Shown here in pieces: positions 1 to 53,174 of a stretch of DNA of 53,174 bases. A model generated the notes under the pieces. It saw nothing but the letters and a program-made list of their open reading frames with translations, was not told where the DNA came from and ran no database searches. Source of the DNA: Prorocentrum cordatum (taxonomy: Eukaryota). A program made the position numbers and the translations under genes. Within the stretch, counting starts at the first letter, position 1. The number at the start of each line of letters is the position of its first letter. The stretch lies in assembly GCA_963575745.1 (NCBI GenBank), contig CAUYUJ010000335.1:62001-115174 (forward strand). Direction: 5' to 3'.

Positions 1-304
1 AATGCTAGTCGTCACCGTAGAAATGGTCGTAGCAGTAGTGATCAGCAGTAGTAATGGTCATACTAGTAGTAGTAATAACCATACTAAATATGTGAAGAAA
101 GAATAACAGCAACAGTGGTGAAGTCATAATAAGACTTGCAGCTGTAGTAGTGGCAGTCGTAGTCGTAGTACGAATAACACTGGTACTGGTAGTAGTGGCC
201 GTAGTAGTAAAACTGGTGGTAGCAGCAGCAGTAGTGGTAGTGATAGTAATAGTACTACTCGTAGAAGTAGCAGTAAAGGTAAGTGTGGTGGTAGTAGTAG
301 TAGC

Positions 305-348
<44 letters not shown>

Positions 349-422
349 AGATAATAGTAGCAGTAGCAGCAGTAATCGTAGTCGTAGCCGTAGCAGTAGT
401 AGTAGTAGTAGTAGTAGTAGTC

Positions 423-453
<31 letters not shown>

Positions 454-497
454 TAGTACTACTAGTAGTACTGGTAGTAGTAGTAGTAGTAGTAGTA

Positions 498-533
<36 letters not shown>

Positions 534-1150
534 CGAGTACTAGCGGTAGCAGTAATAGAGGTCGAAGCCATCGTGGTAGTATAATAAATACGAGTGGTAG
601 TAGTAATACGAGTAGCAACAGTAGTAGCAGTAGTAGTAGCAGTAGTAGTAGCAGTAGTCGTAGTAGTTATAGTAGTAGTAGTAGTAGTAGTAGTACATCG
701 TAGTAGTAGTAGTAGTAGTAGTAGTCGTAGTAGTAATAGTAGTAGTAGTAGTAGTAGTCGTAGTGGTAGTAGTAATGAAGGTAGTAGTCGCAGTAGTAGT
801 AGTAGTAGTAGTAGTAGTAATGTAGTAGTAGTAGTAGTAGAGTAGTAGTAGTTAGTAGTAGTAGTAGTAGTTACAACTGTCGTAGCCGTATAGTAGTAGT
901 AGTAGTAGTAGTAGTGGAAGTAGCAGTAGTCAGTAGTAGTAGTAGCAGCAGTAGTAGTAGTAGTAGTAGTAGTCCGTAGTAATAGTAGTAGTAGTAGAAA
1001 TAATCGTAGTAGTAGTAGCCGTAGTAGAGTAGTAGTAGTAGTGGTAGCAATAGTAGTAGCAATAGTAGTAGTAGTAGTAAGTAGTAGTAGTAAGTAGTAG
1101 TATAGTAGTAGTAGTAGTAGTAGTGGTAGTAGTAGTAGTAGTAGTAGTGA

Positions 1151-1182
<32 letters not shown>

Positions 1183-1225
1183 AAAGTAGTAGTAGTAGTA
1201 GTTGTTGTTGTTGTAGTAGTAGTGA

Positions 1226-1293
<68 letters not shown>

Positions 1294-1325
1294 CTTGTCG
1301 CAGTAGCAGTCGTAGTGGTAGTATC
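1..1325. repeat. Degenerate (GTA)n/(TAC)n microsatellite
   Basis: Long GTAGTA runs with scattered substitutions; these produce spurious poly-V/T/L ORFs. Confidence 0.97.
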
Positions 1326-1433
1326 ACTCGTTTTAGCAGTGGCCGCACTCATACGAACAAACATCGTCGACACTGGCTTGACACCCATAAACGGAACATT
1401 TCAGAACCATTCCCTCCCATGGGTTTCGGGTCC

Positions 1434-1504
1434 TCAATCGGCTGTCCAGCGGCCGTTCGGGACGATCCGGGCGGCCCCGCACGCCTCCCGGTGAGGCGCA
1501 GCTC
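1434..1504 (-). CDS. Host gene, putative terminal coding exon ((G)AAPHREACGAARIVPNGRWTAD*)
   Basis: CAG|G acceptor at 1507-1505. Phase 1 matches the preceding exon (4610-4502). TGA at 1436-1434, followed by a short, more AT-rich UTR-like stretch before the (TAC)n tract. Confidence 0.65.
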
Positions 1505-1641
1505 CTGGGAATCATCCCGAAGCGGGGGAACCCTGCAGAAAACGGCGAAACCCTGGAAACCAGCGGAACCTTGCCCTCAGCTTGACGTTGCATCCTCACG
1601 TTGTCTTCGTGATGATTGGGCGATTGAGAATGGGAGAAGGT

Positions 1642-1810
1642 CGTCATCGTTCTCTTCGTCCGAATCTTCCTCGTCATCGTTGTCCTCCTCTTCCTCCTCC
1701 TCTTCATCCTCCTCCTCCTCCTCTTCCTCCTCCTCCTCGTTTTCCTCCTCCTCCTCTTCCTCCTCCTCCTCCTCCTCCTCCTCCTCCTCCTCCTCGTCCC
1801 CATCCTCCTC
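1642..1810. repeat. (TCC)n microsatellite
   Basis: Direct reading of the sequence. Confidence 0.95.
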
Positions 1811-2177
1811 GTTTTCTTTTTCCTTGCCCTTTGCATTTGAAATCAGTGCCCGCGCGCGCCACAATGAGTATGAACACCGCAACGTTCACATAATTACTAC
1901 ACAAGGCCCGCGTGCGCATTCAGTGCCCGCATACACCCCCCAGCGCCTGCAACTGCGAGCGCCGCGCTCCGACCGCCGCGCCAATGCCTGTCAGCAACAG
2001 AACAACACTGCGTCCCTGGAACCACCACGCGGCACGCATTCAAGCGCAACTTGACTTCGCGAGTGCCACAGCGTCCCTATGAGCACAACGATCCGGACGA
2101 CCGCCGCGATGCGACTACAGGGGGGGCGGGGCCGATCACGCGCGTGATCGCCGGAGGATTTTCCACACGGGCTGTAA

Positions 2178-2420
2178 CCATCATGTCCGCCATCATCACC
2201 ATCACCATCATTCCCAACGGCATCCTATCCAGCATTTCCATCATCATTGTCATCCTCATCACCATCGCCATCACCATCATCGACATCATCATCATCATCA
2301 TCATCATCATCAGCATCACCATCATCATCAGCATAATCATCATCAGCAGCATCATCTTCATCATAAACGTCGTCAACCTCATCATCATCACCACCATCAT
2401 CATCACCATCATCCTCACAT
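2178..2420. repeat. (CAT)n microsatellite
   Basis: Direct reading of the sequence. Confidence 0.95.
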
Positions 2421-2797
2421 TCGTCCGCCAGCCTCTGTGTGGGGGTTTCTGGCTGCGCGGTTTACGTTTGCCGCGCCCTGCAACAGTGCCAGCTTCCAAC
2501 TATCCAAAAAAATGGTTCGACTCCCTGCTGCCGACCGTAAATTTTGAAAAACCGCGCGAGGGGGGCCCAAACCGCCCTACATTCATCATTCCTGGTTGTT
2601 TCACACGTCCCGGGGGGATCGTGGGACACGTGGGGGAAAAAGGGAAAAACAGGTCGCGCCTCGGGACAATCAACCTCGCACGTTACACAGTATTCGCCTG
2701 TATCTAAAGTATACGGTGTCCGCGTTCCCGGAGCAATAACCGTTCGTAAATTACGTTGCGGTTGCGCTCCCCGAGGCCATACACCCTCGCAAAATAC

Positions 2798-2897
2798 NNN
2801 NNNNNNNNNNNNNNNNNNNNNNNNNNNNNNNNNNNNNNNNNNNNNNNNNNNNNNNNNNNNNNNNNNNNNNNNNNNNNNNNNNNNNNNNNNNNNNNNN
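2798..2897. other. Assembly gap (100 N)
   Basis: Run of 100 N; the true size is unknown and the gap could hide an exon. Confidence 1.
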
Positions 2898-3350
2898 CCG
2901 CGCGGATTTCTCGGATCGGCTCTGGACCCCCCCCAGAAGTCCGCGCGGACCTCCGAACGTTTTTATGGCTGTTCTGATTAGGGGAACAAAAAGTGGCACG
3001 GATCGGCTCTGGATCCGCCTCCCCCTGGCGCGCGGAGCGCGCCAGGGGTGGCGCCGGAGGCGGTCCAGCGCCGCTCCGAGAAATCCGCGCGGACCTCCGA
3101 GTCTACATGTTCATGTCATTCTTAGTTCCCCCAGAGAAGGAGAAGGCCTTCTCAGAAGGCTGGGGAGTCCCCTGGCCTTCGGCGAAGTTTTCTCAACTTT
3201 CTCCGAAGACGCAGAAAAACTTCTCAGAAGGCGCGATGGCCTTCTCCGAAGATGCAGACCAACCTCTCAGAAGGCGCGATGGCTTCTGAGAAGTCCCGCC
3301 GCCTTCTGGGAAGGCCTTCTCCTTCGCATTTCCCCCCTTCGCTTGCCGCC
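2898..3350. repeat. Dispersed repeat family carrying GAAATCCGCGCGGACCTC and AGAAGGCCTTCTCAGAAG motifs
   Basis: The motif recurs near 2898, 2937, 3080, 5463, 9531, 26203-26295 and 36832. The segment 3080-3350 resembles the reverse complement of 36295-36480 and 36820-36860. Confidence 0.7.
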
Positions 3351-4501
3351 GATGTTGGGCTCCCGACGTTCCAGGACGGCCCAAGAGGCCCCCAAGATCA
3401 CCCCAAGACGGCCCAAGAGGCTTCCAAAAGGGACCCCAGGAAAGCCTCCAAGAGAGGGCCCAGAGACGGCCCAAGAGGCCGCACAAACCGCCCCTAAGAA
3501 GGGGAGCTCGAACTAGCAGTTCGAGCACTCCGCGTCAAATCTGGGACTTCTATGGATCTCCTGTGGGGCTACGAAACACGTGTGCGGTCTGCCATAATGG
3601 GTGTGATCAGGTGCTCGAACCTTGGAATTTGGGCTTTCAGAGGAGCTCCCCTGGGGCCACGAAACGTATGAAATAGGGGGCAAACAAACCTACCTCGCTT
3701 TTGACCACCCTCGCTTGCAAGAGATACCAAGCGATGCCACACTACGGCCTGTGCTGGTCAGGCCGCTTGACGAGGAGGCGCGTGGTATGACTTGGTTTTG
3801 CCTGGAAGCGAAAGCGGGGTAGGTAATTCACGCTCTGATGCAAGGTGTACCACACTGGGCGTAGTCAAGCATACGAACCCTGCCATGTGTCTTCTGTGGA
3901 ATACCTGGAGTACGACACGTGTGATGGGTGTGCCGGAGTGGGCGTGGTTAGGCATACGATGTCGTAATTATGGGGCCACAGAACTTATGGGGGGTGTGCT
4001 GGAATGAGCGTGGCCAGGCACACGAGCCCTGCCATTTAGGCCGTCGGTGGAGCTCCCTATGAACGTACGAAGGGCGAGCCAAGATGGCCGTGGTCACGCA
4101 AAACCAGCCAAGCCATTTGGGCCCTCGGTGGAGCTCCCTATGGGGCCACGAAACGTGTGAGTGGTAACCGACCACGGGCGATAATGAACCCCCTGGGATA
4201 ATAAAGTTCGGGGTTCTGGCGGGGATACTAAAAGATGTTCCCGGGGAAGGTAAGTTATGATGATGAAGATGAAGATGACGACGATTGATGATGGTGATGC
4301 TGGGCGATCCGCACAAGGCTGACACGAGAGGAGGGGACGGGAGGAGGGAGCAGGGGAAGGAGGGGGAGTCAAGGCAGGGCGCTGCGGACTCTGAACGAGG
4401 ACCTCACACCACAGGCTGCAACCACTCCAGGGTGTCAGGACACCGGATACCTTCTACCCGCTCCTCTCCCCGCCCGCCGAAGCGGCCGAGAGCGCCACGG
4501 C

Positions 4502-4610
4502 CTGTGGCGTGAAGGCCACAGAACGCCTCCATCAGCGGCACGTCCGTGGCGTTCACCGCGCTGCAGAGGCTGCCGCACTCCGCCACGCCCCGGAATGCCG
4601 TCAGCGCGAC
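4502..4610 (-). CDS. Host gene internal exon (VALTAFRGVAECGSLCSAVNATDVPLMEAFCGLHAT-G)
   Basis: CAG|G acceptor and AG|GC donor; 109 nt; GC3-rich codons; phases 0 and 1 fit both neighbouring exons. Confidence 0.72.
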
Positions 4611-4687
4611 CTGGGAGCGGCGGCCGGACCCCTCCCCTCCCTTCGGCAGATAAAAGCGGCTCCCGCACCGAGCCCTGGACCCTGGGG

Positions 4688-5060
4688 CTCCTCCTCCTCC
4701 TCCTCCTCCTCCTGATCCTCCTCCTCCTGATCCTCCTCCTGATCCTCCTCCTCCTCCTCCTCCTCCTCCTCCTCCTCCTCTCCTCCTCCTCCTCTCCTTC
4801 CCTCCTCCTCCTCCTCCTCCTCTCCTCCTCCTCCTCCTCCTCCTCCTCCTTCCTCCCCCTCCTTCCTCCCTCCCTCCTCCTCCTCCTTCCCTCCTCTCCT
4901 CCTTCCTCCTCCTCCTCCTCCTGCCTCCTCATCCATCCTCCTCCTCCTCCTCCTCCTCATCCTCCTTCCTCTCCCTTTCATCCTCCCTCCTCCTCCTCCT
5001 CCTCCTCCTCCTCCTCCTCCTCCTCCTCCCTCCCTTACCTCCTCCTCCTCCTCCTCCTCT
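4688..5060. repeat. (CCT)n polypyrimidine microsatellite
   Basis: Direct reading of the sequence. Confidence 0.95.
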
Positions 5061-5806
5061 CTTCGGCAGAAAAGAGGCCCCTGAACCAAGCCCTGGCCCC
5101 TGGGGCCTCCCCCCAGGACCGCCTCTTCGTCCCGCGTCGTTCTCCTGAGCGTCCCGGGGCCGCGGAGGACTCCCGGAGGCCCACAGACTGCGAACAAACT
5201 CAAGGCAGAGGCCAGAGGACTCCTGCCCAGAGGACTCCTGAGGCCCAGAGGACAAACTGGCCAACTGATCAAGGCCAGAAGACTCCTGAGAGTCCCAGGG
5301 CCGTGGAGAGCTCCTGGAGGCCCACAAACTGCGAACAAGCTCAAAGCAGTTCCCTCGGGACCCGCTTCCTTCGTGGCGACCCCCGGCGCGCTCCGCGTGC
5401 CAGGGGAGGCGCCGGAGGCGCCGAGGAGCCACCGGCAAAGCCCGGCCCGGACCCTAACCCAAGAAATCCGCGCGGACCTTCGAAAGTTGCTGCCTGTGCA
5501 CTTGCTGTTTCGCAAGCATGCACCACGTGTCTGGATACGGTCACGTCTCGTACGGGTATGGGGAAACCAAAAAATACTAATACCGCTACTCCCCAGACCT
5601 CTCCCGGGGTGCCTTCTGACCAGGATTTCGAGGCGAATCCAGCGGTGGCGACGAGGGCCTCCCAGGAGGCCCAAAAGGGGGAAAACAAGGGAAGAGTAGG
5701 AGTATGGGTACCTTATCCTCCTGTGAAGATAGGTCTGGTCTCCTTCGAAAGCCGGCGAGTCCTCAGGATGTTATCTTGTGCGGCTTCAGCTCTGGGGGCC
5801 TTGGTA

Positions 5807-5963
5807 TCAGGTCGGGCATGTCCTCCTACAGTCGGATTTTGGGCGAACATTGAAACAAGGCCAAAAAAGATTCAAACGCAGTCAGAACTAATCAAAAATC
5901 GTCCCAGACTATTTCTGGACTATTCTCGAATATTCCTCCTGTAAAGGGACATGCCCGACTTAA
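5807..5963. mobile_element. hAT-like MITE, copy 1
   Basis: TIRs TCAGGTCGGGCATGTCC / GGACATGCCCGACTTAA; degenerate 8-bp TSD ccttggta/gcttggtg. Confidence 0.75.
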
Positions 5964-6008
5964 GCTTGGTGTCATTCGAGAGCCTGCGAGTCAACAGGAT
6001 GCTATCTT

Positions 6009-6241
6009 TTGAGCAGGGACCGACCGTCCCGGCATTCCTATAGTCCTACCACGAAATGTTCTTAGAACCCAAAAAAGTTCTAAGAACAGAAACAATGTTC
6101 TTAGAACATATTCCCGATGTGTTAAAACAAGACAGTCCCAGCCAGAAATGTTCTAAGAACACTTCCTGGAAACCACAACAGGTTCTTAGAACATTGTCTG
6201 GTAGGGCTGTAGGCGAGCCGGGACTCTTCGCCACTGCTTGA
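6009..6241 (+). repeat. About 230-bp dispersed repeat rich in GTTCTTAGAAC; other copies near 12085-12270 and 17797-18039
   Basis: Three clearly homologous copies in the same orientation. Confidence 0.85.
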
Positions 6242-8632
6242 ATCTTGTGCGGCTGCAGCTCCGGGCGCCCTGGCAGGGCGGCGAGACCTGGACATGGCCA
6301 TAAGGAAAGCCTGAGGCAAGCTGTGAAACACTTAAGGAACGCGGAGCCCCTCCCCAACGAAAAGGGTTCCTTCTTCAGGGCCCCGACTGGAGACGGATGT
6401 TGGCAGAGACCAATGAGACATGGCCAACCAAAGATTCAGAAACACATCCAAAAACAATAGCCGAAACATCGTCCCCAGACTATATCGTTGCCTGTTTTTG
6501 AACATTCCTCCTGCAGCGGTGAGAGGGGCAACGATCGGGGGGGACTGGCATAGGGGGGGGACGTATCGACCTGGAATCGGCGACACATCGCCGACAGATC
6601 GGCGATAGGCACCCGACCGCGATCCCGCACCCTCCTGGGCAGGCTGGGGCTCTCGGGCCCCCGTCGGCAATCAATGGACGATTGGGGGTCGATGCGTCCC
6701 CCCCCATACGCCTATCCCTGTGCCCCGGCAGTTTCCTGGTCATAGCTCGGGGGTCGATGCGTCCCCCCCATACCCCATAGGATTGTAATACATGATTCAT
6801 GTATGAAATAAAGGTATGCTTGAACTCATCCTTGTTTTTAGTACTACCCCCCTGCATGTTTGATACATGATCCGCACGCGGAGCATGTATTCAAAACGGC
6901 ACTGTATGCCCATCCTTGTGCGCGGCGGCCGTGCGGGTCGATCCCTGGCACCCCCCAGAAGACGCCCTCGGCGAGGCGCGGCCGCTGGAGCGCACCCCGA
7001 GGAAGGGGAAGCCTCTCCGGGAGCCCACGAGGACTTGTGAACACCTCGACCCTCGACCCTCGACCCTTGTCCTCACCCCCGAGGAGGGGAGACCTCCGGG
7101 AGCCCACGAGCACTTGGGAGAACCTGCCCCCTCGACCCTCGACCCTCGACCCTCGCCCCTCGACCCTCGAGCCTCGGCCCTCGACCCTGTCCTCACCCCC
7201 GAGCCCGTCCCCCCCCCGCTCGTTGCCCCCCGTCGCGCGGCCCTCGCGGGGGGCCTCCCGCGGCAGGCGGCCGCGATCGCGCGCTCTTGCGGAAGGCCGG
7301 AGGCTCGGAGAGTTCTGGAAAGGCGACGCCAACACCGACAGCTGACGGACGAACAACACACACCCATACCCATAGGGGGGTCGTTGGGAGGAGGACTGTC
7401 CATGGGTATGGGTGCGGGTTGTCGGACCCTGGGGAACGCTCCCTTTCGAGCGGGGACCCCCATCCGACAACACGCACCCATAGCCCTCTCCGATCCCCCT
7501 ATGGGTATGGGTGTGTGTGTGTTGTTGGTTCGTCAGACAGGGCGAGGAGATGCAAGGAGCAACGGGGGGGTCTCCCCGGTGGTGTGGTCCCCCCCACCCC
7601 GCTCGAGACATCCCCAGCCTCCAGCTCGGGGAGGCATCGTGGACCTCCTCGCTGGAGGTGGGCCCCCTGGTGGTGTTGGTGTCGCATCTCCCCCCTCCGA
7701 TCTAGAGAACAAAACTTCTGCAGAGAATCCTGGAGGCCTCGCGTGGCAACTTGAGGCCCGATTTACGTCGGAACCACGTCGGATTTGCGCCGGGTTCACG
7801 TCGGACCACGTCGGATGTGCATCGGATTTGCGTCGGACTGACTCTGGAGCATCGCGGCGCGAGCGTCGACCCATAGTTTACAGAATCGACAAGTGGCCTA
7901 GATCATACTACTACTGCGCGCCGCGCGAGGCCTCCAAGTTTTTCCTCATAACAAAACATCCACCCTCATGATAAACACTCCGGCAAGCAAAGCCGGAAGG
8001 AATCGGACAGGGGAGGGCTGTTTGGTAGACGCCCAGTGCCGTTTAGTAAACGCCCATTGTTGAGGTCCAGGTGGTTTTTCCTCCCTTGAGAATTGGTACC
8101 AGCATCAACTCGGGGGGGGCCTCCGCTGGGGGAAGATGATCTTAGATGTTGGTGCTGGTGGTAATGGTTCGGCCACCTGGGAAGCCCGGACATCAATTAC
8201 CACCATCACCGAGGTCGGGATGATCTTCCCTCGGTGGGGGCAACCGCCGACATTGGTGCTGGTGTCAACCTTCGGGGATGGACATACCTCCCTTTAGTAA
8301 AACGTGGTTTAGTGAAAACGGCCTCGGGCCCAAACCTGGCGGGCGCAAGCCTAGAAAATGACGGCCGCGGCGCCCTCTCGAGAACCGAAAACGGACAATT
8401 CACTAATCGACGTGTCAGGGTAGGAGGTCTGTCAACCCCCGAAACCTTGAGGCCTTCGAGAACACCCACCAGAGTGACGAAACCAAGCGGGCCTTGCGCA
8501 AGATGACGCAGCGGCCTTACGCGGTGGCTTGCGCGGGCCGCCAGCGTGGCACGCTGCACTGGGAACGAGGGCGCGCGCGCGCGCAACATGACGCGGGCAA
8601 CTGGCAACATACGCGTGAATGTGCCCGCAGTC

Positions 8633-8876
8633 GAACCCGTTATTAACACTCCTGCCTGTGTCATCTCGCTCCGGATCTGTTCGTCGTCTCCTCGTGTCGT
8701 TCGTCGCTCCTGGCCAGCCCCTGCACCAGGACCCCGCCTCCCCAGCCCTGATCTCCAACTGCCCTGGCCTCCCTGGTTGCTTAAGGGCAGGGAGGCCAGG
8801 GGCGACGAACGACACGGGAAGACGACGAACTAATCCAGAGCGAGATCACACCGGTAGGACTGCTAGTAACGGGTTC
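8633..8876. mobile_element. Foldback/MITE-like element with about 85-bp imperfect inverted arms
   Basis: 8633-8718 aligns to the reverse complement of 8790-8876 at roughly 80% identity; no TSD seen. Confidence 0.65.
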
Positions 8877-9401
8877 TGGGGCCAGGGCAAAGAATTCTTG
8901 CCCTGGCCCCAGAAACCCGCCCCCCCCCCGCCCTGGCCTCCTCCTGCCCTGGCATATCTAGCCTCTTTAGATTTCCTGCCTGGGCCTACCCTGTCCCACC
9001 AGGCGTAGCTTCCATAGCCGCCCCCTCCAAGGTCTGCTTTTCGTGTCGTTCGTCGTCCCTGGACCCCCTGCCCTTGCTTCTCTCCATGCCCTGGCCTCAA
9101 GGCCCCGTCCCACCAGCCCTGGCCTCCCTGGCCGCCCCCTCCCGCTTTTATTTTCGCGCCGTTCAACGCCCCTGGCCCCCCTGCCCTGGCCTCCCTGGTG
9201 GCATCCCTGCCCTGTCCCGGGAACCCGCCTCCCCAGCCCTGACCTCCTCCTGCCCTGCTTTCCTCGATTCAGCGGCCATGCCGAGTCGACGAGTTCGCAG
9301 AGGGCTGCACTTCGTCGCTGCCTCGTCATGGCCGCTCCCCGGCGTGTGCGGCACTCGCGCACCCCTCCGATTCTAGCAGAGCCTGGCTCCATCACCTTCC
9401 C

Positions 9402-9610
9402 CCATTGCTCCGCATCCGTACTTGTATGATCCTTGGCACTAGAATAAGAAACTGCATAAACAGAAACTTTTGGCGCACCGCACGGATTTCTTGGATCTGC
9501 GCTGGAGCCCCCCTGGCGGCGCGGATCCAAGAAATCCGCGCGGAGCGCCAAACGTTTCATCACCAACCCCCGATTGCTCCGCATCCGTACTTTTATGATC
9601 CTTGGCACGC
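9402..9610. repeat. About 40-bp-arm palindrome (9463-9558) between about 36-bp direct repeats
   Basis: TTTGGCGCACCGCACGGATTTCTTGGATCTGCGC pairs with GCGCGGATCCAAGAAATCCGCGCGGAGCGCCAAA. ATTGCTCCGCATCCGTACTTKTATGATCCTTGGCAC occurs near 9404 and 9573. Confidence 0.85.
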
Positions 9611-10470
9611 GTGCCTCTTGTTTCGGGGGCGGCCAAGAGGGGGGGGCGCAAATCATGGCCAGCGGCACGTGCGCGGCCCAGGGGGGGGGCGGGGTCGTAG
9701 TGAAATGTAAGAAGGGGCGCCATGAAATCTGGGGAGATCTCATGGCCCACGCCCTGATGCCCACCCGCCCCTGAGTCATCACCCCCTCTTGGCCGCCCCC
9801 GACAACTGCTCCTCACGCGCGCCGCCGGGCACTCCCGAGTGCCATCGCCCGCTCCTCGCCCGCTCGCCGCGCTCTCGAGTGCCACCGCTCGCTCCTCGCC
9901 CGCTCGCGCCGCAGCGCGGGCAGCAGCTTTCGGAGGTCCGTCCGCGGGGATCTCTTGCTGACCAGCCTCGCCCTTCTGCCTATCCCCAAGACGGGCGAGC
10001 AAAAAGCGAGGACTATCTTAGGGGTGTGCCCTCAGAACCTGAGGGAATCCTCGAGATCGGCATCGAGGTGGGGTGATGCCAGACATTGGGATAGGGATAG
10101 GTTTCAGACTGGTAACTGGCGTCGGCGCTGGTCCACCCACTGGCGCGCGGAGCTCCGGCAAATTCTGTGTATATACCGAGGTTTCTTCGACACGAGAGAC
10201 TGATCCCCCCGAGGACAATCGGTGCTCGTGCCGCGTCCTGCTCGCGGAGCGCCGTGCTCTCGGTTGCACGTGCTGACGGCTCCACGAGAACTCCAAACCG
10301 CGGTCACTGCTTGCTGGCGTGCCGTGCTCTCACGTGCGCCGTGAGGAGGAGGAGGAGGAGGAGGAGGAGGAGGAGCAGGGAGAGGAGGAGGAGGAGGAGG
10401 AGGAGGAGGAGGAGGAGGAGGAGGAGGAGGAGGAGGAGATGGAGGAGCACGTCGGACCGCGGCGCTCGGC

Positions 10471-10517
10471 CTCGAGCGCCCACGCTGGGGCCGCCGCCGC
10501 GCCGACAAGGCGCGAAC
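10471..10517 (-). CDS. Host gene internal exon ((G)SRLVGAAAAPAWALE)
   Basis: CAG|G acceptor and AG|GC donor; 47 nt; phases 1 and 0 link exons 11106-11021 and 4610-4502 in frame. Confidence 0.62.
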
Positions 10518-10839
10518 CTGCCTCACGCCACTCGCTGCGCGAGCATCGGGCCGCAGTGGATCGCCGCGAGATCGAAATCGCATCGGGATCGATGCCGAGC
10601 GAGCTCGGCACCGAAAGTTGGACCGACCCGATCAAAATGGGCCCGTGAGGGCGACGCCTGGCTCGCTTTCCAAAGGCCTCCCAGATGGGGTCCGAGTAGA
10701 TGGGGTTGGAGGATCGCGCTGCATCGCCAATGCATCGGCGATGCATCGGCGACGTCGGCGTGAAGAAATACCGGCTCCACATCGAGCCGCATCAGCGATG
10801 TATCGACGATGCGGCGCGATCCTCCGACCCCATCTACTC

Positions 10840-10994
10840 TTAGGACGGGCATATCCCCTACAGGCGGATGTTGGACAGAAAATCCAAAAGACCTCAAAAA
10901 TATTCACCATGCTCAGAAATGGTCAAAAACGTCCCCAGATTATTTTGAACATATTTTTAAGTTTTCCTCCTGTAGAGGGACAGGCCCGACCTAA
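10840..10994. mobile_element. hAT-like MITE, copy 2
   Basis: TIRs TTAGGACGGGC... / ...GCCCGACCTAA; perfect 8-bp TSD ATCTACTC (10832-10839 and 10995-11002). Confidence 0.88.
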
Positions 10995-11020
10995 ATCTAC
11001 TCCGACCCCATCTAGGAGGC

Positions 11021-11106
11021 CTAGATCTTCGCCCCCCAGGAGGACCCTGCAGTTCCACGCCCTGCACGCGCTGCTCACGGTGCCGCTCGCGAGGCTGCTG
11101 TTGATC
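11021..11106 (-). CDS. Host gene internal exon ((R)INSSLASGTVSSACRAWNCRVLLGGEDL-G)
   Basis: CAG|G acceptor and AG|GC donor; 86 nt; phases 2 and 1 fit both neighbours. Confidence 0.68.
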
Positions 11107-11167
11107 CTGCCAGGGCGGACGCGGGGGGGGAGGGGGCACCGGAGACTCGAAACCATCGAGTCTGAAG

Positions 11168-11325
11168 TTTGGTCGGGCATGCCGCTTACACGCGGATTTT
11201 GGACGAGCCATGAAACTCAGTCAAAACATTTTCGAACGTACCCGAAGTAGCCGAAAAATCGTCCCCAGATTCTGTTCTGGCTGTTGTTGAAAAGTTCCCC
11301 CTGTGGAGGGACACGCCCGACTGAA
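11168..11325. mobile_element. hAT-like MITE, copy 3
   Basis: Same TIR family; TSD gtctgaag/gtctggag (7/8). Confidence 0.8.
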
Positions 11326-11609
11326 GTCTGGAGGCCAGCTTCGGGTGTGACCGTCAAACGACTGCCGAGAGAGAAAGAGAGAGAGAGAGAGAGAGCAAGG
11401 CAGCGGGGCGTGAAAACGACCACAGCAACTGCTTTTCTTTTGTTGCCGCCTTCCAGCCCGCAGAAACAAAACAGCGGCTGTGGTCATTCTCGTCGAGCTC
11501 GGCACCAGGGAAACGACCATGCCACGACCACCGCTTCTTTTTCGGCCGGCTGGAAGGCGGCGCAAACAAGAAGCAGTGGCTGTGGTCATTTTCCCGTCCC
11601 GCACAAATT

Positions 11610-11757
11610 CAAGGGGCCCTGGGACACACAAAGAAATACACACAAATGACAGGATTCCCTTATATTTTCCTATATTTTCTGAGTTTTTGTCTTCCCCCCC
11701 ACTTCCCACATTTTTCCATATTTTCCTGGGGAACGACGATTAATTGTGTCTGTGTGG
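11610..11757 (+). repeat. About 150-bp dispersed repeat; second copy near 25777-25922
   Basis: AAGGGGCCCTGG..ACACACAAA...TTGTCTTCCCCCCCACTTCCCA...GATTAATTGTGTCTGTGTG is present at both sites. Confidence 0.85.
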
Positions 11758-12449
11758 TTCTTTCCCGTCCGCCGAGAGAGAGAGAGAGAGAGAGAGAGGG
11801 CAGGGCAGCGAGGCCGCATCGAGGAGCGCGCCCAGCGGCGGGGCCGAGAGAGGCTGCGCGCAGCACACCTCGGGCCCCTTCCCCACTGCCCCATTCCGTG
11901 CGCAGGGAGTCAGGGGCCGACCTTCCAGGCAATCTCTATAGGCCTACGTGACCTCCTGGGGCTTCCTCCTGGGCCTCCTGCGGCCTCCTGAACTCCACCT
12001 GGGGCTTCCTGAAACCTCTTGGGGCTCCCAGGGGGGATATCTAACCTGTGGCCGCTTGGGCCCCTCTGAATGGAGAGGGGGGGCGAAGTGTTCTCAGAAC
12101 CCAAAGATGTTCCAAGAACAAAAACAGTTTTCTCAGAACATCGACCCGATGTGTTGAACAAGACAGTCCCAGCCAGAAATGCTCTAAGGAAATCCCGTGG
12201 AAACCACAAGAGGCTCTCAGAACATTGTTTGGTAGGCCCATGGGCGAGCCAGGACGCCTCGCCACTTCCGTGCTTGACCAGACCTCTCGACGCCTTCCCC
12301 GGGACCGGCCCTCCGTCCTGAGCAGCTTCTTGACGGGCAGAGGGAATCCGAAGCTGGCTTCCAGAGGCCGAGAACGCCAAAGACCTGGCCTCGACGTGCC
12401 CGCGCCTCTGGAGGCCCAGGCCCCCCCGCCGTCGCTCCGGCCCGAGGTC

Positions 12450-12508
12450 CTGGCGAGCATGTCGACGGGGCCGGCGCTCGTCTCCACCAGGCTGTTGCAG
12501 CCCAGGTC
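12450..12508 (-). CDS. Host gene internal exon (DLGCNSLVETSAGPVDMLA-R)
   Basis: CAG|G acceptor and AG|GA donor; 59 nt; GC3-rich; phases 0 and 2. Confidence 0.7.
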
Positions 12509-12951
12509 CTGAAGAGGGGGCGGAGGCCCTGGGCAGAGAGCGGGGGGAGTCTAAGAGGGAGGAGGAGGAGGAGGAGGAGGAGGAGGAGGAGGAGGAGGAG
12601 GAGGAGGAGGAGGAGGAGGAGGAGGAGGATGGGGAGGAGGAGGAGGAGAGGAGGGGGACCAGCAAAGAATGGCCCAAGGGCGTCCGCGGCCCAGGGGGGG
12701 GCCAAGAACCGTATTGGCGCGGACGGGTCCGCGGGTAGACGTCCAAGAATGCTTGCACCGAGTGGTGCCCGGATGCAGAAGCTGCCGCGCTTGGTGCACA
12801 GAGTTGCGCGGGGACGCACTTACACACATGTTCCATGTGCTATGGTTGTCGCCCGTGCAATGGTTCGCGCCCCCTCGCAGTAGTTGCGCACTATTGCTTG
12901 CATGCATTTGTACATGTTAGCCAGCGTTGACTCTTAATAGTCTGTCTCTAG

Positions 12952-13003
<52 letters not shown>

Positions 13004-13513
13004 GTTGTGTAACATATGTGGAGAAATTCATCTGTTGTAGTACAAAGTGTGCAATATATGATGTACAATCTAAGTTGTCCTCTGAAAAAGGTGCAATGAA
13101 TGCGGTCAACTAGACTTTCTGCAATAAATGTGAATCAACAACCGTAGCAAAATAGAAGTGGTACAATATATCATGTGCAATCGGGTGTACAATCGATAGT
13201 GTGCACTCTATATGGTGCAATCTACGCGGTGCAATTTAGGAAAACAACAAATATGGTGCAAAACATGTTGTGTAATATACGATGAGAAATAATTGCATAC
13301 AAATCCGCCGGCCCCCTTGCGGGGCCATCAGGCTGCGAGGGTTAAGCTTGCTGCTCCCTGCACCAGTTCCAGTTTCCAGTTTCCATTGTTACAGTACTGC
13401 TTTCTGCTTCCTACTGTAAATTGTTACTGTCCGCGCGAGGGGGGGGAGCCGAAAACCACCCTGGTTAGCGTCCCCCGGGAGGGTTCTCAGAATTCCTGGG
13501 GGGTACAAATTGA

Positions 13514-14285
13514 CACCCCTCGCGCAGATCGGCGGGGTCAGGGTCCAAAAACAAAGGGGATTTGCCACATTTCTGACATCCGGTGGCACCCCTCACGCAG
13601 ATCGGCGGGGTCAGGGTCCAAAAACAGAAGGGAATTTGCCACATTTCTGAAATTCGGTGACACACCCCATGCAGATCGGCGGGGTCAGGGTCCGAAAACA
13701 CATAGGATTTTCCGCATGTTTGAAATTCGGTGGCACCCCTCACGCAGATCGGCGGGGTCAGGGTTCAAAAACACATGGGATTTGCCGCATGTTTTAAATT
13801 CGGTGGCACCCCTGGCGCAGATCGGCGGGGTCAGGGTCCAAAGACACAAGGGATTTGCCACATTTCTGAAATTTCCTGGCACCCCTCACGCAGATCGGTG
13901 GGGTCAGGGTCCAACAACACTCGGAATTGGCTACATTTCTGAAATTCGGTGGCACCTCTCACGCAGATCGGCGGGGTCAGGGTCCAAAAACACATTGGAT
14001 TTTCCGCATGTTTGAAATTCGGGTGCACCCCTCACGCAGATCGGCGGGGTCAGGGTCCAACAACACAAAGGATGTGCCACATTTTTGCAATTCGGTGGCA
14101 CCTCTCACGCAGATCGGCGGGGTCAGGGTCCAAAAACACAAGGGATTTGAAACATTTCAAAAATTCGGTGGCACCCCTCACGCAGATCCGTAGGGTCAGG
14201 GTCCAAAAACAGAAGGGATTTGCCACATGTCTGAAATTCGGCGGCACCCCTCACGCAGATCGGCAGGGTCAGGGTCGAAAAACAA
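13514..14285. repeat. 73-bp minisatellite A, about 10.5 copies
   Basis: Unit CACCCCTCACGCAGATCGGCGGGGTCAGGGTCCAAAAACACAAGGGATTTGCCACATTTCTGAAATTCGGTGG; starts at 13514 and 13587 and continues at 73-74 bp spacing. Confidence 0.97.
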
Positions 14286-14404
14286 ATAGGTCCCGACACT
14301 GCTTCACGGCAAAGCCAAAGCCTCATGACTTCGCTCTTCCATGGCCCATCCTCCGAGAAAGGGGGCCGGCGGCAGGGGGCGAAGCCCTTACGGATATTTA
14401 TCAA

Positions 14405-14630
14405 TACACATGTGTGTATGTGTATATGCCTGTGTGTATGTATGCATGTATGAATGTACGCATGTACGCGTGCATGCATACATGCATGCACGCATGTGTG
14501 TATGTAGGTATATGTATGCGTGTACGTATGTTTGTGTGTATGCATGTATGCATGTATGAGTGTACGAATATACGCGTGCATGCATGCATGTATGTATGCA
14601 AGCATGTATGCATATACGTATGCATATAGA
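14405..14630. repeat. Alternating purine-pyrimidine (ATGT/ATGC)n tract
   Basis: Direct reading of the sequence. Confidence 0.9.
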
Positions 14631-15132
14631 AGTGTGGTGCAACAGATGGGGTGCAATACGTGTTGTGTAACTTATGTGGACCAGCACGTCGAATGCATGG
14701 GCCATTTGTGTGGTGCGATCTATGATGTACAAAGTACGGTGTACAATATAGGTCGAGCAACATGTGGTGTACAATATAGCTGGTGCAAACAATACTGTTG
14801 CACTCTTTGGCGCGCAATATGTGTTGACATATGTTGTGCCATCTACGTGGTGCACTGTTTATATACACAGATACAAACCTATGTGTATATATATATATAT
14901 ATTCATATGGTGAAACCTAAAAGTCGACTCAATGTGTAGGTTGTGCGATCTATGTGGTGCGCACTATACCTGGTGTAATAAATGTGGTGACATCTATGTT
15001 GTGCAATACTTTTTGACCGTCTTGAAGCTGTCCTCTCCACTGCTCGTGCAAACATCCCACCCTCCCACCCGCATCTTGGTCGCAAGACCTCTTAAGACAA
15101 GACCGTGACGGTACGTACCACATGACACTTGG

Positions 15133-15790
15133 CCACGACACCCACGCCGACGACGACAGCGACAACGACGACGACGGCGCCGCCGACACCGACTACGACG
15201 ACACCGACGACGTCTCCAACGACTTCGACGACGACAACGACGACACCGACGACGACGACGACGACGTCAACGACGCCGACGACGACGACGACGGCGACTA
15301 CGACGACACCGATGACGTCTCCGACGACTTCGACGACGACTTCGACGACGACAACGACGCCGACGAAGACGACGACGACGTCGCCGACGAAGACGACGAC
15401 GAGGGAGGAGGAAGGACGACGACGACGACGACGGCGACAACCACGACAACGACGAGGGAGGAGGGAGGACGGCGACGACGCGAACGACGACGAAGGAGGA
15501 AGGACGGCGGCGCCGACTACGACAACGACGAGGGAGGAGGGAAGACGACGACGACAACGACGACGACGACGGCGACGAAATAGGAGGGACGACGACGAGA
15601 CGCCGACGACGGACGACGACGAGGGAGGAGGAAGGACGACCACGGCAACAACGACGACGGAAACGACCACGACGCCAAAGAGGACGACGACGACGAACAC
15701 GAGGAATGACAGAGGACGACGTAGGCGACGACGACGACGACGATGTGGGAGGAGGGAGGACGGCGACGACGACGAGAACGACGACGCAAG
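15133..15790. repeat. Degenerate (GAC)n microsatellite
   Basis: Direct reading of the sequence. Confidence 0.95.
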
Positions 15791-18700
15791 AGCGCGCGCG
15801 CACGCTTTCGTTGAACATCTGTGTTGCGAAACCTTGTGTTTTCGTAGGTTTTTTGGATACACGATTTTGAATTCCTTCCGAAACCGATGGGTTTTGAAGG
15901 TTTTCGGCACACGCGCGCGACGACGCGCGCGTCCGCACCTCGCCCTATTTTTTGCAGAGGATTCTCGCGACGGCACACGCGCAAGGGCGTTCGACAGATT
16001 TCGACATGCGCGCGCGCGAAGTCCGTTTAATAGCATTTTGTGAAAATCTTGAAAAACCTATGATTCTTAAGATGTCGCAAGAGCTCGCGCGGAAGCTTTC
16101 TTAGCAAATCAGTGTTGCGAAACCCTGTGTGTGTTTGTATGTTGTTTGGAAACTCGATTGCGAAATCCTTCCAGCACCGAGGGTTTTTGAAGGATTTCGG
16201 CATGCGCGCTCGACGACGCGCGCGTGTGCACTTCGTTTTTTTTTTTTTTTTGCAAGGGATTCGTGAACAAGTGTTATGTTATAACAACAAATGTCACCGC
16301 ATAGTGTTTTTTAACAAGGGTCCCTCAGGGGGGGGGGGGGGGATACCGCCCCCCCTGGGATAGTGTAAATTCATATTTAGGATGGACATGTGGTCATAAT
16401 CATTCATGATTTACATACGCGAAAGGGGGAGTGATAACGCGGGGGGGGGGGTAGATCCTATTTTTGTTTTATATTATTTTTTAACAAAAATGTTGTGCAA
16501 TCTGTGTGGAGGGCCGCGACAGCGGCAAACAACTGGCAGACAAGCCCAGAAGATGGGCGGCGACGGAATGGCGACGTGGAGGCAACAAGCGCGGCGACCG
16601 ACGGACAGGCCCAGACGACGGGCGGCGACGAGGCGGCGACGGGGCGGCGACGGCGCTACATACTCAGTGCAGTAGGGGCCTGACCACAAGAAACCTTCCA
16701 CAAGAAATCCAACCACGAGACCCCAGGGCGTCCATTGATTTTTGATGTGGGATCGTCGCGCTCTCCATGGCAAAACCCTCGAAACCCTTGAAATCCAGGG
16801 CACCCTGGAGGCAGGCAGGGTGTTTCTTGGCATGGGTCCTCACTAGAGCTGCCAGACCCTCGGGCAGGCCCAATCCCTTACGGAAGCCAGAACTTCTCAG
16901 TGCAGCCCCCGCTCGGGGCGCAGTGAAGGAACGATGATGGCACCTCGCGCCGCCGACACCTCTGCGCCAGACATACTACTCCAGTTCCGAGCACCCAGGG
17001 GGGGAAAAAACACACACACACACACAAAAAAAAGGACGGGGAGCCTCGAGATCTGCGGAACGATCGGTTTCTTCGTCACTTTCTCACCGTCCCCCCTCTC
17101 CTTCTCCAGGGTACCCTTGTAACTCCCCGCCTGCGTCCGTTTCTCTTTCTCTTTCTCTTTCTCTTTCTCTTGTTTTTTTTGTTTCTCTCTCTCTCTCTCT
17201 CTCATCCTCTCTCTGCCTCACTTCTTTTCCTTGCTTCTCCTCTCCTCTTCCATCCCCAACTCCTCTTCCTCCCCCTCACCCGTCTCCTCTTCCTGAGAAG
17301 CGCGCAATTAAAACCCGTGTGCCGCCCAACCCACAGAAGCCCAAACCAGAGAAAACGAAAACCCCTAGTGGGCTCAAGAGGGACTCGATACGGTCCCAAG
17401 AGCGCTTCAAACAAAAACGCTGCAAAAAAGGCCCCGAGCGGCGTTATTCGGACTCCAGGGGGTTGGGGTTGATTGAAGACGCTTTTTATCAATATCTTCC
17501 AAGATGGCCCCAACAGGGCCCCCAAGGCTTCCAAGAGGGCCCTCAAGGCTTCCAACAGGGCCCCAAAAGAGCCCCAAGGGCCTCCGAAATGGCCCGAGAA
17601 GGCTCCAAGACGGCCCCAGCAAGCTGCCAAGAGGCTCCCACATCGAAAGATCCGATATGGCATGTTATGGTTGACTCCTGGGTCTGCTCGGGTTGATCCC
17701 GAACCTTGGTATGAAAACTGCCATCCATCTTTGCTCCACTGTTTGATCTACTGTTGCCGCAACTCGCCTCGGCATCGTTGTTGGATGGGCCGGTGGTTGA
17801 GCAGGGACCGACCGTCCAAGCATTCCTATGAGCCTACTACGCAACACCCTTAGAACCCCAAAATGTTCTAATAACCGAATAACCTGTTCTTAGAACATAA
17901 ACCCGATGTGGTAGAACACAACAGTCTCAGCAAAACACGTTCGAAAAAACATTTCGTGGAAACCACATACAAAGTTCTTAAAACGTTGTTTGATAGGCCT
18001 ATTGGCAAGCCAAAGCCAAGACGCTTCGCCACTGCTTGAGGTGGGGATGTGTTTTGGCCAACGGCCTCGTGAAGCGGGTCAAAAGGCGTCCAAGCTCAAG
18101 TCAGGCCACGAGCAGGCAGCGAACCAGTGAAAACAAAACAGGCGCAGCAGCCGGGCGGCAGCTCATAAGGGCGAAGATAACAGGTAGACCCAGTCCCGGC
18201 GGCGTCCGAAAATCCCGGTCGCTACCAACAAGTAGACGCAGCCAAAATGGCGCGGCGGCGCGTCCGAAATCCCGTAAAGGTCGAAAGCTGTGAGAGGCTC
18301 GGACGGCAACGTCAGAACGGGACCGCCACGCACCCCCTGAAGACATCCGTGAACTGGACGAACACAAATGTCGAAATATCGTGTCAGCGCAAGAGTGAAG
18401 AGGGGCAACCTCGTCACAGATAGGACTGCAAACGGCAGTAACTCTTGTTTGTACAGCAGTGGCACTTGTCGAAAGCGGAGTCCTTGAAGGCGAGAACAAC
18501 CGACGGGCGCACGGAGCCACACATGCCGAAGTCCTTGCACCGTAAAGGTCGGCAGCGTAGCGAAACCCCACTGAAACCTTGCGGTCACTAGTGGTGGCTG
18601 ACACCAACCAAGAGCAGGCCAGGGGCCACCTGACCACCCATTCCCAGTGTGATCCTTGCGTGGAATTCGTAACGATACCCCACAGAACCCTTTTTCGGTC

Positions 18701-18925
18701 ACCAGTGGAGGCCGACACCAGCCAGGAGCAGGCCAAGGGCCACATGACCGCCCATTTCCAGCATGATCCTTGCAAGGAATTCAGGCTGTCAGAGCACCAT
18801 CATACAGCAGTATTAGCGGCAACCACAGCCGCGCGGGATAAACCCGGTGAAACAAATGAGAGGAGGGGAACTGCACGCCATGCACGGTAGGCACCCCGGC
18901 GTGGCAGCATACGCTGCAGCATTAG

Positions 18926-20150
18926 GATGCAGGGGGGGAGAAAAGGAAGTGCACGCCAGGCACACGGTGTGAGAAGAGAGGAGGAGAATGGTAGAACACT
19001 TACTCGAACAGTTGTTGCTGACTATGCCAATCGTGGCTGTGCCATTTCCGACCGCGCTGACTGTGCCAACCTGGACTGTGCCAGCCCTGGCTATGCCAAC
19101 CCTGACTGTGCCAACGAAGCTCCTCCCAAGCGGTGGGCTCCCCTTCCTCTTGCGACTCGCGACTACCTTCACACTCCTCCCACTGGAGGCGACAGACCAT
19201 CGCAGAGTCTGCTGGTATCCGAGGCGGCTGGGTGTTCCCAGGGGTCGTGTCGCCAGTGGGTTGTGTTGGACGGTCGGAAAGGTCCTTCTGTCTTCTCCCT
19301 GCCCCTTCCCTTGCGGCTCGCGGCCCATTTCGCACTCTTCCCGGTGTAGGTGACTAACCACCGCAAAATCCCTTGGAATCGGAGGCAGCTGGATTCTTCA
19401 AGGGGTCGTAGTACCGATGGGCTGTGTTGGACGGTCAGCAAAGTTTTCTCTGTCTTCTCCCTGCCCCGCACCCTGCGACTCGCGACTATCTTCACACTCT
19501 TCCCGGTAGAAGCGACTGACCGTCGCAGAGTCTGTTGGAATCCGAGGCGGCTGGGTGTTCCCAAAGGTCGTGTTGCCAGTGGGTTATGTTGGACGGTCGG
19601 CAAGGTCCTCTCTGTCTTCCCCCTGCCCCCTCTCCTGTGGCTCGTGACCCATTTGGAAATCTTCCCGGTGTAGGTGAACGACCATCGCAAAGTCTGTTGG
19701 AATCCGAAGCGGATGGGTGTTCCCAGGGGTCGTGTTGCCAGCGGGTTGCGTTGCACGGTCGGCAAAATGCTCTCTGTATTCTCCCTGCCCCTCACCCTGC
19801 GACTCGCGACTACCACCACATTCTTCCCGGTGGCGGCGACTGACCGTCGCACAGTGCGTTGGAATCTGAGGCGGCTGGGTGTGCCAAGAGGTCGCGTTGC
19901 CAGTGGGTTGTGTGGGACGGTCGGCAAGGTCCTCCCAGTCTTCTGCCTGCTCCTCCTCCTCCTCCTCCTGTGATTCGCGACTATCTTCGCGCTTTTCCTG
20001 GTGGAGGCGACCCATTTCGCAATCTTCCCGGTGTAGGCGACTAACCGTCGCATCTCGAAGAATCATGGGCAGAGGGGGGAGGAGAATGCAGGAGGGGAGG
20101 GAAGGAAGTGCACGCCAGGCACACGGTGTGAGAGGAGGGGGGGAAGAGCT
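18926..20150. repeat. About 160-bp tandem array (about 5.5 units, 19150-20050) bracketed by about 60-bp direct repeats
   Basis: GACTCGCGACTA and GTGTTCCCAGGGGTCGTGTTGCCAGTGGGTT recur at about 160-bp intervals. GGAAGTGCACGCCAGGCACACGGTGTGAGA occurs near 18945 and 20104. Confidence 0.9.
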
Positions 20151-20611
20151 TACCATAACCCTGTGTACACTGGCTCGCACGCCAGGCGCTCTGATTCTGG
20201 CAGGGTGCTGACAGCACGCAGACGCCGTCGACACAGGGGTGGAGGCAGACGGCCGCGCTTCTGACGTCAAGGGCCCGACCTCGCACGAGAACACTCCCAC
20301 CCTACGGCGAACGGCCAGTGTCGGCGCCCACGAGATCCCGTCCCATTCACTCACACACAGACCATCTTGACCACCTTGAACATCACTCAATCACACACTC
20401 ACTCACCCACTCGCTCATCAGCTGCATCATCCTCATCATCCTCATCCTCATCCTCATCCTCATCCTCATCATCCTCATCCTCATCCTCATCCTCATCCTC
20501 ATCCTCCTCATCATCCTCCTCCTCCTCCTCCTCCTCATCATCATCATCATCATCATCATCACTCATTCAGTCATTCACTCACTCACTCACTGACCCACTC
20601 ATTCGCTAGCT

Positions 20612-21180
20612 TGAATATGGGGGAAGTATCAGGCGGGAGCCTCGTCTGTGAGTAAGTTGCGGGAAGTCTCAGGCGGGAGCCCTCTCCTTATGGGGCTCAC
20701 ACTTCATGTTTTCTATCCGAGCGGGTCACCCTCGAACCTGTAACTGTCGTTAGTTTTGGGCTCCTGAGGCCTGAATGTGGGGGAAGTATCAGGCGGGAGC
20801 CTCATCTTTGAGTGAACTGTGAGGAAGTCTCAGGCGGGAGCCCCCTCCCTGTGGGGCCCGCAACTCTTGTGTTTAATCCAAGCGGGTCATCCTCGAACCT
20901 CTAACTGTGGTCACTTTGGGGCTCCTGAGGCCTGAATATGGTGGAAGTATCAGGCGGGAGCCTCGTCTGTGAGTGAACTGTGAGGAAGTCTCAGGCGGGA
21001 GCCCCGTCCCTATGGGGCCCGCACTTCATGTCTTTTATCCGAGCGGGTCATCCTCGAACCTGAAACTTTCGTCACTTTGGGGCTCCCGAGGCCTGAATAT
21101 AGAGAAAATATCAGGCGGGGAGTCTCGTCTGTGAGTGAACTGTGAGGAAGTCTCAGGCGGGAGCCACCTCCCTATGGGCT
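20612..21180. repeat. About 160-bp tandem repeat, about 3.5 copies
   Basis: TGAATRTR..AAGTATCAGGCGGGAG at 20612, 20772, 20933 and 21093; each unit contains two AAGTMTCAGGCGGGAGCC sub-repeats. Confidence 0.95.
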
Positions 21181-22253
21181 CTTCAGGGGGCGATTCGCCC
21201 GACCCATCAGGTGAGGAGGAAGAGGAGGAACAGGAGGTGAAGGAGATGAGGACGGCGACGGCGGCCGGGCGCAGGGGGAAACCCTTGCGCCTGGGCTGGG
21301 GAAATCCCTTGCGTCCGGGCCTTGCGACAGTGAAGGTTCGTTCCAGATTAGCCCGAAGGATTTTCATGTGGGCTGGAGACGGATGCTGTTGAGTACTGGG
21401 TGCTGTGTTGAACACAGAAGCACGGTGGGCGGGCGGCGGGGGGCGGGCGGCGGGTGTTTTCTCGAGGGCCCCCCCTCCCAAAAGTTGGGATGGCCGGAGA
21501 AGCCCAGGGAACAACCACATAAAAACTTCTTAAGTTTTTGGGGGTGTCTGGGGTGGCTGGAGAAACCCAGAGAAACTAAAGGAGAACCGCCGCGTGGGAA
21601 GTTTTCCGGTGCTTTTCTCGGAGCCTGTGATGGCCAGAGAACGCTCGAAACGACCTCCGAAACACCCCGCGAATGGGGCTGCTTCCCGGGGATGTCCGCC
21701 GTGCCCCCCCCACCCCGAACCCGGGCGGCCCGAGGACCCCCGCACGAGTTCCCCCGCGGAGCCTGGGGTAGCCGGAGAACTCCCGAGAACATCTGGCAAA
21801 TCCCCCCCCTCCTCCGAAAAGCTCCCCCCTCCCCTCCCCTCCCGGAGAGAACCCGCAGAAACCACCGACAAGCACCTGAGAACGACTCGAGTTTGAGACG
21901 TTGCTCGGGGGGGGGGCCCTCCCGGAGAAGCCTCCGAAGAAATAAGAGACACCATCGAGTCGAACAAAACTCCGAATGGGGATTTCCCCAGGGGGATCGG
22001 GGAATTGCCACAGCCAACTGGCACCGTGCCATTCGTGGGCCGAAGATCGACAAAGCCTCGGGAGGCGCCAACGCGGCACGGTGCATGCAAGTCGTCCGCG
22101 GAGAAATGGGGGAACGGAGAAGACAGTTGCTTATTTTCGGCGATAACCCAGACTATCCAGTGGGGGGGGCCTCGGGGGGATGACGGCAGATAACCCAATC
22201 TCTTCGCTTTGGGTAGCCCCAGGTGTGCCCGCGCGCACCAGTACTAGGTACAC

Positions 22254-22413
22254 CTAGTTCGGGCATTTCCTCCTACAGGCGGATTTGAAAATAATTTGTT
22301 CAGCAAGGCAACACATTAATCAAACACAATCAATCAAAGAGCAGAACCATCGTCCCCAGACTGGTTATATTGTATCATTGTCAACTATTCCTCCTGTAGA
22401 GGGAGACGCCCGA
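22254..22413. mobile_element. hAT-like MITE, copy 4
   Basis: Same TIR family with the right end slightly truncated; TSD aggtacac/aggtaccc. Confidence 0.72.
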
Positions 22414-22860
22414 AGGTACCCCCCCTGTGGACCTGCGCAACCAACATGGCCAGGTCATCCAGGGGCGGGGGGGGGGCGGGCCCGACGACCCCGTTTAACG
22501 CCAGCCCCGTACACAAACAGTCTCGTACATACCAAAGGCGTCCGCGGAGGGGCGGAGGGACGGAGCGTCGGGGCTCTTCTGCCCCGGGGCAGTGCAAAGC
22601 TGGGCCAGTCATGCCCTGCAGCATCCTGCGAGGCCCTGCAGGATCCTGCAGGATTCTGCGCCTAAGCCCAGGCCAGGTGGGGCCCTGGCCCTGCAGGATC
22701 CTGCACGATCCCGCGCTCTCGCTGACCCCCGCTTGCATGGACCCCCGTCTCCCGAGCCCCGAGAGCGGAACGGAGGGGGGGCGGGCCCGAAGGCCCCGGT
22801 CGACGCCAGACCCTCACGCAAACGGAGGGACGGAGCGGGACGGAGGGGGGGCCCCGGCGC

Positions 22861-22956
22861 CTGGGTCGCGAGCCGCATCCACTCGAAGTACCTGTCGTCG
22901 GCGTCGGTGGCCTCCTCCTCGGCGGGGCCGCGCGCCCGGGGCGGCGGCCGCCCCGC
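22861..22956 (-). CDS. Host gene internal exon (AGRPPPRARGPAEEEATDADDRYFEWMRLATQ)
   Basis: CAG|G acceptor and CAG|GC donor; 96 nt; all third codon positions are G or C; phase 0/0. Confidence 0.72.
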
Positions 22957-22981
22957 CTGGGCCTCCCCCGTCGCCTCGCGC

Positions 22982-23272
22982 CCCTCTTCCTCCTCCCTTT
23001 CTTACTTCCTCCCTCCCTTCCCCCCCTTCCTTACTTCCTTCCTTGCGTTCTTACTCTCTCCCTCTCCCTCCCCTCCCTGCCTCCCTCTGACTACTCCTCT
23101 GCCCGTCAGTGTGTCCGTCCGCCTGCCCCGGCGTCCCTCCCTCCCCCCCGAATCATCCTCCCTCCTCCTCCTTCCTCCTCCTCCTCCTCCTCCTCCTCCT
23201 CCTCCTTCTCTTCCTCATTATCCTCCTCCTCCTCCTCCTCCTCCTCCTCTTCCTGCTCCACATCATCATCAG

Positions 23273-23310
<38 letters not shown>

Positions 23311-23322
23311 GCATCATCATCG

Positions 23323-23361
<39 letters not shown>

Positions 23362-23548
23362 CCATCACCATCATCATCATCATCAGCATCAGCATCAGCA
23401 TCAGCATCAGCATCAGCATCACCATCAGCATCATCATCATCATCATCATCATCGTCATCGCCATCGCCATCATCATCACCATCACCATCATAATGATTAT
23501 GATCATTAACAACAACATCGTCATCATCATCATCATCAGCATCATCAG

Positions 23549-23622
<74 letters not shown>

Positions 23623-23730
23623 GCACCATCATCATCATCATAATCACCATCATCATCAGCATCAGCATCAGTATCATCATCAGCATCATCATCATCAGCA
23701 TATCCTTATTCCTCTTCCTGCTCTTCCTCC
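22982..23730. repeat. Compound (CCT)n-(CAT)n microsatellite
   Basis: Direct reading of the sequence. Confidence 0.96.
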
Positions 23731-24557
23731 TTGTTTTTGACGTTGCTCGGACCTGAAGCACGGGCTTGTGGCGTTTCCTCCTCCGTCTCCTCCTCCTCCA
23801 TCATCTTCCCTCCTCCTCATTCCTCCACTCCCACTTCATTATACGGATTTCACCTCCCTGTCGCACCCGCAAGCGTGTTGGTAGGATGTGCTAGGAATGT
23901 CGCCCGACGTCCTCGCCGCGTATGGCACTGAAGCTTGAAATTCGCAACAGCTGTAAGGATGGAGGAGGTCTTTTTTCAAAATGAGGCTCTCGCCTAAGCT
24001 CCGCGCGCGCTCGTCTTAAAGACCTGCAGCAGTAACATTGATGGAAAGGGGTGATTTTCAAAACGGCCCGCTCGTAATAGCGCCGCTTACATTCGTCTCA
24101 AGTGTTGGCAACGGTTACAGTGCACCGTATAAGGATGGAGGAGGAAGGGTCAAAATGAAGCTCTACCGTAGCGCCCCGCAGGTTCGTCTTAGAAGCTAGC
24201 GACATGTACAATGATGCAGGGCGGTTCCTTTTCAGAATGGGAGGCTCGCCTTTGCACCGGGCACAGCCGTCGTAAAAGCTTGCAGCAGATGGTGAGAGAT
24301 TCTCTTATTCGGCGTTTCGATATTGGGCGGAAACGGGGGGAGGGGGGGGTCTGGCTCCGAACCTCGGCTTAATGCGACTGTTTGCAAAAAGGCGTCCTGT
24401 GGGGGAGGCCCCACCTGCTCCAAACAGGCGCCCAAAAAACAGCCAAGAGCTACCGCGCCGATCGGCAAAACAATGAATACAGAAAACGAGGACTTGACAA
24501 GGATGGAAGCCAGCTCATGGTTAAAGCTACTGTGTCGCTTGAGCCCGAGACGTCATA

Positions 24558-24733
24558 CAGTCGGGGCGTTGACCTAAGGAACCCGAAATAAGGAACGAGG
24601 TCCCTGTTTCCCATAAGTTCAACCTCGATTTCCCATGGAAAACCTCAGGAAAATCCGAGGCAAACTGTGAAACATTCAAAGAACACCGAGCCCCTCCCCA
24701 ACGAAACGGGTTCCTTCTTACATGCCCCGACTG
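24558..24733. mobile_element. Tc1/mariner-like MITE (176 bp), copy 1
   Basis: TA|CAGTCGGGGC ... GCCCCGACTG|TA: 10-bp perfect TIR beginning CAGT, with a TA TSD. Confidence 0.88.
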
Positions 24734-25134
24734 TAGCACATGTAGCAGCTGCCCGGAGGGAGCGCGGCTCCTCCTCAAAGATGGCGCTCTCGCGTCAGGC
24801 GCTCTCGGAGCGCACGGCCAGAGCTCGTGAGCGTGCAAACGGCTACACCGAGGGGGGCGGTCGACGATCAAGCTGTGGCGTCGAGGAGGAGGAGGAGGGG
24901 GCGGAGGAGGAGGAGGGGGCGGAGGAGGAGGAGGAAGAGGAGGAGGAGGAGGAGGAGGCGGAGGCGGAGGCGGAGGCGGAGGCGGAGGAGGAGGAGGCGG
25001 AGGCGGAGGCGGAGGCGGAGGCGGAGGCGGAGGAGGAGGAGGAGGAGGAGGCTGGAGGCCTCGTTGGGCTGCACGATCAATACCTTGTCGCCTTCCTGAC
25101 GACGTGCGCCAAAGTTCTTCTCCATCCCAATGTA

Positions 25135-25309
25135 CAGTCGGGTCGTTGACCTAAGGAACCCTAAATAAGGAACGAGGCCCTGCTCCCCATCAATTAAAGT
25201 TCGATTTCCCATCGAAAACCTAGGGAAAACCCAAGGCAAACTGTGGAACAATCAAGGAACACGGAGCCCCTCCCCAACGAAACGGGTTCCTTCTTCAGCG
25301 CCCCGACTG
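25135..25309. mobile_element. Tc1/mariner-like MITE (175 bp), copy 2; a partial third copy lies near 6303-6389
   Basis: TA|CAGTCGGGTCG ... CGCCCCGACTG|TA; the interior is homologous to copy 1. Confidence 0.88.
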
Positions 25310-25488
25310 TATTGCTGCCGACATGGCCAACTGAGCGTAGATGGCATCAAGGAGAAACGCAAGCACTGAACCACACAAAGCAGGACCGGGCGGTGGAAAG
25401 TGTTGGGAAAGGCAAGATCCTCAAGCACGCTCGAGTGACACCATCATGTTTGGCTCAATGCTGGTTCCCCACAGGCTGAAGGGCGAGC

Positions 25489-25575
25489 CTGGTAGGTAAT
25501 GTTGACCGCGTCTCGCCAGCACTGGGGCTTGTTGCACATCAGGAGGTTGTCCGAGCACTTGTCGCAGCCCTTCTC
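25489..25575 (-). CDS. Host gene internal exon (EKGCDKCSDNLLMCNKPQCWRDAVNITYQ)
   Basis: CAG|G acceptor and CAG|GC donor; 87 nt; strong GC3 bias; phase 0/0. Confidence 0.75.
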
Positions 25576-27077
25576 CTGATTCGCCGCGGTTTGGCCCCTC
25601 CCATGACGAGGGCGCAGGCAGACACATCAACAGGCCAGCCAGAAGCAACAGCATTGCCAGACTTGAACAGCCAATTGGAGCGAGGAGAGAACACACACAC
25701 ACACACACATACGCACGCGCACACGCACACGCACACGCACACGCAAATGTTTGCACTCTGTCTGCGCATGAGTTTGAAGGGGCCCTGGCACACACAAATA
25801 AATGCACACAAATAAAAGGATCTCCCATATCTTCTCATATTTTCTGGCTTTTTGTCTTCCCCCCCACTTCCCATATTTTCCCATATTTTCTGGTGGAATC
25901 GTCGATTAATTGTGTCTGTGTGTTTGTTTTCCCTCCTGAGAGCTCTCCGTTGCAATCAGGGCAGACACCAGGCCCAACAATCCAGGAGGAGGAGGAAGAG
26001 GAGGAGGACGAAGAATAGTGGGGGGAGGGTAAGGCGGAGGAGAAGACGCGATCCCCAATCGCCTCCCTGACACTGCATTCGCGCTGGAGGGCCTGCGTGA
26101 CTGCTCCTTCGCCCGCTGCCCAGAAGCCCTGAGCTGAGGTGGATGACGAGATGCGATCCCCACAACCAGATGACCACAACACATCACGTCAACATAAACG
26201 TGCGGAGGTCCGCGCAGATTTCCTGGGGCGGCGCCAGAGACGCTCGTGGGGGGGGAACACAATGCCGACCAACACAAAATCCGCGCAGACTTCCAACAAT
26301 GTACGTCTACGTTTCTCTGTTCTACGGCAAACGCCTCCCTGAGACGGCGTTCATTAGAGTCGGGACTGATTGCAGAGGGTATCCGAGAGGGCACGAGTCT
26401 TTTCCGAGGGCGACCTGTGCTCCAGACATGAAGTCGGCGTGAAACGCGAAAGACAGGACACTAAGGTGCCCTTGATGGTGCAGGGTCGACCTGCGAATCG
26501 CCTGTCTAAGACGGCATCGGGGCTGCAAAACTGCCAGAGCGAAGTACACATACCCAGTGTCCCTTTCCTCCCTCCCTCCCTCCCTCCCTCGCTCGCTCCC
26601 TCCCTCCCTCCCTCCCTCCCTCCCTCCCTCCCTCCCTTCCCTCCTCCTCCTCCTCCTCCTCCTCCTCCTCCTCCTCCTCCTCCTCCTCCTCCTCCTCCTC
26701 CTCCTCCTCTAAGCCAATGTAGTAGGGCAAGTGGGAGTGCGACACTGGATAGTGTTGCAGATGTGTGGGCATCGGCTTTTGGGCAGCCTTCTAGAAAGTC
26801 CTCACCACATTCCGAGCAGCCCCATTGTAAGCCCCCAGGCCCCTTCTAAGAGGACCCTAAGCCACCTGCCTTCTAAGAAGGCAGAGGGCTCCCTCGAATC
26901 TTAGAAGCTTTCAAAGCATCTAAGAAGCCTTCCTGAAGCCCCTGGAGCTCGTTTTACCTAACAGCGAAGACTGATAGGTTTCTAGCGGGGTCAAAAAAGA
27001 CCATCTGATGACTCCCCAAGGGGGTCTGGGCGGGAGCCGGACAAGCGAGAACCGGGCTCGTTTTAAGCAAACAATCA

Positions 27078-28007
27078 TACACTTCGTGCTCTTCGACCTC
27101 CCAGAACTCAATTCCCGGGCCACATGAATGCCCGGAGCCAACTGTAGGCCACTTCGTGCTCTTCGACTTCCCAGAACTCCACTCCCGGGCCACATTTTGG
27201 ATGCCCGGAGCCAACTATAAGCCACTTCGTGCTCTTCGAGTTCCCAGAACTCCACTCCCGGCCCACATTTTGAATGCCCGGAACCAACTGTAGGCCACTT
27301 CGTGCTCTTCGAGTTCCCAGAACTCCGTTCCCGGGCCACATTCTGAATGCCCGGAGCCAACTGTAGGCTACTTCGTGGTCTTCGAGTTCCCAGAACTCCA
27401 TTCCTGGGCCACAGTTTAAATGCCCGGAGCCAACTGTAGGCCACTTCGTGCTCTTCGAGTTCCCAGAACTCCACTCCTGGGCATGATTTTGAATGCCCGG
27501 AGCCAACTGCAGGCCACTTCGTGGTCTTCGAGTTCTCAGAACTCCATTCCTGGGCATGATTTTGAATGCCCGGAGCCAACTGCAGGCCACTTCGTGTTCT
27601 TCGAGTTCCCAGAACTCCACTCCCGGCCCACATTTTGAATGCCCGGAACCAACTGTAGGCCACTTCGTGCTCTTCGAGTTCCCAGAACTCCGTTCCCGGG
27701 CCACATTCTGAATGCCCGGAGCCAACTGTAGGCTACTTCGTGGTTTTCGAGTTCCCAGAACTCCATTCCTGGGCCACAGTTTAAATGCCCGGAGCCAACT
27801 GTAGGCCACTTCGTGCTCTTCGAGTTCCCAGAACTCCACTCCTGGGCATGATTTTGAATGCCCGGAGCCAACTGCAGGCCACTTCGTGGTCTTCGAGTTC
27901 TCAGAACTCCATTCCTGGGCATGATTTTGAATGCCCGGAGCCAACTGCAGGCCACTTCGTGTTCTTCGAGTTCCCAGAACTCCACTCCCGGGCCACATTT
28001 TGAATGC
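27078..28007. repeat. 73-bp minisatellite B, about 12.7 copies, with a 365-bp (5-unit) higher-order duplication
   Basis: ACTTCGTG at 27151, 27224, 27297 and onward. The pattern of variant units repeats at a 365-bp offset (near-identical ORFs at 27420 and 27785). Confidence 0.97.
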
Positions 28008-29356
28008 TGAGGCACGCTGAGGCTGAGGCTGAGGCAGGCTGAGGCTGAGGCAGGCTGAGGCTGAGGCCGAGGCTGAAGGCAGACTGAGGCTTAGGCTGAA
28101 GCAGGCTGAGGCTGAGGCTGAGGCTGAGGCTGAGGCTGAAGCAGGCTGAGGCTGAGGCAGGCTGAGGCTGAAGCTCAGGCTGATGCAGGCTGAGGCTGAG
28201 GCAGGCTGAGGCTGAGGCCGAGGCTGGAGGCAGACTGAACCCGAGGCTGAAGCAGGCTGAGGCTGAGGCTAAGGCAGGCTGAGGCTGAGGCTGAGGCAGG
28301 CTGATGCTGAGGCAGGCTGAGGCTGAGGCTCAGGCTGATGCAGGCTGAGGCTTAGGCAGGCTGTGGCTGAGGCCGAGGCTGAAGGCAGACTGAGGCTGAG
28401 GCTGAAGCAGGCAGAGGCTGAGGCTGAGGCAGGCTGAGGCTGAGGCTGAGGCAGGCTGAGGCTGAGGCTGAGGCTGAGGCAGGGTGAGGCTGAGGCAGGC
28501 TGAGGCTGAGGCCGAGGCTGAAGGCAGACTGAGGCTGAGGCTGAAGCAGGCTGAGGCTGAGGCTGAGGCAGGCTGAGGCTGAGGCAGGCTGAGGCTGAGG
28601 CTGTGGCTGAGGCTGAGGCTGAGGCTGGCAGGCTGATGCTGAGGCAGGCTGAGGCTGAGGCTGAGGCTGATGCAGGCTGAGGCTGAGGCAGGCTGAGGCT
28701 GAGGCCGAGGCTGAAGGCAGACTGAGGCTGAGGCTGAAGCAGGCTGAGGCTGAGGCTAAGGCTGAGGCAGGCTGAGGCTGAGGCTGAGGCAGGCTGATGC
28801 TGAGGCAGGCTGAGGCTGAGGCTGAGGCTGATGCAGGCTGAGGCTGAGGCAGGCTGAGGCTGAGGCCGAGGCTGAAGGCAGACTGAGGCCGAGGCTGAAG
28901 CAGGCTGAGGCTGAGGCTGAGGCAGGCTGAGGCTGAGGCTGAGGCAGGCTCAGGCTGAGGCAGGCTGAGCTGAGGCTGAGGCAGGGATATGCTTGCCTGA
29001 AGTCAGGCATGAGGCTGAGGCCGAGGCTGAAGGCGAAACTGAAGCTGAGGCTGAGCAGGCTGAGCTGAGGGGAGGCGTAGGCTGAGCTGAAATCGACTGA
29101 TGCTGAGGCCTGAGGCTGAAGCCGAGGCTGAGGCTGAGGCTGAGGCTGAGGCTGAGGCGGCTGAGGCTGAGGCTGAAGCAGGCTGAAGGCTGAGGCAGGC
29201 TGAGGCTGAGGCTGAGGCTGATGAGGCAGGCTGAGGCTGAGGCAGGCTGAGGCTGAGGCCGAGGCTGAAGGCAGACTGAGGCTGAGGCTGAAGCAGGCTG
29301 AAGCTGAGGCTGAGGCAGGCTGAGGCTGAGGCTGAGGCAGGCTGAGGCTGAGGCTG
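28005..29356. repeat. (GCTGAG)n hexamer satellite with GCAG and GAAG interruptions
   Basis: Direct reading of the sequence. Confidence 0.97.
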
Positions 29357-30394
29357 TGACTGCGACTGCCGTTGCCACTGCGACTTTCATCGCGAATGCG
29401 ACTGCGACTGCGAGAACAGCAGAATTCTACAACTGGATTCTCATGTGAATCTTAAGGGGAATGCTTCCATATATGCTCCTACACATCGCTGTTAGGTTGC
29501 TTTGCTGGGATGAATTTATTGGGGGGGGGGCAACGCCCGTTACGGGGAGGGGTCCGGTCCCAAGTTGGGGGTAACGGTAACGCGCGGCGGGGCCCTCGCA
29601 CGGGCCCTGCTACTCATTACCAGCACAACTGTCGGCACGGTAGGCTTCGTCGTCGTCGTCGTCGTCGTCGCCGCTGTCGTCGTCGTCGAAGCCGACCGTG
29701 CCTGTGCACACTACACAGGCTCTGTACACCGCGATGCCTTTGTACACCACAACTGCGGCAGAAATGGTATGTGTGTGCACCACGGCGACTGAGCACATCA
29801 CGACAGGCGGGTGCACCACAGCGCCCTTGTACATCTCACTGTTGGTGCACACCACGGCGCCCGCGTGCACCACAGCTGCTGTTTCAATGCCCCGTGTTTG
29901 CACCAGAATGCCAGCGTACACCACAAAGCTTGTGTACACCTGTAAGGTACCGGCGGGGCGAAAGTCCAGAAGATCGCTCGGGACCCAACCGTGGCCCTTT
30001 CACTATGTGAGCTGATTGTGGATCTTAGGTTTTCTGGTTCAAAAAGCGTTCGGACCTGTTGGGCCCACAGCGCCTGTGTACTCCATTGCGACTGTGTACA
30101 TCATGGGAACGTGAACCGTGGCGCCTGTGTATACCACATGGCATGTGTGCACCACAAAGCTTGTGTACGGTTTTTTTGTGCGGAGTGTAAACCACGCACC
30201 GTGGGGCCGCGCGGGGCGGCGGCAGCCTAGGGAACTCAGGAAGCAGGAATTCCCTGCACAGGCACAAGGCCCTTGAGACATGGGTCGACGGCTGGAGCGT
30301 GCACGCGGGTGCGTCGTCGTCGTCGCCGTCAGTTGCGACGGCGACCGGGGGGGCGACGGCGGCGGCGGCGACACGGGCGGCGGCGACGGCGACC

Positions 30395-30427
<33 letters not shown>

Positions 30428-31059
30428 ACGGCGACGACGCCGACGGCGGCAAGCGGCGGCAGCGGCGGTGAAGGTGACCGCCGCCGCCGTCACCGCCGTC
30501 TTCGTCGCCGCCGATGCCGCCGTCGCCGTCGCCGCCACCGCCGCCGCCGTGTCCGCAGCCAGTTGCCGACAGCTTCAGTAGCGCTCGGGGCCCACTTGCT
30601 GGATACACATGCGGGGGGCAGGCGTGGCCAGCCGCGCGAGGTAGGAGGGCCGAGCGCTGGAAGGACATGCGGCCACATCCGCGCGCAGGTCTCGCCCAGT
30701 CCAGCCCCTTGCACCAGCACAGGGAAAATGGAGGGAGGACAGTGGTAGTAGTCATAATGATATTGTGAGAGTGCACCGGCTGGTTGCGCCATGGCTTGCC
30801 CGATGCGTTACACCACACGTTGTGCTTGCGTACAATTACCTGCGCCATAGGTTGAGCCGTAAGCTGCGCCATAGGATGCGCCCCCAGGGCGTGCCATAGC
30901 TTGCGCCATAGGTTGCGCACCCAGGGCGCCCCACAAATCGCGCCTTACGTTGCGCCTTAGGTTGCGCCCTCAGGGCGTGCCATAGGTTGCGTCGATGGTT
31001 GCGCCACAGGTTGCGCCAAAGGCGGGGCCACTTTGTGGCGCTGCGTTTCAACGGAACTC

Positions 31060-31179
31060 CTGGTGCGCGCACTGTTCGGGGAAACGTCGTGCTGGCAGGC
31101 GGGCGTCGGGACTCCGGGTGCAGCCCGCAGGATAATGATAACGGACGCGGCAGGGATGACGACGACCATTCTGTGGCAC
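31060..31179 (-). CDS. Host gene candidate exon (VPQNGRRHPCRVRYHYPAGCTRSPDARLPARRFPEQCAHQ)
   Basis: CAG|G acceptor and CAG|GA donor; 120 nt; phase 0/0; weaker codon bias than the other exons. Confidence 0.5.
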
Positions 31180-31510
31180 CTGTGGCGCGCCACACCGCCG
31201 ATCAAGTGCTAAAGCGCAGTGCCCGTTGGCACTGCCTCCGATCCTGTTCCAACCGTCCTCGTCCTCCTCGTCCTCCTCGTCCTCCTCGTCCTCCTCGTCC
31301 TCCTCGTCCTCCTCCTCCTCCTCCTCCTCCTCCTCCTCCTCCTCCCTCTGCCTCGCTCCCCCCTCCCCCCAGGAGGTGAGAGGAGGTGGAGGGCACGAGC
31401 ACTGGAGGGAGTGCAGAAGCAAGGCGAAGGAGGTGGAAGGGCCAGGCCGGAACCCGTTGAAAGGTTCGCGCCGAGGGATGCGAACCTCGAACCTCGAGGA
31501 TCGAGGCATC

Positions 31511-31570
31511 CTGGCCCTCGAGGGCCTTCGTCGTCACCGCGGCTGGACGCGGCTCGGGAAACTGGTGCAT
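31511..31570 (-). CDS. Host gene candidate exon (MHQFPEPRPAAVTTKALEGQ)
   Basis: CAG|A acceptor and CAG|GA donor; 60 nt; phase 0/0. More exons may lie upstream. Confidence 0.45.
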
Positions 31571-31849
31571 CTGAGCCCCAGTCGGGCCCCGTGGACCCAT
31601 TTTGAGTTTGCGCCGAGGTTCGAACCTCGAACCTCGAACCTGAGCACACATGTGAGCGTCACAGCATGCCTGCCTGGACGGAGGGGGGGTCCGCACCCCC
31701 GTCCCCGTACGCTCGTTACGGTTACGAGGGGGGGGGGGGGGACGCGCCCCCGTAACGGTGCGTTTACGAGAGGGGGTGGTCGGACCCGTAGCGGGGAAGA
31801 AAAGTACAAGTGTCACGCGCGCCATGGCTCTTGCACAAAAGGAGGGGGG

Positions 31850-35362
<3,513 letters not shown>

Positions 35363-35439
35363 AAAAACAAGCTCCTGGGGCCCTTGTCAGAACCGCCCCT
35401 GCCTTTGAACTTTGAAGAAGCCCACCCCCTCCCCTGGTG

Positions 35440-35940
35440 CTAACCCCCTTCCCAGGCATCCGACGTCATGCTTTCTTCACAGCGTGGCTCCCCAGAGGTC
35501 TGGACCCCTTCATGGGACCAGCGTTTCCTCCCGAGCCGTTTCCTGACGGCACCGCAGCCTAGCGGAGGCAGCCGGAGGCCAAAACTTGTGGAAAACCGTC
35601 CGCCGTGATTTTTCCACGACGCGAGCCCAAACATAATCCGATAATCTATCCAATCAGCGCCCCAGAGCTCCCGCCCAGAAACAGCCCCTGGGACCAGAAG
35701 CGGCCCCAATGACGAAATGAAGGATTTGGACGCCCGAACTGGGTACGGAGAGCATCGGTACAATGCCAAACAACAAATGTTGTCCAAGAAGGACAGCGGC
35801 CGCTGTTGGGCAGGCGGCTTTTTGTCTACAGAGAACAACGCCAGCGGCGGCGCGGACAGCGAGTCCTGTTCAAGATGAGCAGGAACTGCTGTTGGACATC
35901 GTGCCCATTCTTTCCATACCTATTTCGATCGTCCCGAAAG
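35440..35940 (-). pseudogene. Possible decayed retroelement RT/RNase H fragment
   Basis: The minus-strand frame reads ..FLDN..WIDYRI..GLAS..TSDA.., an order reminiscent of DIRS-type RT followed by RNase H. The resemblance is very weak. Confidence 0.2.
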
Positions 35941-35989
35941 GAAGGCGCCGAGTGAACTAACCACATCGACGGAGGTCTGGGGTCTGGGA

Positions 35990-36134
35990 TTAGGTCGGGC
36001 ACGTCCCCCTACCGGCGGATTTGGGAAACATAATAAATACACAAAAAAAACGCAAAGATTATCAAACATAGTCGAAAAATCGTCCCCTGACTATTTGTGA
36101 ACATTCCTCCAGTAGAGGGACGTGCCCGACTTAA
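35990..36134. mobile_element. hAT-like MITE, copy 5
   Basis: 23-bp TIR TTAGGTCGGGCACGTCCCCCTAC / GTAGAGGGACGTGCCCGACTTAA (2 mismatches); perfect 8-bp TSD GTCTGGGA. Confidence 0.9.
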
Positions 36135-37162
36135 GTCTGGGAGTGGGGCGTTTGCTCGGATGACTGGCTGGGCCCCCGAAGGGCGGCCGCGGGCGAAGCC
36201 CGTGCCTTCGCTAGAAGTGGCTGGCGGGGGCCGCGAGCTTACTCCTCAGGGAGCCTGCGACTGAGAGGCATCAGGGAGGTCTGGTCTGGGAGGAGTCGGC
36301 GGCGAGCGAGGAGGGGAAGTGAGGAGAAGGCCCTCTCAGGAGGCGGCGGGACTTCTCAGAAGCGCTCGCGCCTTCTGACAAGCATTTTTTTAATGTATTC
36401 GGGGAAGGATTCGAAGACTTCTCAGAACGCCGGGGGGCTTCCGAACGTTCTGAAAAGGCCTTTCTTCTCGTTTCGCTCCCTCGCTCGCCGCCGAAGGAGG
36501 TCAGAGTCACCCGCTGGAGGTCGGCAACTTTGAAGGGTGCAGTTTGCAACCCGCGCCCTGGGGGGCGGGCGACGACCTCGACATTGCTCTCAGCCGCGCC
36601 CCGACGAGGACTCCTCAAACCTTTGGCGCAACATGGTGCCCCCAGGCCAGGCGGAGCACACCGCAAAAAAAACGAGGGGGCCACAACCCCCCCAGGCGAG
36701 CCATTTTGGACCCCCCCGACTAGCCATGAAAGGGCGGCCTATTCCCCAGATCCCCCTGGAACCCTCCAAAACAGCTCCAATCAGACCCCCAAAAATCTAG
36801 GCGAACGAACAATGACTTAAACATAAAAGCTCGGAGGTCCGCGCGGATTTCTCGAATCGGCGCTTGAGACCCCTGGCGCCGGCTCCGCGCGCCAAGGAGC
36901 TCCGCGCGCCAAGGAATGGGGGTCCAACGCCGATCCGAGAAACCCACACGGACCTCAGAGTTGTTATGTTTATGTCAGTGTTCGTTCCCCCGAAAATCAG
37001 ACCACCATTTTTTGCTGTGGAATCCAGAAAACTACACCCCAGCTGTTTCGTTCCCACGTCGCGGCCCCAGCGCTTCAGACGTTTTCCCCTGGGATAGGTT
37101 TCAGCCCTAGGCCAATCATTGATGGTCCTGCGAACCAGGGGCCCCTGTTGCTGAAACTAGGA

Positions 37163-37322
37163 ACACGTCGGGCATGCCTTCCTGCAGGCGGATTGGGGAA
37201 GACAACTTGGAAAATATCCGAAACATATTCAAACAAGCCCAAAACATCGAATATACATCCCGGGGCTGCTTTTTTAAACTGTGTTTGTATATTCCTCCTG
37301 TAGAAGGACGCGCCAAACTTAA
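37163..37322. mobile_element. hAT-like MITE, copy 6; further tandem fragments at 37616-38365
   Basis: Same family; TSD aactagga/acctagga. Confidence 0.72.
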
Positions 37323-38407
37323 ACCTAGGACGGCAATCGCCGATGCCGAAGGTCCGCCCGCCTTGCGAGAACGGCGCCCGTGCACCGTGCCATGTTGTGG
37401 ACTCCGATCAGGTCCCGCTCCAGCCGCGGTACGGCGCACACTCTGAAGGCCGAGCACCTATGCAGGATACCATTGCTTGATCGAAGATTGGCAACGCCTC
37501 GGGGGACGCCCACGCGGCAAGGCGCACGCCTCGCCACCAGTCGGGCGGCCGCTCCCTGTCGGCCTCGTGCGCATGTTCCTTCGCGAGATGATCCAAAGTA
37601 GTCCTCGATAGGCCATTAAGTCGGGCCTGTCCCCCGACAGGCGGATTCTGGAGGAAGAATGAAAATTTGTCACAGCCCCAAGAAAATACACAAACGCCAA
37701 ACATTGCAACAACCCAAACCCCCTACTATCTTAGGGCGGAATCCGCCTGTCCCCCGACAGGCTGATTCTGGAAGAAGAATGAAAAATTGCAACACAAAAA
37801 AACGCCAAAAATTGCAACAACCAGAAGTTCCCCTACCATTTTAAAAACCATGTTTGATTATTCCACCTGTAGAGAAACACGCCCGACTCAAAGAAAGCAT
37901 GCTTTCGTAGTCAGCGGCCGAAAGACGGTCGGACAGCAGCCGAGCAGCAGCGGCCAAAACTGTAACAACAAAAAGTTTCCCTACTATGGTAAAAAAACTA
38001 TGTTTGACTATTCCCCTGTGGAGGGACAGGCCCGACAGGCGGATTTTGGAGGAAGAATGGAAAATTGCGACAGCCAAACAAATAGTACACAAACGCCGGA
38101 CATTGCAACAACAAAAAGTCCCCCTACCATTATATATATATAATATATATATATATTATATATATATATATAAATGTTTGACTATTCCACCTGTAGAGAA
38201 ACAGGCCAGACTCAAAGAAAGCATGCTTTCGTAGTCAGCGGCCGAAAGACGGTCGGACAGCAGCCGGGGCGCGGCAGGGCACGACGGGCCGAGGGCGCGA
38301 TGGCGCGAGGCGGCCAAAGGGGCTGGGATTAGGTCGGGCCTGTCCCCCTACTGGCGGGCTTCGGAAAAATTATATACATACAAATTGTGTGTTATATATA
38401 TACATAT

Positions 38408-38537
38408 ATCGCTCGCGCGCCTTCTTTTCCAGGCGCGCTGCACCAGCAGCGTCTTGCAGCGAGGCGCGGCTAGGCAGACACTTTGGGTCAAGCCTCGGAG
38501 CCGCTGCCGAGCGAGGCCGGCCTCGCAGCCCTCACCA
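38408..38537 (-). repeat. Split direct repeat B2 (130 bp)
   Basis: Matches B1 (38732-38861) with 3 mismatches. Confidence 0.97.
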
Positions 38538-38654
38538 AAATGGTGGTAACTCGCCGGGGAGGCGGTGGAGCACATGGCACCCTCACCTTGGGCATCCTTC
38601 CGAGAGGCGGTAAAACTCCCGTGTTGGAACGGGCGCCTGGCGGGGTCGAGGAGG

Positions 38655-38861
38655 CCTGAAAAGGCTGTGGAATCACCGGCGCCGCGATAGGCCCGCTCCT
38701 ACCTCCTACCGTCGGGGCGGTGCTGACTCCAATCGCTCGCACGCCTTCTTTTCCAGGCGCGCTGCACCAGCAGTGTCTTGCAGCGAGGCGCGGCTAGGCA
38801 GACACTTTGGGTCAAGCCTCGGAGCCGCTGCCGAGCGAGGCCGGCCTCGCAGCCCGCACCA
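38655..38861 (-). repeat. Internal B1-A2 junction (copy of the circle junction)
   Basis: A2 (38655-38733) abuts B1 (38732-38861) and shares the dinucleotide AT. Confidence 0.95.
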
Positions 38862-38954
38862 CTGACTGGCGTAGCCGAGGACCACAACCACACGCCCCAT
38901 GGCTGGCCGGCAATCCCAAACCATTCACTGCCTGAGCGAAGCCGAAGGCGAACA

Positions 38955-39947
38955 TCACCACGTGGACCACCACCTGCAGAGGCACCTAACAATCTCCGCA
39001 CTTTCGGCGGGTAACTGCAGCAGCACCAATGCGGCCGTGCTATCCTCAATGTAGATGCGCGCTGTTCGTGGGTTCTGCCATCGGCCTCGTACGATCGTCG
39101 CGTCCACGCTCTGGACCTTTGTGAAGTGCCACGAAACCCCCCCTCTCCGTAGGGAGTACGGCTGGAACCCTACGTGCTCAAGGCGGGTGAACTTCAGGAG
39201 AGCTTGGAATGCCCTCGAAAAGGCGCCCCCCCTCTGGCGGACGAGGGGGTCGTCGTCAGAAAGGTCGCACATGGCCCGCTGCAGCAAGGTCAGAATGACG
39301 CGGTCCACGAAGTGCACCGCCTCCCGGGCCCTCTTTCTCCCGGCAGTCTTGGTCGACTCCAATGCTATGAAGACCGTGTTGGACTCAGGGAAGAGCCGGA
39401 CATGGCGTTTCTCGAGCGACAAAAGCTCGGCAGTCCGAAGAAATGCAGTAAATCCAACCAGAAGCCCTGCGGCCAACCTCAAATCCCCCGCCTGGGCCGC
39501 AGCGGAGGCCAGAGCAGCCACAATATGCTTCGGGAACGGCGTGGCTCTAGTGGGCACGACTGTCGAATTCCAATTGTTGTAGAACAGCCAACTCGTGTTG
39601 AGGTGGTGCTTGCATTGTGGGAAGAAGCGCTGCAGGCCGCTCAGGAGGTGGCCGCAGAAGCCGATGGGCTCACCTTCCTGCCAACACTCGTTGATGAACT
39701 CAGACACAATGTGATCGAGTTCCGACAACGACGTGGGCAGGGCGAGGGACCTGGCTTGCAAGAAGAAGAAGAAGAAGGCGTTAACAGCTCGGCGGTATAC
39801 CTGGAACGCGCGCGGAGCGATGCCGACATAGCGCAGGTGCCGGCGAACCGGCCCACCAGGATTACGGGCGCGACGGCCCTGCTGACGAAGCACCGGCATT
39901 CCTCGAGGCAAAGTCGCTAAAGTTCCACGCAAAAACCGTCCAGGCAT
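38955..39947 (-). CDS. Tyrosine recombinase of the DIRS-like element
   Basis: Catalytic motifs FLRTAEL (R), KT (K), YSLRRGG (Y in place of H in HxxR), GRW (W) and RIYI (Y). ATG at 39947 or 39899; overlaps the 3' end of pol. Confidence 0.93.
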   Translation of the reverse strand: MPGRFLRGTLATLPRGMPVLRQQGRRARNPGGPVRRHLRYVGIAPRAFQVYRRAVNAFFFFFLQARSLALPTSLSELDHIVSEFINECWQEGEPIGFCGHLLSGLQRFFPQCKHHLNTSWLFYNNWNSTVVPTRATPFPKHIVAALASAAAQAGDLRLAAGLLVGFTAFLRTAELLSLEKRHVRLFPESNTVFIALESTKTAGRKRAREAVHFVDRVILTLLQRAMCDLSDDDPLVRQRGGAFSRAFQALLKFTRLEHVGFQPYSLRRGGVSWHFTKVQSVDATIVRGRWQNPRTARIYIEDSTAALVLLQLPAESAEIVRCLCRWWSTW

Positions 39948-42900
39948 AAAAAAGGCAATTATCGCATGCAAGTGATGCCGCCATGTGTTTGCGGCACACG
40001 CGGTTCAGCCGCTTAGAAGAAGAACGGCCTTTGGTGAGCACACCCGTCACGACCAGCGAGTCCAGGATGTGCAGGTAGCGCCGGGAGTGGTACATGATTG
40101 AAATGGCACGCCGCCTCAACCAGGTCCCCGCCGCGTGCGCCTCAAGGGTGTTGATGTGCTGCTCGTGCTGCCATCGCCATGACAGCACGGTCTTCCACTC
40201 CCACTCAAGAGCGGGGCACGGCACCCTAGCAGGGGGCGAATGGAAAGGATCGTCGACGATCAGCCTCACGTCAGTGCCCCGGTGGTCGCACTTGCGGAGC
40301 ATGAGCTTCAGATGTTCGATCTCCTGGCCCGGGGCCATGGTAGCCTCGAGCTCACGCACGGACGCGACCACGCGCTCCGAGACGCCCTTTTCGACGAACA
40401 TCTTCCCTGCTCGGGCGAGCCGGGCACGCAGCGCCTCCTCCCGCCTCGCAGGGTCCACCTCCCGGGGTGGCACCGCGGGTCGCGACAGCGCGCCGGCGAC
40501 GACCTCCGCGCAACTCTGGCACAGCGCGCCCGGGTACTCGTAGAAGTGGCACGGGTCCTTAGGCGGCACCGTGGGGCAGGAGCAGGGCCCGTCGCGATGG
40601 AGCATGGCATGGAGCTCGCGGCAGTTGTGAGCGAAGCAGGTGGCCCTCCGCGCGCCGCCGAAGCAACAGTAGGAGAGCTCAGAGTAAAATGCCCCCTCCT
40701 TCTCCTCTAGCTCCTTGGCCTGCGCGAAGTCCCAGAGCCAGCTGTCGCACGGGTTCTCGATGCACCAATGCTTCCCCTGCCCGTGGCGCTCCAAGGCACA
40801 AGCGAGGGCCTTCTTGCCCATCGCGTCGGATCGCCGCACCTCGAACGCGAGAGTGCGCGGGAGCCCAGGGATCCCAATGATGCGCCTGGCGTTCCGCACC
40901 CGGTCTGGCCCAGGAGCCCTCGACAAGAAGCGCCACTCGGGAGCAAAATGCTCCCAGGCAAGCGCCGTCTCGGCCTGCTCGGTGGTCAAAATCTCCTTGC
41001 CCTCCTGGGAAAAGAAATCGCGGCCCATAGCGTCGTCGAAGGGCCTCTGCACAGGAATGCCCCACTGCGCCACTGCCTGCGTCAGCGGGGCACGAGGGCA
41101 AGAGAACCGCTCTGCGAAACACGGGCAGCGTCCGCACTTCCCGCAGTTCTCTCGGTGGTCAGCCGCGCTGCGGGGGTCGCCGATCTGGGCGCCGCAAGGG
41201 GCCCGTATAGGGCTCTCGCCGGACTGGCGGTAGCTGGGCTGGCAAGCCGAACCCGCGGTAACGAACGGCCGGAACGACATCGCCACCGCAACTCCGCCGC
41301 CTGTGAGCGACGCGTCCGAGCACGAGACAATCCCATCGAGCGTGGCGCGTATGTTGGTGAAGGCGAGCGGGGCGAAGATGGTGAAGGACAGGACCGCGTC
41401 GAACGCGTCGTCCTTCGGCACCGCCGCCCCAGCCTCCAGCAACTTGATCTGCCAGAACACCTCCTGCAGCACCGCGTAGAGCGGCCCCCGAAACACCGGC
41501 GCGAAGCAAGCCTTCCCAGCCCAGTGCCGGAGCGCTCGCGCGCTCCACCGAGGCTGGGCCAGCAGCGCCAGGCCCAGCCAGACCAAGTCGGCCCCCTTCG
41601 AGGGCTGGAGCCCGAAGGTCCCGCGGGAGCTGTCCAGAAAGCCCCCTTGAAGGGATGCCGCCGTCGCCCCGATCAAGGATTTTCCCGTGTTCAGCGGGAG
41701 GCCGAGCTCGGAGCACACGTTGACGAAACGGGCGTGCTCCTCTGTCTCCCCCCCCATCTGGGCCTCGGCGAGAGCCCGGTCGACAACCCGGAGTCGGTCG
41801 TACGAGTCGAGGTAAAGGATGGACAAGTCGTCCTGCGGGGGTAGGCCCCTGCCCTTCTGCACCTCGGTGGCGGGGGAGACCCGCGCGAGCCCGAACGCAA
41901 GACGTCGGACAACCGACTGCATGATGGCGACGGCACTGTTCCAACCCATGGGCACGACGCACAAGGCGGGGCGCACCCACTCTTTCTCTGGCAGGCCCAT
42001 AGCGCTGCCAGAGTCGGGCAGAGTGAACAGGTTGAAGCAGCTCTCGAAGTCCTCGGAGTCGATGAGAACCTCTTCTCCCTCCTCCAAATGAAGGAGGGTG
42101 ACCTGCCCGACGTGCGGCAACTTGTCGTCGTCCCCCGTGATGCGGGTCAGGTAGTCGTTGATGGGGCAAAAGATGCTGATAAAGCGGGGGAGTTCCTGTC
42201 GCACTCCGTCCTTGTACTTGATCTTCTCGACGCCGCTGGCCCCGTTGTACACAGGCTGGCCGTCGACGCCGCGGAACACATCCTCCTCCCTCACTGGTTT
42301 CATCATGCCCCTTTGGAATGCCGCGGCCACCAAGTCAGCCCAGGCCCCCTGAGAAGCACGGACGTAACTCTTCCTAGCTGCCGCGGGCCAAAAGGCCCGG
42401 TCCAGGAGGTTCGAGCTGGGATCCACGACCTTCTCAAGCACCTCGCCCTCGAGGAACTTGGTAACGGACTGGATTGCCGCGGACCCCACTGCCGGCCATG
42501 CTGGGACGACCCTCCTTGGCGTGAGCGCCTCCATCTTGACAACCAGGCCCGAGGCCCCGTAGTCCACTGGAAGCGTCGTGAGCTTCTTCCTGAGGACCTT
42601 CAGCGACGGTGCCTGCCCAGCGGCGTCGGGCTGGCTGGACACGAATGCGACGACAGCCATCGCAACATGCCGGACCAGCCTGAGTTGAGGCTGCGACAGC
42701 CTCAGTGCCGGGCCCTTCCGAGGTGGCTCAGCGCCCGCTCCGAGATAATGGAAGTTGAGGGCGGACAAAATACAGCAGACCCACTGGCGGAGGCCGCCGC
42801 CCCATCGCCCCAGGGATGCCTCCTCGAACCCATGGCCCAAGACCTTCTCGGCAGAGAGCTCCCGGACGGCCTCGACCGCAATCGGCAGGATGTCTTGGGT

Positions 42901-43656
42901 GGCTCCGCGAGACCCTCGGGCAGAGGGTGGTGCAGCGCGCCCTAAAGAACGCGGCAGGTCGCCCAAGGGAGTCGCGAGCTCGTCCCAGTGCGCATCCAGC
43001 CAGATGAAGGCATCGAAGAGCCCTGGCCGAGAGGCGAGGGCCACCTCGAGGTCTGCCCGCCAGCTCTCCCTGGTCACGTGGCCCTTGCGCGGCGGCGGCG
43101 AAAGTCTCGGGAGCGAGCCCTCCCGGTAAATATCAAGCATCGGGCGTTCTGGCGACTCCAGGCCCCCACGCGGCTCTGAGCCCGACGTAGGCTCGAAGGA
43201 AGCCGCTGGCTCCTCTGGCGGCGCCCGCGCGTCGCAGAGTCGCACGACGCGCCGGCGTCCACCCAGCGAGGGGCTTCCCGCAGGCTTCAAAACGGCAGCC
43301 TCGCGCCCCCTGCACGCTCCGCCGCTGGGGGACCGCGCATCGCGGGATCCAACCCGTGAGTGGGGCGGTCTGGCGACTGCTGTGGACGGGGGGCGGCGCC
43401 GCGGCGCCTCCCGAGGGGCAGCGGTCAGCCGCCGTTGGGAGGCTTCCCTTTGCCGCCCTTTCCGCTCTTGGTCTTGCCGCCACCCTTCTTCCCCTTCTGG
43501 GAGGCTGCGTTCTCGTCGTGGCCCCGGCGCCACGGCTGCGCGCCCACGATCTCCTGGTTGGTCCGCGCCTCCCTCGCGACGGCGACGCCCTCGTCGCGCT
43601 CCAGGAGGGGAGCCCCTTCCTCGGGCATGAGCTCGAGGAGCTGCGCGCGCGTCCAA
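39862..43656 (-). CDS. Pol: reverse transcriptase plus RNase H interrupted by a DNMT-like domain (first ATG at 43140)
   Basis: RT motifs SEDFESCF, PMGW, YLDSYD and GLPLNTGKS. RNase H acidic residues SDAS, HINTLE, LDSLV and NFSDFASR. The insert contains ERFSC, HFAPEW, CIENP and CCFGGARRAT. Confidence 0.88.
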   Translation of the reverse strand: MDARAAPRAHARGRGSPPGARRGRRRREGGADQPGDRGRAAVAPGPRRERSLPEGEEGWRQDQERKGRQREASQRRLTAAPREAPRRRPPSTAVARPPHSRVGSRDARSPSGGACRGREAAVLKPAGSPSLGGRRRVVRLCDARAPPEEPAASFEPTSGSEPRGGLESPERPMLDIYREGSLPRLSPPPRKGHVTRESWRADLEVALASRPGLFDAFIWLDAHWDELATPLGDLPRSLGRAAPPSARGSRGATQDILPIAVEAVRELSAEKVLGHGFEEASLGRWGGGLRQWVCCILSALNFHYLGAGAEPPRKGPALRLSQPQLRLVRHVAMAVVAFVSSQPDAAGQAPSLKVLRKKLTTLPVDYGASGLVVKMEALTPRRVVPAWPAVGSAAIQSVTKFLEGEVLEKVVDPSSNLLDRAFWPAAARKSYVRASQGAWADLVAAAFQRGMMKPVREEDVFRGVDGQPVYNGASGVEKIKYKDGVRQELPRFISIFCPINDYLTRITGDDDKLPHVGQVTLLHLEEGEEVLIDSEDFESCFNLFTLPDSGSAMGLPEKEWVRPALCVVPMGWNSAVAIMQSVVRRLAFGLARVSPATEVQKGRGLPPQDDLSILYLDSYDRLRVVDRALAEAQMGGETEEHARFVNVCSELGLPLNTGKSLIGATAASLQGGFLDSSRGTFGLQPSKGADLVWLGLALLAQPRWSARALRHWAGKACFAPVFRGPLYAVLQEVFWQIKLLEAGAAVPKDDAFDAVLSFTIFAPLAFTNIRATLDGIVSCSDASLTGGGVAVAMSFRPFVTAGSACQPSYRQSGESPIRAPCGAQIGDPRSAADHRENCGKCGRCPCFAERFSCPRAPLTQAVAQWGIPVQRPFDDAMGRDFFSQEGKEILTTEQAETALAWEHFAPEWRFLSRAPGPDRVRNARRIIGIPGLPRTLAFEVRRSDAMGKKALACALERHGQGKHWCIENPCDSWLWDFAQAKELEEKEGAFYSELSYCCFGGARRATCFAHNCRELHAMLHRDGPCSCPTVPPKDPCHFYEYPGALCQSCAEVVAGALSRPAVPPREVDPARREEALRARLARAGKMFVEKGVSERVVASVRELEATMAPGQEIEHLKLMLRKCDHRGTDVRLIVDDPFHSPPARVPCPALEWEWKTVLSWRWQHEQHINTLEAHAAGTWLRRRAISIMYHSRRYLHILDSLVVTGVLTKGRSSSKRLNRVCRKHMAASLACDNCLFYAWTVFAWNFSDFASRNAGASSAGPSRP

Positions 43657-45069
43657 GCGCCGTCGTGCAGCGCCTTGTCGATCGCCTTGATCCTCTGGGC
43701 CACAACGTCGGCAGCCTCCTCGGGCCTCTGCGTCGCCAGGAGGTCCAGGATGAGGGACAGCGTCCGCAACTCCCTCCTGTCGCGAAGCGCCATGCGCGTG
43801 GCCAGGGTCGGAACCATCACCGTCAAAAAGTACGATGTCGCTGCCGGAGGCGTCTGATTCAGATCGCCCAGGCTGCCCAGCTGGGCATGCACGGCCCCCC
43901 CCTCCCTGCTGACGCCGGCTGCCATCTTGAGCAGGAGCCGCGCGGCCAGCCGTCCTGGATGACGCTGGGAATAGGACACCAACTGGAGCTGCTTGCTCCC
44001 GTTGGCGGAGGAGGGGGCCTCGCGAAAACCCGGCCTCGACCCTGAGCGTGAACGACGCCTCCGCCTCGAACGCGAGCGCGACTCCGAAGAGGAGAACGCC
44101 GCCAACGGGCCAGCACCGTAGGGGCCCCGGTCGCCGCCTCGACGGCGACGACGTTCGCGGCCCCCTCGGCTGCGGGAGCGGTCGCGGTCGCGGTCGCGAG
44201 CGTGCCGGGGGGTAGGGGAACGGGCGCGCCGACCCTCGGGCGCATCCACAAGCGGCGGCGCCGACGCACCTCCAGCTTGGTCAGCGTCCCCACCTCCAGC
44301 AGAGCGGCCCCCGGCAGCACGACCACCGCGCCTCGGGGACCGGGCAGTCCCCCCAAACAGGCCAGGCCTGCTAGGGCCACCTCGGCCCCTTCCGAGGGTG
44401 ACCCGAGCGTTCGCGCCTCCTCCCGCGAGGCTCATCAGCAAGGTCACGACGTAGATTCGCAAGCTGGTCTGCGACAGGAGCTGCCGCAGCCGCACCGCGG
44501 GAGGGAGATCCCTCTGGCTGCCGCTGCTGCCGCGGCTGCTCGACAAGCTCTCCGTCGAAGAACTCGCCGCGGTCTCCGCCTGCGGGGACTCCCCCAGGCG
44601 GGTAAGCCTCCCGGCGCCCCCCATCAAGGTTGCCGAGGTACTCCTCCACACGCTCGGCGGCAACACCCCTACCAGCCCAACCGATCGCACCCGTGGCCAG
44701 CGCCGCCCTGGGGACCGCCCTGACACGGGCGAAATGCAGAGCGTAATCGGCACCAGCCTTGACGCTCTGGCAGGTGGCCGCCTCACCTCGGCAAAGGTGG
44801 TACCAGGCTGGGCTGGGCGGCTTGTCCGCCGACTCCCGCACGTACCAGTCGTAGTACTCGTCGCTCGCGGCAATGTACACGGCCTCGAGCCATCGAACCC
44901 TCGCCGAGGCGGTAGCCGTGCTAGTCACCGCGAGCAGCATCGTGCCCTGCTCGTCGCCCGCGTCGTCCGAGCACTGGACCTCCACGATCTGGCCGGAGCG
45001 GAGCTCGAAGTGATCGAAAAAGTCTGGGTCGGCCACGGCGTCGAACCATGGCCCGACTGGGGGCGGCAT
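43425..45069 (-). pseudogene. Gag-like ORF1, apparently split by one frameshift near 44400-44445
   Basis: Protein-like N-terminal half in ORF 45114-44371 (ATG at 45069). Protein-like C-terminal half (RS-rich, then a helical region and a KG-rich tail) in ORF 44873-43425. It is the first ORF after A1. Confidence 0.7.
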
Positions 45070-45275
45070 CCCGCAGAGCAGCCACGGGCTCAGCGGGAGT
45101 GCGGGCCGCCCCACGAATCTCGGCCCACGGGCCGGTAACCGGGATAGCTCGGCTCAGGAGGCCGGTAGGTATTTGGGCTCCCAGGCGAGATTGCCTAGGG
45201 GCCACAGCTGGCGTGGGCCCCCCGCGCCCGCGCCCCGCGCGCGCGCAGCGGGCAAGGCAGTGAGCCTGGCTCGCA

Positions 45276-45354
45276 CCTGAAAAGGCTGTGGAATCACTGG
45301 CGCCGCGATAGGCCCGCTCCTACCTCCTACCGTCGGGGCGGTGCTGACTCCAAT
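45276..45354 (-). repeat. Split direct repeat A1 (79 bp), 5' end of the element
   Basis: Matches A2 (38655-38733) with 1 mismatch. Confidence 0.97.
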
Positions 45355-45472
45355 ATATATATATATATATATATCTATATATAATATATATGTATATAGA
45401 TGTGACATTTGTGTGTATATATATAAGTAAAAACCACTCGACTCAAGCATAATACCAAAAACATATATATAT

Positions 45473-45503
<31 letters not shown>

Positions 45504-45696
45504 GTAAATAGATCTGTGAACATATAACACGCGGACGACCCTTCGCCGGCCCGCTGCCCTTCACCAGGGGGGGGCAGCCGGCTGCCCGCGCTCCGGGGAG
45601 CCAGCCGCCTGCCCGCCCCCTCCGGCGCACGGCGCGCAAGTAGACTGCCCGTGCGCCTGCCTGCCTAACGCGCCGCTCGTCCTCTTGAATTCTCCG

Positions 45697-46783
45697 TTCC
45701 TCCTCCTCCTCCTCCTCCTCCTCCTCCTCCGCCTCTCCTCCTCGGCCTGCATCGTGCTCCTGCTCTCCTTCCCGTTCCTGCTCCTCCTCCTCCGCCTCCT
45801 CCCTCCTCCTCTTCCTTGAGTCCTCCCCGCCTCCTCCTCCCTCCTCTCCTCCTCCTCCTCCTCCTCCGCCTACTCCTTCCTCCTTCTTCCTCCTCCCTCA
45901 TCCTCCTCCTCCTCCTCCTCCTCATCCGCCTCGTCCTCCCTCTCCTCTCCTCGTCCTCCCTCCTCCTCCTCCGCCTCCTTGTCCTCCTCCTCCTCCTCCT
46001 CCTCCTCCCCCCTCTCCTCCCCCCCACCCGTCCTCCTCCTCCTCATCCTCCTCGCCCCTCCTCCTACTGTTCCTGCCCTCCTCTCCTCCTCCTCCGCTCC
46101 TCCTTCCCCTCGTCCTCCGTTTCCGCCTTCCTTTCCTCTCCCTCCTCCCTCCTCCTCCTCCTCCTCGCCGTCCGCTCCTCCTCCTCCTCCTCCTCCTCCT
46201 CCTTCCTCCTCCTCCTCCTCCCCTCCTCCCTCCTCCTCTCCTCCTCCTCCCCCTGCTACTCCTGCTCCTGCCCTGCCTCCTGCTCCTCCTCCTCGCCTCC
46301 TCTTCTTTCCTCCTCCTCCTCCTCCTCCTCCTCCTCCCTCCTCCTCATTCCTTATTCATCCTTCGTCCTTCGTCGTTTCCTCCTTCCTCCTCCCTTCTTC
46401 CTCCTTTCCTCCTCCTCCTCCTCCTCCTCCTCCTCCTCCTCGTCCTCCTCCTCCGCCTCCTCCTCCTCCTCCTCCTACTCCACCTCATCCGTTCTCCTCC
46501 CTCCGCCCTGCTGTTCCTCCTCCCCCTCGTCATCCAACAGATCCTCCTCTATCTACTCCTCCTCTTAATCTTATTAGTATTCGTCGTAGTAGTAAGATTA
46601 CTATTAGTAGTACTGTTACCAGTATTATCATCAACATTCGTGTTACCATTAATCGTAGCATTACTCGTCGTATTATTGTGATTATTACTACGATTAGTAT
46701 TACTAACAGTCTTATTGGTATGACTATCCGTAATAGTAACAATTTTACTATTAGTCGTAATAGTAGTAGTAGTAGTAGTAGTA

Positions 46784-46830
<47 letters not shown>
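45697..46830. repeat. (CCT)n tract followed by degenerate (TAG/TAT)n and pure (CGT)n
   Basis: Direct reading of the sequence. Confidence 0.95.
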
Positions 46831-46831
<1 letters not shown>

Positions 46832-46851
46832 CGTAGCCATTTTGGCTCAAG
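46830..46851 (+). other. Exact full-length dinoflagellate spliced-leader exon (DinoSL) at the LINE 5' end
   Basis: TCCGTAGCCATTTTGGCTCAAG matches the consensus DCCGTAGCCATTTTGGCTCAAG at 22/22. It is not followed by a GT donor. Confidence 0.97.
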
Positions 46852-47008
46852 TCCGTAGCGTTTCGCTCAGGACAGAGTCTCTTGGCGTGGGGGAGCGACG
46901 GCCCCCGACAGCTCAGGTCGCCCCCGCGGCGGCACATTTCCATTCACTGTACTGCGGTATCAGCCCGCAACTTTTGCGTACCTACACCACGGCGGGCACG
47001 GCCCGCGG

Positions 47009-48193
47009 ATGTCTCCCGATGGTGCACGTGTGCCTTTGGTCTCGGGTCGCGGACAGCAGCGGCGTGCCTGGGCCCAGCCGTGGAACTGCAAGTCGTGCTG
47101 GAACAATCAGGGAGAGAGCTGGTGGAACCGTGCCGATCGACTTCATTGCAGCAAGTGCAACCTGCATAAGTCGGTCTGCTACGGTGGCCCTCGTTCCTTG
47201 CCCACAGTCCCCGCCGTGCATGCGCAGCAGCGTGCAGGCTCGGGCAGCAGTGGCAAGGTCGAGCAGCAGCTCAAGCAATGCCAGGCAGAGTTGGAGAAGC
47301 TCCGTACGCAGCTCGCTCGAGGGCCCCCGCCATCACCTCCAGACCCACGGGATGCAATGGAGGTGGACGAGGGGGGGGCCGACGGCGATCTCAAGCAGCA
47401 GCTGGCGGAGCTCAACTCGCAGATCGAAGCTATCAAGGACGTTCAATGTAAGGAGGTGCAGCAGGCTTGTCAGCAGATGCGCGAGCGCCAGGCGCGCTTG
47501 CGGCAGCGTGTCTCTGCGGCCAAGCCTCTGGACACACGCCTCAAGGAGCTCTCTTTCACGCATCAGCGGCTTTGTAAGAAGGCGGCGAGGCAAGAAGAGA
47601 ACATTCGTGAGCTGGAGGAGAAGGTCAGGGTCGCCCAGGAGGCGGTGGAGCGTGCCAACAAGGAGCTCAGCGCCACAAAGAGCGAGATGGTCGAGATTGA
47701 GCAGCAGAGGCGCGAGTTGGTCGTCGCCTGCCCTCAGCCACCGCAACCCGAGCAAGGGCAGGCGCAGTCGCTGCAGCAAGTCATCGGCGGGCTCCACGAC
47801 GTCTCCGTGGGCCAGCTGGGTGAGCTGCTGCAGGGCTTCGGAGGCTCGGTGCAGTCGGCGCAGAAGCTGTATGATGCGGTCCAGGAGGTGCGTGAGGCGG
47901 AGCGCGTGTACCGCGAGAAGAGGGAGCAGGAGGCAGCAGCAGCTCGCTCAGCAGCCGAGGCGGCTGAAGCGGAGCGCTCCTCGCCGGCGGCAGCGAGTGC
48001 GCCTGCGCCTGCGGCCAGCCCAGCGGCCAGCTGGATCCCAGACTTCTCGGCGGCCGATGCGGACACGCTGCGTGAGTTCCTGGAGACCTGCAATGTTCAA
48101 GTGCCCGAGGATGAGGACGATCTTCGGGAAGCGGCCAAGCGTGCAGGTGAGCAGCTCGACAGCTTTGCCAAGAAAGCCAGAACGAGGACGTAG
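47009..48193 (+). CDS. LINE ORF1p (RanBP2-like C4 zinc finger plus long coiled coil), 394 aa
   Basis: WNCKSC..WWN....HCSKC followed by E/Q/K/L-rich heptads; lies directly upstream of ORF2. Confidence 0.85.
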   Translation: MSPDGARVPLVSGRGQQRRAWAQPWNCKSCWNNQGESWWNRADRLHCSKCNLHKSVCYGGPRSLPTVPAVHAQQRAGSGSSGKVEQQLKQCQAELEKLRTQLARGPPPSPPDPRDAMEVDEGGADGDLKQQLAELNSQIEAIKDVQCKEVQQACQQMRERQARLRQRVSAAKPLDTRLKELSFTHQRLCKKAARQEENIRELEEKVRVAQEAVERANKELSATKSEMVEIEQQRRELVVACPQPPQPEQGQAQSLQQVIGGLHDVSVGQLGELLQGFGGSVQSAQKLYDAVQEVREAERVYREKREQEAAAARSAAEAAEAERSSPAAASAPAPAASPAASWIPDFSAADADTLREFLETCNVQVPEDEDDLREAAKRAGEQLDSFAKKARTRT

Positions 48194-48239
48194 GCTTGCC
48201 ATTCCTTTGGTGATCAAGCTGTTTCTCATTTTTTGTGCC

Positions 48240-51200
48240 ATGGTTAGAGTTGTTACTGCTAACACTACGAGCCACGGGCCAATGGTCCGCATGCTGGAGT
48301 CCGACATCACGTCGCTGGCATTTGATAAGGAGTTGACGGTGTTCTGTATTCAGGAGCACCATCTCAGTGACAAGCTGGCCGACCACCAATCGAGGGTGGG
48401 GGCAGCAGGGTACCACGGGGTCTGGGCCAAGGCGCTGGACACGGACAACGGAGGGACGACGGGTGGGGTGGCTGTTCTATGTCCCAAGCGGGTGCAGATC
48501 ACGGCGCCCCCACGTTGCGAGGATGGGCTGCTGGTCCCAGGCAGAGCAGTAGCAGGCCATGTTCACAGTGCTGTCCGAGGCGGCTTCGTTGTGGTATCCG
48601 TCTATTTGTACGTGGACGACCAGATGGGGGAGAGGAATGTCGCGATCCTGGTGGATGTGGCGGCCTACCTCTTCCGTCTCAACGAGATGGGGATCGAGTG
48701 GGTGGTTGGAGGTGACTTTCAGATGGAGCCTGACAAGTTGATGTCGTGGGCCGCCGCATTCGGGGGCGTGGTGTCCGCCACAGCGGATCCTACATGCGTG
48801 CAGGCGGTGCCAGGCTCCACGATCGACTTCTTCGTGATAAGTGCTAACTTAGCGATCAGAACCACCCCAGCTGTTGTGCTCGAGGATGTGTGTCTCGCTC
48901 CCCACAAACCGGTTTCCTTCGGCATTCGAGGGGCTGATGTTAAGCTGTGGTGCAGAGTTGCATGCCAGCCCAAGAGGATGCCAGTAGTTGCTAAGGCAGG
49001 ATGTGCGCGTTTCCCCAGGCGGTGGGCGCGTTTTCGTCAGCAGGTAGCCCAGGCCCGAGATGAAGAAGATCTCAGTGTCAGGTGGGACGAGTTTCTTACG
49101 AAAGTTGAGCGTGAGCTTCTGGACCGACACGATATTGTAGGGCCGCAACGTTCTTTCTACGAGGGCTACGCTGGCAAGCATGATGTGACATGGAAGGAGC
49201 TCAGTTTCGTGCCAAAGAAGCGTGCGGTCCAGCTGCAGCCTGTTCAGGCAGCGTGGGCCACGGCGGCCAGGTGGGCCCGCCACCTGCGATCGGTCAGCCA
49301 GGCCCTGCACACGTTCGCGCCGAGGCTGGAGGTGGACGACGGCGACCAGACAAGGCGTTTCCGACGTATGGCCAAGGTGCTGGTGGATGCCGACAGGTTT
49401 TGCGACCGTATCACCAAGGTGGAGTGGGTGCACAAGGAGCTGGACCCCCTCAGTAGTGCTCTTTTTAAGGCTGGCCTGTCGGCCCTGGCCGACCCTTTCT
49501 TTCAGGATTTGCGTGACCGCATCTTGGAGCGAGCATCGCTTCAGGAGTCGGCCCATCTTGCCAGCAAGTCAGAGGACTGGCAACGATGGGTTCGAGAGAG
49601 CTTCTCAGGAGGAGCCCGCCAGGCGCACAGGTACTCTAGAGCTCGAGCTGTCCAGGAGGTCATTGGAGCCACCCAGAGAGCCCAGCCCTTTGAGCTTTCT
49701 GATGAGGTTGTCTCGGACTGGGGGCTTATTTGGGCTACTCATGGGTGTACTAGGCCCGAGATCCCTGGGGACGCCGATTCTTGGGAAGAACTCCCAGTGC
49801 TTTCGGTAGCTGACCTGAGAGCTGTCATTTTGAAGTTCCCTGTGTCCACGGCAGTGGGGTGTTGTAAAATACATCCTCGCTCGCTTCTGTACCTTTCGGA
49901 CCAGGCCCTTGAGGCCTTCGCATCATTGCTGCATCAATGCGAACGCTGTCTCTGTTGGCCAAAAGACAGGATAGTGAGCAGGCTATTCCGTCTTGCCAAG
50001 CCAGACGGGGGGCATCGTTTGATCGCGCTGCTAGACTCTTTCATCAGAGTATGGGCGCGAGCCCGCAGGCCTATCAGCGAGGCCTGGGAGCGTGCCAATA
50101 GGACGGAGGAGTTCTGGGGTAGCGGGAAGGGGAGGAGCGCGAGCGATTCGGCCTTCGATTTGAACCTTTCCGCTGAAGTTGCCAAAGCTCAGGGCCTGCA
50201 CTGGATCAGCGTGCTCTTAGACATGGCCAAATGTTATGAAATGATCAAGCTTTCGGCTCTTTTTGACGTTTATCGGAGAGTGGGTTTCCCCCTTCGATTA
50301 GGTTGGATGTTGATTCAAAGCTATGTGGCGCCCCGTAGGATCGACGCGTGCGGGAGCTTGAGCGACAGCTATGTTTCTTTTCAGGGCATTTTAGCAGGCT
50401 GTGCTCACGCCTGCGCCAACATGCTTGCAGTGCTGCTGGACCCTGTCAAAAAGATTGTCGCTAGGTATCCGTCTATTAAGCCGAGAGCCCTCATGGATGA
50501 TATATCCCTTCAATGGTGTGGCGAGACCGCCAAAGGAGGGGAGCTGGTCTTTGCTGCGACGCGAGAGCTGTGCCACCTTCTAGCCCCGATTGGTCTCCTT
50601 TTGCAGCCAAACAAGTCTGGGTTCCTCGCGAGTACGACAGCGGCAGAAAAAGAAGTTCGGTTGTCGGCTCGCATGATAGGGTTTCACAGCAAGGCTCATC
50701 TTCGCAACTTGGGCCATGATTTGCACGGTAGGCGTGTAATTCGCAAAGTTGAAAAAGCCAGGGTCGCCAAGCTCCAGGGGCGTCGGGCCAAACTTCGGGT
50801 CCTGAAGAAAGCCGCGGGGCCTAAGGTGGCCATGCTCTGGCGGACTGGGCTCATGCCCTGTGGGGCCCACGGGGCCGCGGTGTCTGGGGTCTCGGATCAG
50901 GTCCTCAGAAGCCTGCGTGCAGCGGCGGCCGAGCTTGCAGGAGCTAGAGGCCGCATGCACGTCACGGCCTTTCTAAGTACGCATCGGGACGAGAACTATG
51001 ACCCATTAGTCGATGCTACAGTGCCTCTTGTTTTTCGATACTGCTGCTGGATCTGGGACCGTCGTGCTAGTGATGTAGATCTTTGGCATGCGTGGAACGC
51101 GGCGGCCTCACGGCTAGCCAACAGACCGCTCTGGAGAGATGTTCGAGGGCCCGTGGGAGCCGTCTTTTTGAGCCTGTTGCGCGTGGGATGGGCCCTTGTG

Positions 51201-52862
51201 GGACCGACCCATATTCGGACCGACCAGGGAGTTGCGTTGTCGCTTTGCCACGTTTCGCCCTGGGATTTAAAACGCCAGCTCATCGAGGGTATTAACAGAG
51301 CGCAGATGATTCAGCTCGTGTCGGCCATCCCCGAAGCTTCTGGCGAGGAGATCGTTTGGGGTCGTGCGCTGCGGGTCGCGGTGAACTCCGCGAGGGAACC
51401 TAAGAGGCGCGCGACCTTGAAGGCCTTGCTAGCAGGGGGGCTCTGGCCGCCAGCTCGGAAGTTTAGTCATGGATTGGCCGATTCGAACCTTTGTCAGTTT
51501 TGCAAGCAGCAAATAGGCACGTTCGGCCATCACTGGTATGAATGCGAGGAGCTCTGGCGCCAGGGTGATGCCCCAGAGGCAGGGCCCGCATTGCCAGAGG
51601 AAAGTTTCAAGCGAAGGCAGCTGCTCAAGGACTCGGCCCGAGGAATTCCCCCCGACTTCGATTCGGTTGAGTTGGTTTACGGTTTGCCGTTTCAGCCTGT
51701 GGTTTTGGAGCCAGTCCCGAGCGTGCTGCCTGTTTTGTCTTGGGGGGCCACCCACCTTCCTTGGGGAAAACGGGTCTACACCGACGGCTCTGGCCACGCC
51801 AACGGAGTCCCCGAGATGGCCCGCTGCGGCTGGGCGGTAGTCGAGATGTCGGCCCGTGGATGGCCGATCAGGGCCCTGTATGGAGGCCTCGCGGGACGGT
51901 GCCAGACGGTGCCGCGAGCCGAACGACAGGCCCTCTTGGAAGCTTTGAAGGTGGCCCCCCCTGGTGCTGAATTGGTCTCGGACCACCTCTCGGCTGTGAC
52001 CGAGGGCAACAGCTGGGATCCAGCCCTGGCGACGGGAGCGTTCAAGCACGCGTCAGTCTGGAGACGAATTCTTAAAATCGTCGGAGCGAAGGAACGACCT
52101 TCCTTCCGTTGGACCCCCGCCCATGGAGATCTGGACGAGATTTTGGAGGGTGAGTGGTCGTGTGATGGGGCTGGTGTTTCGCGTGAGTCCGATCTCCTTG
52201 GGAACGGGTGGGCGGACTTTTTCGCGAAGCTGGGGGCTGCTCAGATCCGAGCGGCCGAGAGTGCAGTCGAGGCAGTCAGAGTTGGCCTCAGCGAGGCCAA
52301 GCTGAATTTTGCTTTTATTTCGCGGGCGGCCCAATTCGTGGCCGCGTCTTCGGTCCCCGAGCCGAGGCCGCCTGCCAGGCCGAGAAACACCACGGCCCCT
52401 CCTCTGGCCCTGATGGCCCACGACCTCGAAATGATTCCGTCTGGAGGTGCGCGGTGCACATGGTGCCACAGTATCGCGAAGTCGGCAGGAGGCCGTGCCA
52501 GGCTTGAGCAGCCAAGCGCGGTCTGCAGGCCAACCGACTTGCACTTGTTTTTAGCCGCTGTCCGACATCACCGCCTCGGGGGCGTCCTCCCTAGGGCGCG
52601 AGGTGAGGCGGTGCGTCGAGCGTGGCAGGCCCTCGGCTTCGAGGGAGAGCAGGGAGAGGCTGTCGCCCCGCCGTCGGTCTTCCATTTCTTGCAGCACCAG
52701 GTCGCGGCTGTTGGCCGCTACCTGATCTGTCACCGTTGTGGGGCCCACGCGCTGATTGAGGCGCCGAGCTGGCGTGCCCTGCTTCAGGCCTGCACAGGAC
52801 GCATGTCCAAGGACCAGCGGTGGTTCCTGGACCGTGTCAGTGCAGGGCGCGAGCCCCGATAG
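48240..52862 (+). CDS. LINE ORF2p: AP endonuclease, reverse transcriptase, CCHC-type zinc finger and RNase H (1540 aa)
   Basis: APE: TAN, IQEHH, GGVA, SVY, GDFQ, TIDFF, PHKPV. RT: KPDGGHRLIAL, LLDMAKCYE, GILAGC, LMDD, RNLG. Zinc finger: CQFC..GTFGHHWYEC. RNase H: YTDGS, VPRAE, SD, WTPAH, GNGWADFFAK. Confidence 0.95.
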   Translation: MVRVVTANTTSHGPMVRMLESDITSLAFDKELTVFCIQEHHLSDKLADHQSRVGAAGYHGVWAKALDTDNGGTTGGVAVLCPKRVQITAPPRCEDGLLVPGRAVAGHVHSAVRGGFVVVSVYLYVDDQMGERNVAILVDVAAYLFRLNEMGIEWVVGGDFQMEPDKLMSWAAAFGGVVSATADPTCVQAVPGSTIDFFVISANLAIRTTPAVVLEDVCLAPHKPVSFGIRGADVKLWCRVACQPKRMPVVAKAGCARFPRRWARFRQQVAQARDEEDLSVRWDEFLTKVERELLDRHDIVGPQRSFYEGYAGKHDVTWKELSFVPKKRAVQLQPVQAAWATAARWARHLRSVSQALHTFAPRLEVDDGDQTRRFRRMAKVLVDADRFCDRITKVEWVHKELDPLSSALFKAGLSALADPFFQDLRDRILERASLQESAHLASKSEDWQRWVRESFSGGARQAHRYSRARAVQEVIGATQRAQPFELSDEVVSDWGLIWATHGCTRPEIPGDADSWEELPVLSVADLRAVILKFPVSTAVGCCKIHPRSLLYLSDQALEAFASLLHQCERCLCWPKDRIVSRLFRLAKPDGGHRLIALLDSFIRVWARARRPISEAWERANRTEEFWGSGKGRSASDSAFDLNLSAEVAKAQGLHWISVLLDMAKCYEMIKLSALFDVYRRVGFPLRLGWMLIQSYVAPRRIDACGSLSDSYVSFQGILAGCAHACANMLAVLLDPVKKIVARYPSIKPRALMDDISLQWCGETAKGGELVFAATRELCHLLAPIGLLLQPNKSGFLASTTAAEKEVRLSARMIGFHSKAHLRNLGHDLHGRRVIRKVEKARVAKLQGRRAKLRVLKKAAGPKVAMLWRTGLMPCGAHGAAVSGVSDQVLRSLRAAAAELAGARGRMHVTAFLSTHRDENYDPLVDATVPLVFRYCCWIWDRRASDVDLWHAWNAAASRLANRPLWRDVRGPVGAVFLSLLRVGWALVGPTHIRTDQGVALSLCHVSPWDLKRQLIEGINRAQMIQLVSAIPEASGEEIVWGRALRVAVNSAREPKRRATLKALLAGGLWPPARKFSHGLADSNLCQFCKQQIGTFGHHWYECEELWRQGDAPEAGPALPEESFKRRQLLKDSARGIPPDFDSVELVYGLPFQPVVLEPVPSVLPVLSWGATHLPWGKRVYTDGSGHANGVPEMARCGWAVVEMSARGWPIRALYGGLAGRCQTVPRAERQALLEALKVAPPGAELVSDHLSAVTEGNSWDPALATGAFKHASVWRRILKIVGAKERPSFRWTPAHGDLDEILEGEWSCDGAGVSRESDLLGNGWADFFAKLGAAQIRAAESAVEAVRVGLSEAKLNFAFISRAAQFVAASSVPEPRPPARPRNTTAPPLALMAHDLEMIPSGGARCTWCHSIAKSAGGRARLEQPSAVCRPTDLHLFLAAVRHHRLGGVLPRARGEAVRRAWQALGFEGEQGEAVAPPSVFHFLQHQVAAVGRYLICHRCGAHALIEAPSWRALLQACTGRMSKDQRWFLDRVSAGREPR

Positions 52863-53054
52863 GGGCGAGCAAGGGTGGGCCGACCCTGGGGGTTAGCCCA
52901 CCGCCTGCTCGCCCCTATCTGGGGCTCGTTCTTTCCTTGCGGGCGGTGCTGCGCTGAGCACCCGCCCTTTCCTTTTCGTTGAGAGGCATGCCTCTCGGTG
53001 CATCGCGGCCAGCGCCCGAACTGACGAGCGCTCGCATCGGCGTGGAACGTGGAA

Positions 53055-53070
53055 CGTCGTCGTCGTCGTC

Positions 53071-53168
<98 letters not shown>

Positions 53169-53174
53169 CGTAGT
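53055..53174. repeat. (CGT)6 followed by (AGT)n microsatellite
   Basis: Direct reading of the sequence. Confidence 0.97.

What the first reader, a model, noticed from the sequence alone, without database searches (positions are those of the whole stretch)
40500..41330. C5 cytosine-methyltransferase-like domain nested inside the RNase H domain of a DIRS-type Pol
Seen: the first RNase H motif (SCSDASLTGGG, near 41300) is separated by about 380 aa from the remaining catalytic motifs (HINTLE near 40150, LDSLV near 40060, NFSDFASR near 39915). The insert carries DNMT-like motifs in canonical order: I (FAERFSC), IV (HFAPEW), VI (CIENP), VIII-like (CCFGGARRAT) and X-like (YPGALCQSCA), preceded by a Cys/His cluster. 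Known: DNMT-carrying DIRS and LINE retrotransposons are described in Symbiodiniaceae (de Mendoza et al. 2018). Inference: insertion within the RNase H fold would tether the domain to nascent cDNA, allowing self-methylation or DNA binding. I cannot say whether this nested arrangement has already been reported.
Basis: partly seen in the sequence, partly recalled or inferred. Interest (0 to 1): 0.8.

Follow-up and report, generated by a model that had tools for sequence, protein, structure and literature searches.

The report
Methyltransferase-like domain nested inside RNase H
A dinoflagellate jumping gene carries a worn-down copy of a DNA-methylating enzyme domain looped out of the middle of its RNase H domain, and this odd nested layout turns out to be shared by a whole group of related elements.

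Summary

Pfam PF00145 does not match. In this copy the catalytic Cys position is Trp and the SAM-loop glycine is Cys, so self-methylation is unlikely. The Cys/His cluster is a relic HIT-type zinc finger.

The layout is a family trait. Relatives with genuine PF00145 domains (the SymbioDIRS-Dnmt3 type) carry them at the same RNase H site. An abundant Symbiodiniaceae group that Pfam sees as DNMT-less carries a homologous cryptic domain with an invariant Pro-Pro-Cys.

The domain is about as conserved as RT, even in Cys-less lineages. I therefore read it as a retained, probably non-catalytic DNMT-fold module. I rate it a new variant of a known kind, of moderate to high interest.

The parts
45276..45354 (-). 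Terminal repeat A, first copy (5' end of the element on the minus strand)
   Evidence: 79 nt, 99% identical to 38655-38733.
43425..44924 (-). ORF1, gag-like (stop-to-stop frame; start codon not fixed)
   Evidence: Open frame of 499 aa. Its C-terminal part is similar to the N-terminal part of the DIRS-like protein P0013 (tblastn, window 43964-43497, E 5.6e-10). No Pfam match.
39862..43140 (-). Pol, from Met381 of the stop-to-stop frame to the stop codon (1092 aa). The frame itself is open from 44280.
   Evidence: The length and the start agree with homologues of 1110-1120 aa.
41401..42360 (-). Reverse transcriptase core (residues 641-960), with a 12-aa in-frame deletion after LPDS relative to the 92%-identical copy P0005
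   Evidence: Homologues P0006 and P0009 give weak RVT_1 hits, below cut-off. Homologous to the RT part of the DNMT-bearing Pol P0180 (E 2e-35). The deletion is seen.
41269..41346 (-). RNase H, N-terminal piece: strands beta1 and beta2, with catalytic Asp989 (SCSDAS)
   Evidence: Model strands 21-31 and 35-44. They are part of the RNase H1 superposition spanning model residues 24..509. D989 is kept in 30 of 32 filled rows.
41125..41268 (-). Relic of a HIT-type zinc finger (residues 1005-1052)
   Evidence: The family profile hits ZNHIT2 1x4s (E 0.02), BCD1 and HIT1. The window copy lacks 4 of the 8 conserved ligand positions: G1010, I1025, G1034, S1038. Model confidence is low here.
40477..41124 (-). 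C5-methyltransferase-fold domain (residues 1053-1268), without a sizeable target-recognition domain. Catalytic-Cys position = Trp1116. SAM-loop Gly = Cys1061.
40222..40476 (-). Helical linker back to RNase H (residues 1269-1353), with the motif G-x-E-x-x-H-L...R-G-T-D-V-R-L
   Evidence: Model helices 318-332, 339-354 and 361-371. This is the only piece shared with the PF00145-type inserts (hhalign E 2.1e-5). It is kept in the deletion derivatives P0137 and P0151.
39886..40221 (-). RNase H, C-terminal piece: beta3, helix A (Glu1380), beta4 (Asp1407), C-terminal helix (Asp1456)
   Evidence: Model elements E401-410, H417-434, E441-447 and H496-501. RNase H1 superposition. E, D and D are kept in nearly all rows.
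38955..39947 (-). Tyrosine recombinase ORF (from the first Met; overlaps the end of Pol)
   Evidence: phmmer gives E 1.5e-18 to 1.3e-15 against P0186, P0191 and P0190, which carry PF00589 in the precomputed table, and E 6e-36 against P0181.
38732..38861 (-). Repeat B, first copy
   Evidence: 130 nt, 98% identical to 38408-38537.
38655..38733 (-). Repeat A, second copy
38408..38537 (-). Repeat B, second copy (3' end of the element)
   Evidence: The order on the minus strand is A - ORFs - B - A - B.

Best explanation
The window holds one copy of a DIRS-like, tyrosine-recombinase retrotransposon. On the minus strand it reads repeat A, gag-like ORF, Pol, YR ORF, then repeats B-A-B. Its closest named proteins come from Prorocentrum cordatum.

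In Pol the RNase H domain is interrupted in the hairpin between strands 2 and 3 by a module of about 355 aa. The module has three parts: a decayed HIT-type zinc finger, a C5-cytosine-methyltransferase-fold domain with almost no target-recognition domain, and a three-helix linker. RNase H keeps its four acidic residues and is probably active.

The DNMT-fold domain is a very diverged member of a set of DNMT-fold modules that occupy this same site throughout a dinoflagellate clade of DIRS-like elements. That set includes genuine PF00145 (Dnmt3-type) domains.

In this copy and its nearest lineages the nucleophile Cys and the SAM-loop glycines are replaced. Even so, the domain is conserved nearly as well as RT. 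It therefore most likely works without methyl transfer. It may act as a nucleic-acid- or protein-binding module held next to RNase H on the replication intermediate, comparable to the inactive DNMT3L.

Shown in silico: the anatomy, the fold, the shared site, the residue replacements and the conservation. Inferred: that the domain is non-catalytic, and what it binds.
For: Anatomy:
- ORFs and repeats.
- YR by homology to PF00589-bearing proteins.

Split RNase H:
- The model has pLDDT 85.2 and pTM 0.70.
- D989, E1380, D1407 and D1456 are present and conserved.

DNMT fold:
- Every listed Foldseek row is a C5-MTase. The best E is 1.1e-3, probability 0.95-1.00, about 190-200 aligned columns.

Link to a Pro-Cys family:
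- hhalign of the window-type insert against the 'EPPCTTFS' insert family gives probability 98.9%, E 3e-17, over 223 columns. Trp1116 falls in the column of that family's invariant Cys.
- The domain of that family, modelled alone (pLDDT 89.2), gives 35 Foldseek hits at E<=1e-3. All listed rows are C5-MTases, best 9.9e-5.

Same site as real DNMTs:
- 9 of 12 scanned relatives of P0013 pass the PF00145 cut-off.
- In 7 of 22 rows every motif pattern was found, in the order DAS, FxGxGG, PC, ENV, GNS, HINxLE.

Tree:
- On a tree of the flanks, the window family (100/100) sits among PF00145-bearing lineages.

Loss of catalytic residues:
- Cys at position 1116 is present in 19 of 40 filled rows.
- The window's subclade has W, R, Y, R, R at that position.

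Retention:
- Mean pairwise identity of the DNMT-like part is 38.8% against 44.6% for RT in the Cys-less rows (9 pairs).
- It is 43.9% against 42.4% in the Cys-bearing rows (21 pairs).
Against: - No sequence method links the domain core to known DNMTs at a significant level. Pfam gives nothing at E<=1 and nothing for homologues.
- The family profiles find no DNMT in the PDB sequences (none among 16 rows at E<=10; 0 rows).
- hhalign to the PF00145-type inserts finds only the linker. The motif I alignment scores E 0.56 and E 0.046.
- The intermediate family against the PF00145-type inserts reaches only probability 11%, E 2.6e-3.
- By geometry alone the margin over short-chain dehydrogenases is small. 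It is about 2 Z units for the window model and under 1 for the related family's domain: DNMT3B 11.1 against SDR 10.0.
- Foldseek's best E for the window model (1.1e-3) is just outside its own 1e-3 line.
- I could not obtain a residue-by-residue superposition. The equivalence of W1116, E1175 and R1211 with motifs IV, VI and VIII rests on hhalign plus secondary structure.
- This copy has a 12-aa RT deletion and may itself be dead, so its own residues could partly reflect decay.
- Everything rests on predicted structures.
Confidence: 0.7

Rival explanations
1. The domain of this copy is still an active methyltransferase, on DNA or RNA, that uses non-canonical residues. It would methylate the element's own cDNA.
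For: - The fold is nearest to C5-MTases.
- Several positions that would matter are kept in the family: Phe1059 in 29 of 39 rows, Asp1082 in 33 of 39, Pro1114 in 40 of 40, Glu1175 in 34 of 47, Arg1211 in 30 of 48.
- Half of the family keeps the Cys (19 of 40).
- De novo CG methylation by a SymbioDIRS-Dnmt3 domain is stated in PMC5890265 (discussion passage).
Against: - In this copy the Cys position is Trp.
- The first Gly of the SAM loop is Cys, and the family has Pro where the second Gly would be.
- Asn1152, His1176 and Trp1213 of the family are also replaced.
- There is no sizeable target-recognition domain: only about 30 aa lie between the motif VIII-like and motif X-like parts.
- PF00145 does not match.
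Confidence: 0.07
2. The insert is a Rossmann-fold domain of another origin (for example dehydrogenase-like or another class I methyltransferase). It only resembles C5-MTases in overall shape, and the motif likeness is coincidence.
For: - All sequence-profile links to DNMTs are non-significant.
Against: - Foldseek, which also uses sequence and local structure states, lists only C5-MTases in about 50 rows for each of two independently modelled families.
- C5-MTases take the first ten insert places and the first five among 48,161 chains, although they are a tiny share of Rossmann-like chains.
- DNMT alignments cover 180-200 residues against about 150-165 for SDRs.
- The short connection between model strands 239-244 and 254-259 fits the hairpin of methyltransferases (this is inference).
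- The related family has E-x-x-G-G-x-G, Pro-Pro-Cys-x-x-Phe-Ser and a strand-end Glu in the DNMT order.
- Sister lineages carry true DNMTs at the very same site.
Confidence: 0.12
3. The module is a functionless remnant in this lineage. It would be a former DNMT decaying neutrally and tolerated because the beta2-beta3 hairpin accepts any insert.
For: - Catalytic and zinc-binding residues are lost in this copy.
- Related rows show partial or complete deletions of the module: P0041, P0065, P0074, P0080, P0137, P0151.
- Differences between the two Prorocentrum copies are spread evenly over all domains.
- The copy has an RT deletion.
Against: - Across the Cys-less subclade, at about 45% RT identity, the domain keeps 38.8% identity. 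The linker keeps 27% and the zinc-finger part 30%.
- Positions such as P1114, R1129, G1136, R1149, P1177, S1180, W1183, G1208 and N1219 are kept in at least 88% of rows.
- The model is confident there, which needs a coherent alignment signal.
Confidence: 0.1

Closest known systems
SymbioDIRS-Dnmt3 retrotransposons of Symbiodiniaceae (de Mendoza et al. 2018, PMC5890265; passages and section 6 read)
   Same: - DIRS-like element with the repeat order A - coding - B - A - B.
- A separate tyrosine recombinase ORF.
- A DNMT-fold domain inside Pol.
- A divergent RT that Pfam barely sees.
- The relatives found here with PF00145 have the domain between the DAS and HINxLE motifs of RNase H, the same site as in the window.
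   Different: - The window's domain does not match PF00145 and lacks the Cys nucleophile and the G-x-G loop.
- It has almost no target-recognition domain.
- It is preceded by a (relic) HIT zinc finger.
- Its core is not alignable to the Dnmt3-type insert; only the linker is.
- The text of the paper that I read gives the order of Pfam domains. It does not say that the DNMT lies inside the RNase H fold. Its figures and supplements were not seen.
DNMT3L, the catalytically inactive paralogue of DNMT3A/B (function recalled from general knowledge; structure 2pv0 listed)
   Same: It has a DNMT fold that has lost catalytic and SAM-binding motifs yet is retained. This is the best analogy for how a Cys-less DNMT-fold domain can still work, as a binding or regulatory partner.
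   Different: - It is a free host protein, not part of a Pol.
- No evidence here for any partner.
Dam-like adenine methyltransferase domain of DIRS1/PAT-type elements (Goodwin and Poulter 2004, as cited in PMC5890265; bioRxiv 10.64898/2026.05.21.726589, passages read)
   Same: It is a methyltransferase-type accessory domain in the Pol of tyrosine-recombinase retrotransposons.
   Different: - PMC5890265 states that it is structurally unrelated to cytosine DNMTs.
- It follows RNase H rather than sitting inside it (recalled).
- No Pfam Dam match.
Cas9/Cas12 RuvC domains split by inserted domains (recalled, not tested)
   Same: It is an RNase H-like fold assembled from sequence pieces that are separated by whole inserted domains.
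   Different: - It is a different branch of the RNase H-like superfamily, with different insertion points and a different biology.
- I know of no retroelement RNase H described with a nested enzyme-fold domain. This is recall plus the searches.

Membership tests
C5 cytosine DNA methyltransferase (PF00145) | Match to the family's sequence profile above the curated cut-off | tested here: not met
   P0001 gives 0 Pfam families at E<=1. None of 9 homologues matches. The family profile A1 finds no DNMT among 16 PDB sequence rows at E<=10.
C5 cytosine DNA methyltransferase (PF00145) | Catalytic-domain fold (class I methyltransferase core with the C5-MTase arrangement) | tested here: met
C5 cytosine DNA methyltransferase (PF00145) | Motif I F-x-G-x-G SAM-binding loop | tested here: not met
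   The window has F-S-C-P-R-A-P and the family consensus is F-S-G-P-x-A-P. Phe and the preceding Glu are kept, but the second Gly is absent and the first is Cys in this copy. The register comes from hhalign to the G-G-x-G family.
C5 cytosine DNA methyltransferase (PF00145) | Motif IV Pro-Cys nucleophile | tested here: not met
   Trp1116 stands in the column of the invariant Cys of the EPPCTTFS family. Cys is present in 19 of 40 filled rows of the window's own family.
C5 cytosine DNA methyltransferase (PF00145) | Motif VI E-N-V glutamate at the end of strand 5 | tested here: inconclusive
   Glu1175 (C-I-E-N-P) ends model strand 212-218 and is kept in 34 of 47 rows. The equivalence is inferred, because no residue-level superposition was available.
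C5 cytosine DNA methyltransferase (PF00145) | Motif VIII R-x-R and a target-recognition domain before motifs IX-X | tested here: inconclusive
   G-G-x-R-x-(K)-W, with Arg1211 in 30 of 48 rows. Only about 30 aa, rich in Cys and His, lie between this motif and the C-terminal helix.
C5 cytosine DNA methyltransferase (PF00145) | SAM binding and methyl transfer | not testable with these tools
   Needs protein biochemistry.
Type 1 RNase H (retroelement RNase H) | RNase H fold | tested here: met
Type 1 RNase H (retroelement RNase H) | Four catalytic acidic residues (D-E-D-D) on strand 1, helix A, strand 4 and the last helix | tested here: met
   D989, E1380, D1407 and D1456 fall on or next to model elements E21-31, H417-434, E441-447 and H496-501. 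They are kept in nearly all rows.
Type 1 RNase H (retroelement RNase H) | Contiguous domain of about 130-150 aa | tested here: not met
   About 355 aa lie between strands 2 and 3. Insert-less relatives have 59-101 aa between the DAS and HINxLE motifs.
DIRS-like tyrosine-recombinase retrotransposons | Tyrosine recombinase instead of a DDE integrase | tested here: met
   P0002 is homologous to PF00589-bearing proteins P0186, P0191 and P0190 (E 1.5e-18 to 1.3e-15) and to P0181 (E 6e-36). Its own Pfam match is not significant.
DIRS-like tyrosine-recombinase retrotransposons | Split direct repeats A - ORFs - B - A - B | tested here: met
   A: 45276-45354 and 38655-38733 (99% identical). B: 38732-38861 and 38408-38537 (98% identical).
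DIRS-like tyrosine-recombinase retrotransposons | Reverse transcriptase | tested here: inconclusive
   RVT_1 matches only below cut-off, and only in homologues (E 0.0022 and 0.016). The region is homologous to the RT region of DNMT-bearing DIRS-like Pols. PMC5890265 notes that these RTs fit Pfam poorly.
HIT-type zinc finger | Eight Cys/His zinc ligands in the HIT spacing | tested here: not met
   The family profile gives only weak hits to ZNHIT2, BCD1 and HIT1 (E 0.02-0.1). The window copy has G, I, G, S at four ligand columns that are Cys in 33-35 of 34-37 rows.

The most novel reading that the evidence does not exclude
A DNMT-fold module nested in the beta2-beta3 hairpin of RNase H is the ancestral, general state of a whole dinoflagellate clade of DIRS-like retrotransposons. 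Elements counted as 'DNMT-less' because Pfam is blind to them in fact carry it.

The abundant Symbiodiniaceae form, with invariant Pro-Pro-Cys, Gly-Gly-x-Gly and strand-end Glu, would be an unrecognised, minimal, possibly active class of C5-methyltransferase. The Cys-less form seen in this window would be a DNMT3L-like non-catalytic partner or decoy. It might recruit or block methyltransferases acting on the new cDNA.
Probability: 0.25. Interest if true: 0.8.

Novelty: new variant of a known kind. Interest (0 to 1): 0.6.

Why it matters
Retrotransposons that carry their own cytosine methyltransferase were a surprise when reported in 2018, and how the enzyme is coupled to reverse transcription is unknown. 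Three points here bear on that.

1. The DNMT-fold domain is not a bead on a string. It is looped out of the RNase H fold, which fixes it physically beside the enzyme that processes the RNA/DNA hybrid.
2. The same site holds three module types in related elements: true Dnmt3-type domains, a Pfam-invisible Pro-Pro-Cys type, and a Cys-less type. The number and diversity of transposon-borne DNMT-like domains in dinoflagellates is therefore probably underestimated. Elements taken as DNMT-less ancestors may not be.
3. Retention of the fold after loss of the nucleophile points to a non-catalytic role that could be tested.

It is also a clear case of a domain nested in a retroelement RNase H.

Tried and rejected
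- **Pfam.** Scans of Pol, YR and gag, of 9 homologues and of six Pro-Pro-Cys-family proteins at E<=10 gave no DNMT, RNase H or Dam match.
- **PDB sequence searches.** Profile A1 gave only weak HIT-finger rows. Profile A2 gave nothing at E<=10. P0002 gave nothing meaningful.
- **hhalign, window-type against PF00145-type inserts.** Only the shared linker aligned. The run (probability 27%, E 6.6e-4) is out of register with the motifs and is driven by the C-terminal part. A merged profile of both cryptic families did no better.
- **ESM Atlas.** The nearest named clusters carry PF00145 in 35% of members (score 0.83) and 13% (score 0.82). Both are below the level at which the tool's own text allows more than a lead.
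- **Whole-genome search of the window's assembly.** No genome is held. I therefore have no copy census and no dN/dS between copies.
- **Differences between P0001 and P0005.** They are spread evenly over the domains. This says nothing about selection on active elements.
- **Earlier notes of this scan.** There is nothing for this place. One unrelated PAT-like element in another genome turned up and did not bear on this.
- **Complex prediction.** Not used, because no specific partner is claimed.
Full report
**Observation**

On the minus strand the window has a stop-to-stop frame of 1472 aa (39862-44280). It is preceded by a 499-aa frame (43425-44924) and followed by an overlapping 349-aa frame (38955-40004). 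The RNase H motif SCSDAS (Asp989) lies 386 residues before HINTLE (Glu1380). LDSLV (Asp1407) and NFSDFASR (Asp1456) follow. In between lie ENCGKCGRC, FAERFSC, HFAPEW, CIENP, CCFGGARRAT and YPGALCQSCA, in that order.

**The element**

- A 79-nt repeat occurs at 45276-45354 and 38655-38733 (99% identical). A 130-nt repeat occurs at 38732-38861 and 38408-38537 (98% identical).
- Read on the minus strand, the order is A - ORFs - B - A - B. PMC5890265 gives this arrangement for SymbioDIRS elements (figure legend read).
- The third frame is a tyrosine recombinase by homology. phmmer gives E 1.5e-18 to 1.3e-15 against proteins with precomputed PF00589 hits, and E 6e-36 against P0181. Its own Pfam match is not significant.
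- The nearest named proteins are 'unnamed protein product' entries of Prorocentrum cordatum, at 98% and 92% identity. One is identical to the window over residues 381-1433.
- Only one copy lies in the window.
- Compared with the 92% copy, this one lacks 12 aa inside RT, in frame, so it may not be autonomous.

**Is it more than chance?**

Residues 960-1472 align in one piece with 7 proteins of other origin at 32-36% identity and 98% coverage. An exhaustive search gave 2307 proteins at E<=1e-3 and 55 at E<=1e-30, many of them matching query positions 1-501 as a single stretch. The nested layout is therefore a conserved family trait.

**Structure**

With A1, AlphaFold2 gave a confident model of residues 960-1472: mean pLDDT 85.2, pTM 0.70.

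- *Position of the insert.* The insert sits in the strand 2-strand 3 hairpin. From the known RNase H topology (recalled) that hairpin is the end of the sheet away from the active site, so it is a permissive place.
- *Insert-less relatives.* They have 59-101 aa between the two motifs. Two rows inside the insert-bearing clade keep only the linker motif R-G-T-D-V-R-L, so they look like secondary deletions.

**The insert**

- *Zinc-finger part.* Model residues about 45-92 are of low confidence. In relatives this part is a Cys/His cluster that weakly matches HIT zinc fingers: ZNHIT2 at E 0.02, then BCD1 and HIT1. The window copy has lost four of the ligand positions.
- *DNMT-fold domain.* Residues 93-309 (Pol 1053-1268) form a confident alpha/beta domain.
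  - Foldseek lists only C5 cytosine methyltransferases (DNMT3A/B, DNMT2, DNMT1, MET1, EhMeth). The best E is 1.1e-3, just outside its 1e-3 line, with probability 0.95-1.00.
- *Linker.* Three helices (Pol 1269-1353) then lead back to RNase H.

**Sequence-level tests against known DNMTs fail**

- Pfam gives nothing at E<=1.
- The family profile finds no DNMT in PDB sequences.
- hhalign against the inserts of true DNMT-bearing relatives finds only the linker (E 2.1e-5). It aligns the motif I region at E 0.56, and at E 0.046 with a merged profile.

The fold assignment therefore rests on predicted structure, motif order and context.

**Context is informative**

*True DNMT-bearing relatives.*
- P0013, another Prorocentrum DIRS-like Pol, shares the flanks but not the insert.
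- 11 of 46 rows from its homology search have precomputed PF00145. 9 of 12 that I scanned pass the cut-off, at 26-49 bits.
- In 7 of 22 rows all six motif patterns were found, in the order DAS, FxGxGG, PC, ENV, GNS, HINxLE. Others matched part of the set.
- The known Dnmt3-type DIRS domain is thus itself nested in RNase H.
- I did not find this stated in the parts of PMC5890265 that I read (passages and section 6; figures and supplements not seen). I also did not find it in the 2026 preprint on Dam-bearing elements (passages), or through the searches.

*A second cryptic family.*
- A further, abundant group has about 320 aa at the same site. A search gave 302 proteins at E<=1e-3, many with Symbiodiniaceae gene-model names, and none of the 120 listed has PF00145.
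- It carries the motifs F-D-F-V-E-x-C-G-G-x-G, E-P-P-C-T-T-F-S (Cys invariant), L-E-Q-P-x-L-S-K-M-A-W and S-C-x-F-G-S-x-H-x-K.
- The window-type insert is clearly homologous to it: hhalign probability 98.9%, E 3e-17, 223 columns. In that alignment Trp1116 falls in the column of the invariant Cys.
- That family's domain, modelled alone (pLDDT 89.2, pTM 0.88), gives 35 Foldseek hits at E<=1e-3. All listed rows are C5-MTases, best 9.9e-5.
- Its link to the PF00145-type inserts is weak (probability 11%, E 2.6e-3), although motifs I and IV align in register.

**Catalytic residues**

- In the window's family the Cys column holds Cys in 19 of 40 filled rows. The window and its nearest rows have W, R, Y, R, R there. 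The subclade has only moderate support, 79/76.
- The window copy also replaces the first loop Gly (C1061), N1152, H1176 and W1213.
- Kept are Phe1059, Asp1082, Pro1114, Glu1175 and Arg1211.
- Methyl transfer by this copy is therefore unlikely.
- Yet the domain is not decaying. Mean pairwise identity is 38.8% against 44.6% for RT in the Cys-less rows (9 pairs; the near-identical pair P0009/P0015 was dropped). It is 43.9% against 42.4% in the Cys-bearing rows (21 pairs). The linker and zinc-finger parts are at 27-33%.

**Tree**

The tree uses RT plus the RNase H flanks, with the insert left out: 47 rows (P0210 dropped for lack of motifs), IQ-TREE careful search.

- The window family, together with rows that have degenerate inserts, is 100/100.
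- It is sister to nine PF00145-type rows (85/62). Other PF00145-type rows lie outside.
- The Pro-Pro-Cys family (100/99) lies on the far side, with insert-less Y-I-D-D elements.
- This disagrees with the likeness of the inserts, where the window type is close to the Pro-Pro-Cys type. I cannot decide between repeated replacement by Dnmt3-type domains and module swapping between lineages.

**Mechanism proposed**

*Shown in silico:* a split but complete RNase H; a DNMT-fold module at a fixed site; loss of the nucleophile and of the SAM loop; conservation of the domain.

*Inferred:* the module acts without catalysis, as a binding surface for the cDNA or hybrid, or for a protein partner. It would be held next to RNase H, comparable to DNMT3L. 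In Cys-bearing relatives, and in the Pro-Pro-Cys family, it may still methylate.

*Rivals:*
- An active non-canonical enzyme (0.07).
- An unrelated Rossmann domain (0.12).
- A functionless relic (0.10).

**Verdict**

This is a new variant of a known kind: a DIRS element with a DNMT-type domain, here cryptic, degenerate and shown to be nested in RNase H. Interest is 0.6.

Noticed in passing
window 46785-52862 (+): A 2025-aa open frame right next to the DIRS-like element. It has an RVT_1 match (E 3.2e-6, just below cut-off). By eye it also has an endonuclease-like stretch (GGDFQMEP) before RT and an RNase H-like stretch (YTDGSG) after it, so it looks like a LINE-type retrotransposon. No DNMT motif was seen.
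   Followed up: partly
window about 42010-42020 (-), Pol after LPDS (residue 758): This copy lacks 12 aa of RT that the 92%-identical Prorocentrum copy P0005 and the wider family have (W-x-x-Y-F-x-x-x-K-V-V-P region). The deletion is in frame, and the copy may be non-autonomous.
   Followed up: partly
proteins P0137, P0151, P0041, P0065, P0074, P0080 (not in the window): Relatives inside the insert-bearing clade have partly or wholly deleted modules. They keep the linker motif R-G-T/S-D-V-R-L or the zinc finger. The RNase H hairpin is a hot spot for both gain and loss.
   Followed up: partly
proteins of the Pro-Pro-Cys family (P0199 and 301 others): This is an abundant Symbiodiniaceae DIRS-like family with a Pfam-invisible DNMT-fold domain. 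It has invariant Cys, Glu and Gly-Gly-x-Gly plus a Cys/His cluster (C-x-F-G-S-x-H-x-K, R-C-x-G-G-H-x-H). It could be an active minimal methyltransferase.
   Followed up: partly
window 35113-35328; 38120-38204; 45351-45513; 45675-46601: A long (ATG)n run, AT-dinucleotide-rich runs directly outside both ends of the element, and a purine-rich, GC-rich low-complexity tract between the DIRS-like and the LINE-like elements.
   Followed up: no
window 35980-38384: A repeat of about 50-66 nt with the core GTCCCCC(G/T)AC(A/C)GGCGGATT occurs five to six times downstream of the element's 3' repeats (families D4 and D6). Its nature is unknown.
   Followed up: no

What the first reader, a model, noticed from the sequence alone, without database searches (positions are those of the whole stretch)
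46830..53054. Intact LINE whose 5' end is a complete dinoflagellate spliced leader: a possible trans-splicing-based retrotransposon life cycle
Seen: the first non-microsatellite bases of the element are the exact 22-nt DinoSL, followed by a 157-nt leader and two intact ORFs. Known: the SL is added to dinoflagellate mRNAs by trans-splicing, and genomic relict SLs (Slamovits & Keeling 2008) mark retroposed mRNAs. Those relicts are usually degenerate and lack the first 7 nt. Inference: this copy was reverse transcribed to the very 5' end of a trans-spliced LINE RNA. If a read-through transcript is re-spliced at the terminal AG of the genomic SL, the identical 5' end is regenerated every cycle. 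That would give a capped, full-length RNA with no internal promoter, filling the role the HDV-like ribozyme plays in R2. The family is also a candidate source of the RT behind dinoflagellate retrogenes.
Basis: partly seen in the sequence, partly recalled or inferred. Interest (0 to 1): 0.88.

Follow-up and report, generated by a model that had tools for sequence, protein, structure and literature searches.

The report
Dinoflagellate LINE headed by spliced leader
An intact jumping gene (LINE) in a dinoflagellate genome starts with the short leader that these algae splice onto every messenger RNA, and two unrelated LINEs from other dinoflagellates start the same way, which suggests these elements rely on the host's leader splicing to make their RNA 5' ends.

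Summary
An exact DinoSL lies at 46830-46851, directly after a (GTC)16 microsatellite. A 157-nt leader follows, then intact ORF1 (47009-48193) and ORF2 (48240-52862; APE, RT and RNase H). The 3' UTR ends at about 53055 and runs back into (GTC)5(GTA)n.

Two corrections apply:
- SL positions 1-2 (T, C) are in phase with the GTC repeat, so only 20 nt are unambiguously non-repeat.

Contigs of four public runs show a multi-copy family. The SL-plus-relic head is about 4-10 times deeper than the body and continues into several diverged leaders.

Among perfect genomic SLs in dinoflagellate contigs mis-binned into prokaryote MAGs, two more LINEs begin with the SL. L133/L152 is complete, 25% identical in ORF2 and flanked by (GA)n on both sides. 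L136 belongs to a different clade. Neither has a relic.

So SL-headed full-length LINEs recur across dinoflagellates. Re-splicing at the SL's terminal AG fits the absence of relic ladders, but it remains inferred because no RNA data were available. I found no published description. I rate it a new variant of a known kind, with moderately high interest.

The parts
46740..46829 (+). 5' flank: (GTA)n followed by (GTC)16 microsatellite. TRF places the GTC array at 46784-46831, overlapping SL positions 1-2.
46830..46851 (+). Perfect 22-nt dinoflagellate spliced leader (D=T), forming the 5' terminus of the element.
   Evidence: one match in the window, 0 of 100 shuffles..
46852..46871 (+). Degenerate full-length relic SL, TCCGTAGCGTTTCGCTCAGG. 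It keeps SL positions 1-8 and has lost the ATTTTGG Sm-like motif.
   Evidence: 3 of 5000 shuffles reach its score; word depth 316 in X1 at 46867-46869.
46872..47008 (+). Remainder of the 157-nt 5' leader. Related subfamilies diverge here; contig loose ends start behind 46871, 46895, 46908 and 46914.
47009..48193 (+). ORF1, 394 aa. It has an N-terminal CX2C...CX2C zinc-finger-like motif (WNCKSCW...CSKC) and a long coiled-coil-like middle. No Pfam hit.
48240..52862 (+). ORF2, 1540 aa. It contains an APE-type endonuclease (about 48336-48878), a reverse transcriptase (about 49995-50645), a Cys/His motif and RNase H (about 51774-52127).
   Evidence: Colinear with P0022 and with L152 ORF2. Relatives carry Exo_endo_phos, RVT_1 and RNase_H.
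52863..53055 (+). 3' UTR with a strong hairpin at its start and a terminal doubled GTGGAAC. There is no poly(A).
   Evidence: fold z-score -2.7; only weak hairpin-type Rfam matches at 52850-52928.
53056..53174 (+). 3' flank: (GTC)5 then (GTA)n to the window end. This is the same microsatellite as on the 5' side, so the target-site duplication cannot be delimited.

Best explanation
This is a complete and probably recently active non-LTR retrotransposon. It has two ORFs, and ORF2 combines an APE endonuclease, a reverse transcriptase and RNase H. It is inserted in a GTC/GTA microsatellite.

Like every dinoflagellate nuclear mRNA, its RNA receives the 22-nt spliced leader by trans-splicing. Target-primed reverse transcription then ran to the very 5' end, so the leader became the first 22 bases of the DNA copy.

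The same arrangement occurs in at least three deeply diverged dinoflagellate LINE lineages, so the SL head is a regular property of these elements and not an accident of one copy.

The most likely cycle has four steps:
1. A copy is transcribed from outside, by read-through.
2. The ...CTCAAG end of its DNA-encoded SL serves as the 3' splice acceptor.
3. A fresh capped SL replaces the old one exactly.
4. The 5' end stays constant and needs no internal promoter or ribozyme.

In this family, one earlier cycle used an AG just upstream of a complete SL, for example the TAG of a GTA repeat. That event fixed one full-length relic behind the new SL.

What is shown: the SL at the 5' junction, intact ORFs, microsatellite flanks, a multi-copy head, and recurrence in other lineages. 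What is inferred: trans-splicing of the LINE RNA, reuse of the terminal AG, and transcription by read-through.
For: - Exact SL at the junction between microsatellite and element.
- Intact ORF1 and ORF2.
- ORF2 is colinear with relatives that carry APE, RT and RNase H.
- The family is large: 4916 representative clusters at E<=1e-3 and 370 at E<=1e-30. The five named hits among the ten looked up are all Prorocentrum cordatum.
- In run X1, 144 contigs were laid: 45 at >=99% identity, 45 at 95-99%, 43 at 90-95% and 11 below 90%.
- Word depth in X1 is 316 at 46867-46869, 82 at 46876-46881, 42 at 46920, 26 at 46970 and about 25-60 in most body bins. Contigs share the head and then diverge behind 46871, 46895, 46908 and 46914.
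- L133/L152 reads (GA)n | SL | 93-nt leader | ORF1 with a RanBP-type zinc ribbon | extra ORF | ORF2 with Exo_endo_phos, RVT_1 and RNase_H all above the Pfam cut-offs | short 3' UTR | A6 | (GA)n. Its ORF2 is 25% identical to the window's over 1343 aligned positions, E 2e-30.
- L136 reads unique flank | 22-nt SL (D=A) | 96-nt leader | ORF1 | ORF2 with an APE domain. It shows no detectable similarity to the other two.
- L133 and L136 show no relic beyond chance (4712 and 1545 of 5000 shuffles). The window relic is significant (3 of 5000).
- Truncated CCATT-type relics follow the SL in 3 of 12 non-LINE contexts (L130, L131, L135) and in 0 of 3 LINEs.
- No ribozyme or other Rfam family at the 5' end.
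- Established knowledge: SL trans-splicing of dinoflagellate nuclear mRNAs, and relic SLs as marks of retroposed RNA. Passages read in PMC7245778, PMC12014239 and PMC5585692.
Against: - No RNA evidence of any kind was obtained, so neither an SL-capped LINE transcript nor the acceptor site used has been seen.
- All three copies have open ORFs and are likely young. Their perfect SLs would be expected even without renewal.
- Three LINEs is a small sample.
- The tool skipped 46800-46840, so the 5' flanks of other copies of this family and the first 11 nt of their SLs were not seen.
- The relic is conserved in many copies whose next 30 nt differ. Simple decay of a dead relic does not explain this, and it may point to a function I have not identified.
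- A single fixed master locus could also yield uniform heads within one family.
- Retrogenes often use the internal AG at SL positions 6-7. Why LINEs would avoid it is unexplained.
Confidence: 0.6

Rival explanations
1. Passive tag with a master locus. LINE RNA is trans-spliced like any mRNA, but only one or a few master copies with a fixed acceptor in their upstream flank are ever expressed. Daughter copies carry the SL as a dead mark and are never re-spliced at their own SL.
For: The head is uniform within the family. The full-length relic shows that an acceptor upstream of a complete SL was used at least once. Master-copy dynamics are well known for LINEs (recalled).
Against: The head is joined to several diverged leaders, which implies successive or parallel source copies that all kept the same head. 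Lineages with only 25% ORF2 identity, or none detectable, each carry a single perfect SL with no ladder. Over long lineage succession every new master is itself an SL-bearing daughter.
Confidence: 0.2
2. The DNA-encoded SL acts as a portable core promoter. Its TTT(T/G) box was proposed for retrogenes by Song et al. 2017. On this view the LINE carries its own basal promoter in the leader.
For: PMC5585692 (abstract and passages) proposes that relict DinoSLs supply a TTT(T/G) promoter motif, best conserved at -50 to -100 from the start codon. The SLs here lie about 95-180 nt upstream of the ORF1 start codons.
Against: A TATA-like box would start transcription downstream of itself. The SL and the relic would then be lost from the RNA, and a new SL would have to be spliced to a downstream AG. 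That cannot regenerate the observed SL-plus-relic-plus-leader structure seen in many copies. The relic has lost the TTTTGG motif.
Confidence: 0.1
3. The SL belongs to the target and not to the element. This would be a site-specific LINE in an SL RNA gene (as for SLACS/CRE/CZAR or NeSL-1), a chance insertion next to an older relic SL, or an assembly or cDNA chimera.
For: LINEs that insert into SL RNA genes exist in trypanosomatids and nematodes (recalled). The microsatellite-to-SL junction itself was not covered by the laid contigs.
Against: The flanks are microsatellites on both sides, in the window and in L152. They are not SL-gene sequence. True SL genes in the same scan read SL|GTAC... (7 occurrences). 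The SL-plus-relic-plus-leader stretch is contiguous in contigs of other studies and is multi-copy. The endonuclease is APE-type and not restriction-like. Three different upstream flanks are seen in the three LINEs.
Confidence: 0.04

Closest known systems
Relict spliced leaders of dinoflagellate retrogenes ('mRNA recycling', Slamovits & Keeling 2008; Song et al. 2017, PMC5585692; PMC12014239)
   Same: A DNA-encoded DinoSL arises because a trans-spliced RNA was reverse transcribed and integrated. Repeated cycles leave relics behind the new SL.
   Different: Here the RNA is that of the autonomous retrotransposon itself. The SL is complete and perfect and forms the element's terminus. The only relic is full length, not the usual 15-nt CCATTTTGGCTCAAG type. 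Two of the three LINEs carry no relic at all. The papers I read treat the reverse transcriptase source as unknown or favour Ty1/copia. [quoted passage not shown]
5' processing of co-transcribed LINE RNA by HDV-like ribozymes (R2; L1Tc Pr77/L1TcRz, PMC3185411 and PMC3383444; search-listing abstracts only)
   Same: A promoter-poor LINE obtains a defined 5' end from a longer host-driven transcript.
   Different: The proposed agent is the host SL trans-splicing machinery, which also donates the cap. No ribozyme match was found. The 5' tag is copied into DNA and would be reused as the next splice acceptor.
LINEs that target spliced-leader RNA genes: SLACS, CRE1/2 and CZAR (trypanosomatids), NeSL-1 (C. 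elegans) (recalled, from no call)
   Same: A physical association of a non-LTR retrotransposon with SL sequence at its 5' side.
   Different: Those elements insert site-specifically inside SL RNA genes, so the SL piece is target DNA, and they use a restriction-like endonuclease. Here the targets are microsatellites, the SL is part of the element, and the endonuclease is APE-type.
Microsatellite-targeting LINEs (R1-clade Waldo, Mino, Kibi and Koshi, recalled; the general statement appears in the listing abstract of PMC4640811)
   Same: Both complete elements (window and L152) sit inside one simple repeat that continues on both sides.
   Different: Clade membership was not tested. Target specificity is inferred from two complete insertions. 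L136 has a non-repeat flank.
Trans-spliced transposon transcripts in Hydra (PMC12220107, passage read)
   Same: Host SLs are found on about 30% of TE Iso-Seq reads, so TE RNAs can use SL trans-splicing.
   Different: The passage I read does not report that genomic TE copies begin with the SL, or that the SL is recycled.

Membership tests
APE-type non-LTR retrotransposon (LINE) | Reverse transcriptase domain in ORF2 | tested here: met
   RVT_1 scores 27.9 bits, E 2.2e-6, just under the 29.6-bit cut-off. ORF2 is colinear with P0022 and L152, whose RVT_1 hits pass the cut-off.
APE-type non-LTR retrotransposon (LINE) | N-terminal apurinic/apyrimidinic-type (EEP) endonuclease | tested here: met
   The direct hit is sub-threshold: Exo_endo_phos 18.3 bits, E 0.002. 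The same region aligns to relatives whose Exo_endo_phos hits are above the cut-off (P0017, P0018, P0022, P0026, P0029 and L152).
APE-type non-LTR retrotransposon (LINE) | No LTRs, ORF1 upstream of ORF2, own 3' UTR and tail, flanking target duplication | tested here: inconclusive
   ORF1, ORF2 and a 3' UTR ending in a doubled GTGGAAC are present, and no terminal repeats were found. The target-site duplication cannot be delimited because both flanks are the same (GTC)n repeat.
APE-type non-LTR retrotransposon (LINE) | Multi-copy family with graded divergence | tested here: met
   144 contigs of X1 were laid across the whole element, from >=99% to <90% identity. There is no second copy inside the window.
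RNase H-bearing LINE architecture (APE, RT, Zn motif, RNase H) | RNase H domain C-terminal to the RT | tested here: met
   RNase_H scores 21.2 bits, E 3.5e-4, sub-threshold. The region is aligned with the RNase_H domains of P0022 and L152, which pass the cut-off. Assignment to a named clade (I, Tad, L1 and so on) was not tested.
Dinoflagellate retrogene with relict SL (Slamovits-Keeling type) | DNA-encoded SL directly upstream of the retroposed sequence | tested here: met
Dinoflagellate retrogene with relict SL (Slamovits-Keeling type) | The retroposed RNA is a host mRNA that does not encode its own reverse transcriptase or endonuclease | tested here: not met
   The unit encodes its own APE, RT and RNase H.
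SL-RNA-gene-specific LINE (SLACS/CZAR/NeSL type) | Insertion inside an SL RNA gene, with SL-gene promoter upstream and intron downstream | tested here: not met
   The flanks are GTC/GTA repeats. SL genes in the comparison set read SL|GTAC..., and nothing like that follows the element.
SL-RNA-gene-specific LINE (SLACS/CZAR/NeSL type) | Restriction-like endonuclease C-terminal to the RT | tested here: not met
   The endonuclease is N-terminal and EEP/APE-type, and RNase H lies C-terminal to the RT.
Ribozyme-processed LINE (R2, L1Tc type) | HDV-like self-cleaving ribozyme at the RNA 5' end | tested here: not met
   An Rfam scan of 46500-53174 at E<=1 gave 4 weak hairpin-type matches, all at 52849-52928. 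There was none at the 5' end. A divergent ribozyme cannot be excluded.
SL-trans-spliced transcript | RNA molecules that carry the SL joined at position 46852 | not testable with these tools
   No listed run is on record as RNA. Only DNA-type contigs were laid.

The most novel reading that the evidence does not exclude
A whole group of dinoflagellate LINEs has no promoter or ribozyme of its own and lives on host SL trans-splicing. The DNA-encoded leader at the element's tip would be a self-renewing splice acceptor that restores a capped, full-length, translatable RNA in every generation. The same microsatellite-seeking machinery would be the long-sought reverse transcriptase source for the thousands of SL-tagged retrogenes in dinoflagellate genomes. 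The conserved relic behind the SL in this family would then be a functional part of that acceptor and not debris.
Probability: 0.35. Interest if true: 0.85.

Novelty: new variant of a known kind. Interest (0 to 1): 0.7.

Why it matters
LINEs must solve a 5'-end problem. Their RNA has to begin at the first base of the element, or the promoter is lost on copying. Known solutions are internal promoters and 5' ribozymes.

An SL that is copied into DNA and then reused as the trans-splice acceptor would be a third solution, open only to organisms with SL trans-splicing. It would explain how LINEs thrive in genomes transcribed as long read-through units.

It also names concrete candidates for the enzyme behind dinoflagellate retrogenes. 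The papers I read call that source unknown, or attribute it to Ty1/copia.

It offers a practical handle as well. SL-primed long-read cDNA should recover active LINEs. Conversely, retrogene counts that rely on upstream SLs will include retrotransposon copies.

Tried and rejected
- No whole genome is held for the window, so a census of all copies was impossible.
- The look-up of sequencing runs listed no RNA holder.
- Read laying skipped 46800-46840 as repeat, so the 5' flanks of other copies were not seen.
- A metagenome scan for the 20-nt relic found one stretch, L001. It is a chance match in a bacterial-looking contig.
- A genome-contig scan for the SL-relic junction found 0 stretches.
- IMG/VR holds 119 stretches with a perfect SL (135 distinct contexts). 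None encodes a relative of the window, L133 or L136 ORFs.
- A protein-pattern scan of IMG/VR gave 432 pattern matches and 0 confirmed.
- The word-based protein search gave only 2 hits.
- PDB sequence search gave 0 hits.
- ORF1 has no Pfam hit. Its similarity to L133 ORF1 is not significant (best E 0.54). Only the architecture is shared.
- I suspected that the bases after the SL in L133 and L136 are very old relics. They are not above chance.
- Two further RT-bearing dinoflagellate-like contigs in the same MAGs, L150 and L151, are open frames from end to end and show no 5' end.
- L159 has a 1-mismatch SL before a non-LINE ORF.
- Earlier findings of this scan held nothing relevant.
- Literature: seven full-text searches on the element found no description of a LINE whose genomic 5' end is the DinoSL. 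I read passages in PMC7245778, PMC8045281, PMC12014239, PMC3229502, PMC11453091, PMC3942190, PMC12220107, PMC5585692, PMC6050394, PMC10666404, PMC10235124 and 10.1101/783902. Supplements were not opened. Slamovits & Keeling 2008 itself was not read.
Full report
**What is in the window**

[quoted passage not shown] The 21-nt core occurs once in the 53-kb window, and none of 100 shuffles gave a match. A looser search for the 15-nt 3' part found only two further 3-mismatch sites, which is within chance: 3 matches against 1.68 expected, and 17 of 100 shuffles had at least 3.

Directly upstream lie (GTA)n and a perfect (GTC)16. TRF ends the GTC array at 46831. The first two SL bases (T, C) are therefore in phase with the repeat and cannot be assigned. 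This kind of microhomology is common at LINE 5' junctions, a point I recall and did not test here.

Downstream come:
- a 157-nt leader;
- ORF1 at 47009-48193 (394 aa);
- a 46-nt spacer;
- ORF2 from ATG 48240 to 52862 (1540 aa);
- a 193-nt 3' UTR that ends in a doubled GTGGAAC at about 53055.

After that, (GTC)5(GTA)n runs to the window end. There is no poly(A). The element therefore sits inside one GTC/GTA microsatellite, and a target-site duplication cannot be delimited.

The first 20 nt of the leader (46852-46871, TCCGTAGCGTTTCGCTCAGG) are a second copy of the SL. It is degenerate but starts at SL position 1. Its local alignment score against the SL is reached by 3 of 5000 shuffles.

It is not the usual relic. 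By the papers read, the usual relic lacks the first 7 nt because the AG at SL positions 6-7 is reused as acceptor (PMC12014239 and PMC5585692, passages). A full-length relic requires that, once, an AG immediately upstream of a complete DNA-encoded SL served as acceptor. A GTA repeat, which reads ...GTAG|, would provide exactly that. This origin is my inference.

**What the element is**

Direct Pfam hits on ORF2 are all just under the family cut-offs:

| Pfam family | Bits | E-value |
|---|---|---|
| RVT_1 | 27.9 | 2.2e-6 |
| Exo_endo_phos | 18.3 | 0.002 |
| RNase_H | 21.2 | 3.5e-4 |

An exhaustive HMMER search found 4916 representative clusters at E<=1e-3, 1820 at E<=1e-10 and 370 at E<=1e-30. 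Of the ten best hits looked up, five carry names, and all five are Prorocentrum cordatum. They are 34-39% identical to the query.

Relatives with full-length colinear alignments carry Exo_endo_phos, RVT_1, RNase_H and in one case zf-RVT. One such alignment is to P0022, 26% identity, E 3e-80.

ORF1 has a CX2C...CX2C motif and a long helical, coiled-coil-like middle, but no Pfam hit.

The 3' UTR folds better than shuffles (z = -2.7). No Rfam family, and in particular no HDV-like ribozyme, matches the 5' region.

The element is thus an APE-type LINE with RNase H. It appears structurally complete and has open frames. I did not place it in a named clade.

**Is the SL head a property of the family?**

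No whole genome is held, so I used public run contigs. None of the 8 listed runs is on record as RNA. Contigs of four runs from four studies were laid at >=88% identity.

X1 covers the whole element with 144 contigs, from >=99% to <90% identity, so the family is multi-copy and of mixed age. Summed word depth in X1 falls along the 5' end:

| Position | Word depth in X1 |
|---|---|
| 46867-46869 (inside the relic) | 316 |
| 46876-46881 | 82 |
| 46920 | 42 |
| 46970 | 26 |
| Most body bins | about 25-60 |

Contigs match up to 46871, 46895, 46908 or 46914 and then continue differently. By eye, the continuation behind 46871 in X1 is about 60% identical to the window's leader. It therefore looks like a diverged homologous leader, not an unrelated sequence.

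Short contigs of X6, from a different study, bridge 46841-46885.

This gradient is the reverse of the usual LINE pattern, in which 5' ends are rarest. It means that the SL 3' half plus the relic is shared, letter for letter, by several subfamilies whose leaders and bodies have diverged.

There are limits. The tool skipped 46800-46840, so neither the first 11 nt of the SL nor the upstream flanks of other copies were seen. Only contigs with a conserved head could be laid at all.

**Is it a property of dinoflagellate LINEs more widely?**

A scan of JGI metagenomes for the relic gave only a chance bacterial hit.

A scan of GTDB prokaryote genomes for the perfect 21-nt SL gave 20 stretches with 21 occurrences, on eukaryote-like contigs mis-binned into MAGs.
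- Seven occurrences read SL|GTAC... and are SL RNA genes.
- Of the other 14, two have too little downstream sequence to judge (L131, L137).
- Of the remaining 12, two are LINE 5' ends (L133, L136).

L133, whose full contig is L152, reads as follows:
- (AGAGAC/GA)n repeat;
- SL at 117-137;
- 93-nt leader;
- ORF1 of 370 aa with a RanBP-type zinc ribbon (E 1.6e-7);
- an extra 686-aa ORF with no Pfam hit;
- ORF2 with Exo_endo_phos, RVT_1 and RNase_H all above cut-off;
- about 30 nt of 3' UTR, then A6, then (GA)n again.

Its ORF2 is colinear with the window's but only 25% identical (E 2e-30).

L136 (GC 43%) reads: unique flank | ACCGTAGCCATTTTGGCTCAAG | 96-nt leader | ORF1 | ORF2 with an APE domain that runs off the contig. 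It has no detectable similarity to the other two.

Neither L133 nor L136 has a relic beyond chance.

In contrast, truncated CCATT-type relics follow the SL in 3 of the 12 non-LINE occurrences (L130, L131, L135).

IMG/VR contained 119 SL-bearing stretches but no LINE.

**How it most likely works**

Shown:
- Three LINE lineages, from related to unrelated, each begin with a perfect SL at the junction with unrelated flanks.
- Two of them are complete and embedded in a simple repeat.
- In one family the head is the most conserved and most abundant part.

Established knowledge: the SL reaches dinoflagellate mRNAs only by trans-splicing, and its presence in DNA marks reverse transcription of a mature RNA (PMC7245778, PMC5585692; passages).

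Inferred: LINE RNA is trans-spliced, and full-length TPRT copies the SL.

Also inferred: the next generation again ends up with exactly one fresh SL. A LINE lineage passes through very many rounds. If the internal AG or flank AGs were used regularly, ladders of relics would build up, as they do in some retrogenes. Their absence, with a single fixed relic in the window family, is best explained by reuse of the AG that ends the DNA-encoded SL.

It would give a capped RNA with a constant 5' end from any read-through transcript, without an internal promoter or ribozyme.

**Rival readings**

The rivals are a single master locus with a fixed flank acceptor, an SL that acts as a TTT(T/G) promoter (Song et al. 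2017), and target-derived or artefactual SLs. They are weighed in the Rival explanations section. The last is largely excluded by the flanks, the contigs of other studies and the APE-type endonuclease.

**What remains unexplained**

The relic is identical in many copies whose adjacent leader has diverged. A dead relic should decay with the leader. It may be part of the acceptor context or a protein-binding site, or it may reflect ascertainment by the laying threshold.

It is also open why these LINEs would avoid the internal AG that retrogenes often use.

**Retrogene link**

Of the 12 non-SL-gene SL occurrences with at least 30 nt of upstream sequence, 4 abut a simple repeat:
- L124, (TCA)10;
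- L133, (GA)n;
- L135, (GACA)6;
- L121, an imperfect GT/GC-rich tract.

Three of these four are not LINEs. This fits a shared integration machinery, but it is only a hint, because short-read contigs tend to end in repeats.

**Comparison with what is known**

- The papers I read say the reverse transcriptase source for retrogenes is unknown.
- One review favours Ty1/copia.
- One paper proposed LINE-mediated integration of RNA-virus genes next to relict SLs.
- In Hydra, about 30% of TE Iso-Seq reads carry an SL.
- HDV-like ribozymes define the 5' ends of R2 and L1Tc (listing abstracts).
- SL-gene-specific LINEs (SLACS, CZAR, NeSL-1) are recalled from no call and fail the membership test here.

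Seven full-text searches on the element found no description of a LINE whose genomic 5' terminus is the SL. The library lacks most subscription journals, and I opened no supplements.

**Verdict**

The core interpretation is supported and extended to other lineages. The recycling step is plausible but unproven. I rate it a new variant of a known kind, interest 0.7.

Noticed in passing
L002-L120 (IMG/VR contigs, e.g. L012, L025, L052, L107): A perfect DinoSL is DNA-encoded in 119 stretches (135 distinct contexts), mostly on AT-rich giant-virus MAG contigs. It lies directly in front of gene 5' UTRs, with an ATG about 20-100 nt downstream. It is preceded by conserved AT-rich motifs such as AAATCAATTTTTTATTTTTTATTTTTAAATATAAATTTTA or ...TTATTATTATTTTACTAAACCA. 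This looks as if giant viruses of dinoflagellates hard-code the host leader behind a viral promoter. The TCAATTTT core resembles the mimivirus early-promoter motif read in reverse (recalled). One listing search showed no paper on this.
   Followed up: partly
window 39862-44280 (- strand): A 1472-codon open frame (P0001) with no Pfam hit at E<=0.01 and no similarity to the LINE. It may be another mobile element or a spurious frame in 60% GC DNA.
   Followed up: partly
L128 6960-7080 (- strand): A lone SL, with no recognisable retroposed body judged, is flanked on both sides by the same 19-nt sequence TTTTGCTTGCAGGCGTGAG. That sequence itself looks like a pyrimidine tract plus CAG acceptor. It may be a retrocopy inserted next to its parent's 5' end.
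   Followed up: no
L152 1696-3756: The complete SL-headed LINE from the mis-binned contig carries an additional 686-aa ORF between ORF1 and ORF2. It has no Pfam hit.
   Followed up: no
window 1-46800: The window is packed with simple and longer tandem repeats: (GTA)n about 1.1 kb long at 189-1323, (TCC)n at 45698-46528, (ACG)n at 15144-15786, 73-nt arrays at 13514-14284 and 27080-28007, and a 107-nt array at 33663-35139. Overall GC is 60%.
   Followed up: no
L121, L130, L135 (one MAG, G002); L133, L136, L125, L129 (other MAGs): GTDB species-representative prokaryote MAGs contain dinoflagellate nuclear contigs with SL-tagged genes, SL RNA genes and LINEs. This contamination could mislead gene-content analyses of those MAGs.
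   Followed up: partly
window 52863-52914: A near-perfect 52-nt hairpin lies immediately after the ORF2 stop codon. It gives weak miRNA-precursor-like Rfam matches far below gathering scores. It may be the 3' recognition element for the reverse transcriptase.
   Followed up: no
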